A stretch of 64,000 bases of DNA from a virus (IMGVR_UViG_3300020469_005214:32001-96000); one strand, 5' to 3'; positions 1-64,000 are shown, counted from the first letter of the stretch. The notes: generated from the sequence alone by a model not told the origin. A program made the numbers and translations.

Positions 1-1
1 T

Positions 2-3000
2 AATAAAGCCGTCATTCCAAAATAGTAAAGCCGTCCAAGGAACTAGTCTACTTTTGTTTCCCCAACCATCAAAAACTACTACCTCTAATTTATCTTCAGG
101 AAAAATTTCGCCATCATATCTCCAAACATATTCTGGACTAGAATTTCCAGTTGTTTCAGAAAGATAAGGCCATGTCATAGTATCAAATATAAAATTATTA
201 TAAGCAGTGCCAAATCCAAGTATTGAGGAGCCTCTATTAGAGGCATTGCTCAGAAAACCATTACCTTCGGTAGATATATTAAAAATAGGAGGAACAAATG
301 GTTTTGAAAAAACTCCTACAGACAAACTGTTAGAGTTTTCATCATATTCACTATTATTTGGTAATGGCTTGGCGTTCCAAGCCCTTAATACTCTCTTGTC
401 ATCAACTACTACCAGCTCTATACTTGAATATACAACAGGGCTACCAAATGCTTCAATTTCATCTATTCTATCTTGATAAGAAACAACAAATTCTCCACGC
501 CCATGCCAACTACTGGTAACCCTAAATACTTGATTATCATCAGTACTTAAATTTGTTATGTTATAATCAGCACCTGCTGCAGTCGTAATTTTACCGCCTA
601 CTACGTATACCGAATAAGGGGGCTGATGAGAATACCACATTATATTTCTGGCGGGTGATACAATAATTTCGTCGTTTCGTAGTATTGCAAAATCATCATC
701 TACAAAATTAGGTTCACCACCTCTTGTAGTTTTTGCTCTAATTTCTAACTGTTTAATATAAAGAGAGCTTGGAGGTCGATAATTTTGTTGTGAATATTCA
801 GCATCTTCAAGAAATAATTCAGGCAAATAATCATTTAAATCTTGATTATCGATGTCCAATATTGCTTTTATATCAAGATTAGCGAAACCCTTAGTAACTA
901 CCGTACTAATCAGATTACTGAAATTCGCTGAGTTAACATCACTCATATTTATCCATTGAGCGTTGCATTCGGATACTAAAGAATTTAAAAAGGATTCAAA
1001 ATGAGGTTGTAGTTCTATTGGATCACCAAATTGATCTTTAGTAGTAGTAAAAAAAATAGTTTGGATTTCTTTGGTTGATAAGATCGATAAAGCACTTCCT
1101 TTAATAGACGGACTAGAAGTATCCTGTTCGTCTGTAAACGCACATAAAACAACCTTCCTGTCGTTATAACCATCAAATCCACCAGCATTATCTATATCTA
1201 CAATTGCGTGAGCCAATTCTTCCTTGCCCCCACCAATATTTATGTAATCAGTGATATTATTTAACACGGCTTGGAACTCTTCATAAGAGCTTGGATTAAA
1301 CACCATATCCGTATCTGCATACTCATTTAAAATACCAGCGAAGTAACCTGGGCCGCTATAATAATCATATGAATAAATTGCTGCATTAATTATTCGAAAA
1401 TTAAAAAGTTCAGATGCAGCTATAGCAGCAGAGCAATTTCTTATATTGTCATTCATAGAGCCAGATCTATCAAATAAAAATATGATGTCCAAATCGTCAG
1501 AAATTACCTCTTCTGTGCCTGAATCATCTACAAGTCTTACTTTACTATCGCCCGTCAAATTATTTAAATTAAAGTTACTTAAGTCTGAAATTCCATGATG
1601 ATAATCATGTGCTGGATTTACGAATCCAGTTATAGCATCATCATCTTTGTAATAAATACCAGTATAAGTCATTTCCCCTTGAAAAGTACCACTTATAATC
1701 GCACGACCTGTTCCGTCTTGTAATGTCGTTGTTCTTTCAATATTTGCGTTTGGTGGCAACAAATCTTCAACTCTTTCTTCAGTAATTCCAGAGACTACCT
1801 GATCTCCAGAAATACTTCTACTAAAAAAAGGATCAATATTCATACTGAAAGTATCTATTAAATCTGGCATACCTGTAGGCAATATTATGGCACTTGAAAG
1901 TGAAGTTTCAACTGACACCTCTCCAGTATTTGATAATAAATATGTATGAAAAATATCTCCAGATAACATGCCTGTAGATCCATTAGTATTTGCAAAATAT
2001 ATAGGATCTCCACTTACAAAATTTACATCAAAAAAGTCAAATTCTCCAGTTATTCCAGTATTTAAAGTTGAATCAACATCAAGAAGTCCAGAAGCTAAAT
2101 AAACTTCTCCAGAAACTGATGGAGTTCCAGTTACAGTAACTGATGAAGCAAAAGAAACTACATATCCACTTAAATTAACTGGGGCAAAAACACAAAAATC
2201 ATTAAAATTAACAGACGCTTCTCTCTGTCCGCCATCAACATACGGTTCTCCGCTGTAAGGAACATATTGAATGTCTCCAGTTACTAATTGATCGCCGATA
2301 TTTGATCCAGAAACCTTAATTACATAATTACCAGAAGGTCTGAAATAATTATCAAAAAAGTATTGTTCAAATATATTTTTAAATGAAATATTACCGCTTA
2401 TTGATAAATCTAAAGTTCCTCTAAATTTATCTTCATAATAAATCCCATAAGTTTTTGCTCTCAATGTCACTGGTTTGAAAAAGGGGATAGTATTTATTAG
2501 AAGACCTCCAGTTATTTCTCCCGTTCTTTCTCCTGAAATGAGTCCTGACCCAATATAAGTGTATAAACTTGTATCAACCTGAAAAGTATCCGCTGGGGCT
2601 AACCATCTTTGTTGAGCACCATCAATCATGTTAATATTTTGAAGGTTAAAGAATTCAGGTATTCTTTTGATTTGATCTACATAAGCATTATCTGAAGGTG
2701 AATAACCAGCAGAAAATGTCGTAATACCTGATAAAGGATTTGAGGCTGCAGTGTTTGTAGATGTATTGTAATAATCGTATACAGGAATTTGCAAAGCCTG
2801 AATTTGATCTATTATATCTTGCTCAAAAACACCTGCGCCGTCTTCACCAAAATCAAAGGTGCTAGTGTCACTGTCTCTTAATAAAAATACTTTCCTATCT
2901 CTACTGCTTTGCCTATTGAGAGCTTGCTGTAACCATTTGAATTTTTTTGTGCCGTTGCTCCCACCCACATTAAGTCCTGTTGCCAAAAAGCCAGTCAAAT

Positions 3001-3628
3001 ATGCTCTTCCAGTTTCGGTTTCAGCATCTACAAAAGGATTGTTTCGAAATGCCAGAACTAAAGGAATTATGTTAACTGAACCTCTTAAACCACTAAAAAA
3101 AGTGTTTGCGAAATTAGAAAAACCACCACCGAACGCACTCGTTCCTCTGGTAACCAATACCGTACTTTGACCAGAAAATGTATTTGTAGGAGACTCTCCA
3201 GTTTCTGCATCATATCCTCCAGTTAAGGTTCCTTCTGAAAATCCAGAATATCGGAGACCTCCGACTAAAATAGTAGCCATACTATTGTCAATATCTCCAG
3301 AAAATTCAAGACCAGTCCAAGTATAATAATCATGATTTCTTAAACTTCTATCGAAATCAGTGCGCCAAACGCTATTAATACCAATTTCTTCTTTTCTAAA
3401 TTCTAAACTTTCAGAAGGTGGATCTTCTGGATAAAATTTATTAACAGGATCAATATAATAGCTACCAACGTTAGTTTCTAAATCGTACAAAAGATTACTA
3501 GAAACCCTATTGCCAATATTGAAAAAATCTGGAAGATCAAAGTTTGATAAAGGCAGATTGGTTTCTACATCCAAAATATCTCCAGTAGATAGGTCATATC
3601 TTCCAGTTGATGTATAATAATCTGACAT
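2..3628 (-). CDS. Large virion structural protein with von Willebrand factor A (vWA) domain; 3'-partial (>1200 aa), absent from the ORF track
   Basis: ATG at 3628 directly after the TAA of 3629..3841; manual translation (MSDYYTSTGRYDL...) is open to the window edge; MIDAS DLDIIFLFDRSGSM at ~1454-1495 and VVLCAFTDE further on; SG/TG-rich N-terminal half. Confidence 0.85.
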   Translation of the reverse strand, partial: MSDYYTSTGRYDLSTGDILDVETNLPLSNFDLPDFFNIGNRVSSNLLYDLETNVGSYYIDPVNKFYPEDPPSESLEFRKEEIGINSVWRTDFDRSLRNHDYYTWTGLEFSGDIDNSMATILVGGLRYSGFSEGTLTGGYDAETGESPTNTFSGQSTVLVTRGTSAFGGGFSNFANTFFSGLRGSVNIIPLVLAFRNNPFVDAETETGRAYLTGFLATGLNVGGSNGTKKFKWLQQALNRQSSRDRKVFLLRDSDTSTFDFGEDGAGVFEQDIIDQIQALQIPVYDYYNTSTNTAASNPLSGITTFSAGYSPSDNAYVDQIKRIPEFFNLQNINMIDGAQQRWLAPADTFQVDTSLYTYIGSGLISGERTGEITGGLLINTIPFFKPVTLRAKTYGIYYEDKFRGTLDLSISGNISFKNIFEQYFFDNYFRPSGNYVIKVSGSNIGDQLVTGDIQYVPYSGEPYVDGGQREASVNFNDFCVFAPVNLSGYVVSFASSVTVTGTPSVSGEVYLASGLLDVDSTLNTGITGEFDFFDVNFVSGDPIYFANTNGSTGMLSGDIFHTYLLSNTGEVSVETSLSSAIILPTGMPDLIDTFSMNIDPFFSRSISGDQVVSGITEERVEDLLPPNANIERTTTLQDGTGRAIISGTFQGEMTYTGIYYKDDDAITGFVNPAHDYHHGISDLSNFNLNNLTGDSKVRLVDDSGTEEVISDDLDIIFLFDRSGSMNDNIRNCSAAIAASELFNFRIINAAIYSYDYYSGPGYFAGILNEYADTDMVFNPSSYEEFQAVLNNITDYINIGGGKEELAHAIVDIDNAGGFDGYNDRKVVLCAFTDEQDTSSPSIKGSALSILSTKEIQTIFFTTTKDQFGDPIELQPHFESFLNSLVSECNAQWINMSDVNSANFSNLISTVVTKGFANLDIKAILDIDNQDLNDYLPELFLEDAEYSQQNYRPPSSLYIKQLEIRAKTTRGGEPNFVDDDFAILRNDEIIVSPARNIMWYSHQPPYSVYVVGGKITTAAGADYNITNLSTDDNQVFRVTSSWHGRGEFVVSYQDRIDEIEAFGSPVVYSSIELVVVDDKRVLRAWNAKPLPNNSEYDENSNSLSVGVFSKPFVPPIFNISTEGNGFLSNASNRGSSILGFGTAYNNFIFDTMTWPYLSETTGNSSPEYVWRYDGEIFPEDKLEVVVFDGWGNKSRLVPWTALLFWNDGFI

Positions 3629-3841
3629 TTAAATATGTTGTAATATATTGTTTTTATATCGCTTCTGAATTGCATGTTTTCTGCAACTAGAGCAACCACC
3701 CTGAATACCTAATTCTTTAATGTATTGTTTATGAAGATCTTTGAACTTTTCTGGTAATTCTCCTTCTTTAAGTCCAAAAAAAATATTTACAATTTCATTA
3801 ACATCTGTTTGCACCCCTTTATCCCTAATAATCCTTCTCAT
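3629..3841 (-). CDS. Small hypothetical protein with CxxC (GGCSSC)
   Basis: ORF track; CTGTAATA-N7-ATG motif upstream; abuts the downstream gene. Confidence 0.75.
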   Translation of the reverse strand: MRRIIRDKGVQTDVNEIVNIFFGLKEGELPEKFKDLHKQYIKELGIQGGCSSCRKHAIQKRYKNNILQHI

Positions 3842-3848
3842 AAGGGAA

Positions 3849-3906
3849 TATTACAGTTTTTTTAACGAAAAGAGAAATTTCTTAACCATAGATAAAATGT
3901 GTAATA
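3849..3906. promoter_or_regulatory. Back-to-back divergent TGTAATA-type (putative late) promoters
   Basis: CTGTAATA on minus (3856-3849), 7 nt before ATG 3841; GTGTAATA on plus (3899-3906), 7 nt before ATG 3914. Confidence 0.65.
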
Positions 3907-3913
3907 ATGTCGT

Positions 3914-6244
3914 ATGGCAAAGGATTTTTTGGAGTTTTATAGGAGCAAAGGTAATAATTTGTCGGATATCGATATATATTATGATTTTGACACTGGAAAT
4001 CTTGAAGAAGTACCTGTTGGTGGCTTCTTTATGGCAGGTAATACTGAAAGACCCATAGTTTACAATAAAAATTCAGAAATAACACAATATAATTCCAACG
4101 CTATTGGCGAAAATTTTTCTGGATTTTACGACGAAGAAGGTAGCGGTAATCTTAATAAATCTTCTCCTGGAGAAGCAAGTTATTTAAAAGTTTTTGATGG
4201 AAGTAATTTATCTGGCGCTTCAAACTGGACTTTTCTAATTACTACAAATAAGTCTGGAACTAATAATGGTCTTATTTTTAGCAGTTTATCAGGCGACAAA
4301 GGTTTTAATATAGGCTTTAATGATACTCATAACTTTTATCTTGAGTCGCCTTCTGGAGTATTTGTTTCAGAATTGAATTATGCTAGCTATAATGGACTAT
4401 TTTTAAGTAAAAATGCATCAAACTTTAATATAGGTAGATATAATTTTGATAAAAAGAAATTTGATTTCGAAAGTTTTAGGATGGATGGAGTTTCTCATGG
4501 TGAAAATTGGTTTATTGGCGGAACACCAAATGAACAAATATTAGAATCAAGTTTTAGCGGTATAATAGATAATTTTGTTTATTTTAATAAAAAAATAAAT
4601 AATACTAAATTAAATAGCGTATTTTCTGGAGTTCTTACTGTGGATCAAAGTTCTTTGGGCTTTATTGATTTAACTGGAAAACGTGTTACCACAACTGGAT
4701 TTGTTGAATCTGGAATTAGAAATATTTTTGAAGAATCTGCCGATATTTCTGGAAGATTTTCCGTTTTGAAAGAAACCATACCTTTTAATAGTAATATAAT
4801 AAAAACTGGACACATTAATGATCTTTGTGGAAATAGAGAGCCACTTTATGGAAGCGGAAACAAAATTGGCGTAAAAAAAGGAAACTTTTTCATTGAATAT
4901 AGCGGTAATTTTACCGAGTCAACATCTTCTGTAACAAATAATAACACAAGCGGCTCTATCTTTGTAACTAGACAATTACTTACTGGTTTTGAAAGCCAAG
5001 TAACTTTAAGCACTGGAGACTTTGTAAATCTAATATTTCAATACAACTGTCTAAACGAGTGCGGAAATGTTGAACCCATATTTTCATTTGAAAGTGGGAC
5101 TGGAATTGTAAGTGGTTTTAACTTTATACCTTTAAGCGGTCTTGTGAGTGGTATTGATTCTACCACGATTGAAACTGGAACTTTAAAAGAAGTGTCCGTG
5201 CATGATATTATTGATCAATCTTGTGGATTTCATATTGATAGTGGTTATGTTGATCAATACGGATTTGACTCGATTTTTATTAATAAATATATGCGTCCTA
5301 ATGCTTTAAATCAGTCTTTAGTTTCTTCTGGAGATCTAAATTTAAATAATCTAGTAGAATATAATAATACTAAAAGGTTTTTTAACATTCCACAAAAAGA
5401 TTTAGACAATAACTTTTTTGCATTCTATAGCGGACATCTACAGGTATCAGGAGAAAATTATGATATAAGGGATAATAATAAAATTACTGGACATGGATTA
5501 AATTCTTCTGGCGCTTTTACTTACGGAAATTTATCTGTATTAAAAATTAGAAACGTTAGCGATACATACACTTTATCAGGAGAAACTTCATTGTTATTTA
5601 CTGGAGAAAAAAATACTTTACACACAATCTTAACTGGTTCTGGATCGAATCATACTCTATCAGAAATTGCCGATGACGGTGTTACTAGTTTTGTTTTTGG
5701 CGGGCTAACATATAATACTGTAGGCAGTATTGTAAATAATAAGATTGTATGGGATACTGAAGATAATAGTGTTATATATGTTATTTCTTGGGATAATTCA
5801 AAATGGATTCAAACTATATCCGCTGTTCCAGGTCTAGAAAATACTGTACACACTGATGATACAAAATATCCTTGGAGAAATGCAGGTGGAGGATTACAAA
5901 GCAATTTTAGTAATCTTGTAGGGTTGTCAGCCGAAGAATTCAAGGCTATGGAATTTAATGATAATTTTCAAATTAATAGCGGAGATAATCATTATTTAAG
6001 TTTTAATAAATTTTTTGAAAAAAGCTCAATGGTATTCTCAAATGGGGAAAAAATGTTACATGGTTCTGAGTATTTAGAGACAGCAAATAACAAAAGGTTA
6101 AGATCTGGGATATTCGAAGTAAAAGGAGATTCTTTTGGGGCTATAAACGAATTTTTTGATAAAAACATTTTGGGCAACAATATCTTGTTACAAGATGGTA
6201 ACAATGTCTTAACTCAAAGCACTGATAACTTATCCTTAGAATAG
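3914..6244 (+). CDS. Virion structural protein, ConA/LamG-like N-terminal domain, SG/TG-rich
   Basis: WTFLI...WFIGG...FSGIIDNFVYFNKKI is a LamG-like signature; C-terminal ILLQDGNNVL motif typical of phage structural proteins. Confidence 0.65.
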   Translation: MAKDFLEFYRSKGNNLSDIDIYYDFDTGNLEEVPVGGFFMAGNTERPIVYNKNSEITQYNSNAIGENFSGFYDEEGSGNLNKSSPGEASYLKVFDGSNLSGASNWTFLITTNKSGTNNGLIFSSLSGDKGFNIGFNDTHNFYLESPSGVFVSELNYASYNGLFLSKNASNFNIGRYNFDKKKFDFESFRMDGVSHGENWFIGGTPNEQILESSFSGIIDNFVYFNKKINNTKLNSVFSGVLTVDQSSLGFIDLTGKRVTTTGFVESGIRNIFEESADISGRFSVLKETIPFNSNIIKTGHINDLCGNREPLYGSGNKIGVKKGNFFIEYSGNFTESTSSVTNNNTSGSIFVTRQLLTGFESQVTLSTGDFVNLIFQYNCLNECGNVEPIFSFESGTGIVSGFNFIPLSGLVSGIDSTTIETGTLKEVSVHDIIDQSCGFHIDSGYVDQYGFDSIFINKYMRPNALNQSLVSSGDLNLNNLVEYNNTKRFFNIPQKDLDNNFFAFYSGHLQVSGENYDIRDNNKITGHGLNSSGAFTYGNLSVLKIRNVSDTYTLSGETSLLFTGEKNTLHTILTGSGSNHTLSEIADDGVTSFVFGGLTYNTVGSIVNNKIVWDTEDNSVIYVISWDNSKWIQTISAVPGLENTVHTDDTKYPWRNAGGGLQSNFSNLVGLSAEEFKAMEFNDNFQINSGDNHYLSFNKFFEKSSMVFSNGEKMLHGSEYLETANNKRLRSGIFEVKGDSFGAINEFFDKNILGNNILLQDGNNVLTQSTDNLSLE

Positions 6245-6267
6245 CTTTGATTGAAAAAATAATAGTG

Positions 6268-6287
6268 TATAATATAATATAATATAA
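6268..6287 (+). repeat. (TATAA)4 pentanucleotide repeat directly upstream of ATG 6290
   Basis: gtg-tataatataatataatataa-ta-atg. Confidence 0.85.
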
Positions 6288-6289
6288 TA

Positions 6290-9200
6290 ATGAAAGAAAT
6301 AAAAGCAGAATCAATACAAATTGATGGAGCAAGTGAGATATTTGGAGGTAAAATATATAACGCTTCATTTACAAATAATTTTTCAGATTCACCATCTGCC
6401 TTCACTATAAACGTTGTCAATGAAACAGGTGAATATGATATTCCAGATTTAGATGCCAGATCTATTAAAGAACTTTACGAAATAACTATAGGAGAAACGT
6501 TGTTTGGGCAATATAGCTTGGTTAAGACGCGTACAAGTGTAAACAAATCGGGTAAAGTATTGGAATTAACTTTCTTTGACATTACTATGAATTTTGACAA
6601 AATTTTTATTGGATTACACAAAAAACATGGAATTATACCAAGATCTGAACCAAAGGGGGGTGAAAGACTAAAAAGCTATAGTAAAGAAGATACAATGCTT
6701 TCATTAAATGGTATAGGCGCTGAAGGAGGTGGTGAAGAAGGAGACCTAAGACCAATGTATCATATTCAGCTTAATGAACAGGAGGAAATTACACCTTTAA
6801 TTATATTGGGCAGAGAATTTCATCCTTGTGATACAAATCGAGATGGATATCTAAATCTTGACGAAGATATATTTAAAGTAGACGGATGTGACCCATGTCC
6901 AACTTGCCCAGAAGATAAATATGATGGAAGTTTAGATCGTCAAAGATGTTTAGATTTAGAGTGTAGTGAAATTTTTGAAGTTAGATATAACTTTAAGGCA
7001 TTAATTGATGCAATTACCGAGTTTTTTGAAAAATCAAAGATAAATATAGTATTAGATCCAGAAGGTATACCAGAAATAAATGAACTATATTTTGCAGATT
7101 ACGAAGGAACTTTAAGGGAAGTTTTAAAAAGATGGGGGGCAGACTTTTCTTTTAACTTTTATGTAGAGAATCTTGGTGACGAGCCTACTCTTAAATTTGC
7201 GGACACCAGTGTTGAAACAGATATTATTGGTAAAAAAGAGTTGGAACAAGAAGATATTATAAGTTTTGAAGAAACACAAAGTGTCGAAAATACTCAAAAT
7301 ATTGGAACTATATCTCTTTATAAACAGGGCGGAGAAAGAAAAATTTACGATTGTTCTACAAGTGTTAAGTTAGATTTAAAGCCCATGCACTTAACAGACT
7401 TATATAATGATACGGATGATGCTCTTCTCGGTAGACAAGTTAAAGGTAACGACTTTGTATCTTTTGAAGATTTGGAAGTTTCGGTCGCTCTTACTAAATA
7501 TAGTACGGCTATACGAGAGCAATTTTGGTATGGATACATTTATGGAGCAGACGGGGGTAGACCTGGGATTACGTGCCTACAATACGTAGGACCACCCGAT
7601 ACAACAAGCTCATCTAGTGGAGAAGAAGCGCCTGAATTTTCATTGCCAGTAGAGCGCCAGGGTGGACTGGGCGAAAGATCTAAAGGTATAACCGAATCAG
7701 AAGGAATAGACGAATTAAATGAAGAAGATCTATGCGAAATAGCAAGAAATAGAGGAATACTTCAGCTTGGTGAAATGAAACTATTGGCGTTCTTTTTTCC
7801 TACTGGTATTGACGGTGAAGAACCAGAGATATATCATAACAGGGGCACCGAGTTTAATGGTGGAATGGAAGGCGTGATACCAGACTTAAATAATAAAGCG
7901 TGTAATTTGATTAAAGATGCGTGGAATCCTAGCGCAGAAGAATTAGATTTTTTTAGTCAAGTTCCGCTTTTTGGGGGTATTGATCTTAAATTTGATCCAG
8001 AAGATCCAGATAAATCACGCGATACATTTACTGTTGAATCGTTTAGTAGGGGATACTTCGTATTAGCTTCTAGAAAAGAGGAAATGTTGGAAAAGATTAT
8101 AGACAATGAAAAAAGATTAGGTAATGAGTTTATAGGAAAATATTTTGCAACAGAAATACACCCTCAAGATAATATAAATGTTTGTGGATATGACAAATAC
8201 GGACGAAAAGATTATAGCAGAAAAAATATTACTATAAAAGGAGGAGGAGAATTTTATAATTACAATGACGGAGACACTTCAAAATTTTTAGAAAGTCCCC
8301 TATTTTCTTTTGGTCACAGCAAGGGATCAAAAATCGGACAATTGCAAGACAGACTTAAAGGCAAAGAAAAGATTACAATATTACAAGATGGGCAAGACCC
8401 TTTTGATGAGGGAATAATAATACAGAAAACTGGAAACACATTTTTTCCAGAAGAGGGTGCTACAAATGATATAAAGAAATTTATAAGCATTTATGAAAGA
8501 AAAAGAATGCAGATAATACCTTTAGACCCAGTAACTCTTAGTACCTTTATAGCAAAATTTGCTCCAGAACATGTTAATGATGCAAATGTTAAAATGTTTG
8601 CTTTTTATCCAGATGATTTTAGTGATGGATTTGATATTGAAAGAGACATAATTCATCCATCAATAAAAGTAAATGCTACAGACAGTAGAGGTAGAGATGT
8701 ATCCTCTGGTTGTTACGGAGACTGCGAAAATGACAAAGAATGTTTTGAAGGAGAAAAAAATCCAGAAAGACTTGCAAAGCTAGAGGCAAAGATGAGCGAT
8801 TTGGTGCCCAATTCTACTCATTTTAGAGCTGTTCGAAGGGAAATACAGGGGGATAATTGTGTGAACGGCATATGTCAAGACAAAAATGCTTGTACCAGCA
8901 ACGAAAGCTGCGAATCTTTTGAAAGCTTTGATGGAGAAACCTTTTCTGAATATGAATGTGTAAATGGTGAATGTATTGAAAAATTAGGTTTACAGTCATC
9001 AATTACTACAAGACTAGATATAAATGGATTCAAAATTTTTGCCCCACCGCACGGATTTGCAGTGCCATCAGGTAGAAGAATTTTTATTCCTAGTATAGAA
9101 ACTTTTGAGCCTAGAAGTTATAGGTCTATTTTAGAATATCAAAAAAGAGTCGAAGTTTTTATTCCTAAAGTAGAACACATGATTCAAGATAATATAGAAA

Positions 9201-9625
9201 AGTTTGACAGTAGTTTTGCTAAATTTAACGTGAATTTATATCAAATTCCTATCGACGACTTGAATTTATTTTATAGAGAAGGCTTGGCTACTCAAACATG
9301 TAGACCTAGTGACGAATTACTAGAAAAATTACATGAAGACTTTAACCAGAACTTATCATACAACCTTACAGATCCGCGTAAAAATATAAGAGTATCTATT
9401 GTTGGAATTTCTGAAAAATTATCTGATCCAGAAATAATCACTAAGGGTTTAGAATCTTTTAATATCAATTTGTCATCAGATGGAGTCACTTCAAGTTATG
9501 TTTTTGGTAATAAAATTATGCAACCAATTCCTATAGATGTAACAAGAAGACTAATAGATATATTACAAAGAAGAACTAATAGTCATTTAAATTATACTCA
9601 ATCTGTAAAAGGGCTAATAAATTAA
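6290..9625 (+). CDS. Large acidic virion protein (tail/baseplate hub-like) with Cys-rich modules
   Basis: 1111 aa within the structural cluster; DTNRDGYL Ca-binding-like loop; CDPCPTC; CVNGIC/CVNGEC modules. Confidence 0.55.
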   Translation: MKEIKAESIQIDGASEIFGGKIYNASFTNNFSDSPSAFTINVVNETGEYDIPDLDARSIKELYEITIGETLFGQYSLVKTRTSVNKSGKVLELTFFDITMNFDKIFIGLHKKHGIIPRSEPKGGERLKSYSKEDTMLSLNGIGAEGGGEEGDLRPMYHIQLNEQEEITPLIILGREFHPCDTNRDGYLNLDEDIFKVDGCDPCPTCPEDKYDGSLDRQRCLDLECSEIFEVRYNFKALIDAITEFFEKSKINIVLDPEGIPEINELYFADYEGTLREVLKRWGADFSFNFYVENLGDEPTLKFADTSVETDIIGKKELEQEDIISFEETQSVENTQNIGTISLYKQGGERKIYDCSTSVKLDLKPMHLTDLYNDTDDALLGRQVKGNDFVSFEDLEVSVALTKYSTAIREQFWYGYIYGADGGRPGITCLQYVGPPDTTSSSSGEEAPEFSLPVERQGGLGERSKGITESEGIDELNEEDLCEIARNRGILQLGEMKLLAFFFPTGIDGEEPEIYHNRGTEFNGGMEGVIPDLNNKACNLIKDAWNPSAEELDFFSQVPLFGGIDLKFDPEDPDKSRDTFTVESFSRGYFVLASRKEEMLEKIIDNEKRLGNEFIGKYFATEIHPQDNINVCGYDKYGRKDYSRKNITIKGGGEFYNYNDGDTSKFLESPLFSFGHSKGSKIGQLQDRLKGKEKITILQDGQDPFDEGIIIQKTGNTFFPEEGATNDIKKFISIYERKRMQIIPLDPVTLSTFIAKFAPEHVNDANVKMFAFYPDDFSDGFDIERDIIHPSIKVNATDSRGRDVSSGCYGDCENDKECFEGEKNPERLAKLEAKMSDLVPNSTHFRAVRREIQGDNCVNGICQDKNACTSNESCESFESFDGETFSEYECVNGECIEKLGLQSSITTRLDINGFKIFAPPHGFAVPSGRRIFIPSIETFEPRSYRSILEYQKRVEVFIPKVEHMIQDNIEKFDSSFAKFNVNLYQIPIDDLNLFYREGLATQTCRPSDELLEKLHEDFNQNLSYNLTDPRKNIRVSIVGISEKLSDPEIITKGLESFNINLSSDGVTSSYVFGNKIMQPIPIDVTRRLIDILQRRTNSHLNYTQSVKGLIN

Positions 9626-12600
9626 TGATATTAAGTGGCAAAAATTTTAGAAGCATTGCAGATCAAACTGGTGATTTTAGTTATGCTTTTACCGTTCAAA
9701 CCAAAAGTAAATTTTCGGATATTCATGTTGGTTTAACTGGGGAATATAATATAGACTATAGGTTTCTTAGTGGTAAAATTTTTGATAGAAATACAGGCTT
9801 TGTAGATAGTTATTCTAATAATGATAATTTCATTATTTCTGGAAATTTAAAGAATCATCAACACGAATATTTTATAAACGGAATTCCAAAGGTTGTAGGA
9901 GAAACCGTGCCGTCTGGAAAAATATCTGGAATTTTTGCTATCAATGAAGAAGCAGAAAATATTGGTTTTAATTTTTTTGGACAAGTCCCCTCTCATTCAA
10001 TCACTACAAGCTCTGATAAGTTAGTATTTGGTGAAACGTTAACAGGATTTATAAATAATAGTAATCCCGATCTTTCTTTTACGGTATTTAGCGGAGAATT
10101 AATTAATTCAGATATTCCAGCAGTTTTTGCTATAGATACTTTTCAACAAGTAACAGGATCAGGCATTACAGGTGGAGCAAAATTTCTTTTAACACCAACA
10201 GAATCAGAAACTTTAAGCGGAGTAGCTAGTTTATTATTTCATACGAATTTTGGTGAAATAAATTTTGATTATAATTTGACTGGAGGAAATTTACCTACCG
10301 TTATAAGGGATAGTTCTTATTTAGATTTACTGACTTTTATTAATGATTTTGATGGAGAAACTGGTTCTATTGTTGTTACGAGCTTTTTTGCTAATTATGA
10401 TGGTGCAGAAATAAGTGTTACTCTTGGGCATCTTTCTGGAGAAACTGGCGAAATATTTAGAGATAAAGATTTTACTAGAGATTTCGTTAGTACCGAGGAT
10501 ACTTTTGTTAGCGGAACGAATGCAGTTCCTATTTTTAAGACTGGTTTGGTTTCTGGTTTAGACGCTTCTGGGCTTTTGCAAACTGGTTTAGGGTCAGGGT
10601 TTTTAACTGGTTTTACTAATGCTACTGGACAAATAATTAATGATTTTGAATTGGTTTTAACTGGTTTAGGAAAAGGATTTGTTGATACTGACATAAATTT
10701 GGCAGGAATTAAAGATACTCGCTTTTCTGGTTTCGTTCCTTTTGGAACAAGTGTAATTTCAGGTATAGTCAATAACATTACCGGTACTGGAACTTTTAAC
10801 GAACAGGAACTTACTGGAATGATTAGAACTGGTGTAGGTCAAATTGGATTTGATCCACTTGATCACTTACCATCGGGTGAAATAAATCTTCCACCGAGTG
10901 CATATAATACAACACTTAAAAATAAATTTTTGGCGTTTAGTGGAGAAATCACTGGATTTTATGATTTAATTGGAAGTGGATTTGCTGGATTTATTGTAGA
11001 AACTGGTATATTTGATCAAAATTTCTCTGGAAATGTTAAAAGAGGCGTTTATAATTTTGAAAAAGAATATGATACATTTATTACTGGTTTTGAAAACTTA
11101 TTTGGACCAGACACTGTTGGAGAAATAGTTAGTGGAATACTTCCTGAAACTAGTGGATCGGGCTTTTATATAACTGGAAATTTAAGTGTGAAGGAAGATG
11201 GTGCGTGTATAGAAGAAAGCCCAGTATTTTCAGTTTCAGGAAAAACCGCAGATTTTCCTTATAACTTTAATGTAGCTAATTTATTATTATCCTTTTACAA
11301 AGTAAACCCAGCCTTTACTGGATGTATCATGACTGTGCAAAGGGCTTTTGATGGCGAAACTAAAGATATTTATTTTTATAATAATTATATCAATGTTGCA
11401 AATATACAACAGTTTGCAAAAAGCGGGGAGGTTTTTGTCACCGAGTGGAAAGACCAGTCTTTAAATAAAAATAATTATGTTCCAGATATAGCTGATAGAC
11501 CAAGAATATTAACTAGTAATGGAGTTTTTGACTCTGGTATACATTTTGATCGAAGCTTATTAAAAACAAATAATCCTTTGGGTTTTATTGATGGAGCGGG
11601 TTATACAATTGAATTTAGCGGAGGTAATGTTGGATATTCTGGGGGTTCTTACTATAATCCATCTATAGATATTGGAAATTTAAATGTAGGATGGCAGATT
11701 GATTTCTCTGATGAAGTAACAAGTGTATCTAAGGGCAAAAATCTTGTTATTCCTACAGTTGTTTTTGATACAAGTTTGTTTATAGACGCGATTACAACAG
11801 ATAAAAAAATATTTTTAGGAACTAAACTTTCTGATATTCATATCTTTCCTTTTAATACTGATATTAGGGGCGGATCTAATTTCCTCTTTGACACAACAAC
11901 AGGTGCATACACACCCGATACATTCCCATTCTCTTTGGATATCGATGCTGAATGTGAGTCAATCCTAGTAAAAAATGAAGATTCAGATAGCGAGGTCGTA
12001 GGAAATCCACAGACAACTGCGGATATTATCTTTGAACTAAATGGGGATGGAACAGAGTATATTGTGAAGAAATGTTCTACAAATTTAGTTGGTGATGTAG
12101 TAATTTATAGCACTCATTTAGATACGACGCAATCAGCAAGCACTTTACCTGTTACTGTGATTGGGGTAGCCGCATTCTTAAACTGTTCTAATATAACTAG
12201 CGTTACCCTTCCTAACAGCCTGACCTCGATTGAAGGTAGTGCATTCCTAAACTGCGCTGGCCTGACCAGCATTACGATCCCCAACAACGTGACTTCGATT
12301 GGCGACTCTGCATTCGGTGGATGTTCTGGCCTAACAAGCGTTACGATTCCCGACAGTGTTACCTCGATTGGAGATTTTGCATTCAGAAATTGCACCAGTC
12401 TGACAAGCATTACGGTCCCCGATAGCATGACCCAGATTAGAGATGGTGTGTTTAAAAACTGCACAAACCTAGCCAGCATTACCATCCCCGACAGTGTTTT
12501 TTTAATTGGTGATCATGCTTTCAGTAGCTGCGATAGCCTAACCAGTATTATCATTCCCGATAGCGTGACATTAATTGGTGATCATGCTTTCAGTAGCTGC

Positions 12601-14127
12601 GATAGCCTAACCAGTATTATCATTCCTGACGGTGTGACCCGGATTAATGTTAGTACATTCAATGGTTGCGGTAGCCTAACCAGCATTACGATTCCCGAAG
12701 GTGTGACCCGGATTAGAGCTGGTGCATTCAATGGCTGCAGAAGTATAACCAGCATTACTATTCCTAGCACTGTAAATCAGATTGATTTCTCGGCATTCGC
12801 AAATTTAGATAGTGCCACTGCACTCATCTTCTTGGGTACAGAAGCTCCAAATTTGAAAACTTTGCCAGATGGTGAACAATTTATTAATGGAGTTCTTATT
12901 AGTGCGTTCGGTTCTGTAGAAAATCCTGATAATCCATCAATAATTGTTCAAGTGCCAGATGGAGTCGACAGTGCTGGCATCCCCATTTATGAAAGCTATA
13001 TATCCAAAGCTAAGGGTGGAGATGGTGTAAGTAAGTATGGAGGATTAGAGGTTCAGGTACAAGCATCGTTAAATTCTTTAACATTTTTGTTAAATAGCAC
13101 TGGCACTGGGTATATTATGCATCGTTGCGATCCTATTGCTGTGGGATCAATAACAATTCCCAGTACCTTCAATGGCTTACCAGTGACCGAACTTTCAAAT
13201 ATTGCGTTCTATCTCTGCACTAATATAACTAGTGTTACGATCCCCGATAGCGTGACCGAGATTAGGGATGGTGCATTCTATCAAGCCTCTGGACTGACCA
13301 GCGTTAACATCCCCGACGGTGTTACCTATATTCGAGATTTTACATTCTGGGAATGTTCAAGTTTAGATAACATAACAATCTCCAATAATGTGACTTCAAT
13401 TGGAAGGCTGGCATTCGCAGACTGCACTAGCCTAAGCAACATCACGATTGGGAACAGTGTGACCCTGATTGACGATCGGGCATTCTTGAAGTGCACTAGC
13501 CTAGCCAGCATTACACTCCCTGACAGTGTGGTCACAATTGGTAGATCACTCCTAACCGCTGCAAGTGTATTCGCTGGTTGCAGTAGCTTGACCAGTATTA
13601 ATATTCCCGATGGCGTGAGGACGATTCAAGCTGGTACATTCTCTAATTGCACTAGCCTGACCAGTGTCACGATTCCCGACAGCGTGACCTTGATTGGAAG
13701 ATTGGCATTCAATACTTGCACAAGTCTTACTAGCGTCACGATTGGCAACAGTGTGACCACGATTGACCAATCCGCATTCTCTAATTGCACTAGCCTGGAC
13801 AATATTACGTTACCTGATAATTTGAGACAAATTAACGAAAGTGCATTCGCTGGTTGCAGTAGCCTGACTAGCATTACCATTCCTGACAGTGTGAGCTCTA
13901 TTAAACAAAGTGCATTCCGAAACTGCATTAGCCTAGCAACAATCACAATCCTCGGTTTAAGGGCTCCTTCTCTATTAAAGACCGTTAATGCAGGTTATGA
14001 AGTCGACCAAAGAGAGACTTCAGTATTTGCAGATGTTGGAACCAGATTTGTTAATATGCAGGTAGGAGTAACTAATATTGATGAGGGTGGCGTATTTTAT
14101 GGAAGCCTACAAATAGTATATGTATAA
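9625..14127 (+). CDS. Putative tail fibre/receptor-binding protein: SG/TG-rich N-terminus, ConA-like module, two BspA (TpLRR) LRR cassettes
   Basis: 23-aa repeats LTSITIPDSVTSIGxxAFxxC; module VQRAFDGETKDI...FVTEWKDQS at ~11330-11460 resembles a common phage lectin-like fibre domain. Confidence 0.8.
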   Translation: MILSGKNFRSIADQTGDFSYAFTVQTKSKFSDIHVGLTGEYNIDYRFLSGKIFDRNTGFVDSYSNNDNFIISGNLKNHQHEYFINGIPKVVGETVPSGKISGIFAINEEAENIGFNFFGQVPSHSITTSSDKLVFGETLTGFINNSNPDLSFTVFSGELINSDIPAVFAIDTFQQVTGSGITGGAKFLLTPTESETLSGVASLLFHTNFGEINFDYNLTGGNLPTVIRDSSYLDLLTFINDFDGETGSIVVTSFFANYDGAEISVTLGHLSGETGEIFRDKDFTRDFVSTEDTFVSGTNAVPIFKTGLVSGLDASGLLQTGLGSGFLTGFTNATGQIINDFELVLTGLGKGFVDTDINLAGIKDTRFSGFVPFGTSVISGIVNNITGTGTFNEQELTGMIRTGVGQIGFDPLDHLPSGEINLPPSAYNTTLKNKFLAFSGEITGFYDLIGSGFAGFIVETGIFDQNFSGNVKRGVYNFEKEYDTFITGFENLFGPDTVGEIVSGILPETSGSGFYITGNLSVKEDGACIEESPVFSVSGKTADFPYNFNVANLLLSFYKVNPAFTGCIMTVQRAFDGETKDIYFYNNYINVANIQQFAKSGEVFVTEWKDQSLNKNNYVPDIADRPRILTSNGVFDSGIHFDRSLLKTNNPLGFIDGAGYTIEFSGGNVGYSGGSYYNPSIDIGNLNVGWQIDFSDEVTSVSKGKNLVIPTVVFDTSLFIDAITTDKKIFLGTKLSDIHIFPFNTDIRGGSNFLFDTTTGAYTPDTFPFSLDIDAECESILVKNEDSDSEVVGNPQTTADIIFELNGDGTEYIVKKCSTNLVGDVVIYSTHLDTTQSASTLPVTVIGVAAFLNCSNITSVTLPNSLTSIEGSAFLNCAGLTSITIPNNVTSIGDSAFGGCSGLTSVTIPDSVTSIGDFAFRNCTSLTSITVPDSMTQIRDGVFKNCTNLASITIPDSVFLIGDHAFSSCDSLTSIIIPDSVTLIGDHAFSSCDSLTSIIIPDGVTRINVSTFNGCGSLTSITIPEGVTRIRAGAFNGCRSITSITIPSTVNQIDFSAFANLDSATALIFLGTEAPNLKTLPDGEQFINGVLISAFGSVENPDNPSIIVQVPDGVDSAGIPIYESYISKAKGGDGVSKYGGLEVQVQASLNSLTFLLNSTGTGYIMHRCDPIAVGSITIPSTFNGLPVTELSNIAFYLCTNITSVTIPDSVTEIRDGAFYQASGLTSVNIPDGVTYIRDFTFWECSSLDNITISNNVTSIGRLAFADCTSLSNITIGNSVTLIDDRAFLKCTSLASITLPDSVVTIGRSLLTAASVFAGCSSLTSINIPDGVRTIQAGTFSNCTSLTSVTIPDSVTLIGRLAFNTCTSLTSVTIGNSVTTIDQSAFSNCTSLDNITLPDNLRQINESAFAGCSSLTSITIPDSVSSIKQSAFRNCISLATITILGLRAPSLLKTVNAGYEVDQRETSVFADVGTRFVNMQVGVTNIDEGGVFYGSLQIVYV
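12502..12626 (+). repeat. Exact 56-bp tandem duplication with 69-bp period (one LRR unit)
   Basis: ttaattggtgatcatgctttcagtagctgcgatagcctaaccagtattatcattcc at 12502-12557 and 12571-12626. Confidence 0.9.
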
Positions 14128-14180
14128 GGGTAAAAAATAATTAATCGATTAAACTATAAAAATTTAAAAAAATATAAAAA

Positions 14181-17100
14181 ATGAGCGTGAATACAAATGC
14201 AACTGTAGGGGACTGGGCGGTTTTTGCACCAGAATATGATTCAGAAAGTGGTATATCTATTATACCTTCTTATAACCCATATTTAAAAATATATCAAACG
14301 CAGTCGCAAACTTTAACTGGGACTTGTTATGCAGGAATAGGTGCGGTTGGAAATTTAGTTGCTATGGGAATGCAAGATATACTTAATGGCGGCCCAGATA
14401 CTGCTACATTTTACGACCCGAAAAATGACATTCTTAAACAACACCCTTTAAGTTTTAATAAGGGGCTTGGTGGCGTTGCTGGAGTTGGAGACTTTGCAGT
14501 TTTTGAGGTAGAGGATTATGGTTCTACGAAGCTTATAGCTCATTGTTTTAACCCAACAACAGAAGAGGGTTTTGAATTGCAGTATACTGGCAATTACGAT
14601 CCGCTGTCTAGTCCTAATCCATTTGCAGGTGTTGCGACAGTAGGGGACTTTGCGGTTTACGCTCCACAAAATTCGCCCCAAATTATGGCGGTCAATCCAA
14701 TTACTCAATCTGTCCGACAAGTGACACACGGTCAGCCCCGAATAAGTGCAGATGATGGTGCACTTGCCCCGTACTTCTTTGCAGGACCAGCTGTTGTTGG
14801 GGACTGGGCGGTGATGGCTGGACTAACTGGAAACGTAGTTTGTTATAATCCGACCACAAATGAATTGTATACACATACGGAAGAATTACCTCTAAAAGAA
14901 GCAACATCTGCTCAAAGAGCGGGATCGTTTACCGCAAGATTTGGCAGCCCAACTAAAGTTGGAAATTTTGCAGTTTTCCCGCCAAGCAGGGGAAATACTA
15001 TTTTGGCATTTAATCCTATAACTAGAACTCAAAAAACTTTAAATTTTGATTTTGAAGATTTTCAGTCCTCTGATTCTACAGCTTTAATTACACCTGAAAA
15101 CAATAATTGGTTCGGCGGTGCATCTACATTAGCATTAAACGTGAGCGGAGAATTAAAAGAAATGGCTATATTTCCGCCGTCTGCTGCCCTATCACCACTA
15201 GCTTATGACCCAGTAGAAAATGTATATCACAAGTTTAATGCAGAAACAAATATGCGATATCTTGTATCTGCAGCTGTAAATGGGGAATGTATAGTACACT
15301 ACCCAAATATGGCAGATCTAATTTTTAAAACCGCACCTGATCGTTCTAAATATTTTGCAACTATAAAGGGGGTTGAATCTAATTATGATAGTACAAGATA
15401 TTTTAGAGATGGATCTGAGTTACTCTTTGAACTAAATGAAGATGGTACGGCTTACACATTAATTAGTTGTGGAGTGGGATATGTAGGATCTTTAGATATT
15501 CCTGATACCTACGATAGTTTACCAGTTACTTCGATTGAGTTTGGTGCATTTTTTGGATGTAATCAATTAACAAGCGTTACGATTCCTAGTAGTATAACTT
15601 CAATGGGTGTTGCTGCTTTTCAAGACTGTATTAGTCTAGAAACAGTAGATATAGCTGAAGGTATAACAACCATTCCACTATACGCATTCTTTAATTGCTT
15701 AAACTTAAATAATATTACAATTCCCACTAGTGTGACTAGAGTCAGAGGTTTTGCATTTAAAGGATGTATAAGTTTGTCTCTAATTAATGAGATAATCTCA
15801 GGAATAACCTCGATTGAAGATGGTACGTTTCAAGGATGTACTTCAATACAATCTGTTTTGATTCCTGATAACATAACTTCAATTGGAGCTAAGGTATTCG
15901 AAAATTGTTCTGGATTAGTCAGCATTGATATTTGCGAATACGTAACAAAAATTGGATCTCATACATTTGAAAGAAGCGGGTTGAGACAAATTACTATCCC
16001 AGATGGAGTGACTGAAATTGAATGTAAATTATTCAATGAATGTAGTGAACTTACCACCGTTACAATTCCAGACAGTGTGACCGCAATTGGGGAAGCTTCG
16101 TTTAGAAACTGCATAAATATGCTTAACATAGAGATTCCTAGTAACCTGACTTCTATTGAAAGTTATGCATTCTTTGGATGTAGCAAAATAGAACAAATAA
16201 TTCTTCCCAGTACCTTGATCTCAATTCAAAGTAGAGCATTTAAAAATTGCACAGCCTTGACTGCTATAAGAATCCCTGATAGCGTAACAACAATAAATGC
16301 ACAAGCATTCATGGGCTGCACTAGTCTGAGTTCTATAATATCTAAGGCAACATCTGCTCCAGTTTCAAACATACTACCAGTAGGTATTCAAGAAGAGGTT
16401 TTTAAGAATGTTTTAACCACAGAAATCATAATCCCAGTTGGTGCTACAGCGAGCTATCAAACGGCAGGCGATGGAACCTTATATGCAGGCTTAACAATAG
16501 TAGAACTGAGCATTTCATCTTCCCTTGAATTTACTTTAAACGATGCTGGAACAGCATATTCCATGTCTAACTGTCCGCAAACAGCTGTCGGAGATATAGT
16601 AGTTCCCAGTACTCATTTAGATTTAGCGCAATCATCAAGCACTTTGCCCGTGACCGCAATTGGAGATGATGCATTCCGTTATTGCTATGACATTACCACT
16701 ATTACGATTCCAGATAGTGTTACTGATATTGGAAAATCTGCATTCCGAGGCTGCGGAATGACCAGTATTACGCTTGGAAACAGCGTGACCGCAATTGGAG
16801 ATGATGGATTCCGTTATTGCACCAGCCTGACAAGCATTAACATCCCAGACAGTGTTACCTCGATTGGAGATTTTGCATTCGAAATCTGCTATAAGCTAAC
16901 TAGCATTACGATTGGAAACAGCGTGACCTCGATTGGAGAAGAAGCTTTTCGTAACTGCGATAGTCTAACCAGCATTACCATTCCCGACAGTGTCACCTCA
17001 ATTGGAGAAAGGGCATTTCAAGACTGCTCTAATTTGGAGAGTGCCACGTTATCTAATAATAGTTCTTTTTTAAGGGTTTCCAATATGCTGTTCCTGAATT

Positions 17101-18581
17101 GTCGTAAGCTAGACAGTATTACGATTGGAAACAGCGTGACCTCGATTGGCGAGAATGCATTTACAAATTGCCCATTACTTAGCGCCATTGTGATTCCTGA
17201 TAGTGTAACTTCTATTGAAAAACGAGCATTTTACTTGAACCAGCAATTTTCCTCAACCTATACAGGGTTTGGTTTAACAAGTATCACACTATCTAATAGT
17301 TTGACCTCCATTGGAGAGGAGGCATTCATAAATCAGAGGTTCTTTACGTCCATTACAATTCCTGCCACTTTGACTAATTTAAGTAGTCTTGCATTCAAAG
17401 CATGTGGCTCTCTGTTGTCAATCGTATTCCTTGGGGATTCTGCTCCAGTTGTTGATTTTGTACCAGTTGACTCTAGATTCCCAGCTTCAACAACACAATC
17501 TCCGTTTGACCAATTCTTTTTTATACCGAAAGCAAGTACATATCAAAGCTTATCTATTTATAATAGATCCAGTTCTGACGTTAGAAGTACTACAGTATTG
17601 ACCGTACCAGAAGGAGCAATTCCCAGTTATGTAAGTACAGCAAATGGTGGTGGAGATGGATCTACAACATATGGAGGTCTAGAAGTTGTATCAGTAGCTG
17701 GGGTGTCTGACATAACCTTTACCTTAAACGATGATGGAACAGCATATACTATAACTGATTGTCTTAGAACAGCTGCTGGAGCTTTAACTATTCCTAGCAC
17801 CCATTTAGATACAGCGCAATCAGCAAGCACTTTACCTGTTACTGTAATTGGAGAGGATGCATTTAATAATTGCAGTTTCCTGAGCAGTGTTATAATTCCC
17901 AGTAGCGTGACCAAGATTATAAAGGGTGCATTCCGTCAGTGCAATAGCTTGATCAGCATTACGATTCCAAACAGTGTGACTGAGATTGGACTTTATGCAT
18001 TCGATAACTGCCCTGGCCTAACCAGTATTACCATCCCCGACAGCGTTACTGAGCTTGGGACATTTACCACGACGAGTGGCTCAATTGCGCGTGGTGCTGT
18101 CTTTACAGATTGCCGATCTTTGGTTAGTGTTACGCTTGGTAGCGGCATAACTAGACTCGAAAGTGGCATGTTTCGCGATTGTATAAGTCTGACAAGCATT
18201 ACGATTCCTAGTAACATAACTTATCTCGGAACTGGTGTATTCACAGGCTGCTCCAGTCTAACTAGCCTGATCATACCTAATAGCGTAACCTCAGAAATAA
18301 GAGAGATAGTCGTAAACTGCACAGACTTAACTAGTATTACGATTGGTACTGGAGTACCGACAGTACGACAACCGTTCTTTGCAAATCCTAATCTAACTAC
18401 AATTAACTTTCTTCCTACATCAGCCCCACAAATATTATCATCTGCTCTTTTTACAGATATAGGAACCACAAGCATTAATGTTCCCGTAGGAGCACTTTCA
18501 AGCTATATAGACATAGCAAATGGTGGAGATGGATCTACCAAATATGGAGGTCTAACAGTTGTAGAGGATGCAACTTTATAA
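14181..18581 (+). CDS. Putative receptor-binding protein: N-terminal beta-propeller-like repeats plus three BspA LRR cassettes
   Basis: Repeated VG[DN][WF]AVxxP blades in the first ~400 aa, then TpLRR 23-aa repeats. Confidence 0.8.
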   Translation: MSVNTNATVGDWAVFAPEYDSESGISIIPSYNPYLKIYQTQSQTLTGTCYAGIGAVGNLVAMGMQDILNGGPDTATFYDPKNDILKQHPLSFNKGLGGVAGVGDFAVFEVEDYGSTKLIAHCFNPTTEEGFELQYTGNYDPLSSPNPFAGVATVGDFAVYAPQNSPQIMAVNPITQSVRQVTHGQPRISADDGALAPYFFAGPAVVGDWAVMAGLTGNVVCYNPTTNELYTHTEELPLKEATSAQRAGSFTARFGSPTKVGNFAVFPPSRGNTILAFNPITRTQKTLNFDFEDFQSSDSTALITPENNNWFGGASTLALNVSGELKEMAIFPPSAALSPLAYDPVENVYHKFNAETNMRYLVSAAVNGECIVHYPNMADLIFKTAPDRSKYFATIKGVESNYDSTRYFRDGSELLFELNEDGTAYTLISCGVGYVGSLDIPDTYDSLPVTSIEFGAFFGCNQLTSVTIPSSITSMGVAAFQDCISLETVDIAEGITTIPLYAFFNCLNLNNITIPTSVTRVRGFAFKGCISLSLINEIISGITSIEDGTFQGCTSIQSVLIPDNITSIGAKVFENCSGLVSIDICEYVTKIGSHTFERSGLRQITIPDGVTEIECKLFNECSELTTVTIPDSVTAIGEASFRNCINMLNIEIPSNLTSIESYAFFGCSKIEQIILPSTLISIQSRAFKNCTALTAIRIPDSVTTINAQAFMGCTSLSSIISKATSAPVSNILPVGIQEEVFKNVLTTEIIIPVGATASYQTAGDGTLYAGLTIVELSISSSLEFTLNDAGTAYSMSNCPQTAVGDIVVPSTHLDLAQSSSTLPVTAIGDDAFRYCYDITTITIPDSVTDIGKSAFRGCGMTSITLGNSVTAIGDDGFRYCTSLTSINIPDSVTSIGDFAFEICYKLTSITIGNSVTSIGEEAFRNCDSLTSITIPDSVTSIGERAFQDCSNLESATLSNNSSFLRVSNMLFLNCRKLDSITIGNSVTSIGENAFTNCPLLSAIVIPDSVTSIEKRAFYLNQQFSSTYTGFGLTSITLSNSLTSIGEEAFINQRFFTSITIPATLTNLSSLAFKACGSLLSIVFLGDSAPVVDFVPVDSRFPASTTQSPFDQFFFIPKASTYQSLSIYNRSSSDVRSTTVLTVPEGAIPSYVSTANGGGDGSTTYGGLEVVSVAGVSDITFTLNDDGTAYTITDCLRTAAGALTIPSTHLDTAQSASTLPVTVIGEDAFNNCSFLSSVIIPSSVTKIIKGAFRQCNSLISITIPNSVTEIGLYAFDNCPGLTSITIPDSVTELGTFTTTSGSIARGAVFTDCRSLVSVTLGSGITRLESGMFRDCISLTSITIPSNITYLGTGVFTGCSSLTSLIIPNSVTSEIREIVVNCTDLTSITIGTGVPTVRQPFFANPNLTTINFLPTSAPQILSSALFTDIGTTSINVPVGALSSYIDIANGGDGSTKYGGLTVVEDATL

Positions 18582-18947
18582 CTTTCCCTCTTCTTTTAGA
18601 GTTTGTCTTATTTTCGTCGCACTAATGCTATGAATATCTTTGCCTAAATCATGCTCTGTAAAAGTATAGCCGACTCCTCTACCGTAGCTGATATCTACAA
18701 TATTCGGTACAACAACAATAATATATTCCTTATTAAAAGTATAACCCTCTTCTGACAGGCCCTTTTTAATATTGTTCGTAACCGTAAGAGGATCGAACGG
18801 ATTGTTATCATTTTCTTCCGCAAGCCTTATCATGATACAAACTTGCCCAGTCTTAGATAAAGCCCTTTTAAACAGCTCTGTGTGCCCTTTATGCCAAGGT
18901 TGCCAGCGACCCAGCATCTGCACTGTAGGTTTTTTATAATCAAACAT
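18576..18947 (-). CDS. HxGH (cytidyltransferase-like) nucleotidyltransferase
   Basis: MLGRWQPWHKGH motif; C-terminal ISATKIR. Confidence 0.85.
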   Translation of the reverse strand: MFDYKKPTVQMLGRWQPWHKGHTELFKRALSKTGQVCIMIRLAEENDNNPFDPLTVTNNIKKGLSEEGYTFNKEYIIVVVPNIVDISYGRGVGYTFTEHDLGKDIHSISATKIRQTLKEEGKL

Positions 18948-19356
18948 TATTAATTTCAGTTAATATTTTATAAGCGTTATTATCTAGCCACTCCGTTACT
19001 TTATAATCATAGTTGCTAGGTATTTCAAATATTCTGTTTGTATCTTCATATCTACCCTCATTTATGGTATTCATCCATATACTGAAATCAGCATTAAAAT
19101 GTTTACGAGCTTCCTCAGTGGGACAAACAAAATCTGCTACAGCTATCTTATTTGCCTTTACTATTCCGTCGGATAAATATTTCATACGATTGGCTTGTCG
19201 TATTCTGCCTTCCATTGAGAAGTCCCAGTCGTTGTATTCTTTACGTATTTCGTCGGCATTAAGCCAAACTCCATTTAATAGTTTAGAAAGCTCTTCTGCC
19301 AATGTTGATTTTCCACTTCCGGGAAGTCCAAATACCAATACTTTAAGTTTGTTCAT
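18940..19356 (-). CDS. cysC: Adenylylsulfate (APS) kinase-like P-loop kinase
   Basis: GLPGSGKST; NADEIR; DFSMEGRIRQ; FVCPTEEAR; FEIP. Confidence 0.8.
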   Translation of the reverse strand: MNKLKVLVFGLPGSGKSTLAEELSKLLNGVWLNADEIRKEYNDWDFSMEGRIRQANRMKYLSDGIVKANKIAVADFVCPTEEARKHFNADFSIWMNTINEGRYEDTNRIFEIPSNYDYKVTEWLDNNAYKILTEINNV

Positions 19357-19768
19357 ATTTTCTTAAAATCCAACTACTACTATTTTTTTTGTCTTCCCCA
19401 CCGACTCCAAAAATAAAATCGACATCATCAAAAATCATTTCAGGAATGTTTTCACTTGTCCTATCACCACCATTAGCAAAAATTATTTGAGCAAATGGAA
19501 ACAACATTTTAACATTTTTTATTGCTTCAATTGCTGTATCATCTTGATCGTTAAATAAAATACAACCATCAACATACCTAATCGCAGATAATATTTCGTG
19601 TCGTTCTTTTTCTGGTAAAAAGTTTTTGCCCTTCTTGCGACAAAGCCAATCATCAGAATTTATTCCGACAATAAGTTTATCGCCAAGTTTACTTGCATAT
19701 TTTAAATAAGCAAGGTGGCCAGAATGCAATGGATCAAATCCACCAGTAACTAATACAACCTTTTCCAC
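19343..19768 (-). CDS. Cytidylyltransferase family protein (TagD/RfaE-II-like)
   Basis: TGGFDPLHSGH; VGINSDDWL; ANGGDR; KNSSSWIL. Confidence 0.85.
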   Translation of the reverse strand: MEKVVLVTGGFDPLHSGHLAYLKYASKLGDKLIVGINSDDWLCRKKGKNFLPEKERHEILSAIRYVDGCILFNDQDDTAIEAIKNVKMLFPFAQIIFANGGDRTSENIPEMIFDDVDFIFGVGGEDKKNSSSWILRKYEQT

Positions 19769-19769
19769 T

Positions 19770-20192
19770 TTATAAGGTAACTTCTTTTCTATCTATAATA
19801 ACTTTTCTATTAGCCAATTGTTCATCAGCTATCTCATTTTTAGATTTGCCAAAGTAAGTTACAGCGTAATTGTTTTTTACAAGAAATGTATTAACGTTGG
19901 TGCCATCTAGTGTAACCAATTCACCTAAAATTCTACCATATTTGCCCCTACTACCATCAGTCTTTGTTTGAAGCACAATACTAGAACCGATAGGACAAAA
20001 ATCTAAAACTTTAGACTTAGCCAAATTGCCAAATATTTTTTCAACCTTATCCCTAGTTCTGCTCTCTGGAGTATCTATACCATAAAGACGAATGCGTTGT
20101 TTTTTAAGCCATACATTAAATCCTAAATCTATATCTACATCGACAGTATCACCATCGATAACCTTAACTACTATTGCTTTATATTCGTACAT
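19770..20192 (-). CDS. Thermonuclease (SNase) family nuclease
   Basis: VIDGDTV, RIRLYGIDTPE, GKYGRILG; start moved to MYEYKA (20192). Confidence 0.9.
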   Translation of the reverse strand: MYEYKAIVVKVIDGDTVDVDIDLGFNVWLKKQRIRLYGIDTPESRTRDKVEKIFGNLAKSKVLDFCPIGSSIVLQTKTDGSRGKYGRILGELVTLDGTNVNTFLVKNNYAVTYFGKSKNEIADEQLANRKVIIDRKEVTL

Positions 20193-20202
20193 ATTTTTTA
20201 AT

Positions 20203-20385
20203 TTATTTTTGTTGAGACTCTTCCCAACCAAAACCTACTTTATGCGATAAAACAAACCATAACCATCCGCGATAAACGTAAGCATATCCTCTTTCTTCAA
20301 GTTCGTCTTCAAATTCAAATTCTGCTCTATACCAAGGTAGCCATTCAAATTCAGTTATATCTAAAACGTACTTTCCTATTATCAT
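20203..20385 (-). CDS. Hypothetical protein
   Basis: ORF tightly packed in the minus-strand block. Confidence 0.55.
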   Translation of the reverse strand: MIIGKYVLDITEFEWLPWYRAEFEFEDELEERGYAYVYRGWLWFVLSHKVGFGWEESQQK

Positions 20386-20389
20386 GATT

Positions 20390-20599
20390 CTAATCAGTTG
20401 TTTTTGCTAAACCCATTGACATTAATACTAGAAACAAACCTCCAGCAAAATACATCAACATTGTTTTCCAAAAGTCCTTATTCTTCCAAAATGTCATTGA
20501 ACCATACGAGGCAGATTGCGTACAACAACTGTTTATTCGTTTATTCTGCCTATCAACGATTTCGCCTTCTTTGCGTTCTCTCTGTTTCCAATTAGCCAT
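20390..20599 (-). CDS. Small membrane protein
   Basis: C-terminal hydrophobic helix; TAATG coupling. Confidence 0.6.
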   Translation of the reverse strand: MANWKQRERKEGEIVDRQNKRINSCCTQSASYGSMTFWKNKDFWKTMLMYFAGGLFLVLMSMGLAKTTD

Positions 20600-20781
20600 T
20601 ACAATAGATCTATAGTTTTATTATAAATTATTTTGTGAACCTCTTCTAAGGCTTTTCTACGACTTACAATAGCATTAACGACTTTTTCTTCTGTTTCGTG
20701 TTTATGTTTCTGATATTGATATGCACAATCACTCAAAAGCATTTTTAATACTATGTCAATTTTATTTTCTATTTCGTCCAT
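20599..20781 (-). CDS. Hypothetical protein
   Basis: Coupled ORF in operon. Confidence 0.6.
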   Translation of the reverse strand: MDEIENKIDIVLKMLLSDCAYQYQKHKHETEEKVVNAIVSRRKALEEVHKIIYNKTIDLL

Positions 20782-20783
20782 TG

Positions 20784-20996
20784 CTAAAATGTTTTTTTTC
20801 TAAATTCATCAACAGTTAAAACTTTTCGTTTCTTTACTTTGTTGTTCGTTGATTTTTGTCTTAAAAAACTAATGTAGTTTAATATTGTGTTTGTAAATAC
20901 TGCAAAAAAGATTCCGTTGGTTGTATTGAAACAAGCAACAACAAAAGAAATTGCAATTAATAAAATTATCGTGATGTTTGTTATTTTGTTTTTCAT
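20784..20996 (-). CDS. Small membrane protein
   Basis: N-terminal hydrophobic segments; ATGA overlap. Confidence 0.6.
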   Translation of the reverse strand: MKNKITNITIILLIAISFVVACFNTTNGIFFAVFTNTILNYISFLRQKSTNNKVKKRKVLTVDEFRKKTF

Positions 20997-21316
20997 TTTC
21001 TATTGAATAATTGGAAACTTACAATTGAGATAAAAAATATTATTGGGAAATATTTCATATTGAGTCCTATCAAGCTAACAAAAAAAGATGTCCAAACATT
21101 AAAGCAAATGGGACATCTTATTAGTCCAGATAATGTAAAGTCAGACCACAATATTCTAATATCCTTGTGAAGAAAAATATAATTTTCAGCTTGGTCTACG
21201 CTATCAAAATTTTGTCTAAAAACAGTATTTACTACATGTACCTTAAAGTCTGTTAAGAAAAAGGCACAAAGCACTAAAAAGCTTAAACAACTTAAATTTA
21301 TGACATCTATTATCAT
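20993..21316 (-). CDS. DUF1360-like membrane protein
   Basis: LIRCPICFNVW (CPxCxxxW) motif plus TM helices. Confidence 0.6.
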   Translation of the reverse strand: MIIDVINLSCLSFLVLCAFFLTDFKVHVVNTVFRQNFDSVDQAENYIFLHKDIRILWSDFTLSGLIRCPICFNVWTSFFVSLIGLNMKYFPIIFFISIVSFQLFNRK

Positions 21317-22164
21317 TTCTTATATTCATTAATTAACCCAACTAGCTCAAGTATTTTTTTCTTATTGATTTCATGCCAATCGGAATAATTCGCCCAGTCA
21401 GAATATTCATCCTCTTTAAGCCAAGCACTCTTTTTGTCTTCTTTGACCTGATTGCGCAGAAAAGTTTTAAAACTGTCAAACTCTGAAATTTTAAGAATGG
21501 ATTTAACCTTGTTCTTTAGAGTTACATCGGGTCCAGTTGGAGCATCGCCCGAACGTTTGGGCTCATCTTCTTTTGGAGCGTCACCGATTTCATCTTTACC
21601 AAGATAAGGTATGTTGAAGTAAGCTTTTACAGCACGAATCAAAGACCGATTTTCACTCATTGCCGCAAGATAATATTTTGTAAAGCTCTTACAGTTGTTG
21701 AAGTGAGTATCTGCAATGCCAGAGGTTAGCTGACCATTTTGCCATACAATCTCGCAGGAAAGCCCGCAATAGCCTTGATCGGCGGCTCCTAGGGGAATGT
21801 ACCTAAGTGAGGTGAAACCTTCTTTATGAAGCAAATCTTTGAAAAACTGAAGCAACAAAACCTCTACTCCTGAATTTTCATCCTTACATTTAAATTTAGG
21901 ATTTTCTTGTAAATATTTTTCCCAATCAAATTTATTCAAACGCGTTGGGGCTGTAGTAATTGCTTGCTTTGTAGTTTTTTCCATATTTTCTTTTGTGGGT
22001 AAAGAAGAATCTGTTATTCTTGTTGAAGCTAACTCAACAATATTTTTACCACTGTCTTTGAGCCAAATTTCATAAATCTCATTGGCCAGAGGAATCACAT
22101 TGCCAGCTCCAGATTCTTTTATATATTTTTTAAGATCGTAATATTCTTTTTTCTTTTTAGCCAT
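21313..22164 (-). CDS. Conserved phage protein, possibly Rad52/Sak-like ssDNA annealing
   Basis: AMSENRSLIRAV resembles the AExRAxxRA helix of annealing proteins; weak. Confidence 0.35.
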   Translation of the reverse strand: MAKKKKEYYDLKKYIKESGAGNVIPLANEIYEIWLKDSGKNIVELASTRITDSSLPTKENMEKTTKQAITTAPTRLNKFDWEKYLQENPKFKCKDENSGVEVLLLQFFKDLLHKEGFTSLRYIPLGAADQGYCGLSCEIVWQNGQLTSGIADTHFNNCKSFTKYYLAAMSENRSLIRAVKAYFNIPYLGKDEIGDAPKEDEPKRSGDAPTGPDVTLKNKVKSILKISEFDSFKTFLRNQVKEDKKSAWLKEDEYSDWANYSDWHEINKKKILELVGLINEYKK

Positions 22165-22165
22165 T

Positions 22166-22474
22166 TTAAGTCTCTAATAGTTGTTTAATTTCTTTTTGAG
22201 TTAAAAAGTGAAATTCATAATAATAACCGCTCATTTCTTCGAGCCCATCGTTAATCATTTCTTCGATGTTGTTTTGTTCAGTTTCACCATCGGTTTCATC
22301 AACCTGCAAATCCAATACGTGATGATTGAGTTCTCGAATTTTTACTAAGCAAGGATAATCTTCTGGCTCTTCGTCAAAAAAACCAGCATTCATATTACTA
22401 CTTTCGGCATCTTGAATAAGCATTTCTTTTAGCTTTTCAAATTCTTCAGGATTTTTTAATATTGATGATTGCAT
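22166..22474 (-). CDS. Acidic hypothetical protein
   Basis: ORF track; Asp/Glu-rich. Confidence 0.65.
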   Translation of the reverse strand: MQSSILKNPEEFEKLKEMLIQDAESSNMNAGFFDEEPEDYPCLVKIRELNHHVLDLQVDETDGETEQNNIEEMINDGLEEMSGYYYEFHFLTQKEIKQLLET

Positions 22475-22492
22475 AATTATTTATTATTTAAA

Positions 22493-23632
22493 TTAGGATA
22501 TGATTCTAAAATGCTGTATTTCTTTGAAAAAGTCAAGACTTTTTTCTGCAATTTCTAAAACATTTTGATTTGGATCTTCTAATGGACGATTATTTTTCCA
22601 ATCTTCTTTGCTCATATAAATTTTTCCGTCACTCAAAAGATATTTGTAACTTTTATATTTAGCACCTTCTGGAATTTCAATATCAACATCTTCAAATTTA
22701 TACATATAAACATTATCAATATCCAAAGCTCTAAACCTAATGTCTTTAATGTTTTCTTTGTCGTCTGACCACAATTTAGTTGGGATTCCAATCTTTCGCA
22801 ATCTTTTAATATACTCTAAATCAGAATTCATGTCAACCTTAAAATTGATCTCTTGTATATTACTTTTAAATTTTTGATATAAATCTAATGAAGTCTCTTT
22901 ATCGGTAATAATTGTAGCCTGAAATAGTGATAAATTTTTACAAAGCATCTCTTCGTTAAGTTCATAGTCGCATCTTATTACTGGAACTTTTCCCTTAATA
23001 GATTGGGGATTAACTGCTACATTGGGAACTATTTCAATTACCTGATGTCCATAAGAAGATCCAATATAAATGGTTTCTGATTCAATTTGTTCTATACCTA
23101 ATTTTTCAAAAACTGCATTAATAACTTCTTCTGGTTTTATATAATTAATGGTTTTGGGCGATTCTTGAGCTGAAAATGATGGGTTTTTGCCGTTTCTATG
23201 TGATTCAATCAATTTAGCGTGTTTCCTAAAATGGGGTCCATGATTAATGGCAGTCGTTGGACCATAAAGAGCAACGGTTGGAACATCATGTAGTCCTGCA
23301 AGATGAACGGCAAAACTATCATTTCCTAAATGTAGTTTAGAATTTCGCAAAACATAAAAAGTTTGATTTATATTGAGCTGATTTATCAAATTTACACAAT
23401 GTGGATATTGTTTGCAATCACGACCAATGTGTAAAATTTCATAGCCCATTTCTTTTAATTTAGGAGCTATGGTATCTAAAACATCTAGATAATAATCATA
23501 GTTTTTACTCTCCATTCCAGACGAAGTTTGAATGGTAATGTATTTCGATGGTACTGGATAAAAATCTTCATCTGGAACCAGCTTGTTAATTTTAAATCCA
23601 GTCGAGAGCGAATATCTTTCTAGTAAGTTCAT
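22493..23632 (-). CDS. GT9 (heptosyltransferase-like) C-terminal half plus extra domain
   Basis: LHLGNDSFAVHLAGLHDVPTVALYGPT is the GT9 signature; the N-terminal GT9 domain is missing. Confidence 0.8.
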   Translation of the reverse strand: MNLLERYSLSTGFKINKLVPDEDFYPVPSKYITIQTSSGMESKNYDYYLDVLDTIAPKLKEMGYEILHIGRDCKQYPHCVNLINQLNINQTFYVLRNSKLHLGNDSFAVHLAGLHDVPTVALYGPTTAINHGPHFRKHAKLIESHRNGKNPSFSAQESPKTINYIKPEEVINAVFEKLGIEQIESETIYIGSSYGHQVIEIVPNVAVNPQSIKGKVPVIRCDYELNEEMLCKNLSLFQATIITDKETSLDLYQKFKSNIQEINFKVDMNSDLEYIKRLRKIGIPTKLWSDDKENIKDIRFRALDIDNVYMYKFEDVDIEIPEGAKYKSYKYLLSDGKIYMSKEDWKNNRPLEDPNQNVLEIAEKSLDFFKEIQHFRIIS

Positions 23633-23663
23633 ATAAATATAATGTTTCTTTTAATTAAAATTC

Positions 23664-25580
23664 CTAAGACTTAGATTCAACTAACATTTCTGGCTGATTA
23701 TTGCTAAGATAGTTTAGATGCTTTTGAGTGTCAACAGCAGGCATAACAAAAACTCCCAAGCCCTTTTCCTTACTTGCTCCGATTACATACATTTCTTGTT
23801 CTAGCATAGGATTAAATGGTATCATATTATCAACAAAGGCACAACCTTTAAATATATTGAAATATTGAGGGTCCGTTACAATATTGATATTATGATCTGG
23901 ATAAGAATCTCTGCATGATTGAAGTAATGATAAGCAAATAATACAGTCTCCAACAGACTCTTTAATTACAAAAAATAAATCTTCTTTACCATTATTAAGA
24001 AGCGAATCTTCGAAATTTACCTCTTTTTCTTGAACCTCTTTAGCAGATATTTGTTTAAAAATTGAAATAATGCTATCTTTAGGTTCTCCATTTGATAATC
24101 TATCAAGCCAATGTTTCATTCCCTCTTTGTCTGGATTTTGCGTATCTAAAAAGCCAGAGTAAAGATTTTTTATAAAATCTTCTTTATCTAAAGAAGTATT
24201 GGGTGCAAAGGACGGGTTTGGATTTTTGGTATCATCAAATCTAACATTGGAATAATCTACTTTTGACATGCTGTCAAAAATATTTGACCATTGTTTGGCA
24301 ACCACCTTTGAATCAAACTTTTTAATTGCCCATTCTCTGCCTTGTTGCCCAATCTTTTTTCTCTTAGATTTGTCCATTTGTTCAATTTTGCGAATAAACT
24401 TAACACAATCTTGAACAGAAGGTTCAGCTTTAATAAAACCACTATTACATTCAGATGTCTCTACGTATTTTATTTCTGTTACTTGTGGGCACTCTAGATA
24501 TGTTGAGCCACAAGAATAACCTATCGTTGCTAAAGGCAAAGCATTTAATAAACTTTCTGCACAATGATATTCGAAACCTCCAGAAGTAAAAACACTTAGA
24601 GCACAGTCACTTATACCATAGATATACTTCATTTCATCATCACTAACTCCATTACCTATAGATGCGGAATCTTGACATTTTTTACCGTTGCAAAATCTAC
24701 AATCTTGTTGTTCACCATTATATGGTTTGATTTCAAATTGCTTACACTTGTGACAAACATAGGTTGTTAAAACATCAGACATTTCTAGTCCATTTTCTTT
24801 AATAAGTCTAGCTAAGGGCCAACCTTCGGTCCAAGAAGTATGAATTGCCAATCGCACCCTTTTGCTTCTCGGATATTGTTTTTTATAAGAAGCAAGGGCT
24901 TTAAGAAGAGTATCAAATTTTTTTCTTAATTGATTCCTACCAACGAAATTAATTAAAATATCATCTTGAGGAATTTCAAACTTATTGCGTAAATCTCTTT
25001 TTGCATCATCAGATATCGGTTCATACTGATCTACCTCAATTGCCGCTGGAATGGTGCCAATGTTATAATTTGTTTCAATTTCTTGTTTTGATAGACCATC
25101 TTTTAGAGCTTTTTCCCCAAAAGGCGACCAAGAATAAGTATGACAATTTTTAGCAAGCTCGTAAGATTCTGGAAGCAGGGCTAAAGAATCAAAAGTTATA
25201 TGAGAAATTAAATTAACTTTCTTAGACCATTCTTTGTTTGTGTAATAATCTAAAGGTGCCGCCCATAAATCATCAGATATACAGACGATATCTGGCTTAT
25301 GTTCCTTTATAAAGCTTTCTAGTTTTATTGCACCATAAGCGGCTAATCTGCCGTAATGAGGGTCTTGCTTGTACCTATTTTGTTCCTGTGGGTCTGCTGA
25401 AAGTGCAGGCACACTTTTCCAAGGATACATTTCCAATTTTGAGTCTCCCTCCAAGGTGCCTTGACACAAATGAATTATCTCATATTTGCCATACCATTCT
25501 TTAAAAAGTGCTTTTGTATTTCGGCTAAGCCCAGTTTTAAGCCAGAGTGAGTTACTAACCCATAAGATTCTTTTAGACAT
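23664..25580 (-). CDS. Multidomain glycosyltransferase: GT4 with Zn ribbon, DUF4214-like segment and GT9 N-terminal half
   Basis: TGLSRN; FVGRNQLRKK; GGFEYHCAES; CHKC..CRFC; FIKNLY..PDKEGMKHWL; ESVGDCIICLSLLQSCRDSYPD. Confidence 0.8.
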   Translation of the reverse strand: MSKRILWVSNSLWLKTGLSRNTKALFKEWYGKYEIIHLCQGTLEGDSKLEMYPWKSVPALSADPQEQNRYKQDPHYGRLAAYGAIKLESFIKEHKPDIVCISDDLWAAPLDYYTNKEWSKKVNLISHITFDSLALLPESYELAKNCHTYSWSPFGEKALKDGLSKQEIETNYNIGTIPAAIEVDQYEPISDDAKRDLRNKFEIPQDDILINFVGRNQLRKKFDTLLKALASYKKQYPRSKRVRLAIHTSWTEGWPLARLIKENGLEMSDVLTTYVCHKCKQFEIKPYNGEQQDCRFCNGKKCQDSASIGNGVSDDEMKYIYGISDCALSVFTSGGFEYHCAESLLNALPLATIGYSCGSTYLECPQVTEIKYVETSECNSGFIKAEPSVQDCVKFIRKIEQMDKSKRKKIGQQGREWAIKKFDSKVVAKQWSNIFDSMSKVDYSNVRFDDTKNPNPSFAPNTSLDKEDFIKNLYSGFLDTQNPDKEGMKHWLDRLSNGEPKDSIISIFKQISAKEVQEKEVNFEDSLLNNGKEDLFFVIKESVGDCIICLSLLQSCRDSYPDHNINIVTDPQYFNIFKGCAFVDNMIPFNPMLEQEMYVIGASKEKGLGVFVMPAVDTQKHLNYLSNNQPEMLVESKS

Positions 25581-25611
25581 ACATTAGTATCACGAAATAA
25601 AACAAAAATAC

Positions 25612-25643
25612 AATAAAAAAATCCCGCCATTTCTGACGGGATT
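25612..25643 (-). terminator. Rho-independent terminator after the SSB gene
   Basis: Minus strand AATCCCGTCA-GAAA-TGGCGGGATT followed by a T-tract. Confidence 0.85.
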
Positions 25644-25665
25644 GAAATTAAATTATCTTACTAAT

Positions 25666-26334
25666 TTAAAAAGGAAGATCTTCGTCTGCATCAGAAGATT
25701 CATCTTCTTCAACGGCAACAAACTCTTCTTTGTCTTCAGAAACTTCCTGATAAGATGGTTTTTCATCTCCTTCAAATTGTTCAAAGAACTCTTCTGTCTT
25801 GCCCCATAAAAAGTCTTCCACCTCGGAGAAATCCCAAGTCTCTTTTCCTTTTACGGTTCTCTTTGAAGGCTGAGGAAGTCCATTGGGAGTATCTCTTGTA
25901 TAATACCAACCAACCCTCTCTCCTTCTTGCTCGATGATCATTACTGGTTTTCCTTCCTCACCTTTGCGTGTTGAAGGGAAGATAGTCACTTCTACAGTCT
26001 TTGAAACATCGATATTAGGAGCTGACTTACAAAAGGAATCTCTAAGAGAAGAGTTCCAAGGAAGATTAAGGTTAAAAATTTCATCACCGTCTTGAAACTT
26101 AATGACAATTGATTCAATAATTAATCCTCCTATTTCTTTGCGCTTGACTTCTCCTCCAATAATGTATCCATCTACACTATTGAAGAAAACCTCATACACG
26201 CTCTTGCCTTCGTTTTTGCCTTGAGTGATCTTACGCTCTTTGGCTCCGTCTGTTCCTTCGGGAACGCGAAGGGAAATTTTGCCGTTTGTTACGCCAAGAA
26301 ATTTCCCGCTATTTGTGTCTCTATTTAGTCCCAT
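25666..26334 (-). CDS. Single-stranded DNA-binding protein (putative)
   Basis: Acidic tail ending DEDLPF, the canonical SSB C-terminus. Confidence 0.65.
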   Translation of the reverse strand: MGLNRDTNSGKFLGVTNGKISLRVPEGTDGAKERKITQGKNEGKSVYEVFFNSVDGYIIGGEVKRKEIGGLIIESIVIKFQDGDEIFNLNLPWNSSLRDSFCKSAPNIDVSKTVEVTIFPSTRKGEEGKPVMIIEQEGERVGWYYTRDTPNGLPQPSKRTVKGKETWDFSEVEDFLWGKTEEFFEQFEGDEKPSYQEVSEDKEEFVAVEEDESSDADEDLPF

Positions 26335-26452
26335 AATTTATGTTTTTTTTGTGTTAGATACTCCATAATTAGAGTATTTTAAATTTATTTATGCTATATA
26401 TATTACAGTTTATCAAGTCTTGTGTGAGAATAATATAAGACTTTGCTGTAAC

Positions 26453-26848
26453 TTAATTATCCGTAAGATCGCTAAAACTTATAAAATCATTTTCAAGTGT
26501 TTTGGGTCTATCTTTATGATGTTTATATCCTTTTTGTTTCTCAAAGTTTTTAAAAAACTTTTTTTGTTCAGGGTCATATCCCATTTTAGATCTTCTTTCT
26601 TCACTTAATTCTTTGGAATAATCAAGAACATCCCCATAGGTTCCTTTCATTTTTCCAGTTTTATCGACAAACCTCTTTTTATCGAATGCATCAATTTTAG
26701 AAGAACCCTCTCTATTGAATTTGGGCTTTTCCCACATTCTTTCCCATTTCACACCATTTTTTACATACTCGTGAGTTTCGTTCATTGATTGAACAAGCTC
26801 AACAATGTCTTTTGGATTTTCTGGGTTTATATAGGTGTATACAGGCAT
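26453..26848 (-). CDS. FmdB-like regulatory protein lacking the zinc cysteines
   Basis: MPVYTY...ELVQSMNE N-terminus. Confidence 0.5.
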   Translation of the reverse strand: MPVYTYINPENPKDIVELVQSMNETHEYVKNGVKWERMWEKPKFNREGSSKIDAFDKKRFVDKTGKMKGTYGDVLDYSKELSEERRSKMGYDPEQKKFFKNFEKQKGYKHHKDRPKTLENDFISFSDLTDN

Positions 26849-27073
26849 CTAACTTTCGTTTTCTTGTTCAGGTTTTTTACTAAAATATCTATCAATAGTG
26901 TCAATTTGTGAATCTAAGCCTTCAATATTTTGAATTTTTTTCTCAATTTCTACTCCAATATCAGCGTGATCGCCAATAGCTACAGAATTATTCAAGAATA
27001 CTTCAAGGTCACTAATTTCAATATCTCGCTGACCAATTAGTTTTGATTTTATTGCTTGTATATAATTTGCCAT
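26849..27073 (-). CDS. Conserved marine phage hypothetical protein
   Basis: VFLNNSVAIGDHADI motif, recalled from cyanophage-like small proteins. Confidence 0.6.
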   Translation of the reverse strand: MANYIQAIKSKLIGQRDIEISDLEVFLNNSVAIGDHADIGVEIEKKIQNIEGLDSQIDTIDRYFSKKPEQENES

Positions 27074-27093
27074 TTTTTTATAAGTGTTGATTT

Positions 27094-27648
27094 TTAAGCA
27101 CCTGAGCTACCAAAACCATCAGAACCACGATCACTATCATCAAGTTCACTAACTTCAATAACCTTAGCTGAGCTTACTGGTAAAACTACCAATTGGGCAA
27201 TTTTATCTCCAGCTTCAAAAATAATCTTTCCATTGCGAACAAGCCTATTTTGACTTTCATCTTTAATGAACCCTTCGGGATAGACCATAATTACGTTTAA
27301 TTCTCCAGTATAACCTTCATCTATAACTCCAGCCTTGATTTCAATGCCACGAGATGCTAGACCACTTTTCTCTTTAATAAAACCAACATGACCTTTAGGT
27401 ATTTGAACTGCAACTCCAGTTGATACTAACTTTCTTTGCTGTTTTTGAATTTCAAATGCTTCAAGAGTAAATAAATCCAAACCAGCATCGCTGTTGTGTG
27501 CTCTAACTGGAATAATTGCATTGTCTTTTAACTTCTTCGCTTTTATAGAAGAAGCACTTATTGATGGTTTAGAGGACTTAGCTGTTACTTTTTCAGACTT
27601 TGTATTCTTCGAAACTGTTTTTTTAGTTACTGTTTTTTTAGTTGCCAT
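27094..27648 (-). CDS. dut: Trimeric dUTPase with Lys/Ser/Thr-rich N-terminal extension
   Basis: AGLDL, KSGLA, GVIDEGYTGE, IAQLV, RGSDGFGSSG motifs. Confidence 0.95.
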   Translation of the reverse strand: MATKKTVTKKTVSKNTKSEKVTAKSSKPSISASSIKAKKLKDNAIIPVRAHNSDAGLDLFTLEAFEIQKQQRKLVSTGVAVQIPKGHVGFIKEKSGLASRGIEIKAGVIDEGYTGELNVIMVYPEGFIKDESQNRLVRNGKIIFEAGDKIAQLVVLPVSSAKVIEVSELDDSDRGSDGFGSSGA

Positions 27649-27788
27649 TATGTTTTCTTATATGTTTTTTTTAATAATTTGTAGCGACTCTTAGCGGATA
27701 GATATTCTTTGAGCTTTTTTGTGCCAGAATCATAGCTAACTGAAAAGCCAGCTATTTCTCTCAACTCTTTCGCCCTTGTACCTCTCAT
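27648..27788 (-). CDS. Small basic protein (46 aa), not in ORF track
   Basis: MRGTRAKELREIAGF...KKTYKKT*; TAATG overlap with the dut start. Confidence 0.6.
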   Translation of the reverse strand: MRGTRAKELREIAGFSVSYDSGTKKLKEYLSAKSRYKLLKKTYKKT

Positions 27789-27789
27789 G

Positions 27790-27990
27790 CTATGAAATTT
27801 TACTAACTGAATTTACGTGATATTTTACTTCTCCACGCTCTCCAGAATATTTATCGAAAGTCACATATGACTTGCCAACATTCTTGATCCGACCGACGAA
27901 TTTCTCTTCGCCACTTTTATTTCCAATAGTAACGGTATTGAAACGACCTTTGCTTTTTGTTTTGATTCCTTTTATTGCTGTATTTTTCAT
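27790..27990 (-). CDS. Small basic SH3/beta-barrel-like phage protein
   Basis: KGRFNTVTI resembles 62277..62531. Confidence 0.55.
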   Translation of the reverse strand: MKNTAIKGIKTKSKGRFNTVTIGNKSGEEKFVGRIKNVGKSYVTFDKYSGERGEVKYHVNSVSKIS

Positions 27991-28022
27991 ATTTTTTTAT
28001 ATTTTTAATTTTATTACTATAC

Positions 28023-29117
28023 TTATAAAATATTTTCTAGTATTTTATCAGCCATCTTCTCATAAGAAAACTCATTTGTCAAGTTATTTTTTTTATTTTT
28101 TGACTTTAATGCATTTTTTATTTGTTTTACCATATCTTCTTCTTCAAAGTCATAAATATTTCCAGCATTAAAGGGTGCCTGACTGTTAAAAAACATTCCG
28201 TCGTCTGCAGAAATTTTACCACTAGAATTTACAATCCAACAATTATCTTCATTAGCCCATTCTTTTATACCAGAATTGTGGTGAACTACTGCCTTTTTGC
28301 CGATTCCAGCCATATGAAAAGATGGCAGAGACCAACTTTCGCCACCAGAGCCATCAACCACAACGTCTGCTATATTATAGCATTTGTTTAATTCGATTAA
28401 TTGTGGAAAATGTCCCATTAAAACAAAATTATCTGGGAGCTTACCACCACAAGCCTCTTGAATTACCTGAAGATTTATTGCATTACATCTCTCAGGATTT
28501 TGTTGATCGTAAAAAGGATTAAAGACATGTAGATGTATTTTGAACTTAGAATTATTTCCCCAATTTTCCGACAATAATTTGATCATCTTAGCTGTCCGCT
28601 TACGGTGCTCAAATTTACCAGCTAATGCAATAACGGTAGGATTGTCTTGGTAAGGTTCTACTTCTACAGGTTTAAATGCAAGAGAATTGTATCCAAGCGG
28701 AATGGTAGAGATATTTTTTACACCGTATTCTTTTCCAACGTTTTCAGTAAAACTACAGGGAGAAAAAACCTTTTCAAAGTTGTTTAAAATATTTTTTTCG
28801 GTTTTTGTCATTTGATCAACTTCGTGAAAAAAGTATAGAAAATTGTTTTTTCCTACTGATTCAAAACTACCATTTATATGCCAAAGTTTTAAACTTGGAT
28901 CGCTTGATTTAAATTCTGATTGAGCTTTGCCACAACAGTGATGAAGCCATTTTGTGAAATCTTCAGGAAGAAGCCCGTCAAAAGAAGATATGTCTGGATT
29001 ACCAATTAAAAAAATATTTGGCTCTAACTTTTTCAAAAAGAACTCATAGAGCATATTTGTTGAAACCTGTCCGAGGCTTGTAGGATTAATTGGAACTTGT
29101 AAGTTGAATTGAGTCAT
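28023..29117 (-). CDS. Glycosyltransferase family 4 (GT-B)
   Basis: TSLGQV; GKFEHRK; SGGESWSLP. Confidence 0.85.
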   Translation of the reverse strand: MTQFNLQVPINPTSLGQVSTNMLYEFFLKKLEPNIFLIGNPDISSFDGLLPEDFTKWLHHCCGKAQSEFKSSDPSLKLWHINGSFESVGKNNFLYFFHEVDQMTKTEKNILNNFEKVFSPCSFTENVGKEYGVKNISTIPLGYNSLAFKPVEVEPYQDNPTVIALAGKFEHRKRTAKMIKLLSENWGNNSKFKIHLHVFNPFYDQQNPERCNAINLQVIQEACGGKLPDNFVLMGHFPQLIELNKCYNIADVVVDGSGGESWSLPSFHMAGIGKKAVVHHNSGIKEWANEDNCWIVNSSGKISADDGMFFNSQAPFNAGNIYDFEEEDMVKQIKNALKSKNKKNNLTNEFSYEKMADKILENIL

Positions 29118-29147
29118 ATTTTTAATGTTTTAATTAATGTTTTCTTG

Positions 29148-29687
29148 TTAACACATTTCTTTTGTTAAAATTTTCTTAAATCTATTGATTTGGCGATTAT
29201 ATTTTTGTCTAACCCATTCATAGCTATATTTACCATCAAATAGGTCTTCGATTTCTTTTAAAGTATGACCCTCTAATCTTTTGATTAATATAAATCTATC
29301 CTCTTTATCAGAAATATTGTCTTTAACGTATTTATAAATCTCTTCCATATCAGAATTATAATCCTCATTTCCATCCCAATCATTTATTTCTGACGTTTTT
29401 TTACTGCGAGACATGTAGTTGTGACAAGTCCAAAAGGTTTTATTACCCAACCAAGTATTAAATTGACCCTTTTCGGCTTTATATTCTTTTGCTACTTCAT
29501 AAAAAAAGGTCATAGGATTTTGTTCTAAATCTCTAACTTCCATTATGTTATGAAATTTTCTTGCTTTTTGATGAAATATACCAGAATGCCTATTTTGAAG
29601 TTCTTCTAGACAGCCAGAAACTTCAATATTTTCCTTAATATTAGAAGTCAATTCTGTATCTGAAAGCTTAGAGATCTCTGGAATCAT
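29148..29687 (-). CDS. Phage sigma-70-family sigma factor
   Basis: Region 2-like GQFNTWL; region 4 HTH GHTLKEI..SYEWVRQ. Confidence 0.75.
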   Translation of the reverse strand: MIPEISKLSDTELTSNIKENIEVSGCLEELQNRHSGIFHQKARKFHNIMEVRDLEQNPMTFFYEVAKEYKAEKGQFNTWLGNKTFWTCHNYMSRSKKTSEINDWDGNEDYNSDMEEIYKYVKDNISDKEDRFILIKRLEGHTLKEIEDLFDGKYSYEWVRQKYNRQINRFKKILTKEMC

Positions 29688-29720
29688 GCACTAGTATCTA
29701 TTGAATTATAAATAATTCAA

Positions 29721-30152
29721 CTATTTTTTTAACTCGTCAAGATGAGTATGAGGATCTTTTCCGTTTGGGTATCTTTCAATTACTTCGGCGGTTTTTTTGT
29801 TTAACTCTTGAATCCATCCATCTTTTACTTTGGGTGGTCTATCATCTGTAAATTTTTCATTTATCATCGAATCTCTCATAACTGCAAGACAAGATAAAGC
29901 TTTTGTAATGTGAGACAGTCCGCTGTCTGGATCAATATCCTCTCCTTCCCACCAAGCCATCAAATGCCTCATCGCGGCATCGTAATAAATCGAAGCCTTA
30001 ACTCCAATTACTCTATAATTGTGTCTTCCGTATTTTCTATCTCCCTCTAACATGGCGAGTCCCATTTCCATTAATACTGGTGCTGAAACTGTTGACATAG
30101 GAACCTTTTTACATCCAACGGCATCTTTAGGGTTTGAATCTTTAATAATCAT
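29721..30152 (-). CDS. dATP/dGTP diphosphohydrolase domain protein (DUF5664-like)
   Basis: GDRKYGRHNYR; YYDAAMRHL; GEDIDPDSGLSHI. Confidence 0.85.
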   Translation of the reverse strand: MIIKDSNPKDAVGCKKVPMSTVSAPVLMEMGLAMLEGDRKYGRHNYRVIGVKASIYYDAAMRHLMAWWEGEDIDPDSGLSHITKALSCLAVMRDSMINEKFTDDRPPKVKDGWIQELNKKTAEVIERYPNGKDPHTHLDELKK

Positions 30153-30160
30153 ATTTACAA

Positions 30161-30235
30161 TATATAAACTATATTTTTAATTATGTCAAGTATTTAAAAC
30201 GTTTACTTGACATTAAACCCCTCTTACTATATATT
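30161..30235. promoter_or_regulatory. Divergent sigma70-type promoters at the strand switch
   Basis: Minus: TTGACA(30189-30184)-N17-TATATA; plus: TTGACA(30207-30212)-N17-TATATT(30230-30235)-N7-ATG 30243. Confidence 0.8.
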
Positions 30236-30242
30236 GTTTGAT

Positions 30243-30440
30243 ATGAAAATAAAAGGACAAGTAATTATTCACTTTAACATATTGGATTTAGACAATATTA
30301 CATCTGCAATTATGTGGGGAGATGACTTAAGTTCAGATGAAATAAAAAAAATATCAGAACACTTATCTTCTAAGAAAAAAATTATACAACAATCTCAAGT
30401 AATAGAAGATATGAAAAAGAAATATGAAGAAAAATATTAA
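30243..30440 (+). CDS. Hypothetical protein
   Basis: Start moved to ATG 30243 because the TTG start lies inside the -35 box. Confidence 0.6.
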   Translation: MKIKGQVIIHFNILDLDNITSAIMWGDDLSSDEIKKISEHLSSKKKIIQQSQVIEDMKKKYEEKY

Positions 30441-30789
30441 AAATATTCCAAGGAAACCCTTAAGCGATTCTTTTAAGGGGATATGGATACCTAGGGCTGT
30501 ATGTCTAAATATAAGCCTGACTAATACGGAACAAAAATTAATGGGAGTTATTTATGCACTTTCTCAAACATCGGAAGCTCGTAAATATGGAGGATGTTTT
30601 GCTACAAATTCATATCTTGCAACTATTATGTCAACTAGCAAGGGTTCCATAGCAAAAATGCTTTCAGATTTAAGAAATAAGAAACAAATAAAAACCATTG
30701 ATAGTCAACACTCTATGAATGACAAAATAAGAGTTATACAAATTATAAGTTGTGTGAAAGACTTTAAAAAGGGGTTTAATGTAGGATGA
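30424..30789 (+). CDS. Winged-HTH protein of phage replication-initiator type
   Basis: FKGIWIP...GCFATNSYLA..M..SKGSIAKMLSDL N-terminal HTH typical of phage Rep/O-like proteins. Confidence 0.7.
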   Translation: MKKNIKNIPRKPLSDSFKGIWIPRAVCLNISLTNTEQKLMGVIYALSQTSEARKYGGCFATNSYLATIMSTSKGSIAKMLSDLRNKKQIKTIDSQHSMNDKIRVIQIISCVKDFKKGFNVG

Positions 30790-30903
30790 TAGGGGGTTTA
30801 ATGTGTAGTAAACAAGTATTTAATAATATTAAACCATATAATATAGATATAGAAAGTATTATATTACATATAATACTAATATTCTTCGTTCCTCAGAATA
30901 TTA
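30770..30903. other. Candidate replication origin: iteron-like repeats, AT-rich tract, two hairpins
   Basis: GGGGTTTAATGT at 30771 and 30793; inverted repeats 30855-30877 (10-bp stem) and 30877-30903 (9-bp stem). Confidence 0.5.
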
Positions 30904-30924
30904 AAATTAGTTTGAATTTAATGC

Positions 30925-30953
30925 TTGACTTATATTTTAAAACGAGTTATTAT
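30925..30953 (+). promoter_or_regulatory. sigma70-type promoter
   Basis: TTGACT-N17-TATTAT, 8 nt before ATG 30962. Confidence 0.7.
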
Positions 30954-30961
30954 CACAAATA

Positions 30962-31309
30962 ATGAAAAGAAATAGTTACTTATTATTTGAAGATGAATTC
31001 TACGACCAGTTTTCTGCAGATTCTGGAATTATCGCATTCTTCTCGTCAATGAAAAACTCAAAAGACCCAATAAAAGAGTTTGACGATGCCTTTGATTTCT
31101 GGGTTGAGCATCAGAAGAATACAGTTCAAAAAATTATTGAGGTTTCGTTAGATGTAAATAAAAACCCACAAAAGTATTCAAGAGAATACCAAGAAGTATA
31201 TGGAACCTTAGAGGTAGAAGACTATCACGAGGTTTCAAGCAAAGCTTTAAGAACTTTGAAAACTAAAATAAAGAATCAATTTGAAGAATTTTTGAAAAGA
31301 ACACAATAA
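30962..31309 (+). CDS. Hypothetical protein
   Basis: ORF with own promoter. Confidence 0.7.
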   Translation: MKRNSYLLFEDEFYDQFSADSGIIAFFSSMKNSKDPIKEFDDAFDFWVEHQKNTVQKIIEVSLDVNKNPQKYSREYQEVYGTLEVEDYHEVSSKALRTLKTKIKNQFEEFLKRTQ

Positions 31310-31317
31310 GCAAATTT

Positions 31318-31680
31318 ATGAATAAGATAGATATAGAAAAAATTAACAGACTTAAATCTCATAAAGATTTTTATCAATCCATGATAAATCAATTTTATAG
31401 CGAAGCCTTAGAGTTATATGATGGAAACGAAGATATTTTTATGGATTATTTTATGAATGATCTACAAAGTTTAGACGAAATCATAGATATTAAAAAAAAC
31501 AATGATGATGTTTCTGTTAGATTAACTCCAGTTACAAAACATAAAAATGGAGATATTTCATACACGTTTGAATATACTGAAAATTTTAAAGATAAACTAA
31601 TTGAAAACGGTATAGAAAACCCAACTGAAGAAGACATTGGGGAGCATATTCTAAAAAAAATAAAAAGCTTTCTAGATTAA
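31318..31680 (+). CDS. Hypothetical protein
   Basis: ORF in operon. Confidence 0.7.
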   Translation: MNKIDIEKINRLKSHKDFYQSMINQFYSEALELYDGNEDIFMDYFMNDLQSLDEIIDIKKNNDDVSVRLTPVTKHKNGDISYTFEYTENFKDKLIENGIENPTEEDIGEHILKKIKSFLD

Positions 31681-31683
31681 TTT

Positions 31684-32496
31684 ATGACTAAAATATCACT
31701 AGCTACATCTGCATTCAACATTGTTAAGAATGACTTTGACATTGAAGATGCTATTCAAAATTGGTCTCATTATGTTGATGAAATAGTTATTGCTACTATT
31801 CCAAGTGAAGACAATACGAGTGAATTACTTAATCAAATCAAAAATCAGTCTAAAATTGAAGTTAAAATTGTCGAGCTTGATGATTCTACTGACGTCGTTG
31901 GGTGGGATGGAAGAATTAAAAATGCGGCACACCAAGGATCAAGCCACGACATTGTTGTTCAAGTCGATCTTGACGAAAGAATGGGCGGTCAAACCGATGT
32001 ATGGAAGTCTACGGCTGAAACACTTTTAAAATCAAGAGAACAAGTCAAAGCTCTTGTGATTCCATCGGTTAACCTGTATGGCAGTTATTATACTTATGCT
32101 GACATCAGTAAAAAATGGTATATGTGTTTAAGGGAAGGCGTTCAAAGAGGTATTGTTAATTTTGCCAAAACAAAAGAAGGGTTTGATAGAACAAAGTCAG
32201 ATTCAACAGAAGCAATAGATGAGAATGGTAATCTTGTTCCTTCTGCAGATATTGTTAAATCTACTGGAAGTTGGACTGATCTAGAATACTGTAAAAAAAG
32301 AATGCCGTTTGTTTGGCACCTAGGATATTTATCTTTATCTCGTCGAACAAAATTAAATAAAGAATTTTGGAAAGAAAAGTGGGACAGCTATGGAGAAGGA
32401 GAGTCAGACGTAATAGTAGATATTGAAAAGTTTGAAAAGAGACAGGTTTTTAAGCACGAACTAGATATAGATTTTTTAAATATAGATTCTGTTTAA
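31684..32496 (+). CDS. Glycosyltransferase family 2 (GT-A)
   Basis: VDEIVIA..SEDNT; QVDLDE (DxD); WHLGY. Confidence 0.8.
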   Translation: MTKISLATSAFNIVKNDFDIEDAIQNWSHYVDEIVIATIPSEDNTSELLNQIKNQSKIEVKIVELDDSTDVVGWDGRIKNAAHQGSSHDIVVQVDLDERMGGQTDVWKSTAETLLKSREQVKALVIPSVNLYGSYYTYADISKKWYMCLREGVQRGIVNFAKTKEGFDRTKSDSTEAIDENGNLVPSADIVKSTGSWTDLEYCKKRMPFVWHLGYLSLSRRTKLNKEFWKEKWDSYGEGESDVIVDIEKFEKRQVFKHELDIDFLNIDSV

Positions 32497-32497
32497 C

Positions 32498-33316
32498 ATG
32501 ACACAATCTAAAATATTAGTTCGAGGCGAAGGTGGACTGGGCGACTGTTTGCTTTCTAATAGATTTGTTCCTGCGATTAGAGAGTATCACACTAATTGTC
32601 ATATTACTTTTGGTTTTGATAATTATAGAGGAGAGTCTTATCAACTAAATGTTTTAAATCGTTTTTATCCTAACATGTCTAATATATATTGTTTATGGAA
32701 CGAGGTTGATGAAAATGATTTTGATTATTTTTATGATCTTCACATAGATAAGATGAAATGGACTACTTATGATTTTGATTGGTTAAGTAGATTTTATTAT
32801 TTTCCTAAGACAGAAGTTGATGTAGAAAAAAAAGATTATGTTTGTTTGCATTTAACTCACAATTTATGGGAGCCAAAAAATCTTAAAAAAGAATATGTAA
32901 CTGAATTAGTGAGTCGTCTTTACGATGAAGGTCACAAGTTGGTTGCTATTTGCACCGAAAAAGAAAAAGAGCGTTATTCTGATGTTTTAGACAAAGTTGA
33001 AATTGTTTGTTCTGATATAGAAGAAGCTTGCATGACTGTTATGTCTGCCAAAGCCTTTCTAACTATAGATTCTGGTTTTAAATACATGGCTTATGCAAAT
33101 GGTGTTCCAACATTAGAAACCGCTGACCATTATTCTGAAGTTGGAGGAACTCATCCGATGTTCAAGGCAAGATGGTTACCGTTTCAAGAACGTGGAATAC
33201 CTCTTTATTCTGATCCTACTTACTTTATAGTTGGTTTAAAAAATATTTTAGAAAATAAAATTTCTTCAATATTTCCTTACAATACTTCAATAGAACAAAC
33301 ATTTGGTTTTAAATGA
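32498..33316 (+). CDS. GT9-like glycosyltransferase
   Basis: GGLGDCLL; FLTIDSGFKYMAYANGVPT. Confidence 0.8.
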   Translation: MTQSKILVRGEGGLGDCLLSNRFVPAIREYHTNCHITFGFDNYRGESYQLNVLNRFYPNMSNIYCLWNEVDENDFDYFYDLHIDKMKWTTYDFDWLSRFYYFPKTEVDVEKKDYVCLHLTHNLWEPKNLKKEYVTELVSRLYDEGHKLVAICTEKEKERYSDVLDKVEIVCSDIEEACMTVMSAKAFLTIDSGFKYMAYANGVPTLETADHYSEVGGTHPMFKARWLPFQERGIPLYSDPTYFIVGLKNILENKISSIFPYNTSIEQTFGFK

Positions 33317-34065
33317 AATTGTATACAGATAAATTAGGTATAAGGGTATTACCAAGTTTGGGAATAGGAGACATGGTTCAGTATTGTGCTATTCCAGAAA
33401 ATTTTTATAAAAATTATGGAACAAAATTAATCGACGTTTCCAATTGTTGGATTTGGGATGAAAACCCATATATTGAAAGAAATATTGAGACAGATAACGT
33501 AATAGATTTGTGGAGTTTATCTTGGAATTGTGATGATTTTTTAAACAGGTCTGAATTAATGAATTCTGTTTTAGAATTTCCAAAGATTTATTGTAGGTCT
33601 CCTAGACTTTATTTTAATGAAGACCCAAAACATATGCTTCAAAATAAACTTTGTTTACATTCTCAAGGTATCAGTTCTCGCACAATACTTTCTAAAAATA
33701 TAATCGACAAAATTAAAGAAAGATATTCGAATTACGATATAGTCCAAATTGGAGGTCTAGACGATGTTGATTGTCAAGTGAACGATGCTCGTGGATTAGA
33801 TATGTGGCAGACAGTTGAAGAGATATCTACTTCTTCTATTTTTATTGGAGTCAATAGTGGCATGATGAATATTGCCAATTGTTATCCTCACATAAATAAA
33901 AAATTAATTATTGATTTAGCGTCTGGACAGTTCGACGAAAATTTAAATAGATTTTCTCCTTTATCTAAAAATCATAATCTATTTGAATGGATAGATCATG
34001 GTTGGCAATATTACAATGACACTAATGTTGATATTGGTGTAACTTATACATATAATAAAATATGA
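33313..34065 (+). CDS. GT9-like glycosyltransferase
   Basis: GIGDMV; IVQIGG; FIGVNSGMMNIA. Confidence 0.75.
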   Translation: MKLYTDKLGIRVLPSLGIGDMVQYCAIPENFYKNYGTKLIDVSNCWIWDENPYIERNIETDNVIDLWSLSWNCDDFLNRSELMNSVLEFPKIYCRSPRLYFNEDPKHMLQNKLCLHSQGISSRTILSKNIIDKIKERYSNYDIVQIGGLDDVDCQVNDARGLDMWQTVEEISTSSIFIGVNSGMMNIANCYPHINKKLIIDLASGQFDENLNRFSPLSKNHNLFEWIDHGWQYYNDTNVDIGVTYTYNKI

Positions 34066-34823
34066 TTTTATCTGATAGTACATTCCCCAACAAATATGAT
34101 TTTTTAAAAGAACTTATTGTTCCATATTCTACAGACTTTACCAAAAAGAGGTATGGAAATAATTGGGATGGTGGCTATATATATTTAAAAGAATTGTTTG
34201 ACGAGTCTTCAATAGTGTATTCTTATGGTATAGACGATAATCCATCAGCTATATATTTTGACATACATTGTGCCAACGAGGGCAAAAAGGTATACATGTA
34301 TGATGGAACAATTGAAGGCTGTCCAGTCAACAACCAAAACTTTTTCTTTAAAAAAGAAAACCTATATAAAGGTGTTCTGGAAAATCAGATAAAAGAAAAT
34401 AGTCACGACAAAGAAACTAATATGGTTTTGAAAATGGACATAGAGGGCTCTGAATACGAAGTGATAAATTCCGATATAGAATTGATTAGCAAGCATTTTA
34501 ATCAGATGAATATCGAAGTCCACAGTCTAATAGAAGAAGATTCTGATAACTCTGGACTAGATGAGCTTAGTTGTGCAATAAAAAAAGACAACAAGATTAA
34601 AAAAGTATTTTTTGAAAAACTTCTAGAATATTATAATATTGTTCACATCCATGCGAATAATTATACTCCAAGATATGGAGATTTCCCAGAGACTATGGAA
34701 TTAACTCTTTTAAGAAAGAATTATTCATTTAATGGAATTGATAAAACTAAGTTTCCAATAAAAGGTTTAGATTTTCCAAACAATCCGAATGAACAGGATT
34801 ATGATTTGGATTGGTGGATATAA
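34062..34823 (+). CDS. FkbM-like SAM-dependent (glycan) methyltransferase
   Basis: DGGY; VYSYGI; LKMDIEGSEY; VHIHANN. Confidence 0.85.
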   Translation: MILSDSTFPNKYDFLKELIVPYSTDFTKKRYGNNWDGGYIYLKELFDESSIVYSYGIDDNPSAIYFDIHCANEGKKVYMYDGTIEGCPVNNQNFFFKKENLYKGVLENQIKENSHDKETNMVLKMDIEGSEYEVINSDIELISKHFNQMNIEVHSLIEEDSDNSGLDELSCAIKKDNKIKKVFFEKLLEYYNIVHIHANNYTPRYGDFPETMELTLLRKNYSFNGIDKTKFPIKGLDFPNNPNEQDYDLDWWI

Positions 34824-34826
34824 AAT

Positions 34827-35168
34827 ATGATAAAATTAAAAGTTGACGCAGGGTATGCTTTTGATTACTTGGCAATATTGGAAGTTAAAAAAAACAACAA
34901 CCCAAATCAATCTAATATTTGGCAGGATTGTCTTTCTTATATCTCAAGTCAATTCTCAACAGATAATTGGCAAGATATGATTACTTCTAAAGAATATCTT
35001 AAAATGGTTGAAGTAAATCAAAAAACTTTTGATGCGGTTAACAAAGCTCGTTATGGAAAAATAACAGCCAAAGAAGTTGACAATTGTAATATGGAAAGAT
35101 ATAATGCTAAGCAAAGGTTTAGGAGTAAATTTTTTCCAGAAAGTGATCAACTAGAGTTTAAGACATGA
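34827..35168 (+). CDS. Conserved GT-cluster-associated protein (DUF6165-like)
   Basis: GYAFDYLAILEVK...N.ERY.AK pattern. Confidence 0.5.
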   Translation: MIKLKVDAGYAFDYLAILEVKKNNNPNQSNIWQDCLSYISSQFSTDNWQDMITSKEYLKMVEVNQKTFDAVNKARYGKITAKEVDNCNMERYNAKQRFRSKFFPESDQLEFKT

Positions 35169-35914
35169 TAAAAATAGGATTCTTGCTTTGCGCATATAAT
35201 CAAGAAGAGTTTGTTGATGACTGCTTGGAAAATATTGTAAAATTTTCTAAAAATGGTGGACATCTAATAAGCGCTGTATCTGTTCCTTTTGCCGAATATA
35301 AGGGGGTTGAAGTTGAGGTAGACTCTACCACTGATATCCTTCGCAAACGCCTTTTATCTGGGGATATAGACTCTTTAACAGACTCTCCAGCTTACATATC
35401 AGAAGCGGATGCCAGAACGAAAGCACTGAAGCCATTATTAGATTGCGATTTTATTTGGCTAATTGATTCAGACGAAATTTATTCTTGTCAACAACTGAAT
35501 GATATAACGAATTTTGTAAAAAACTCAGAATTTATAGACTGGTTCAGACTGTCTTTTAAAAATTATGTAGGAGAAGGTTATCTCAAGGAGCCGTTTACTC
35601 CTCCCAGGATATTCAATACGAGAACAAAAAACGGCAAACTTGCTCGCTTTTATTACGACAATGATGTTATTTATGAGACAAATAATGGCGAAATTAATTA
35701 TCAAACCATGTCTAGCAAGTTAGTTCCTGCTTCTGTAGCATGGATTGATCACTTTAGTTGGACTAGTACAAATAAAAATAAATTAAAATGTGATTATCAA
35801 AATAAGCACTTTGGACATTGTTCTTACAAATGGGAAGACGGCAAAGGAATTATTTTTGATGACGATTATTATAAAAAAACAGGAGAAATAAAACCAAAAA
35901 TTATATATGAATAA
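35165..35914 (+). CDS. Glycosyltransferase family 2
   Basis: CAYNQEEFV; DSTTDIL; WLIDSDEIY. Confidence 0.85.
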   Translation: MIKIGFLLCAYNQEEFVDDCLENIVKFSKNGGHLISAVSVPFAEYKGVEVEVDSTTDILRKRLLSGDIDSLTDSPAYISEADARTKALKPLLDCDFIWLIDSDEIYSCQQLNDITNFVKNSEFIDWFRLSFKNYVGEGYLKEPFTPPRIFNTRTKNGKLARFYYDNDVIYETNNGEINYQTMSSKLVPASVAWIDHFSWTSTNKNKLKCDYQNKHFGHCSYKWEDGKGIIFDDDYYKKTGEIKPKIIYE

Positions 35915-36095
35915 AAAAATGATGGAAGTAGAAGTGGATGGAAAAATTGAAGAGAGATCGGTTGATTACTCTATGTATAGGGGTAAAGATGAAGACGGTC
36001 GTGCAAAGTTTGTTGATTATCCAATCCTAATGCCTCAAGAGCATTTTTATGAAAGCGAGCGTGGTCTTAAGGTTTTTACCTCTTCGGTTCGTTGA
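35907..36095 (+). CDS. Hypothetical protein
   Basis: Overlapping ORF in operon. Confidence 0.55.
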   Translation: MNKKMMEVEVDGKIEERSVDYSMYRGKDEDGRAKFVDYPILMPQEHFYESERGLKVFTSSVR

Positions 36096-36146
36096 CAAAA
36101 TATAAAATATTTTCTTCTAAGTGCTTGCCTAAGTGTAATATTTAGA

Positions 36147-36542
36147 ATGAAGATCGATTTAAAACTTCTTTTAATATTTACATTATTAATATCATTATGC
36201 TGGGCAGTTTTGCTCCGCAATAACGATAATCATAATTCAAATTATTATACCACTACTGGAGAAAGTAATGGAAACTTTTTTGGCGAAAAAGTTGTCGTAA
36301 AAAAGACTGATATAGAAAGTCTGGTTGTAGGCGATTTCATTGTTTTTACAAAAGATGAAGACACAATTTTGCATCCAATAACCAATATTATAAGGCTAGA
36401 AGATGAAATAATTGGTTTTGAGACAAAAGGTCTAGAAAACGATATAAAAGACCCAATAGTTTTGCCTGATAAGATCATTGGTAAGGCGTATAGAGTCTTG
36501 GAAAACGGCCTAATAGAAAAAGATACAAAATCTCCGAAATAA
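36147..36542 (+). CDS. Degenerate S26 signal peptidase I-like membrane protein
   Basis: N-terminal TM; GDFIVF, ILHPI, ETKGLEN, IIGK correspond to SipW-type boxes but GSMxP is altered. Confidence 0.65.
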   Translation: MKIDLKLLLIFTLLISLCWAVLLRNNDNHNSNYYTTTGESNGNFFGEKVVVKKTDIESLVVGDFIVFTKDEDTILHPITNIIRLEDEIIGFETKGLENDIKDPIVLPDKIIGKAYRVLENGLIEKDTKSPK

Positions 36543-36623
36543 CTACACTAAAAAGTTGACTTTGTCATTAGTTATGTTATAGTTTTTTTAAGCTTTAGTA
36601 AAAAATGTAATATTAGCTTACCT

Positions 36624-37604
36624 ATGAATAATAAAACAATTTTTGAAGAACAAATTAGCAGAAAACCCAATCAGTATCCTTGGACTGATAAGTTTATTGA
36701 TGTCATGCACGACGGACACTGGACTCACAGAGAATTCAACTTCTCTTCAGATGTTCAAGACTTTAAGACAAAATTAACTGATCAAGAAAAACAGATCATA
36801 ATCAGGGCTTTATCGGCCATCGGACAGATAGAAATAGCAGTAAAAACCTTTTGGGCTAAACTTGGAGACAACCTACCTCACCCATCAATTCAAGATATGG
36901 GATATGTTATGGCTAACATTGAGGTCATCCACAACGATGGCTATGAAAGACTTTTAGATGTTCTAGATATGCAAGAGGTTTTTGAAGAAAACTTGAAGCT
37001 AGAATGGATACAGGGAAGAGTAAAATATCTTAAAAAATACACTCACAGATATTATAAAGATAGCAAGAAGCAGTTTGTTTACGCCTTAATTCTTTTTACA
37101 CTGTTTGTTGAAAACGTAAGCCTCTTCAGTCAGTTTTATATTATCAATTGGTTTGGTCGCAAAAATTACCTCAAAGACACCAGACAAATGACTGCATATA
37201 CAGTATTGGAAGAAGATATTCATTCAAAGGTTGGTATCAAATTGGTAAATACGATTCGCGATGAAATGCCAGAACTTTTTGATGATGAGCTTGAAGAAAG
37301 AATATTGCATGAGGCTGAAGAAGCATTTAAATGTGAATCAAAAATTGTAGACTGGATGGTAAACGGAGTTAACGAAGAGAGCCTGTCTGCACCACTCTTA
37401 AAAGAATTTATCAAAGCAAGGATTAATGATTCTTTAGAGCAAATTGGATATAAAAAGAAATTCGAAGTTGACGAAGAACTGCTTACACAAACTACTTGGT
37501 TTGATGAAGAAGTTTTAGGTAATTCAATGACAGACTTCTTCAATAGTAGACCAGTAGAATACGCCAAAAACAACAAAAGCTTTGACGAAGACGACTTATT
37601 TTAA
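36624..37604 (+). CDS. nrdB: Ribonucleotide reductase class I beta subunit
   Basis: EVIHNDGY; ENVSLFSQF; EDIH; TDFF. Confidence 0.95.
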   Translation: MNNKTIFEEQISRKPNQYPWTDKFIDVMHDGHWTHREFNFSSDVQDFKTKLTDQEKQIIIRALSAIGQIEIAVKTFWAKLGDNLPHPSIQDMGYVMANIEVIHNDGYERLLDVLDMQEVFEENLKLEWIQGRVKYLKKYTHRYYKDSKKQFVYALILFTLFVENVSLFSQFYIINWFGRKNYLKDTRQMTAYTVLEEDIHSKVGIKLVNTIRDEMPELFDDELEERILHEAEEAFKCESKIVDWMVNGVNEESLSAPLLKEFIKARINDSLEQIGYKKKFEVDEELLTQTTWFDEEVLGNSMTDFFNSRPVEYAKNNKSFDEDDLF

Positions 37605-37704
37605 AAAATAGGTTTATAAAATAAAGTTATGGGAGTTCAAAAAAGTAATTCTCAAAAATTCAAATTAAAACACAAAACAAATATAAAGTAAATATACTTA
37701 AAAC

Positions 37705-39357
37705 ATGAAGAAATATTATTGGCTAAACGAAGATTCTAAAACATTCTTGAAAAGAGGTTACTTAAAAGAAGGACAAACGGCAGAAGAGAGATACAAAGAA
37801 ATTGCAAAACATGCAGAAAAAATACTCGAATTAGAAGGATTTGCTGATAAGTTCGAAGATTACTTAAGCAGGGGATTTTATTCTTTAGCCTCCCCCATTG
37901 TTTCTAATTTTGGAAACGAAAAGGGGCTTCCTGTTAGTTGTTTTAATTCCTATATTCCTGATTCAACTGCTGACATTTTTGATAAGGTCGGAGAGGTAGG
38001 CATTATGTCCAAAATGGGAGGCGGAACATCTGGTTATTTTGGAGATCTAAGACCCAGAGGATCCTTAATTCAAAATGGAGAAGGTGGTCAGTCTGATGGG
38101 GCCGTAAGATTTATGGAGCTTTTTGATAAAACTGCCGATGTAATCAGTCAAGGCAGTCAAAGAAGGGGTTCTTTTGCGGCTTATTTACCCGTAGATCATA
38201 AAGATATCGAAGAGTTTCTTTTAATTAGAGAAGATGGCAACCCCATCCAAAATATGAGTATTGGAGTTACAATAACTGATGATTGGATGGAATCAATGAA
38301 GAGTGGTGATAAAAATAAGAGAAGAATCTGGGGAAAAATTATTAAAAAGAGATTTGAGAGTGGATACCCATATTTATTTTTTACTGATACCGTAAATAAT
38401 TCAAACCCAAAGTGTTATAAGGATAATAATATAAAGGTTAACGCTTCTAATTTGTGTTCGGAAATAACTGGTGTCAGTGACAAAGAAAACTCTTTTGTAT
38501 GTGTATTGTCTTCTTTAAACCTACTCCATTGGGAGGAAATGCTTGAAACTGATGCGGTTGAAACTTTAATTTATTTTTTAGATGCAGTAAACGAAGAGTT
38601 TATTCAAAAAAGTGAAGGTCTTAAATACATGGAAACCGCCCTTAACTTTGCGAAAAAATATAGAATGCTTGGCTCAGGTGTATTGGGTTGGCATTCATAT
38701 TTGCAATCCAAAAATATACCATTTGAAAGTTTAGAGGCAAAATTAAAAAATATCCAAATTTTTCAAGAAATTGAAAAAAGAAGCCATAAAGCTTCTATGG
38801 ATTTGGCTAAAAAATACGGCGAACCCGAAGGGTTAAAAGGTTTTGGTATGCGTAACAGTCATACTAATGCAGTTGCACCCACAACTTCTTCAAGCTTTAT
38901 CTTGGGGCAAATATCACCGTCAATAGAGCCTTTAAATAGTAATTATTTTGTAAAAAAACTTGCTAAAGGAAATTTTACATACAAAAACCCATTTTTGTTA
39001 AAACTTCTTGAAGAAAAGGGCAAAAATACAGCAAAGGTTTGGAAATCTATATTAACGCACGGGGGATCTGTTCAGCATTTAGATATTTTAAGTGAAGAAG
39101 AAAAAAGTGTGTATAAAACTTTTGGAGAGATATCTCAGAAAGAAATTATAATTCAGGCGGCTAATCGTCAAAAATTTATTGATCAATCTCAATCTTTAAA
39201 TGTTATGGTTCCAACATCTGCGAAACCCAAACAAGTAAGCGATTTGATGATTTTGGCTCATGAAATGGGCATTAAAACCTTGTACTACCAAAGAAGCTCT
39301 AATCCTTCGCAAGAGTTGTCCCGAAATATTATGAATTGTACTTCTTGTGAGGGTTAA
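37705..39357 (+). CDS. nrdA: Ribonucleotide reductase class I alpha subunit (no ATP cone)
   Basis: PVSCF; SNLCSEI; APTTSSS; KTLYYQR; C-terminal CTSCEG. Confidence 0.95.
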   Translation: MKKYYWLNEDSKTFLKRGYLKEGQTAEERYKEIAKHAEKILELEGFADKFEDYLSRGFYSLASPIVSNFGNEKGLPVSCFNSYIPDSTADIFDKVGEVGIMSKMGGGTSGYFGDLRPRGSLIQNGEGGQSDGAVRFMELFDKTADVISQGSQRRGSFAAYLPVDHKDIEEFLLIREDGNPIQNMSIGVTITDDWMESMKSGDKNKRRIWGKIIKKRFESGYPYLFFTDTVNNSNPKCYKDNNIKVNASNLCSEITGVSDKENSFVCVLSSLNLLHWEEMLETDAVETLIYFLDAVNEEFIQKSEGLKYMETALNFAKKYRMLGSGVLGWHSYLQSKNIPFESLEAKLKNIQIFQEIEKRSHKASMDLAKKYGEPEGLKGFGMRNSHTNAVAPTTSSSFILGQISPSIEPLNSNYFVKKLAKGNFTYKNPFLLKLLEEKGKNTAKVWKSILTHGGSVQHLDILSEEEKSVYKTFGEISQKEIIIQAANRQKFIDQSQSLNVMVPTSAKPKQVSDLMILAHEMGIKTLYYQRSSNPSQELSRNIMNCTSCEG

Positions 39358-39459
39358 TTTATTATTTTTAAAATTTACTATAAATTAATTCACTATTTTT
39401 TAAATCTGATGTAAATAGTTATTATGATAGTAAAACTATTTCTAATTTGAATAAATGTC

Positions 39460-39861
39460 ATGGTAGAAAAAATGTTTCATACTACTTTGGGGCGGGTGCT
39501 TGGTATTGTAACTATAGCTGTTACAACATGGTTAGGCACTGTTATAGTCGGACATTGGCATGTAACAGTGGCATCACCTCAGTATGTTGACCAACAAGTC
39601 AAGGAGGCTATTGATAGCGTTCAAGCAAAAATTATTACCGAAGACAGAAAAATAAAGGAAGAGCTTCTTGAAATTAAGATAAAAAGCAATAATTATCAAG
39701 AAAAACTATTCAATGAGTTTCAGAAAATGAGAGAATCTGCAATGGTTTTTCAAACTCAAGTTACATCTGACATGAGTTATCTGAAAAAAACAGTAGGCGA
39801 TATAGAGCAAGACATAAAAGAAAACGAGAAAAGGTTAAGAGAAGTTGAATCCAAAAACTAA
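39460..39861 (+). CDS. Membrane-anchored coiled-coil protein
   Basis: N-terminal TM helix then heptad-rich region. Confidence 0.6.
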   Translation: MVEKMFHTTLGRVLGIVTIAVTTWLGTVIVGHWHVTVASPQYVDQQVKEAIDSVQAKIITEDRKIKEELLEIKIKSNNYQEKLFNEFQKMRESAMVFQTQVTSDMSYLKKTVGDIEQDIKENEKRLREVESKN

Positions 39862-40177
39862 AGATGAAATTACATTTATCAGGTCTCAGTTGTTCAAAGA
39901 TATTCAAATTAGTGTTGATTTAGTAGAAAAATCTGTTATTTCTGTCCTTAAAAAGCATAAATGGGAAGCTAGTAAAAAATTTGAGAACGATAGGGTACTT
40001 GACGCATATTCTTTGTATTTAAGGGAACACGAAGAAACAAAATTTTATTTTAAAAAACTCAAAGCGTCTAGAAGTCCATTAACATTATTTAGTTGGCTTC
40101 AGGAATACTCTGGTTCTTTTGAAAAAACAGAGAAAAACCTCAGAAGACTGGGAAATTTAATAAATAGAGATATCTAA
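39845..40177 (+). CDS. Hypothetical protein
   Basis: ORF track; overlapping TTG start. Confidence 0.5.
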   Translation: MNPKTKDEITFIRSQLFKDIQISVDLVEKSVISVLKKHKWEASKKFENDRVLDAYSLYLREHEETKFYFKKLKASRSPLTLFSWLQEYSGSFEKTEKNLRRLGNLINRDI

Positions 40178-40225
40178 ACAGACCTTTATTTTTCTCATTT
40201 TGAGTGTTTTATTGTAATATAATTT

Positions 40226-40615
40226 ATGAAATGGGAAAAAACAGGTAAATGTAAAAACGGAAGATTTAACTATACAGCTTCTTGTGACGGCGAAAAAACT
40301 ACTTTCAACCTTGATGGAATGGCAGTAACTACAGAATTTACATCTCAAGAAGAGGCTGTTAAGTTTTTAATTGTTAATGGCTACATGCCCTTTGATATAG
40401 ATGGATCATCTAAATCCATTGAAGAGGTTGAAATACCAGAAGAAGAAGAAGAAGAAGAAGAAGAAGCACAATCTTTATATGACCTCAAAGAAGAGATCGC
40501 AAACGAAGTAGAAGAAGAAAAGTCTGCGTGTGGTCTTGAAGAAGAGTGCGAGTGTGAAGATGATGAGTGTGAGATCGAAGAAGACTGGGAAGACGATCTA
40601 GAAGACGACTCTTAA
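40226..40615 (+). CDS. Highly acidic protein with poly-Glu tract
   Basis: (GAA)9 at 40439-40465; TTGTAATA-N6-ATG upstream. Confidence 0.75.
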   Translation: MKWEKTGKCKNGRFNYTASCDGEKTTFNLDGMAVTTEFTSQEEAVKFLIVNGYMPFDIDGSSKSIEEVEIPEEEEEEEEEAQSLYDLKEEIANEVEEEKSACGLEEECECEDDECEIEEDWEDDLEDDS

Positions 40616-40666
40616 TTTTTTCTAAAACAATAGTTGAAAAATACTTCTTTATGCCTAAAATAGGGC

Positions 40667-41716
40667 ATGAAAAAGATTTTAATTACAGGTGTAAGCGGTC
40701 AAGACGGATCGCTTATGACAGACTATCTCTTAGAACTTGGTCATGAGGTGTACGGACTAGTTAGGCATTCTGCTTCAACAAATGATCGAAATTACGTTCA
40801 CAATCTAGATAACAAAAATTTTCATCTAGTTACTGGAGATATTACAGATTTCTCTTGTATGTGTCATATAGTCCAGACTATACAGCCAGATTATTTTATA
40901 AACTTAGCCGCAATGTCTTTTGTTGCTGAAAGCTGGAATTCTCCAGTATCAACATTTGAAATAGATGCCAACGGAGTTTTATATTGCTTGGAAGCTATTA
41001 GACTTCATCAGCCAAAATGTCGCTTTTATTCAGCGGGAACAAGCGAGCAACTATCTGAAATAGAATATATTCCTCAAGATGAAAACCACAAAAGAACTGC
41101 TAAATCACCATATGGGGCAGCAAAAATAGCTGCAGAGCAGTTAGTTAGAGTTTATAGAAATTCTTATGACTTATACGCGATTCATGGCATTTTATTCAAT
41201 CATGAAGGTGTTCGAAGAAACGAATGTTTCGTGTCTCGTAAGATTACAACTAATGTAGCTAGAATAAAAAAAGAATTAGACGAAGGAAGAGTTCCTAAGC
41301 CGTTAGAAATAGGCTTTTTAGATAGCGAAAGAGACTGGTCTGATGCCGAAGATTTTGTTCGTGGAATTTGGATGATGTTGAACCAAGATGGCTCTCCAAA
41401 AGAATACGTTTTATCTAGTGGTGAGTGTCACAGCGTTAGAGAGTTTGTCGAAAAAGCATTTAAAGCGGCTGGAATTAAAGGATTTTGGGAGGGCGAAAAA
41501 GAATCAGAAAGATATATTATGTCGAGCGTTCGACATCACGGTAAAAAGGTTGATTTAGTTACAATAAATCCAAAATTTTATCGTCCCTTTGAGGTTACTA
41601 AATTACACGGTAGCCATGAAAAAATCAAAAAAGAGTTGGGATGGGAACCAAAGGTTAGTTTTGAAGAATTAGTAAAGAAAATGGTAGATAACGACATTAA
41701 ATTAATTAACAGTTAA
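40667..41716 (+). CDS. gmd: GDP-mannose 4,6-dehydratase
   Basis: ITGVSGQDGS; SPYGAAK; GILFNHE; FVSRKIT; RDWSDAEDFV. Confidence 0.95.
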   Translation: MKKILITGVSGQDGSLMTDYLLELGHEVYGLVRHSASTNDRNYVHNLDNKNFHLVTGDITDFSCMCHIVQTIQPDYFINLAAMSFVAESWNSPVSTFEIDANGVLYCLEAIRLHQPKCRFYSAGTSEQLSEIEYIPQDENHKRTAKSPYGAAKIAAEQLVRVYRNSYDLYAIHGILFNHEGVRRNECFVSRKITTNVARIKKELDEGRVPKPLEIGFLDSERDWSDAEDFVRGIWMMLNQDGSPKEYVLSSGECHSVREFVEKAFKAAGIKGFWEGEKESERYIMSSVRHHGKKVDLVTINPKFYRPFEVTKLHGSHEKIKKELGWEPKVSFEELVKKMVDNDIKLINS

Positions 41717-41717
41717 T

Positions 41718-42359
41718 ATGTCTTATTTGACCCATAATTTACCAACTTTTACTTGTTTCATAAGAAACGAATATCTTTTTAATCATGAAAAGGGTCATAA
41801 AGAATATACATTATGCGATGTACATTCCGTCACTTCATTGGAAAAAAGGGTTCCTCTGTTTGAGTGTTACTTGGATAACGGTGTAAACTGGACAAGAAGG
41901 CCGATAACAGCTTTATGTTGGAAAGAATGCGATCCTGTACCACTTGAAGAAACAATGTATTGGGACTGTTTCTCTCCCTATGTAGACGTAGGCATAAGAA
42001 GTAGATTAAAAGGTCTTAGAGCCATACTTATAACCCCTTCTAACAAAAGAGAATGGGGCGAATATATGTTCACAATAGATTGGGGATGGGAAAACAAAGC
42101 GATATTAGATACGAACTTCTCAGAACATCCAGAACATAAATGTGCTCATTTATTTAAAATGGAGAATGGAAATTTCTATGCTTATCCTAACAATAGAATT
42201 ATTTGGCACGATGATGCTTGGGTCGAGAATCCATTAAAAGATAATCCAGGCTATCAAATAGATCAGAATTTTTATAGCGTAGAAAATAAAAGGGTGAAGT
42301 ACACTGATAATTCCTTTATGACTGAGTTCACCGACTTACATTACACAGATTCAGAATAA
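41718..42359 (+). CDS. Conserved marine phage hypothetical protein
   Basis: WDCFS, YMFTIDW, EHKCAH, YPNNRIIW motifs recalled from a widespread phage family. Confidence 0.7.
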   Translation: MSYLTHNLPTFTCFIRNEYLFNHEKGHKEYTLCDVHSVTSLEKRVPLFECYLDNGVNWTRRPITALCWKECDPVPLEETMYWDCFSPYVDVGIRSRLKGLRAILITPSNKREWGEYMFTIDWGWENKAILDTNFSEHPEHKCAHLFKMENGNFYAYPNNRIIWHDDAWVENPLKDNPGYQIDQNFYSVENKRVKYTDNSFMTEFTDLHYTDSE

Positions 42360-43123
42360 TGAAGTTGTATTTTGATCACATTTGCGGCAAGCAGGCAGAT
42401 CATGATTTTTTACACTGTTTAGTCAGCGCCATAGTTGAAAAAGATGAAGAACAAGAAGCTCTAGATAAAGGCTGGTGTCCTTCAAACATATGGTATAATC
42501 AAGAGACTAACTTCTTAAAAGACAATAAAATAATTTGGTATCAGAGCCGTCAGGCTAGATTAAATTTAAGCAAGCATAAAAAAGTAAATAAAGAGACTAA
42601 ATGCTGGAAAAGAATAGAGAAACACGGTATAGATATAGAAGTTACAAAAAATCCTGACTTTACAAAGCTATATAAAATTTATTTAAAATATGTAAATTAC
42701 AAAAAATTTACCGACGTTTTACCAGAACAAGATTTCTATGATGTTTATAATACAGGTAATGACATCTACATACTATATGGAGATATAGCGTTTACTACTA
42801 CAGAAATAGTTGGCAACAGTTTAATAGCTCATCAATTTTGTTGGGATTATGCGAACCCATCTTTAGGTTTGGGTAGGTTTTCTACATATAGAGAAATTGC
42901 ATTGGCTAAAGATTTAAATTTAAAATATCTTTACATGGGTCCAAGCTATGAAAGCCACGCTGAATATAAGAGTTCATTTCTTGGTTTTGAATTTTGGACT
43001 GGTAGAGAATGGTGTACCGATAAAGAAATATTTAATAATTTGACAAAAAATGATGAGCGAATAGATTCTGTAAAAAATATCACAGAATATTATAATGATT
43101 ATTTTAAATTATTAAGTGTTTAG
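42359..43123 (+). CDS. ATE1/Bpt-like aminoacyl-tRNA:protein transferase
   Basis: ALDKGW; QFCWDY..PSLGLGRFS..REI..AK...LKYLYMG..Y.....YKS.F matches the ATE C-terminal domain. Confidence 0.75.
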   Translation: MKLYFDHICGKQADHDFLHCLVSAIVEKDEEQEALDKGWCPSNIWYNQETNFLKDNKIIWYQSRQARLNLSKHKKVNKETKCWKRIEKHGIDIEVTKNPDFTKLYKIYLKYVNYKKFTDVLPEQDFYDVYNTGNDIYILYGDIAFTTTEIVGNSLIAHQFCWDYANPSLGLGRFSTYREIALAKDLNLKYLYMGPSYESHAEYKSSFLGFEFWTGREWCTDKEIFNNLTKNDERIDSVKNITEYYNDYFKLLSV

Positions 43124-43161
43124 CCTTGACAGTCAATATACCTTATGGTATATTATTTTAT

Positions 43162-43449
43162 ATGCAGGATAAAGTATTAAAAAATAAAGAAGATACCTCG
43201 ATAATAGAGATCAACAGTGCGGTTGATTTGTCTAAACACAGATCAAACTCTCTAATTGTAGCTAAAATTGACAAGTCTGTTTTAGAAAACGAAGAAATGT
43301 ATAATGCTATGCGAAAACTTTTCGACGATCTAAGATTAAAGGTTGACATTGATGATAGTACTCATTTTATTATTACCGCCGAAGATGTTGACATTCATTC
43401 TTGGACTGAAAAAGAACTTTCTGAAATCGGTTGGTCTAAGAACAAATAA
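43162..43449 (+). CDS. Hypothetical protein
   Basis: Start moved to ATG 43162 downstream of TTGACA(43126)-N17-TATATT. Confidence 0.65.
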   Translation: MQDKVLKNKEDTSIIEINSAVDLSKHRSNSLIVAKIDKSVLENEEMYNAMRKLFDDLRLKVDIDDSTHFIITAEDVDIHSWTEKELSEIGWSKNK

Positions 43450-43457
43450 GCTTATTA

Positions 43458-44051
43458 ATGATTAGAGCAATCTTTCAGTCTACAGGTTTCGAGTCTGGCG
43501 AGTTTGGCAAAAAAGGTAGCTATATCTTTTCTGACATATCCGAAGATAACGAACCGCTTGCCGATAAATACGTTTTCTCACAGCTAAAATGTATTAAAAG
43601 GCTAAAACCTAAAAAGGGTGACGTGTTTCAATTTGACGCAGAGCTAGATTATGAGAATGGATTGAAGATAAAAAGACCTAAAAACTTGGTCAAAGTAGAC
43701 TTATCACACCTTAAAGATGGTTATGAGTATTGTATTACTAAGTTTTTAAAAGAGAGCAGGGTTTTAACAAAAGAAGATTCTAGAAACGAGAAGGTAGCAT
43801 ACATTAGAATGACTACTCTTTTTGGAGAAAAATTATTTAGATACATAACATTATCATTTAAGCTAAATTCCCTTCACTGGTTTACCACTGAAGATGGTTT
43901 GAAGTTTTGTAAAGAACAGAAAATCGAAATGGATAAATCCAATAAAGACATTATTATTCATAAGGAAGAGGTTAAGCTTGAAAAAAACAAGATTGGTGAT
44001 GATATACATACAAACAATAAGAAAAAAGATTTAATTGGATTTTTAAAATAA
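43458..44051 (+). CDS. Hypothetical protein
   Basis: ORF in replication operon. Confidence 0.65.
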   Translation: MIRAIFQSTGFESGEFGKKGSYIFSDISEDNEPLADKYVFSQLKCIKRLKPKKGDVFQFDAELDYENGLKIKRPKNLVKVDLSHLKDGYEYCITKFLKESRVLTKEDSRNEKVAYIRMTTLFGEKLFRYITLSFKLNSLHWFTTEDGLKFCKEQKIEMDKSNKDIIIHKEEVKLEKNKIGDDIHTNNKKKDLIGFLK

Positions 44052-44058
44052 AATAATT

Positions 44059-45171
44059 ATGGCAGTAAAGAAAACAAAAAAGAAAGCCGAGGGCTTGGCA
44101 CCAGAAGAGTTGTTGACTCAAGCTCTCAAAGATAATAAGGCGGATCATTATAATTTTGAAAACACGACTTATTATGAAATAAGTCAAGGAAGTCTGCTTT
44201 TAGACTTGCATGTTGGAAAAATTACCCCTGGAGTTGTTCGACATGTTGGCGTCTCACGAGGAGGAAAAACCTCTCAAATGCTTGAAGATTTAAAACAATT
44301 CCTAAAAGCTATGCCAGATGGAAGAGGATTTTGGGTTCTTGCCGAAGGAAGGTTAAGCGAGAAGATTAAAAAACGCTCTGGATTGAATTTTGTTTATAAT
44401 CCAGAAGACTGGATTGATGGCTCTGTATTTGTATTAGAGTCAAATGTTTATGAATTGGTTTTTGATACCATCAGAAAATTGTTGAAAAACAATCCGTTTA
44501 ATAAGAAGTATTTTTTTGTTATTGACTCTACAAACGGTCTTAAAAGCAAGGCAGATTTAGAAAAAGGAAGTAGCGAAGCAACCAAAGTTGCTGGTGGTGC
44601 AGTAATGACCTCTGATTTTCTTAGCAGGGTAACACTTGCAATGACTAAATTTGGACATATTCTTGGTGTTATTGGTCAGGTTAGAGCTAAACCCAAAATT
44701 AATCAGTATGAAAAACAAGATCCGTCTTTATCTAATGCAACTGGAGGCAATGCATTAGACCATTACCCAAACATTTTTCTCCAATATGAGCCTAGATATA
44801 AATCAGACATCATTGGCGATCCGACTGATCCACTTGGTCATTGGGCTAAAGTAATTGTCGTCAAAACCGACAATGAAAAAACTACTGTTGTTAAATATCC
44901 TATCAAATATGATCAAGATGGCAAGGGGGGTTCTGTTTGGAGAGAGTACGAAATCGCTGATTTAATGCTCCAATGGGGAATGTTGACTAAAGCAGGCGCT
45001 TGGCTTAAAATGTGTAGCAATTTAGTTAAAGAATTAAGCGAACAGGGATTTATCGAAACAAGCGAAGAAGAGTTCTCTATTCAAGGCATGGACAAACTTC
45101 GTGAATGGTTAGAGCAAAATAGTGAGCTCACCGATTATATGTTTAACAAATTCGAGAAGCTCCTTGCTTGA
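44059..45171 (+). CDS. recA: RecA/UvsX-like recombinase
   Basis: GVSRGGKTS Walker A; FFVIDS Walker B; GQVR; ATGGNAL; KAGAW. Confidence 0.85.
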   Translation: MAVKKTKKKAEGLAPEELLTQALKDNKADHYNFENTTYYEISQGSLLLDLHVGKITPGVVRHVGVSRGGKTSQMLEDLKQFLKAMPDGRGFWVLAEGRLSEKIKKRSGLNFVYNPEDWIDGSVFVLESNVYELVFDTIRKLLKNNPFNKKYFFVIDSTNGLKSKADLEKGSSEATKVAGGAVMTSDFLSRVTLAMTKFGHILGVIGQVRAKPKINQYEKQDPSLSNATGGNALDHYPNIFLQYEPRYKSDIIGDPTDPLGHWAKVIVVKTDNEKTTVVKYPIKYDQDGKGGSVWREYEIADLMLQWGMLTKAGAWLKMCSNLVKELSEQGFIETSEEEFSIQGMDKLREWLEQNSELTDYMFNKFEKLLA

Positions 45172-45569
45172 AGATTAAAAATATATTTGGAAAACAAGTC
45201 AGTAAGTCTTTTGAGAAGTACAAAATAGATTGGGATAGAAAAGTATCAAATCCCCAAAAAAGAGTAAAAGACATTATTAAAAATTATTGGCTTGGATCAG
45301 ATTGTTATGAGGAACTTTATATTCCAAATAGCAAGCTGAGAATAGACCTATTCAATGCTTCGGATAAAATTGTTATCGAAGTGTCGCCTTTACAACATCA
45401 GCAATACAATGATTTTCTACACGGATCTAGATTGAATTATCTTGAAGCTCAAAAAAGAGACTTACAGAAAATAGATTGGTGCCATATAAATAATTTTAAA
45501 TATATTGAGATTGACGAACAAGATTTGAAGGGCAACGATGAAGATATATTGAGTAAAATATTGAGTTAA
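45168..45569 (+). CDS. DUF559/Vsr-like PD-(D/E)XK endonuclease
   Basis: LRIDLF..IVIEV...QH; QKRDLQK..WC. Confidence 0.7.
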   Translation: MKIKNIFGKQVSKSFEKYKIDWDRKVSNPQKRVKDIIKNYWLGSDCYEELYIPNSKLRIDLFNASDKIVIEVSPLQHQQYNDFLHGSRLNYLEAQKRDLQKIDWCHINNFKYIEIDEQDLKGNDEDILSKILS

Positions 45570-45583
45570 TAATTTAATTTATT

Positions 45584-46021
45584 ATGTTATTTAAAATCAT
45601 AGGTTCCACGAGAAAGATTAATCGCGATTTAAGAGATCAAACAATAGACTGGGACAATAAAATAAAGAGGGGTGGCAAAAAAAACTTTGGACAATTTCAG
45701 TATGACGTAAAACAGCTTTTGAGACCTCATTGGGAATTGCATGTAGTAAACGAAGAGTTCGTTATTCCCGCCAGAAGAAGTGAAAGAGGCAGGAGCATTG
45801 ATTTTGTTAATTTTACAAAAAGAATTTGCGTTGAAGTCGATGGTGTGCAACATAATAAAAAAAGTTGGTGTCACGAAAATAAATATCAATTTTTCAAACA
45901 ACTTCGTAACGATAACTGGAAAGAACAATGGGCAGAACTCAATGATTTTAAAATGTTTAGAATTTACGAAACAGATGAATTAAATGATGAATTATTGTAT
46001 AAACTTGGAATTATTTCTTGA
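45584..46021 (+). CDS. DUF559/Vsr-like endonuclease
   Basis: IDF..ICVEVDGVQH; NDNWKEQWAELN. Confidence 0.75.
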   Translation: MLFKIIGSTRKINRDLRDQTIDWDNKIKRGGKKNFGQFQYDVKQLLRPHWELHVVNEEFVIPARRSERGRSIDFVNFTKRICVEVDGVQHNKKSWCHENKYQFFKQLRNDNWKEQWAELNDFKMFRIYETDELNDELLYKLGIIS

Positions 46022-46050
46022 CTTTATCAAAAAACATGTTAAATTAACTT

Positions 46051-46245
46051 ATGAAAAACAAAGAAAAGCTTAAAAAGGTTAATCTCCTCTTAAACGAAAT
46101 GAAAGTTTTTGTTGCTTATTTAGAAGATATCCTCAAAGACCTACAAACAAGAGATTCTGAATCAGAATCTTGCGATAGACCTTGGGGAGCAATAAAAAAT
46201 CGTGCAAAATCTTTTAGAAATAGTCTTTTAGAATTCTATCGATAA
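46051..46245 (+). CDS. Hypothetical protein
   Basis: TTGACT(46018)-N16-TAAATT-N5-ATG. Confidence 0.6.
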   Translation: MKNKEKLKKVNLLLNEMKVFVAYLEDILKDLQTRDSESESCDRPWGAIKNRAKSFRNSLLEFYR

Positions 46246-46281
46246 GCTTCTCTAGAACCCCCTCAAAGTGTAATACTAATT

Positions 46282-47577
46282 ATGGAAAAAAAATTAATCG
46301 AAAAATGCGTTTCCATGTTCCGAGATGGAGCAGGAAAAATGGAAGTAGTTAGACTAATCATGGAATGGACTGGGCTAAAAGAAACTGCCGCGAGAAGCAG
46401 AGCCACCAATATCTGGAATAATGAGTTTGACGAAGAATATATTCCAGTTCCAAATCGTGGACAGGAGGATTTCAAATCTGAGGATAATGGCTTCAAAAGT
46501 GGCGGAACAAGGTTTGATCAAAGTGACGAAAATAATGCAACAGCTGAATCTAAAGACGACAATGTAAGAACTTTAGATGATTTGTTAAAAATCTGTAATG
46601 TTGATTTAGAGTATTGGGAAGTCGAAAGACATATTATCAACAAATGGGAAGTTGCCGCTAAAGACAATGTAGGTGAACTTCGTCATTCTCCGCTTTATCA
46701 AGTAAAAGCTTGGTTAAAGAAGCGTGAAGTTAAAAACGCAGAAGAGGTTGTAAATTATTTCAATGAATCCTTACAAACTATTTCCCCTAAAGTTCAAAAA
46801 AGAAATGCTGGCGGTAAATATATGTATGAGATTTCTATACCCGATCTTCATTTGGCTAAACTCGGATGGGAGCAAGAATCTGGACAAGACTACGATATTA
46901 GTATTGCCGCTGACTTATTTCGTTCGGCAGTACAAAACCTTTTGAGCAAAGTAAATTTAGACGAAGTATCTAAGGTTCTTTTTCCAGTTGGTAATGACTT
47001 TTTTAACTCAGAGGGTCTTTCTGGGGCTACTACTGCTGGAACTAGACAAGATGATGACTCTAGATGGCAAAAGTCTTTCAGCATCGGTTGTAATTTAATT
47101 GCAGAGGTTGTTGATGAATTATCTAAAATAGTTAACGTAGACATTGTTATTGTTCAAGGAAATCATGATTTCGAAAGAGATTATTATCTTGGCGAATTTT
47201 TAAGGGCTTGGTATAAAACTAACGAAGCAGTAAGTATAAATAACAGCCCTAAGTCTCGAAAGTATGTTGAATTTGGAGAGAATCTTATCTTATTTACTCA
47301 TGGAAACGAAGAAAAACAAAGTGAGCTTCCTTTGTTAATGGCTACCGAGCATCCTAGTTTTTCAAAATGTAAATTTAGAACAGCACATTTGGGACACCTT
47401 CATCAAACAAGAGTTTTAGAAAATAAAGGGGTTACAGTAAAAATTCTACCATCTCTTTGTGCTACTGATGCATGGCATAAAATTAAGGGTTTTTGTGGTA
47501 ATAGAAGATCTGCTATGGGCTTTTTATATGACCCAGTTTATGGCGAGATAGCAAATTATTACTATAACGTAGTTTAA
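46282..47577 (+). CDS. Calcineurin-like metallophosphoesterase with N-terminal helical/HTH domain
   Basis: PDLHLAK, VGNDFF, QGNHD, FTHG, GHLH. Confidence 0.85.
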   Translation: MEKKLIEKCVSMFRDGAGKMEVVRLIMEWTGLKETAARSRATNIWNNEFDEEYIPVPNRGQEDFKSEDNGFKSGGTRFDQSDENNATAESKDDNVRTLDDLLKICNVDLEYWEVERHIINKWEVAAKDNVGELRHSPLYQVKAWLKKREVKNAEEVVNYFNESLQTISPKVQKRNAGGKYMYEISIPDLHLAKLGWEQESGQDYDISIAADLFRSAVQNLLSKVNLDEVSKVLFPVGNDFFNSEGLSGATTAGTRQDDDSRWQKSFSIGCNLIAEVVDELSKIVNVDIVIVQGNHDFERDYYLGEFLRAWYKTNEAVSINNSPKSRKYVEFGENLILFTHGNEEKQSELPLLMATEHPSFSKCKFRTAHLGHLHQTRVLENKGVTVKILPSLCATDAWHKIKGFCGNRRSAMGFLYDPVYGEIANYYYNVV

Positions 47578-47583
47578 TTTTAC

Positions 47584-47611
47584 TTGACTAGTAACAAAAC
47601 TACTGTAGAAT
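47584..47611 (+). promoter_or_regulatory. sigma70-type promoter of the helicase operon
   Basis: TTGACT-N16-TAGAAT-N6-ATG 47618. Confidence 0.7.
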
Positions 47612-47617
47612 TACCAT

Positions 47618-49096
47618 ATGCCAAAAGTTATCAGCGGTCCAAGTGACCAAAGTTTAGAGCGTAAATTTTTAGGAGGACTAATCCACAATGGGGTTGATGT
47701 CTGGATCGATATTTGCGACTTTATAAAAGAAGAAGACTTCACAAATAGTGGAGTTAGGATGTTGTTTAAGGTTTGTAGACTTCTTTTAGAAGAAAACAAA
47801 ACTCTAGATTCAGCTATCATATCTTCACGTTGCAAATCTCAGGGTATTACGATTCACGAGGGCAACATCGGTGATTTCATAGAAAATCTTTTGATTTCAC
47901 CCTTGAATGTAAAGTCAAGTGTTGAGGCGGCACAAGAGCTGATAATGCTTAGGATTCGTCGCAATAAAATAGAAAATGCTAGAGATATTGCTAAATTTTC
48001 TAAAGACTTTGAAGGAACCAATTTATCAGATTTTGCCAGTGGAGCTGAAGAAATCTTCTCTGGTGGCAACGATATTGTTCTCGACAAACACGAGCCAATT
48101 AATATCGCTCAAAGTGCCTATGAAATTGTAGAAGAACTTGGCAATAACGATGGAGAATACGTCATTAAGAGCCCTTGGCCTACCTTTAACGCCGCTTTCT
48201 CTGGCTTTAGACCCAAGGACTCATACTGCATAGCAGGAAGACCCTCACACGGCAAATCTGGAGTTCTACTTTCCCTCGCACAGTTTTGTGCCAATGAAAT
48301 TGAAGACAATTTTGTTGATGGGAAAAAACTACCAGTGTTATATTTAGATACTGAGATGGATGCCCAAGAACAGACTCTTAGATGGGCGGCGATGGTAGCT
48401 GATATCGATCCTTATTTGGTAGAAAGTGGCAAATGGAGAAATAATAAAGATTGTGTAGAAAAGATTAGAAATGTCCTTAAAGACAAGTCTTCTACTGACA
48501 ACTTTCATCACGTTTATGTGCCAGGTCTTTCGGCAATGGAAATTCGTTCTATTTTTCGTCGATGGGTTAGAAAAACTTGTGGTCGAGATAACGTAGGAAT
48601 TGTAGTTTTTGATTATCTAAAAATCACTGGAGAAGAGCTTAAGGGGGCATCAAATCCAAGACTTGAAATGGGCTATAAGCTTGATATGCTTAAGGATGAA
48701 ATTAAAGATAACTCTAACTGTACTTTTCTTTTTGGAGCACAAAGAAATAGATATGGGGAAGATGATGATAGTTCTATCGCAGAGTCAGATTATATTCAGC
48801 AACTTTCCACTTGGACTGGTCTGATTAAAAAGAAATCTATGGCTGAACTTGCAGAACAGCCAGCAAATGAATTCGGCACCCACATGTTAATACCTACAAA
48901 ATTTAGAAAGCTTGGTAAGGATGGTCAAAACTTTGAAAATCCAGTCAGAATTGAAGGAAAGTATTTGAGAAATTGGATCAATCTTGATTTCTCTAATTTT
49001 AGATTTAGAGATATGGACGACGGTAGGGCGGTTCAAGATTACTTAAGTTTGATTTCTTCTAATGGTGGGGATAACAACAGAAGACCGATGCCATAA
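47618..49096 (+). CDS. dnaB: Replicative DnaB-like helicase
   Basis: AGRPSHGKS; YLDTEM; VFDYLK; AQRNR. Confidence 0.9.
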   Translation: MPKVISGPSDQSLERKFLGGLIHNGVDVWIDICDFIKEEDFTNSGVRMLFKVCRLLLEENKTLDSAIISSRCKSQGITIHEGNIGDFIENLLISPLNVKSSVEAAQELIMLRIRRNKIENARDIAKFSKDFEGTNLSDFASGAEEIFSGGNDIVLDKHEPINIAQSAYEIVEELGNNDGEYVIKSPWPTFNAAFSGFRPKDSYCIAGRPSHGKSGVLLSLAQFCANEIEDNFVDGKKLPVLYLDTEMDAQEQTLRWAAMVADIDPYLVESGKWRNNKDCVEKIRNVLKDKSSTDNFHHVYVPGLSAMEIRSIFRRWVRKTCGRDNVGIVVFDYLKITGEELKGASNPRLEMGYKLDMLKDEIKDNSNCTFLFGAQRNRYGEDDDSSIAESDYIQQLSTWTGLIKKKSMAELAEQPANEFGTHMLIPTKFRKLGKDGQNFENPVRIEGKYLRNWINLDFSNFRFRDMDDGRAVQDYLSLISSNGGDNNRRPMP

Positions 49097-49108
49097 TTAA
49101 AATTTTTT

Positions 49109-50098
49109 ATGTCAAACGTTAAGCAAATTCTTAGAAATCATGGGATCAAAATAGTCAGCGAGAACGATTCGGGTTTCGCTCAGTTTTGTCCGTCCTATCG
49201 AAACTCTAAAAATCCGATGGGAGCTTCTATCAATCTTAAGACTGGTTGGGTTACTGATTGGAGTCAGGATGAAAGGTTTTCATTAGATGTTTTAATTAAA
49301 AAACTCGGAGGTAAGGCACTTTCAAAAAAAGACCTAGAAAATTTACAGCCAGTATTCGAACAATCTGATGAAAAAGAAAAGACGTTTTGGAAAAAAGATT
49401 CTCTTATACATTTTTTACCAAACCATACTTACTGGCTAGATAGAGGGGTATCTAAAGAGACTCTAGACTTTTTTCAAGGCGGAGTATCTCACAGTGGTAA
49501 ATTGTATCAGCGTTACGTATGGCCAGTTTTTGATCGTCACCAAAGAATTATTGGTTTTACAGGCAGAGATTTGAGTGGAGAGGCTAAAATTAAATATAAG
49601 CACGAGGGAAAAAGTTCTTATTTTCTTTTTGGTTTATTTAATAAGCTTGCCGATTCTACTCCTATACTTTCTAGCATTTTAGAAACTAATGAAGTTATTC
49701 TTGTCGAGGGGCCATCGGATTCAGTTGCTTGTTATGACGAGGGGGTTAAATTTGTAATCCCAACAATTGGCTTGAATATTTCTAAAACACTACTGAGTTT
49801 TCTCATAGGAATAAATCCAGATAAAATTACTATCTCTTATAATAGGGATGATAACTTTTCGGGTCAAAATGCGGCTGTTAAAAACTTTGCAAAACTAGCA
49901 CAACACTTCGACATCAAAAACTTGGCTATTAAGTACCCAACAGGCAATGATCTAGCAGATAATAAAAAAGATATTCAAAGTTGGGTTGATAAGAATGACG
50001 ATTCTGCCATATTAGAGTTTCGAGAAAAATTTAAAAGATTAAAAAACAAAAATAAAAATATGACCCAACAAGAAATTAAAGTGGGAAAAATGTTTTAA
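49109..50098 (+). CDS. dnaG: DnaG-like primase (TOPRIM)
   Basis: IIGFTGR; KYKH; VILVEGPSD; YNRD...GQNAA. Confidence 0.85.
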   Translation: MSNVKQILRNHGIKIVSENDSGFAQFCPSYRNSKNPMGASINLKTGWVTDWSQDERFSLDVLIKKLGGKALSKKDLENLQPVFEQSDEKEKTFWKKDSLIHFLPNHTYWLDRGVSKETLDFFQGGVSHSGKLYQRYVWPVFDRHQRIIGFTGRDLSGEAKIKYKHEGKSSYFLFGLFNKLADSTPILSSILETNEVILVEGPSDSVACYDEGVKFVIPTIGLNISKTLLSFLIGINPDKITISYNRDDNFSGQNAAVKNFAKLAQHFDIKNLAIKYPTGNDLADNKKDIQSWVDKNDDSAILEFREKFKRLKNKNKNMTQQEIKVGKMF

Positions 50099-50105
50099 TA
50101 GCAAA

Positions 50106-50363
50106 ATGATTATATTAATTAAAATAATAATAACTTATATATTGGTTGGATTTCTTTTTTGTATATCCGAAACAAGATATAGAAACTATCTGCTATTAAA
50201 ACTAAGTATGAGGTCTTTGAAAGGTGAAGAATATGATCATATGCAAGAGATGTCTAAATTATATTTAGAAAAAGTTCCTTATAGTCGCTTAAGAGGGATA
50301 AGTTCTTTGTTTTTCGCTCCAGTTTTGATAGCTTATATAATGATTCGTTATGGAAAAAAATAA
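50106..50363 (+). CDS. Small membrane protein
   Basis: Two hydrophobic segments. Confidence 0.6.
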   Translation: MIILIKIIITYILVGFLFCISETRYRNYLLLKLSMRSLKGEEYDHMQEMSKLYLEKVPYSRLRGISSLFFAPVLIAYIMIRYGKK

Positions 50364-50841
50364 AACTAAATTAGGTATATTCTGTTCTTCTTCTTTTAAA
50401 AACTACCCTTTTATTGAAGGAATTTTAAATAAAAAGGTCGAAGAAATTGGATTGATTATTTCTAATAATTCTGGTTATAAATTACCAGAGAAATATTCTT
50501 GCGAAAAAAATATTCCAATGCTGTCTTACCCGATTGGTAAAAATTTAAATGCACTAAAGGCTAACGAACTTATAATTAAAGCTTCTGATTGCGTTTTAAT
50601 TATTGATGATGGTAATTCTAAAAATAATCATACGGTTCAAAAAAAGTGCAAGGTAATAAACAAAAAGTTTACATTTATTAACGCTCCAATTGAAGATACA
50701 ATTTTAGATGCGGTCAAAGATTTCTTTGATACATTTGAAAAGTCTAAGGAAGACGATTTTAAAGATTGGGTTTGCGGTTCAAAAAGAGGTTTTGACAAGT
50801 TAATAAAATTGCAGGAAAAATACCAAAAGCTGATCAAATAA
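50350..50841 (+). CDS. SLOG/DUF2493-like protein (divergent)
   Basis: SSFKNY; NELIIKASDCVLIIDDGNSKN pattern. Confidence 0.45.
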   Translation: MEKNKTKLGIFCSSSFKNYPFIEGILNKKVEEIGLIISNNSGYKLPEKYSCEKNIPMLSYPIGKNLNALKANELIIKASDCVLIIDDGNSKNNHTVQKKCKVINKKFTFINAPIEDTILDAVKDFFDTFEKSKEDDFKDWVCGSKRGFDKLIKLQEKYQKLIK

Positions 50842-50843
50842 TC

Positions 50844-51875
50844 ATGAGTGATAAAAAAGAATTCGCTCTTTCGCCTAGTCGTATAATGAGTTATTTGAAG
50901 TGTTCATATGTATACTATATGGAAAACACACTTATGTTAGATAGTGGCAAGAATTTTGGTAATATGAGAGGGAGCGTTCTCCATGATGCATGTGAACTTT
51001 TGATTAGAGAAAAATATAAAGACAGGGTTCAGAAAATTATTGATAACGGTAGCGTATCAAGCGATGATGCTATCATCAGATATTTAAGAATTAAAGCGTA
51101 TCAACAAGGAATAAGAGACGAGTTTGACCATAAGGGCAATAATAATTTTGAAATGATTTGCGATATGCTATATGTTGTTCTTTCGAATGACTTTTATTGC
51201 GAAGGTTGGGATATAGATTATGACAATCTTGAGGTTAAATTCACACTTAGAAGCGAGAAGCCAGAATACGTAATTCGCGGTCTGATTGATAAGCCAGTCA
51301 AAAAGGATGGAGTATACAAGATTTTAGATTACAAATCTAGTCAGTCCAAAAAATCTAAAAAAGATTTAGAAATGGAAATACAGGCTTTGTGTTACATTTT
51401 GTATTGTATTAGGGGCTTGAAAGCTAAGGATGCTACCGTAGACTTTGTTTTTGCTCGCTTTCCAGATGACCCAATAGATCGCATTGAAAATATATCCAAA
51501 AAAGAATTACAAGGATTTGAGCATTACTTATCAGACTTATATTTTCATTTGAAAAATTTCGACGAGGACAGGGCATCAGAAAATCTTGCGGCAGACCTGG
51601 GATATACTAAAGATGGCGGATTCGAAGGCAGAGTTATGTGCGGATATGCTCAGTATGAGGGACATTGCTACCCAGAAACACACAAGGACAAAGACAAAAG
51701 AGGTAAGCCATATTACTGTTGCCCATACAAATTTGAATTTACTTATTATTCTCAAAGAGATGCCGATGGAAATATTATAAAATCTAGTAAAAATTTAGAG
51801 AATTTAGAAGAAGTCGGAAAATATTATATTACAGAAGAACACCATGATGGGTGTCCCGCATTTAAATCTATTTGA
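50844..51875 (+). CDS. PD-(D/E)XK RecB/Cas4-like exonuclease
   Basis: LSPSRI..YLKC; GSVLH; RGLID; ILDYKS; QALCY. Confidence 0.85.
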   Translation: MSDKKEFALSPSRIMSYLKCSYVYYMENTLMLDSGKNFGNMRGSVLHDACELLIREKYKDRVQKIIDNGSVSSDDAIIRYLRIKAYQQGIRDEFDHKGNNNFEMICDMLYVVLSNDFYCEGWDIDYDNLEVKFTLRSEKPEYVIRGLIDKPVKKDGVYKILDYKSSQSKKSKKDLEMEIQALCYILYCIRGLKAKDATVDFVFARFPDDPIDRIENISKKELQGFEHYLSDLYFHLKNFDEDRASENLAADLGYTKDGGFEGRVMCGYAQYEGHCYPETHKDKDKRGKPYYCCPYKFEFTYYSQRDADGNIIKSSKNLENLEEVGKYYITEEHHDGCPAFKSI

Positions 51876-51911
51876 TATTCTCTTTTTCGCGTAAAATCTG
51901 TAATATTATGT

Positions 51912-52265
51912 ATGAGGGTTTTATTTCTTATTTTGCTCTTAACTGGTTGTGCAACAAAAAATCAGCCTCCTAGAAATATATTTTTTTATGAAATCCCAAA
52001 CACTGGCAGTATGGAGCCAGCATTATCTGGAGGCGATATTGTTTACATAGATTCTTCGTTTGAGTATAAAGATCTCAAAATTGGGGACGTGGTAGCTTAT
52101 CGTGATGATAAATATGGTATGAGTAATGGTATTTTACATAGAATTGTAAAAAATTCTCCGCCCAAAGAGTGGGTAGTTAAAGGAGATAATAACAGAGACG
52201 TTGACAGGTATAATCTTAATGAAGAAAGTTATCATGGTAAATTAATTAGGGTTGATTTTAAGTAA
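51912..52265 (+). CDS. S26 signal peptidase I (SipW/archaeal-type) with lipoprotein signal
   Basis: Lipobox LLTGC; TGSMEP; GDIV; LHRIV; VKGDNN. Confidence 0.85.
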   Translation: MRVLFLILLLTGCATKNQPPRNIFFYEIPNTGSMEPALSGGDIVYIDSSFEYKDLKIGDVVAYRDDKYGMSNGILHRIVKNSPPKEWVVKGDNNRDVDRYNLNEESYHGKLIRVDFK

Positions 52266-52285
52266 TTATATTTGATCATAACTTT

Positions 52286-53062
52286 ATGATTCTAGTTATA
52301 GGAGAAAATATTACAGATATATTTGTTTATTGCAGTTCAAAAAGGCTGTCTCCAGAAGCTTGCTGTCCAGTATTGATTCCTGAAAATAAAATTTTAAATT
52401 CCGGGGGAGCTGGAAATGTTGTTGAAAACTTAAAATCTTTAAAAAATAAAAGTGTTATTGCAATTCATCAAAATAAAGAAATAACCAAAACTCGATATAT
52501 TGTTGGAAATCAACATATTATGAGATATGATGAAAATGATACATGTCAAAACTTAAAAATGCAAGACCTGCAGTATAGTCTTTCCCGAAAGGGATTAAGG
52601 CTGTCTGGGTTTGAAGCGATAGTAATTTCCAGTTACTCAAAAGGGTTCGTAACGCCCAAGTTAATAGAAGATATAAGAAATGGCTATGATGGCTTGATTT
52701 TTATTGATACCAAAGATAAAAAGGGGGATTGGTGTGAATTCGTAGACTTTATAAAAATAAATGATAAAGAGTGGCTTGACAATTTCGATTCAAAATACGA
52801 AGGAAGTGCTAATATTTTTGTTACAAAAGGATCACAAGGTGTTGACTGGATAAACAAAAATAAAACCTTTAAGGTTGATCCCATTGAGGTTGCTGATTTT
52901 GTAGGGGCAGGGGATTCATTCTTCTCTGGCTTTATTACAAAATACTTAGATTCGAAGAATGTAGAAAAAAGTCTTGACTTTGCTAATAAATGTGCTAGAG
53001 TATCAGTAAGTAAAAAAGGGGTGGTCTGCGTTAAAGCAGAAGAAATTGATAAATATGATTAA
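52286..53062 (+). CDS. hldA: D-glycero-D-manno-heptose-7-phosphate kinase (RfaE domain I/HldA, PfkB family)
   Basis: RLSPEACCPV; GGAGNV; ITKTR; SSYSKG; DFVGAGDSF. Confidence 0.85.
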   Translation: MILVIGENITDIFVYCSSKRLSPEACCPVLIPENKILNSGGAGNVVENLKSLKNKSVIAIHQNKEITKTRYIVGNQHIMRYDENDTCQNLKMQDLQYSLSRKGLRLSGFEAIVISSYSKGFVTPKLIEDIRNGYDGLIFIDTKDKKGDWCEFVDFIKINDKEWLDNFDSKYEGSANIFVTKGSQGVDWINKNKTFKVDPIEVADFVGAGDSFFSGFITKYLDSKNVEKSLDFANKCARVSVSKKGVVCVKAEEIDKYD

Positions 53063-53471
53063 AAATTTAAATATATCTTTTTGTGCTGGCTGTTTTGATG
53101 GTTCATATCTGCACGATGGTCACAAATATTTAATAAGTAAAATGGTAGAGCATTCTAACTATCAAGTTATTGGTTTAAATTCTGATGATTATATAAAAAG
53201 ACATAAGAGAGAGCCAATCTGTCAAGAAGATGAAAGAAAAAACCGATTATTAAAATTAGGAGTTGATGAAGTAGTGATTTTCGACGAAGACTCACCAATA
53301 AAAATAATTAAAACAATTGAGCCTCATAGTATTTTTGTGGGAAATGATTATACTCTAGATCGTGTAGTTGGATATCCCGACTGCAAAGAGTGGGGAGGGG
53401 AAGTTCGAATCATAGATCGAATAAACGACATATCAACAACAAATATAATTAATGAAACTAATTTACCTTGA
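53055..53471 (+). CDS. hldC: Heptose-1-phosphate adenylyltransferase (RfaE domain II/HldC)
   Basis: GCFD..LHDGH; GLNSD; VDEVVIFDEDSP; GNDY; ISTTNII. Confidence 0.85.
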   Translation: MIKNLNISFCAGCFDGSYLHDGHKYLISKMVEHSNYQVIGLNSDDYIKRHKREPICQEDERKNRLLKLGVDEVVIFDEDSPIKIIKTIEPHSIFVGNDYTLDRVVGYPDCKEWGGEVRIIDRINDISTTNIINETNLP

Positions 53472-53985
53472 TTTAGATGGAGTTTGTGCAGATTTTACAA
53501 AGAATGTTTCTCAAATATTCAACTTCAAAGACACTTCAGTAAATTTGCCAGAAAAGAATGCCCCTTGGACTTACGAGGGCGAAGATCGTGATCGATTAGA
53601 TGTCGTGATGGAGTCATATGATTTTTGGATGAATCTATATCCTTACACTTGGTCTAGAAGTTTAGTTGAATTATGCCAAAGATATGGGGATACTAGATTT
53701 TTATCTAAAGCTCGTCCTAATTCTGGCTGTATGGCAGGTAAAATGGATTGGATTTTAAAATATTTTCCAGAGATGGAATATAAAACCGTCTTGACAACTC
53801 AAGACAAATGGGTATGTTCTGATCATAACAGCTTTCTTATAGACGATGACCTTCGACATAAAGAAGAATGGATTAATAGAGGTGGTCATTATTATCATTG
53901 GGCAGAATTAAAGGGTTGCGAAGAAGGAAACGCAATAGCAAAAGAAAGAATAATTCAATTAGAAAAATTTTTGAGTCACCTATGA
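53452..53985 (+). CDS. HAD phosphatase, 5'(3')-deoxyribonucleotidase (NT5C)-like
   Basis: YLDLDGVCADF; GKMDW; LIDD. Confidence 0.8.
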   Translation: MKLIYLDLDGVCADFTKNVSQIFNFKDTSVNLPEKNAPWTYEGEDRDRLDVVMESYDFWMNLYPYTWSRSLVELCQRYGDTRFLSKARPNSGCMAGKMDWILKYFPEMEYKTVLTTQDKWVCSDHNSFLIDDDLRHKEEWINRGGHYYHWAELKGCEEGNAIAKERIIQLEKFLSHL

Positions 53986-54155
53986 GCAAAACTATAACAG
54001 CTAAACCGAATATAATTTATTATATTCACGAAAAAACTTTAAAAGCACATGAAGAAGGCAAAATAATCTTCAAACATGAGGACGAAGACAGCGAGTTAAA
54101 AGTAGAGGTTTGCGGAAGATTGGCAAACGGATACAACATTAAATTACATGATTAA
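53982..54155 (+). CDS. Hypothetical protein
   Basis: ATGA overlap with the upstream stop; start moved to MSKTIT. Confidence 0.5.
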   Translation: MSKTITAKPNIIYYIHEKTLKAHEEGKIIFKHEDEDSELKVEVCGRLANGYNIKLHD

Positions 54156-55413
54156 AAAACCAAAAATAGTAAATAAAAATTGGGGTGGCGAAATTCACTG
54201 GACTAACAATATTAATTATTGTGGAAAGACTTTAGTTTTAAAAAAGGGTTGCCATTGTAGCCTTCATTCTCATTGGAAGCGTGAACACTTTTTAATTCAA
54301 AGTGGTAATGTAAGATTAGCCTTGGAGAAGCGTCTACTGGGAAAAGAAGGTATTGGTCAGATTGTTTTCTTTGACTTGGTTAAGGGTGATTGCATTGAAA
54401 TACCACGCGAATCTTGGCATACATTCTATGGACTTACTGATAGTGAAATTATTGAGTTCTCAACTCCAGACGAAGAATCAAAAAGGCTTTTTCCAAGCGG
54501 TCGTAATGATATTTCAGTTTGGGAAAAATTAGTTTTAGAAACTCAAAAAAATGAGAACATGAAAACGATACTAGTAACTGGGTCGGAAGGCTTTATCGGT
54601 TCTAGGTTTGTAGATCTCAACAAAGACAAATATAGAATTTTTACTTTAAATAAATCAGACACAAAAAGCTTATTAGAAGAATCTGCTAATTTTGAATCTT
54701 TGTCTTGGGTCGATGCTGAAAGCCAAAAAACCTATAAGTTTTCAGAGATCGATTCAGTTTTTCACTTTGGAGCTGAAACAGATACTACTTCAAGCAACAC
54801 CCAAGAATATTTTAAATATAACTGTTTATTTACTAATCGTCTCATTGATGAGTGTTATGAAAACAATATACCTTTGATATTTTCTTCTTCAGCGTCTCTT
54901 TATGGATCTGGGGATGATATTCCTCTTAATCTTTACGCTTGGAGCAAGTGGACAAGCGAACAATATGGGATTGAAAAAGCTAGTAGAAGTCCTTCTTTTA
55001 ATAAGTGGCAGTTCACGGCCTTGCGTTACTTCAATGTCTATGGTATTGGCGAACATAATAAAAATATTAAAATGACTTCTCTTGTATATCAGAATCTTAA
55101 AAATAACAATATCAAGTTATTTACTGGCAAACCTGTTAGAGATTTTATATTTGTGGATGACATAGTATCCGCTAACATTCACGCTTTTGAAACCGAACAG
55201 TGTGGGGTATTTGATGTGGGCTCTTGCTCTCCAAGAAGCTTCGAAGATATTGCGAACTGTCTTGGTGCCGAAATAGAATATATAGATAATCCCATAAAAG
55301 ACCAGTATCAATTTTATACGTGTGCTGATAAAACAAAAACTCTTGACAATTGGTCTGCTGACTATAATTTAGAAAGCGGAATCAAAAAAATGAAGAAGTA
55401 TTATAACAAATGA
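54148..55413 (+). CDS. hldD: Cupin fused to ADP-L-glycero-D-manno-heptose 6-epimerase (HldD-like SDR)
   Basis: KNWGGE..YCGK..SLHSH cupin; ILVTGSEGFIG, FHFGAETDT, SSASLYG, NLYAWSK, LRYFNVYG, RDFIFVDD. Confidence 0.85.
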   Translation: MIKKPKIVNKNWGGEIHWTNNINYCGKTLVLKKGCHCSLHSHWKREHFLIQSGNVRLALEKRLLGKEGIGQIVFFDLVKGDCIEIPRESWHTFYGLTDSEIIEFSTPDEESKRLFPSGRNDISVWEKLVLETQKNENMKTILVTGSEGFIGSRFVDLNKDKYRIFTLNKSDTKSLLEESANFESLSWVDAESQKTYKFSEIDSVFHFGAETDTTSSNTQEYFKYNCLFTNRLIDECYENNIPLIFSSSASLYGSGDDIPLNLYAWSKWTSEQYGIEKASRSPSFNKWQFTALRYFNVYGIGEHNKNIKMTSLVYQNLKNNNIKLFTGKPVRDFIFVDDIVSANIHAFETEQCGVFDVGSCSPRSFEDIANCLGAEIEYIDNPIKDQYQFYTCADKTKTLDNWSADYNLESGIKKMKKYYNK

Positions 55414-55784
55414 GCCTAAACTTTTATCAAACATGCCCAACAATTGATCAGGGGATTGCCGAGTGCAAAGATATCATTGAAAAATATTTAGATGATCTAG
55501 TTAATGACGTAAATCCTGAATTTTATTCAGCCGAAAAGGGAAAAGATAAAAATAAGATCGTTGAATCTGTTAGAGACATGCTGTATAACGATATAGAACA
55601 TATTTTTGAGTCTGTTAGAGAAACAAATGTCAAAATGAGGGAGGTAGCTGATGAGCAAATTCGTGAGTTAGAGTACGAAGCCGAAGAGCTTAGCTGTGAA
55701 CTTGAAGATTTAAAAATAGAGCATGAGCAAGCAGAAAAGCAGATTCTAGATATAGAAATTGACAAAGAAGATACCTTTGATTAG
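55410..55784 (+). CDS. Coiled-coil hypothetical protein
   Basis: TCPTID...ESVRETNVKMRE. Confidence 0.65.
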   Translation: MSLNFYQTCPTIDQGIAECKDIIEKYLDDLVNDVNPEFYSAEKGKDKNKIVESVRDMLYNDIEHIFESVRETNVKMREVADEQIRELEYEAEELSCELEDLKIEHEQAEKQILDIEIDKEDTFD

Positions 55785-55800
55785 TTTTATATAAGGCTAT

Positions 55801-56505
55801 ATGATAAAAGCAGACACGGGGCAAAATTTACTCAGGTATAATTTAAATAATTATAAGTTTTTATGCTATGATTATGAGACTGAGTCACTATGCCTTGTTG
55901 GTAACAATAAGCCTTGGGAAGTAGGCTACATAACTGTAGAGGGTGGCAAAATTACTTCTGAACATAATCGAAATATTTGGTGGGAAGATTTAAATATTTC
56001 TGATGATGCTTCTAGAATTACTCGTTTCAATTATGAAAATTACAAGAAATCTGCAGAAAATGCCGATTTAGTTCTTAGTGATTTTGAGAATGAGCTTTAT
56101 GATCCTAAGACTATTAATATCACTTATAATGGTTTGAATTTTGATATGTATTTGCATCAGTTATGGAGAAAGAAACTTGGCAAAGATATCGATTGGACTT
56201 TCTTACCTCGTTCTATTGATATTCTAGCATTGTCTAGGGCTTATCGAATGGAGATGGAGCCTCCAGAGGATTGGGAGAATTTTTTCTCTTGGCAATTTAA
56301 ATTGGCTAATTATTTTAGTGATAGTAGAACAAGAGCTTCTCGTAAGTTACCAAGTTGCACTTTAAAAAAGATGTGCGAAGAACTCGACATTGAATTTGAC
56401 GATGGACAAGCTCACGGAGGACTTTATGATGTGCATAAAACTTGGGAAGTTTTTAAACAGTTGATTAGGAAAATGGAAATAACCACTAAACATCTATACA
56501 TTTAA
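55801..56505 (+). CDS. dnaQ: DEDDh 3'-5' exonuclease (DNA Pol III epsilon-like)
   Basis: YDYETESL; YNGLNFD; AHGGLYDV. Confidence 0.85.
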   Translation: MIKADTGQNLLRYNLNNYKFLCYDYETESLCLVGNNKPWEVGYITVEGGKITSEHNRNIWWEDLNISDDASRITRFNYENYKKSAENADLVLSDFENELYDPKTINITYNGLNFDMYLHQLWRKKLGKDIDWTFLPRSIDILALSRAYRMEMEPPEDWENFFSWQFKLANYFSDSRTRASRKLPSCTLKKMCEELDIEFDDGQAHGGLYDVHKTWEVFKQLIRKMEITTKHLYI

Positions 56506-56515
56506 AACAAACTAC

Positions 56516-56544
56516 TTGACAATATGGTGTAGCGATGCTACTAT
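56516..56544 (+). promoter_or_regulatory. sigma70-type promoter
   Basis: TTGACA-N17-TACTAT followed by an A-rich leader. Confidence 0.7.
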
Positions 56545-56589
56545 TATTTGTAGGACTTAAAACAAAAAACAAAATATAAAAACATAATT

Positions 56590-57042
56590 ATGGCAAAGAA
56601 ATCATTTAAATTAGAAGACGTAGAATTTGTATGCGACAAAAATCAGCTTGAGTCAGACAAGCGACAGGCTGTGATAAACGACCTTAAAGCTATGCTTGAG
56701 GAAGAACAAGAGCAAGAAGAGACTGACAAGGTAGAGTATAAGATTGTTGGTCTATTCCCCGATGGCGAAGGTTATGATAAAATTCCTATCCAAGACAGAG
56801 TAATAATCCCTATTAAATTACCAGTAGAATCTGATACTGCGACTTTGCAAGATCATATGGTAATTGCCGCAACAAAACATAATGAAAGTCGTAGATCTAA
56901 AAAGCAGGGCAAAGTTTTTACACTTAACGACTTATTAACAAAGGCAACAAAAAAGAATTTGACAGAAGAAGGAATCAAGGTTCAGTGTGAGGGTCGTTTT
57001 GAAATTGTACCTTGCAATCCTCAGCTTATTGAAGAGAAATAA
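56590..57042 (+). CDS. Hypothetical protein
   Basis: ORF with own promoter. Confidence 0.7.
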   Translation: MAKKSFKLEDVEFVCDKNQLESDKRQAVINDLKAMLEEEQEQEETDKVEYKIVGLFPDGEGYDKIPIQDRVIIPIKLPVESDTATLQDHMVIAATKHNESRRSKKQGKVFTLNDLLTKATKKNLTEEGIKVQCEGRFEIVPCNPQLIEEK

Positions 57043-57777
57043 ATGGTTTATTTATTTTCTAGTGCTAACTCCCTTAACTCAATTCTTACCATTGATAAAA
57101 AGTCAAAGGAGGGCGGTAGCGATTCTATTTTTCAGATTGCAAAAGAAAATAATATAGACCAAGTATTTTTAATTGAGAAAAATCCATCTTCTTTCCCCCA
57201 AGCACTTAGTAACGCTACAGAATTAGGGCTACAACTTGTTTATGGGTTGTCTTTGACTGTCTGTGATAACTCAGATGACAAAGAGCTAGAATCAATTTCT
57301 ACTGAGCATAAAATGGTATTTATTGCCAAGACTGGTGAGGCATATAAAAACATTTTAATGAAGCTGTATAGTGATGCCGCAACAAGGGGTAATTATAAAG
57401 GCTTACCAAGAACAGATTTTGATCGCATCAAAGAATTTTGGGGCGATGATATGTTGATGATGATTCCGTTTTATGATAATTTTTTACACAAAAATATATT
57501 CTCTTTTGGAAACTGTTTGGTGAAATTCCAAGAATATAATCCTATATTTTGTGTTGAATATCACGAATTGCCTTTAGACAGAATAATGGCTATAAAAATA
57601 AAACAATATTGTAAAGAAAATGGCTATGACTATATCAAAAGTCATAGTGTAAGATATAAGAGTGAAAAAGATATTGATGCATACTTGACTTATAGATGTA
57701 TTCAGAATAAAAGTAGCATTGAGTGTCCAAATCTTGAAGGCTTCTGCTCAAATAAATTTGCACTAATAGATGGTTGA
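57043..57777 (+). CDS. Stand-alone PHP domain of DNA polymerase III alpha
   Basis: SLNSIL; LQLVYGL; FIAKTGEAYKN.LMKLYS; PRTD; SHSVRY....D. Confidence 0.75.
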   Translation: MVYLFSSANSLNSILTIDKKSKEGGSDSIFQIAKENNIDQVFLIEKNPSSFPQALSNATELGLQLVYGLSLTVCDNSDDKELESISTEHKMVFIAKTGEAYKNILMKLYSDAATRGNYKGLPRTDFDRIKEFWGDDMLMMIPFYDNFLHKNIFSFGNCLVKFQEYNPIFCVEYHELPLDRIMAIKIKQYCKENGYDYIKSHSVRYKSEKDIDAYLTYRCIQNKSSIECPNLEGFCSNKFALIDG

Positions 57778-60394
57778 AGATAAAGAGTTTTTAAGTCAAT
57801 TTAAAAATTACTCCGATACTTATAATATCCTTGGAGTTAGAATTCCGCAGGTAAATATAGGTGGTTCATATGCTAGTAAATTTGGTTTAGATCTATCAAA
57901 AGATGAACACGAAATTCTTAGACAGCTTTGTCTACATGGATATAAAAAGCTAGATATTGACTCATTACCAAATAAAGACATTTACATAGAGCGTGTAAAA
58001 TTTGAGCTAGAAACTCTTAAAAAACTTGGTTTCACTCGATACATTCTTATGGTATGGGATCTGATTCAATGGTGCGATGAAAATAAAATCGCTAGAGGTT
58101 GGGGTCGTGGTTCTGTTGCAGGAAGTCTTGTATCTTATTTAATAGGTTTAACTGCGGTTGATCCAATTAAATATGATCTTATCTTTGAGCGTTTTATCAA
58201 TGAGTCTCGTGCACAATCAAAAATTATTGGCGGTGAGCAATATTCAGATGGTAGCACTGTTCCAGATATTGATTTTGATGTTTGTTACCTTAATCGTGGT
58301 CGAGTAGTTCATGAATATTTAAAGACTAAATACCCTAATAAGACTGGACACATCTCTACGCTAAATACACTTTCAACAAAATTAGTTCTTAAGGAGGTCT
58401 GTAAGAAATATGGTGCCTACGATGAAACTCAAGCCAATCGTATTTCTAATATGATTGAAAGCGATGCGGGCAAGCTTGATTCTCTTGAAGACACTCTAAA
58501 TAAGAATGACCAGTTTAAGGACTGGGTAGATCAAAATCCTAAAATATACGATATATGCTTAAAACTTTCTGATTTACCCAAAAACTTTGGTCTTCATGCC
58601 GCAGGAATCATTGTGTCATATGATGAAATTTTTAATTCTTTACCACTTGAAGATAGAGAGGGAACGATAACATCATCTTATACGAAGGATGATGTTGCCG
58701 AACAGGAAATTAAACTTGATGCTTTGGGTCTAAAGACTTGTACAATCATATACGAAACAGCAAAAGAAGCAGGATATGATTTAAATAGTTTTGACGTGAA
58801 TAATCCAGAGCTATACAAGCTATTTGACAAGTTTGATTATAGTTACGGAGTTTTTCAGTTAGATGGCGATACGGCTTGCAAAGTAACCAAACAGGTTCAG
58901 CCAAAAAATATTTCAGACATTTCTGCTATCTCCGCCATTGCCAGACCTGGAGCGTTGGCATTTTTGGAAGACTTTTTAGAATCTAGAAAAACTGGTCAAA
59001 TAAAATCCATTTATCCACCTATTGATAAAATTCTAGAGAACACCTCTGGTGTTATTCTGTATCAAGAGCAAACAATGAAAATTGCTCACGAGGTTTATAA
59101 ATTTTCGCTTGTAGAAGCTGATATTTTAAGAAAAATTATTGGCAAAAAGCAACTCGAAAAGGTTAAGGAATGGGAAGAAAAAATTAAAAAGGCAGGAATA
59201 GAACAAGGAATACCAGAAGATGCAACCCAGATCTTTTGGGAAACCGTTCAAGCCTCTGCCAAATATCAGTTTAATGCGAGCCACTCATACTCATATGGAT
59301 ATATTAGCTGTCTCTGCGCTTACTTAAAGATTAAATACCCAGCAATCTTTTTTAAAAACTGTCTTATGCTCGCTCGCTCCTTCCAAGATAGTGAGGCTCG
59401 TATTATGAAAATATGTAAAGAGCTTCCATATTTTGGTATTGAACTCAGACCACCAGACCTTGTTAAATCTGAGGAAGATTTTTCTGTTGAAGGCAACATA
59501 ATTCGCTACGGGATTAAATCAATAAAATCCGTTTCAGAAAAAACTCTTATAAAGCTTAAAGAGTTCAACTCGGTTCAGACAAATAAATTCCAACTATTTG
59601 AAGCGGCAAATAAGTCTGGGATTAATATTAGGATTTTATCTAACCTTATTAAGGCAGGGTGCTTAAGTTCCTTTGGAGACAATAGAGGGCTCCTTACTCT
59701 TGAGGCCGCAAGTTGGAACACCTTAACAGATGTCCAAAAAACCAAAATATTTAAATTTGGCGAAAAATATAACTATGATCTATTAAATATTTTGCTTGAC
59801 ATTAAAAATGGAAAGCTTCTTAGCGATGGTAAAGAAATCATCTCAACCAAAAAACGTAAAACTAAATCAGGAGAAAAATCTTCTTGGGACACCTTTTACG
59901 AGAAATATTTGCCTCATAAGTTAGAGTGCATTAGCTATGCTAAATATGCAGACTTTTATAATTATTATTATGAGCAAGATATTCTTGGTTTTGCATATAG
60001 CAAAAAGCTTTTTGAAATATTAGAATCAGAGTATAAGGGGATTATTCATCTTGGGGACTTGGATGATACAGTAGAAGATTCTATTGTAACTTCTTGCGGA
60101 GTAGTACAAGAAGCAAGAGTTGGTAAAACTCAAAAAGGGAATAAGAAGCTAGTCCTCGTAGTAGGCGACGAATATGGTCAAACTAGGGTGCAGACCTTTA
60201 ACTTTAATCGATTTGATAGAGCGACTAGAACAACAGAGTTTCTCAGCAATGTAGATGATTTAAAGAGTCTTTACGGCAGACTACCAGAGAAAAAAGATAT
60301 TGTTGTTTTTAGAGGTACCAGAAAGACCAATACTGTTTTCGCTGACAAAATTCGTATTTTGAACTTAGATTTCAAAGAAAGTACTGATAAGTAA
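57770..60394 (+). CDS. dnaE: DNA polymerase III alpha catalytic subunit (family C), lacking PHP
   Basis: GRGSVAGSLV; FERF; PDIDFD; HAAGI; KLDALGL; YQEQ; FNASHS; C-terminal OB fold. Confidence 0.95.
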   Translation: MVEDKEFLSQFKNYSDTYNILGVRIPQVNIGGSYASKFGLDLSKDEHEILRQLCLHGYKKLDIDSLPNKDIYIERVKFELETLKKLGFTRYILMVWDLIQWCDENKIARGWGRGSVAGSLVSYLIGLTAVDPIKYDLIFERFINESRAQSKIIGGEQYSDGSTVPDIDFDVCYLNRGRVVHEYLKTKYPNKTGHISTLNTLSTKLVLKEVCKKYGAYDETQANRISNMIESDAGKLDSLEDTLNKNDQFKDWVDQNPKIYDICLKLSDLPKNFGLHAAGIIVSYDEIFNSLPLEDREGTITSSYTKDDVAEQEIKLDALGLKTCTIIYETAKEAGYDLNSFDVNNPELYKLFDKFDYSYGVFQLDGDTACKVTKQVQPKNISDISAISAIARPGALAFLEDFLESRKTGQIKSIYPPIDKILENTSGVILYQEQTMKIAHEVYKFSLVEADILRKIIGKKQLEKVKEWEEKIKKAGIEQGIPEDATQIFWETVQASAKYQFNASHSYSYGYISCLCAYLKIKYPAIFFKNCLMLARSFQDSEARIMKICKELPYFGIELRPPDLVKSEEDFSVEGNIIRYGIKSIKSVSEKTLIKLKEFNSVQTNKFQLFEAANKSGINIRILSNLIKAGCLSSFGDNRGLLTLEAASWNTLTDVQKTKIFKFGEKYNYDLLNILLDIKNGKLLSDGKEIISTKKRKTKSGEKSSWDTFYEKYLPHKLECISYAKYADFYNYYYEQDILGFAYSKKLFEILESEYKGIIHLGDLDDTVEDSIVTSCGVVQEARVGKTQKGNKKLVLVVGDEYGQTRVQTFNFNRFDRATRTTEFLSNVDDLKSLYGRLPEKKDIVVFRGTRKTNTVFADKIRILNLDFKESTDK

Positions 60395-60503
60395 AAGATA
60401 TTCTGACCCAAATAAATAAAAAAGCCCTTGACAGGGGCAAATATTTATATATAACTGGTAGACTAATAAATAAATCTTAACAAAAAATATTTAAAAATAA
60501 AAT

Positions 60504-60785
60504 ATGATTGATCGCAAAAGAATTCTAAAATCCTTTTTCCAAGTTAAAAAAACTTCTAAATATAGTTGGTATGGAGTGCCAACCTGCAACGAAGATAAAA
60601 AACAAAGAGCAAAAAGAAAAATCGAATTGTCGCCAAACGATATTTTAATTCCATCTTTTAATAATAAATATTGGAATAAAATTAACAAAAAAGGTGCGGT
60701 AAATATAGAAATACCAGATAGTGAACTGGTTAGGGTTGATCGCCCCATTACTTTTGATAATGTCTATTATAAATACGGATATTGA
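60504..60785 (+). CDS. Hypothetical basic protein
   Basis: ORF downstream of TTGACA(60428). Confidence 0.55.
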   Translation: MIDRKRILKSFFQVKKTSKYSWYGVPTCNEDKKQRAKRKIELSPNDILIPSFNNKYWNKINKKGAVNIEIPDSELVRVDRPITFDNVYYKYGY

Positions 60786-60818
60786 TCCCTAAAACCCATA
60801 ATTGGTGTAATAATTACT

Positions 60819-61016
60819 ATGACGGTTAAAAAGCTAAAGTCTATACCAAAGCTTATGTTCCCTCAAATTAAAATGGTAGCCGAAGAGTGTTGTTGCCAAC
60901 AAATAACAGGGACTCTAAATGAAGCTAATTTTTATTTCAGGAGCAAAGAAAACGCAGAGTTTTTTTCAAAAATGTTAAAAAGCTTGACAGTTTTTGAAAA
61001 TAAATTTAATCATTAA
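60819..61016 (+). CDS. Hypothetical protein
   Basis: GTGTAATA-N6-ATG. Confidence 0.6.
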   Translation: MTVKKLKSIPKLMFPQIKMVAEECCCQQITGTLNEANFYFRSKENAEFFSKMLKSLTVFENKFNH

Positions 61017-61055
61017 AGGTATTCTCTAAATTGCATGTAAAATGTAATAATATGA

Positions 61056-61490
61056 GTGGAAATCGATGATCAAGTTTATAAAGCGGAAAATGAAGTTTTT
61101 GAGAATGAAACAATATTTACTGAGACACAAATTAAAAAGTTTTTTCTCCACATTGTTTACGATGATTGGTTTGTAAGACAATATGGAAGTGGATACAGAA
61201 TGTACATCATCGGCCCGAATTTTTTTGACGCTTCTTATGGATGTTATAAGGAAATATATTTACTTGAGAATCAACACTTTACAGAAAGCACTGTTTGTCA
61301 CGAACTAATGCATTCTTGCAAACATATAAGGAAAAACCCTCATGGCAAAGCTTGGCAGAAAAGATACGTAGATATGCTTAAAAGATACGTTTCTAATCAA
61401 ATGGGCGAAGAGCTAGAGGAAAAGTTTTCCCAAATATATGAAAATAATAAAAAATATAATTTGGCGTTGGAAAGTAAGAAGAAAATTTGA
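61056..61490 (+). CDS. SprT-like zinc metalloprotease
   Basis: TVCHELMH (HExxH) ... HGKAWQ; ATGTAATA-N6-GTG. Confidence 0.75.
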   Translation: MEIDDQVYKAENEVFENETIFTETQIKKFFLHIVYDDWFVRQYGSGYRMYIIGPNFFDASYGCYKEIYLLENQHFTESTVCHELMHSCKHIRKNPHGKAWQKRYVDMLKRYVSNQMGEELEEKFSQIYENNKKYNLALESKKKI

Positions 61491-61686
61491 CAATATATAT
61501 ACATTTTATATTGAAAATATTGACATCTTTCATCCCAAAGAGCAAGAATCAATTGAATCTATTAAAAAATCGTTTGAATTTTACTTCTATAGAAGTAGTT
61601 GGGAGCGAAATAAAGAAAAAATTGAAAAATATATTGAACAAATCAACACTAAAATAAACCACAGAATAAAAAATACAAAATGCTAG
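61438..61686 (+). CDS. Hypothetical protein
   Basis: ORF track. Confidence 0.45.
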   Translation: MKIIKNIIWRWKVRRKFDNIYTFYIENIDIFHPKEQESIESIKKSFEFYFYRSSWERNKEKIEKYIEQINTKINHRIKNTKC

Positions 61687-61773
61687 AAATACTAATCGTT
61701 ACATTCTTTCTTCTAATATTATTTGGAGAAATTTAAAAAAAGCTTGACTTTACAATTTTTTCAATCATTATGG

Positions 61774-61833
61774 CACAAATAACATCACAAATAACATCAC
61801 AAATAATAACACAAATAATAACACAAATAAAAA
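61774..61833 (+). repeat. Five tandem 12-bp repeats CACAAATAANNN
   Basis: cacaaataacat x2, cacaaataataa x2, cacaaataaaaa, then c-ATG 61835. Confidence 0.9.
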
Positions 61834-61834
61834 C

Positions 61835-62272
61835 ATGGAAGACAGTAAAACAAAAGTAGTCTCATCTTGGGGCGTACACAAAAAACTACAAAAAGTATAT
61901 GCTAAGGTTCGGAATAAAATACCTGCGGTAGGCGAGGTTGAGGACAAAAAGAAAAATCCAAAGCTCGAAAGGCTTCGTAAAGCTGAAAATTATGCTTACG
62001 ACTTATTTAATAATGGATTGGCAAATTATAGATCTCAATTTCTTAGATTCTATAAAATACCAAGTTACCAAGTTCCTGCATACGGAACTTATTGGCACTC
62101 ATACATATGGGATGATTTGGAGCAACAAGTGGAGCCAGTATTTTCAAAAGCTCTTATTGATGCATATGTAGAGCAATATTCTACCGATGAGTTAATAAAT
62201 GACATTATCGATAGTAATAATTCAACAAGCCAGTCAGAAGTCGAACAAGAAGTGGAGCAATTAGCAAAATAG
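61835..62272 (+). CDS. Hypothetical protein
   Basis: IPAVGEV...YDLFNNGLAN motif of a phage family. Confidence 0.7.
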   Translation: MEDSKTKVVSSWGVHKKLQKVYAKVRNKIPAVGEVEDKKKNPKLERLRKAENYAYDLFNNGLANYRSQFLRFYKIPSYQVPAYGTYWHSYIWDDLEQQVEPVFSKALIDAYVEQYSTDELINDIIDSNNSTSQSEVEQEVEQLAK

Positions 62273-62276
62273 AACC

Positions 62277-62531
62277 ATGAAACTTAAAGAAATAATTCAA
62301 GAGACAAAGGGTAAGTTTTTTACTGTTAATTTTATTAAAAAAGATGGAAGTAAGCGTCACATGCTTGCTCGTACTGGAGTAAAAAAATATCTCAAGGGCG
62401 GAGAAAGTCCTGCTAAAAACCGAGACAATATGATTGTCGTTTTTGATGTTCACAAAAGGGCATATAGGATGATCAATTTAGATACTTTGCTTAGTTTTAA
62501 GTGCGGTAATAAAGAATATTACTATTATTAA
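62277..62531 (+). CDS. SH3/WYL-like beta-barrel phage protein (DUF2693-like)
   Basis: GKFFTVNFIKKDGSKR..ARTGV; VFDV...YRMINL. Confidence 0.75.
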   Translation: MKLKEIIQETKGKFFTVNFIKKDGSKRHMLARTGVKKYLKGGESPAKNRDNMIVVFDVHKRAYRMINLDTLLSFKCGNKEYYYY

Positions 62532-62575
62532 AAATAAGTATTGACTTTCTCTAATTCATATGAATTATCGCAAAT

Positions 62576-63217
62576 ATGAAAATACTAATTGCTTGCGAAT
62601 CCTCTGGAGTTATTCGTGATGCCTTTCGAGCAAGGGGTCACGAAGCTTACTCTTGTGATGTTATCGATACAGGTCACAAATATCATATTTGCGATGATGT
62701 TCTAAATATTTTAGATCAAAATTGGGATATGATGATTGCTCATCCACCTTGCACTTATCTTTCGGTTAGTGGTATGCATTGGACTGCTCGTGGTTTGCGT
62801 GATCCTCAGTTGACTGAAGATGCTCTTGATTTTGTTCGAAAGCTTATGGATGCTCCAATTGCAAAAATAGTAATTGAAAATCCAGTTAGCGTCATTTCAA
62901 CACGCATTAAAAAGGCAAGTCAATATATACAGCCGTATCAGTTTGGAAAAGATAGAAGTAAAAAAACTGGGCTATGGTTGAAAAATCTACCTATTTTAGA
63001 ACCATCCGAATATGTGGAGCCAACAAGATGGGCTTGTTGTGGAAAATGGATGGAAAAAGATTCTACTTGTAATAAATGCGATAAAAAGCCCAAGCCTAGA
63101 TGGTCTAATCAAACTCAAGACGGTGCAGACAAAACTCCTCCATCTAAAGATCGTTGGAAGACTCGTTCTCAAACCGATAAAGGTATTGCAGAAGCAATGG
63201 CAAATCAATGGGGTTAG
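62576..63217 (+). CDS. Phage-type short DNA cytosine methyltransferase-like protein
   Basis: ILIACESSG; AHPPCT; IENPV; QPYQFG; KKTGLWLKNLP. Confidence 0.8.
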   Translation: MKILIACESSGVIRDAFRARGHEAYSCDVIDTGHKYHICDDVLNILDQNWDMMIAHPPCTYLSVSGMHWTARGLRDPQLTEDALDFVRKLMDAPIAKIVIENPVSVISTRIKKASQYIQPYQFGKDRSKKTGLWLKNLPILEPSEYVEPTRWACCGKWMEKDSTCNKCDKKPKPRWSNQTQDGADKTPPSKDRWKTRSQTDKGIAEAMANQWG

Positions 63218-63272
63218 AAAATGCCTCATAAAAAGACTTGACTTTTAATAAATTATCAACAAAGTGGTGGAC

Positions 63273-64000
63273 ATGAAAATCTTATCTCTCTTCGATGGAA
63301 TCTCCTGTGCTCAAATTGCGCTTAACAAACTTGGCGTTAAATACGATAATTATTTCGCTAGTGAAATTTGCGAAAAAGCAATTAAAGTAACACAAGATAA
63401 TTATCCAGACACAATACAATTAGGTGATGTGACAAAATGGAAAGATTGGAAGTTGCCTAAGATTGATATAATTTGTGCGGGTTTTCCTTGCCAATCTTGG
63501 TCTAAAGCAGGATTACAAGGCGGATTTCAAGATGAGCGTGGGAAACTTGCTTATGTCCTCGCAGATATTTTCCGTCACCTAAAAAAGCAAAATCCTAATT
63601 TAATTTTCTTATTTGAAAATGTAGAGATGGGAAAAGAAAAGTTAAATGATTTAAATGAATTGTTTGGTTGTGAGGGAATTAAAATCAATTCTTCGCTATT
63701 AACTGCTCAGAAGCGTGGGCGAGTCTACTGGACAAATTTAAAAATTAATCCAGTAAAGGATCAGAGAATTCAGTTTCAAGATATTCTTGATGATGGATTG
63801 GCTGAAAAAGAAAAGGCGTATTGCGTTAAGCTTTGTCGTGGAAATGCAAGAGACTATTTTAAGAAAAAACAAACCAATATTGTCTTTTGCCCAAATAAGT
63901 ATGGTAAATATGAAGTAAAAAATAATCTTATCTCTATGACCTTTCCGAAAGGCAAAGACCCAAATGAGTTATTTACTTTTAAATGTTCTTTGCCAGATGG
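63273..64000 (+). CDS. dcm: C5 DNA cytosine methyltransferase, 3'-partial (not in ORF track)
   Basis: Manual translation MKILSLFDGISC...GDV...AGFPCQ...FENV...QKRGRVYW, open to the window edge. Confidence 0.9.
   Translation, partial: MKILSLFDGISCAQIALNKLGVKYDNYFASEICEKAIKVTQDNYPDTIQLGDVTKWKDWKLPKIDIICAGFPCQSWSKAGLQGGFQDERGKLAYVLADIFRHLKKQNPNLIFLFENVEMGKEKLNDLNELFGCEGIKINSSLLTAQKRGRVYWTNLKINPVKDQRIQFQDILDDGLAEKEKAYCVKLCRGNARDYFKKKQTNIVFCPNKYGKYEVKNNLISMTFPKGKDPNELFTFKCSLPD

What the first reader, a model, noticed from the sequence alone, without database searches (positions are those of the whole stretch)
12022..18575. Five interchangeable BspA-LRR cassettes in two adjacent virion genes, with identical DNA tracts between genes: candidate variable-LRR receptor-binding system
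Seen: the two ~1500-aa genes end in 2 and 3 self-contained cassettes (~12022-13059, 13078-14124, 15420-16505, 16524-17690, 17712-18575). Each has the same N-cap ([LI]xFxLNxxGTxY..C....G...IPS..LPVT.I), a variable number of 23-aa TpLRR units and a C-cap (GGDG.xxYGGL.V). Identical tracts occur between genes (31 bp at 12128-12158 = 17815-17845; 33 bp at 12352-12384 = 16848-16880) and within them (56-bp unit duplicated at 12502/12571; 32 bp at 16905/17118). The framework residues are constant while those around IGxxAFxxC vary from unit to unit. Established: TpLRR solenoids are adhesins that bind through the variable concave face. Inference: the conserved framework DNA lets homologous recombination or gene conversion (a RecA-like gene is at 44059) shuffle, add and delete LRR units. 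That would give a combinatorial host-recognition repertoire, conceptually like lamprey VLR assembly and distinct from DGRs or invertases.
Basis: partly seen in the sequence, partly recalled or inferred. Interest (0 to 1): 0.82.

Follow-up and report, generated by a model that had tools for sequence, protein, structure and literature searches.

The report
Phage LRR adhesin cassettes trading patches
Two neighbouring giant genes of an uncultured marine phage end in five stand-alone leucine-rich-repeat domains that swap short DNA patches with each other; this is ordinary repeat-driven recombination in a likely host-recognition locus, not a programmed diversity machine.

Summary
Genes 9625-14127 and 14181-18581 end in 2 and 3 self-contained BspA/TpLRR-class (Pfam LRR_5) domains, and all four exact DNA tracts are at the stated coordinates.

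With the proteins held fixed and synonymous codons resampled, exact repeats of 25 nt or more are expected 0.007 times; four are seen.

Gene conversion between cassettes is supported, but only for short tracts:
- A PHI recombination test on eight N-caps gives p=0.0005.
- A related phage has its own 50-nt identical tract between its two genes, in the same N-cap loop.
- Independent Tara/ENA assemblies are identical over 10-22 kb except for clustered patches that match paralogous cassettes, plus one 69-nt unit deletion that could be an assembly collapse.

Related phages carry 0 to 5 cassettes at this locus.

Not supported:
- A VLR-like or programmed system: no silent donors, reverse transcriptase, invertase or inverted repeats.
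- Variability on the concave face: the variable positions (12, 15, 16, 19, 20, 22) lie outside the LxxLxL strand.
- Virion location, which remains untested.

Eight assemblies found through a neighbouring gene show no variation in these genes, so turnover is modest.

The scan noted this stretch twice more from overlapping windows of this genome, not on other DNA.

The parts
9625..14127 (+). g1: 1500-aa protein. N-terminal 790 aa of unknown family, followed by LRR cassettes A and B.
   Evidence: ORF; LRR_5 470.9 bits. Its start overlaps the stop of the upstream 1111-aa ORF by 1 nt. Orthologues of the N-domain carry 0, 1 or 2 cassettes.
12022..13059 (+). Cassette A: N-cap, 9 units, C-cap GGDGVSKYGGL.
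   Evidence: Segmentation. Fourfold GC3 is 0.369 against 0.164 in the same gene's N-domain, p=1e-6.
13078..14124 (+). Cassette B: N-cap without the HLD..QS loop, about 11 units, divergent C-cap.
   Evidence: fourfold GC3 0.389.
14181..18581 (+). g2: 1466-aa protein. N-terminal beta-propeller of about 400 aa, followed by LRR cassettes C, D and E.
   Evidence: ORF; LRR_5 691.6 bits. AF2 model of aa 1-410 has pLDDT 82.6 and is all-beta with 4-strand blades; best fold matches are Kelch and designed propellers.
15420..16505 (+). Cassette C, a positional orthologue of the first g2 cassette in related phages.
   Evidence: N-cap 56-65% and C-cap 51-54% identical to the first cassettes of P0003, P0004 and P0005. 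GC3 is 0.231, like the phage background.
16524..17690 (+). Cassette D.
   Evidence: Its N-cap carries both population patches.
17712..18575 (+). Cassette E.
   Evidence: The AF2 model of this cassette alone has pLDDT 93.6 and pTM 0.87. It matches LRR_5/TpLRR structures 4gt6, 4fs7, 6mlx and 4cp6.
12128..12158 (+). 31-nt exact tract in the N-cap loop of A, identical to 17815-17845 in E (between genes).
   Evidence: Flanks are 59% identical; run test p=0.0006, uncorrected. Logan k=31 contigs break exactly at 17816.
12352..12384 (+). 33-nt exact tract in A unit 3, identical to 16848-16880 in D (between genes).
   Evidence: flanks 61% identical.
12502..12626 (+). Two adjacent units sharing 56 identical nt (12502-12557 and 12571-12626). 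This is the site of the 69-nt indel and of the L028 variants at 12510, 12514, 12515 and 12580.
16905..17149 (+). 32-nt exact tract within D (16905-16936 identical to 17118-17149).
16526..16626 (+). Polymorphic N-cap of cassette D. Patch 1 (16526-16534, 5 substitutions, LEFTLN to LTFLLN) is in L015. Patch 2 (16602 and 16623-16626, VVPSTHLDLAQ to VIPSTHLDTTQ) is in L016.
   Evidence: All 5 changed bases of patch 2 take the state of cassette A, with a 24-nt exact match to 12112-12135. In patch 1, 4 of 5 bases take the state of cassette B.
44059..45171 (+). UvsX-like recombinase, the general recombination enzyme that could carry out the exchanges.
   Evidence: phrog_97, E 1.3e-25. Its role at this locus is inferred only.
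3914..9625 (+). Two co-oriented upstream genes (776 aa and 1111 aa) of unknown family. Their gene order with g1 is kept in related phages.
   Evidence: No Pfam or PHROG hit. The same order is seen in L011, L014, L018 and L024. Their 90% clusters have only 1-2 members, against 22-25 for the replication genes.

Best explanation
g1 and g2 are two large modular proteins in the most variable block of an uncultured marine tailed phage. The contig is at least 142 kb and the phage recurs in Tara Oceans samples.

Each protein joins a lineage-specific N-terminal domain to tandem, independently folding BspA/TpLRR-class LRR_5 domains. The g1 N-domain is 790 aa of unknown fold. The g2 N-domain is a beta-propeller. 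The proteins are most likely adhesin or fibre-like host-recognition proteins; this is inferred, not shown.

The locus changes by ordinary homologous recombination on repeated DNA:
1. Whole cassettes are gained, duplicated, lost or fused over evolutionary time.
2. Short tracts (about 5-60 nt) are copied between cassettes of the same or the other gene, that is, ectopic gene conversion.
3. Single 69-nt units are probably added or lost by unequal exchange.
4. Amino-acid substitutions accumulate at a few exposed positions of the variable segment.

No dedicated machinery is involved. The phage's general recombination genes (UvsX-like recombinase, repair exonuclease) would suffice.

Shown: the domain family and fold, the modular anatomy, the exact tracts, the mosaic signal, the population variants and the cassette-number variation. 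Inferred: virion location, receptor binding, and that the variants change host range.
For: Family and fold:
- LRR_5 hits above cut-off.
- 23-aa unit consensus.
- AF2 model of cassette E, pLDDT 93.6.
- Sequence and fold matches to 4fs7, 4gt6, 6mlx (TpLRR) and 4cp6 (PcpA).

DNA identity beyond protein constraint:
- Codon-resampling null: 0.007 repeats of 25 nt or more expected, 4 observed.

Mosaicism:
- PHI test p=0.0005 on 8 N-caps.
- In relative L011, the g1 cassette and g2 cassette 2 share a 50-nt exact tract in the same N-cap loop where window cassettes A and E share 31 nt. The tract sequence is specific to each genome, and upstream identity in L011 is 56%.

Population variants:
- L016 is identical over 13.8 kb except for 5 changes, all to the state of cassette A.
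- L015 is identical over 9.6 kb except for 5 changes within 9 nt, 4 of them to the state of cassette B.
- L028 and L015 come from one sample and differ in cassette A. L028 has a 3-nt patch that matches unit 3, plus two further amino-acid changes.
- L017 lacks exactly one unit.
- All five amino-acid substitutions seen in cassettes fall at unit positions 12, 15, 16 or 20.

Cassette turnover:
- g1 orthologues carry 0, 1 or 2 cassettes.
- g2 is absent in L018.
- Fused g1N-g2N proteins carry four PKD+LRR cassettes up to 88% identical in nt.

No programmed machinery:
- No RVT_1, resolvase or integrase family in the contig, and no notable inverted repeats.
Against: - Eight assemblies found through the neighbouring 123-aa gene show no difference anywhere in g1/g2.
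- The variant contigs L015-L017 were found because their proteins differ, so an excess of events in cassettes cannot be claimed. My rough count gives a threefold excess with binomial p of about 0.06, and it is biased by how the contigs were found.
- The 69-nt deletion is in a contig with a SPAdes-style name (NODE_..., cov 17.8). The assembler is inferred from that name. From my own knowledge, not checked here, metaSPAdes by default uses k-mers up to 55, shorter than the 56-nt repeat, so the deletion may be an assembly collapse.
- The max-chi-square mosaic test on cassettes A, D and E alone is not significant (p=0.18).
- The run tests are uncorrected for many pairs.
- Patch 1 has no exact donor in the 77%-complete contig.
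- Patch 2 is not one continuous tract, because 4 intervening D-specific bases remain.
- Nothing ties g1/g2 to the virion. No tail-fibre family matched, they lack the N-terminal anchor motif of the small LRR proteins, and they lie 22 kb past the tape-measure gene, behind a block on the opposite strand.
Confidence: 0.6

Rival explanations
1. A dedicated combinatorial diversification system. The conserved framework DNA exists to let recombination shuffle, add and delete LRR units at high frequency, giving each phage population a repertoire of receptor specificities, in the manner of lamprey VLR assembly or of segmental gene conversion in TprK, VlsE or pilin.
For: - Templated patches and a unit indel are the only differences between otherwise identical genomes.
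- Two independent patches fall within 100 nt of one N-cap.
- Several assemblies break inside the cassettes.
- Substitutions hit only hypervariable positions.
- A recombinase is encoded.
Against: - There are no silent donor cassettes; every cassette lies in an intact ORF.
- The events are tiny (3-5 nt, one unit). No mosaic haplotype with reordered units or cassettes was seen.
- Eight assemblies found through a neighbouring gene are invariant.
- The five cassettes are only 42-62% identical in their caps, so they are old paralogues, not a rapidly homogenised array.
- There is no specialised enzyme.
- The exact tracts are short (31-56 nt).
Confidence: 0.08
2. No ongoing exchange. The exact tracts are leftovers of past duplications kept by codon and protein constraint, and the population 'variants' are assembly or strain-mixing artefacts.
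For: - The 56-nt pair lies in adjacent units, as a simple tandem duplication would leave it.
- The deletion in L017 could be a collapse by a short-k-mer assembler.
- The max-chi-square test is not significant.
- Most assemblies are invariant.
Against: - Codon resampling rules out protein constraint plus codon bias as the cause.
- The patch contig L015 and the variant contig L028 come from an assembly with k=127, longer than any repeat here, so those variant paths must exist in reads. The assembler of L016 is not known.
- 5 of 5 and 4 of 5 changed bases match a paralogue. Errors would not do this.
- A second phage shows its own 50-nt tract at the same site, with upstream identity of 56%.
- PHI test p=0.0005.
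Confidence: 0.12
3. The cassettes evolve as described, but g1 and g2 are not receptor-binding virion proteins. They could be decoration proteins that stick the virion to particles, mucus or non-host surfaces, or non-structural proteins released at lysis or acting inside the cell.
For: - No tail-fibre or baseplate family and no anchor motif.
- The genes lie 22 kb from the tape-measure gene, after a block on the opposite strand.
- g2, and the cassettes of g1, are dispensable in close relatives (L018: g1 without LRR, g2 absent).
- The phage has other, smaller LRR proteins with a fibre-type N-terminal motif that could be the true receptor binders.
Against: - By eye, neither protein starts with a hydrophobic signal-peptide-like stretch; no signal-peptide predictor was run.
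- Gene order with large upstream genes is conserved, and the g1 start overlaps the upstream stop.
- This block is far less conserved than the replication genes, as receptor-binding modules usually are.
- Population amino-acid changes are concentrated at exposed variable positions.
Confidence: 0.2

Closest known systems
BspA/TpLRR-class bacterial surface LRR proteins (Pfam LRR_5, PF13306). Solved examples: 4FS7, 4GT6, 4H09, T. pallidum TpLRR 6MLX, pneumococcal PcpA 4CP6.
   Same: - Same 23-residue unit (LxxIxIPxxVxxIxxxAFxxCxx).
- HMM score far above cut-off.
- Same fold in the AF2 model.
- Tandem arrays of many such domains are common: 414,611 representatives at E<=0.001, the top ones 2,000-8,000 aa long with 10-40 matched stretches.
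   Different: - Encoded by a phage.
- Fused to phage-specific N-domains (a beta-propeller and an unknown 790-aa domain).
- No obvious signal-peptide-like N-terminus on reading the translations (no predictor run).
- No binding partner is known for these proteins.
LRR/BspA-annotated proteins of uncultured phages (PHROG 35892 and 18805; BFVD entries from gut Siphoviridae and Myoviridae sp.; Synechococcus phage S-SKS1 PKD-domain protein).
   Same: Same domain in tailed-phage genomes, often in proteins of about 1000 aa or more. The PKD+LRR combination of S-SKS1 recurs in relatives L013 and L014.
   Different: None of these has a described function or described population variation. Identity to the window's cassettes is below 50%. 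My two literature searches found no paper that studies such proteins in phages.
Modular T-even tail-fibre adhesins: gp38 with conserved glycine-rich motifs separating hypervariable segments (Trojet et al. 2011, PMC3157838). Also, from my own recall and not checked here, duplications of a small gp37 domain that expand host range (Tetart et al. 1996, 1998).
   Same: Conserved framework sequence flanks variable specificity segments, so determinants are easily exchanged by general phage recombination. Repeat duplication is a route to new specificity.
   Different: Unrelated fold and family. In T-even phages the link to host range is shown experimentally; here it is not.
Segmental gene-conversion antigenic variation (T. 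pallidum TprK, Borrelia VlsE, Neisseria pilE/pilS) and lamprey VLR assembly. Described from my own knowledge.
   Same: Short templated patches copied from paralogous cassettes into a variable region. VLRs also use LRR units.
   Different: Those systems have one expression site plus arrays of silent donors, and high programmed rates; VLR assembly is also associated with a cytidine deaminase. Here all cassettes are expressed parts of intact genes, no donor array exists, and variants are rare.
Diversity-generating retroelements and invertase or shufflon switching of phage tail fibres.
   Same: These are phage mechanisms that vary receptor-binding proteins.
   Different: - No reverse transcriptase, and the substitutions are not adenine-specific.
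- No serine or tyrosine recombinase, and no inverted repeats.

Membership tests
Pfam LRR_5 / BspA-TpLRR class | Profile match above the curated cut-off | tested here: met
   470.9 and 691.6 bits against a 27.7-bit cut-off.
Pfam LRR_5 / BspA-TpLRR class | 23-residue unit with L1, I4, I6, P7, V10, I13, A17, F18 and C21 | tested here: met
   Consensus over 57 units. F18 is invariant; C21 is present in 50 of 57 units.
Pfam LRR_5 / BspA-TpLRR class | LRR solenoid fold like the solved members | tested here: met
   AF2 pLDDT 93.6. Foldseek probability 1.00 to 4gt6, 4fs7, 6mlx and 4cp6. phmmer E 1.8e-44 to 4fs7.
Pfam LRR_5 / BspA-TpLRR class | Adhesin function at a cell or particle surface | not testable with these tools
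   No binding data. Inferred from relatives only.
Phage tail fibre / receptor-binding protein | Component of the virion tail | not testable with these tools
   The phage is uncultured and has no proteome. Context only: tape-measure gene at genome 13916-19642; g1 at genome 41625.
Phage tail fibre / receptor-binding protein | Match to a known fibre, spike or baseplate family, or an N-terminal anchor | tested here: not met
   PHROG hits only to LRR families of unknown function. The anchor motif is present on the small LRR proteins, not on g1/g2. The g2 N-domain is a generic propeller.
Phage tail fibre / receptor-binding protein | Hypervariable relative to the core genes of related phages | tested here: met
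   90% clusters have 1-4 members for g1, g2 and the two upstream genes, against 22-25 for polymerase, RNR and helicase.
Diversity-generating retroelement | Reverse transcriptase with a template repeat; adenine-specific changes | tested here: not met
   No RVT_1 in the 141.7-kb contig, which is 77% complete. The variant bases are T>A, G>A, A>C, C>T, T>C and A>G.
Invertase / shufflon switching | Site-specific recombinase plus inverted repeats flanking alternative 3' ends | tested here: not met
   No resolvase or integrase family. Only two weak 21-nt inverted pairs. All five cassettes are direct and in frame.
VLR-type or silent-cassette gene-conversion system | Incomplete or single expression site plus an array of non-expressed donor cassettes | tested here: not met
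   Both genes are complete ORFs. Every LRR_5 match in the contig lies in an open frame of 276-1514 aa.
VLR-type or silent-cassette gene-conversion system | Templated patches from paralogous cassettes in population variants | tested here: met
   L016: 5 of 5 changed bases take the state of cassette A. L015: 4 of 5 take the state of B. L028: 3 of 3 take the state of unit 3.

The most novel reading that the evidence does not exclude
A marine phage diversifies its host-recognition surface by ectopic micro-conversion among expressed LRR cassettes. Short templated patches, unit gain or loss and cassette turnover would then create co-existing receptor-binding variants within one otherwise clonal population. 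This would be a third route to phage receptor diversity beside DGRs and invertases. It might also explain the twofold rise in synonymous GC of all cassettes through GC-biased conversion.
Probability: 0.15. Interest if true: 0.8.

Novelty: new variant of a known kind. Interest (0 to 1): 0.48.

Why it matters
LRR_5 proteins are annotated in many uncultured phages but have not been studied, and what they bind is unknown.

This locus offers a concrete case with three features:
- Cassette number varies from 0 to 5 among close relatives.
- Natural, otherwise identical genomes differ only by templated patches in the cassettes.
- Amino-acid changes fall at a defined set of unit positions.

If g1 and g2 are receptor binders, those positions mark the binding surface. 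The locus would then show how repeat architecture lets general recombination tune host range in the ocean. If they are not receptor binders, they point to a different use of adhesins by phages. Either way the claim is testable with existing Tara reads.

Tried and rejected
- Near-identical DNA in isolated phages: none.
- Max-chi-square mosaic test on A, D and E: p=0.18, not significant.
- Pairwise run tests: small p-values, but uncorrected for hundreds of unit pairs. The D-D pair is out of register, so it is not used as evidence.
- Search for the source of cassettes A and B in 1.84 billion representatives: the ranking is dominated by giant LRR_5 arrays, best identity is about 55%, and no donor was identified.
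- Cassette translocation between genes (A resembling cassette 2 of g2 in relatives): C-cap identity is only 43-48%, too weak to claim.
- Enrichment of events in cassettes over flanks: about threefold by my rough count, biased by how the contigs were found, not claimed.
- Exact look-up of the two small LRR proteins: not in the collection under my chosen start codons.
- P0013 has no contig on record.
- Protein-atlas leads for the N-domains scored below 0.9 and were not used.
- Promoter and terminator scan: no more sites than in shuffled sequence.
- Searching the full records behind L015 and L016: not held.
- The atlas fold library was not available.
- DGR, invertase and silent-donor systems were considered and rejected.

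Full report
SETTING

The window is bases 32001-96000 of a 141,669-bp IMG/VR phage contig, classed as linear and about 77% complete. The contig encodes:
- a 1909-aa tape-measure protein at genome 13916-19642;
- family-B DNA polymerase, ribonucleotide reductase, DnaB-like helicase, primase, a UvsX-like recombinase and repair exonucleases;
- glycosyltransferases and heptose-pathway enzymes.

Identical or near-identical contigs come from Tara Oceans and other marine metagenomes. This is therefore a large, uncultured marine tailed phage.

THE OBSERVATION

The ORFs 9625-14127 (g1, 1500 aa) and 14181-18581 (g2, 1466 aa) are real. Both match Pfam LRR_5 (BspA type) far above the cut-off. Their only PHROG hits are LRR families of unknown function.

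Each has a hairpin N-cap (xxFxLNxxGTxY...C), 7-12 units of 23 aa and a C-cap. The GGDG..YGGL C-cap is clean in A, D and E, altered in C and absent in B. Cassettes A, D and E carry an extra loop (HLD..QS...) in the N-cap that B and C lack.

All four exact tracts are exact and maximal. I fixed the proteins and resampled synonymous codons from the cassettes' own usage. Repeats of 25 nt or more then occur 0.007 times per replicate and never exceed 25 nt. The real sequence has tracts of 56, 33, 32 and 31 nt. The tracts therefore reflect identity of the DNA by descent, not protein constraint.

WHAT THE CASSETTES ARE

Cassette E modelled alone folds with pLDDT 93.6 and pTM 0.87, so it is a self-contained domain. 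By sequence and by fold it matches the structural-genomics LRR_5 proteins 4FS7, 4GT6 and 4H09, the T. pallidum TpLRR (6MLX) and pneumococcal PcpA (4CP6).

The family is huge. It has 414,611 representatives at E<=0.001, and the best scorers are proteins of 2,000-8,000 aa with 10-40 matched stretches. Tandem LRR_5 domains are thus a common architecture.

Phage examples exist only as annotations: gut phage contigs, PHROGs 35892 and 18805, and Synechococcus phage S-SKS1. My two literature searches turned up no paper that studies them.

WHERE THE VARIABILITY LIES

Over 57 canonical units, entropy is highest at positions 19, 16, 20, 15, 22 and 12, that is, IGxxAFxxCx and VTxI. Positions 2, 3 and 5 of the LxxIxI strand are mostly Thr or Ser, at about 2 bits.

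In LRR nomenclature the conserved LxxLxLxxNxL segment forms the stacked beta-strands and the remainder is the variable segment (PMC5976695, PMC2946307; abstracts seen). That this strand lines the concave face is my own knowledge. In the model that strand is the regular beta element of each unit.

I could not read the model coordinates, so the exact face remains open.

THE N-DOMAINS AND THE 'VIRION' CLAIM

- The g2 N-domain (aa 1-410) models as an all-beta propeller (pLDDT 82.6). Its best matches are Kelch and designed propellers, which says nothing about function.
- The g1 N-domain has no family. The atlas leads to ConA-like lectin clusters score below the useful range.
- By eye, neither protein starts with a hydrophobic signal-peptide-like stretch; no predictor was run.
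- The g1 start overlaps the stop of the upstream 1111-aa gene.
- The order 776 aa, 1111 aa, g1 is kept in relatives.
- In two relatives the g1 and g2 N-domains are fused into one protein, which suggests that they act in one structure.
- g1 and g2 lack the N-terminal motif (MxDKKISEL...LLPVVD) that starts the small LRR proteins at the contig ends.
- They lie 22 kb beyond the tape-measure gene, behind a block on the opposite strand.

Virion location is plausible but unproven.

RELATED PHAGES: CASSETTE TURNOVER

The replication genes sit in 90%-identity clusters of 22-25 members on many contigs. g1, g2 and the two upstream genes have clusters of 1-4 members. This is the variable block of the clade.

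- Orthologues of the g1 N-domain (59-79% identical) carry no cassette (P0009, P0011), one (P0010, P0012) or two (the window).
- In L018, g1 has no LRR and g2 is replaced by a DUF6734 gene.
- g2 orthologues carry two or three cassettes, some with a further non-LRR end.
- L013 and L014 fuse both N-domains to four cassettes whose N-cap is a PKD domain. Their N-caps are up to 88% identical in nt, and the longest exact repeat is 72 nt.
- The first g2 cassette is a stable positional orthologue. The others are not clearly orthologous.

EVIDENCE FOR EXCHANGE BETWEEN CASSETTES

1. A PHI test on the eight N-caps of equal length (three from the window, three from L011, two from L021; 165 nt, 90 informative sites) gives p=0.0005.
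2. In L011 the g1 cassette and g2 cassette 2 share a 50-nt exact tract with 56% identity upstream. It lies in the same N-cap loop where window cassettes A and E share 31 nt, and each genome has its own sequence there. The same segment has been homogenised between the two genes in two genomes, each in its own way. That is what gene conversion predicts.
3. The simpler max-chi-square test on A, D and E alone is not significant (p=0.18). The run tests are uncorrected, so I give them little weight.

THE NATURAL POPULATION

The 90% clusters of g1 and g2 hold a few near-identical variants, and I fetched their contigs.

- L017 equals the window over 16.2 kb except for a 69-nt deletion at 12502-12570, exactly one unit of the 56-nt pair.
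- L015 equals it over 9.6 kb except for five substitutions within 9 nt (16526-16534).
- L016 equals it over 13.8 kb except for five substitutions at 16602 and 16623-16626.

Both patches lie in the N-cap of cassette D.

In L016 all five new bases are the bases of cassette A, with a 24-nt exact match to 12112-12135. Four D-specific bases in between are kept, so the tract is discontinuous.

In L015 four of five new bases match cassette B and the peptide becomes B's LTFLLN. One Leu codon differs, and no exact donor exists in the contig.

L028 comes from the same sample as L015 and overlaps it in cassette A. There it differs by a 3-nt patch (GDH to GDF, matching unit 3) and two further amino-acid changes. 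Two haplotypes therefore co-exist in one sample.

With the two substitutions of P0013, all five amino-acid replacements seen in cassettes fall at unit positions 12, 15, 16 or 20. By my estimate the chance of that is about 0.001, if 6 of 23 positions are called hypervariable. In the same contig the three isolated SNPs outside the cassettes are two synonymous and one not.

CAVEATS

- L015-L017 were found because their proteins differ.
- I then anchored on the neighbouring 123-aa gene. The eight further assemblies showed no difference anywhere in g1/g2. L030 matches over 12.3 kb, and L032-L034 differ only from 19616 onwards. L024, L026 and L027 are also identical.
- By my count, variants of the D N-cap occur in 2 of 6 assemblies that cover it, and variants of cassette A in 2 of 7. 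An excess over the flanks cannot be shown.
- L017 has a SPAdes-style contig name. From my own knowledge, metaSPAdes by default uses k-mers up to 55, shorter than the 56-nt repeat, so the unit deletion may be an assembly collapse.
- L015 and L028 come from an assembly with k=127, above every repeat length here, so those paths must exist in reads. The assembler of L016 is not known.
- Many contigs end inside the cassettes. Two Logan contigs start exactly at the 31-nt tract, which fits a break at a repeated k-mer if, as I assume, those assemblies use k=31.

COMPOSITION

Fourfold-degenerate GC3 in the window:

| Region | GC3 |
|---|---|
| Cassette A | 0.37 |
| Cassette B | 0.39 |
| g1 N-domain | 0.16 |
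| Cassette D | 0.30 |
| Cassette E | 0.27 |
| Cassette C | 0.23 |

A and B each differ from the g1 N-domain with p of about 1e-6 to 1e-7. In the relatives every cassette is raised (0.31-0.56) over its N-domains (0.13-0.30). The cause is open: repeated import from GC-richer sources, or GC-biased conversion.

WHAT IT IS NOT

- The contig has no reverse transcriptase, and the changes are not adenine-specific. This is not a DGR.
- It has no serine or tyrosine recombinase and no meaningful inverted repeats. This is not an invertase or shufflon.
- Every LRR_5 match lies in an open frame and both genes are intact. There is no silent-donor array and no VLR-like assembly.

VERDICT

The anatomy and the identical tracts are real. 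Short-tract gene conversion between cassettes, within and between the two genes, is supported. Cassette number is fluid among relatives.

This is best read as ordinary recombination on repeated DNA in a variable, probably host-recognition locus. The closest parallel is the modular T-even adhesins, where conserved motifs flank exchangeable specificity segments (PMC3157838). It is not a programmed repertoire generator.

It is a new variant of a known kind and is directly testable with existing Tara reads. The same stretch was noted twice more by this scan from overlapping windows of this genome (e1-5763507, e1-5763508), and not on other DNA.

Noticed in passing
window 12022-14124 and 16524-18575; L011, L013 and L021 cassettes: Fourfold-degenerate GC3 of the LRR cassettes is about twice that of the N-domains of the same genes: 0.27-0.39 against 0.16-0.24 in the window, and 0.31-0.56 against 0.13-0.30 in relatives. 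The cause could be foreign origin or GC-biased conversion; it is unresolved.
   Followed up: partly
window 241-368 (minus-strand 2392-aa gene): Contig L028 differs from the window by 11 substitutions within 128 nt of the giant gene, in an otherwise almost identical 18.8 kb. This looks like a short tract imported from a relative about 91% identical.
   Followed up: no
window 19616 onward (adenylyltransferase and nuclease genes, minus strand): Contigs L032-L034 are identical to the window through the part of g2 they cover and then diverge sharply from 19616. This marks a recombination breakpoint between strains just downstream of the LRR locus.
   Followed up: no
window 14181-15410: The g2 N-domain is a beta-propeller built on a repeated VGDWAVF-like motif (AF2 pLDDT 82.6). 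In relatives L013 and L014 it is fused directly behind the g1 N-domain in one protein of more than 2100 aa.
   Followed up: partly
L013:1066-9654 and L014:7640-14125: In these relatives each LRR cassette begins with a PKD domain in place of the hairpin N-cap, and ends in a different C-cap (GTGLTIGGN...). Four such cassettes stand in tandem. A PKD+LRR protein of Synechococcus phage S-SKS1 has a similar fold.
   Followed up: partly
genome 1-3035 and 140124-141668 (outside the window): Both ends of the contig lie in further LRR_5 genes on the minus strand. Two complete small ones (315 and 419 aa) start with an MxDKKISEL...LLPVVD motif. The assembly probably broke in LRR repeats, so more cassettes may lie in the missing 23%.
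   Followed up: no
L018:12860-13684 and L021:605-1429: A 274-aa DUF6734 gene sits after g1 in relatives. It replaces g2 in L018 and precedes g2 in L021. It is absent from the window.
   Followed up: no
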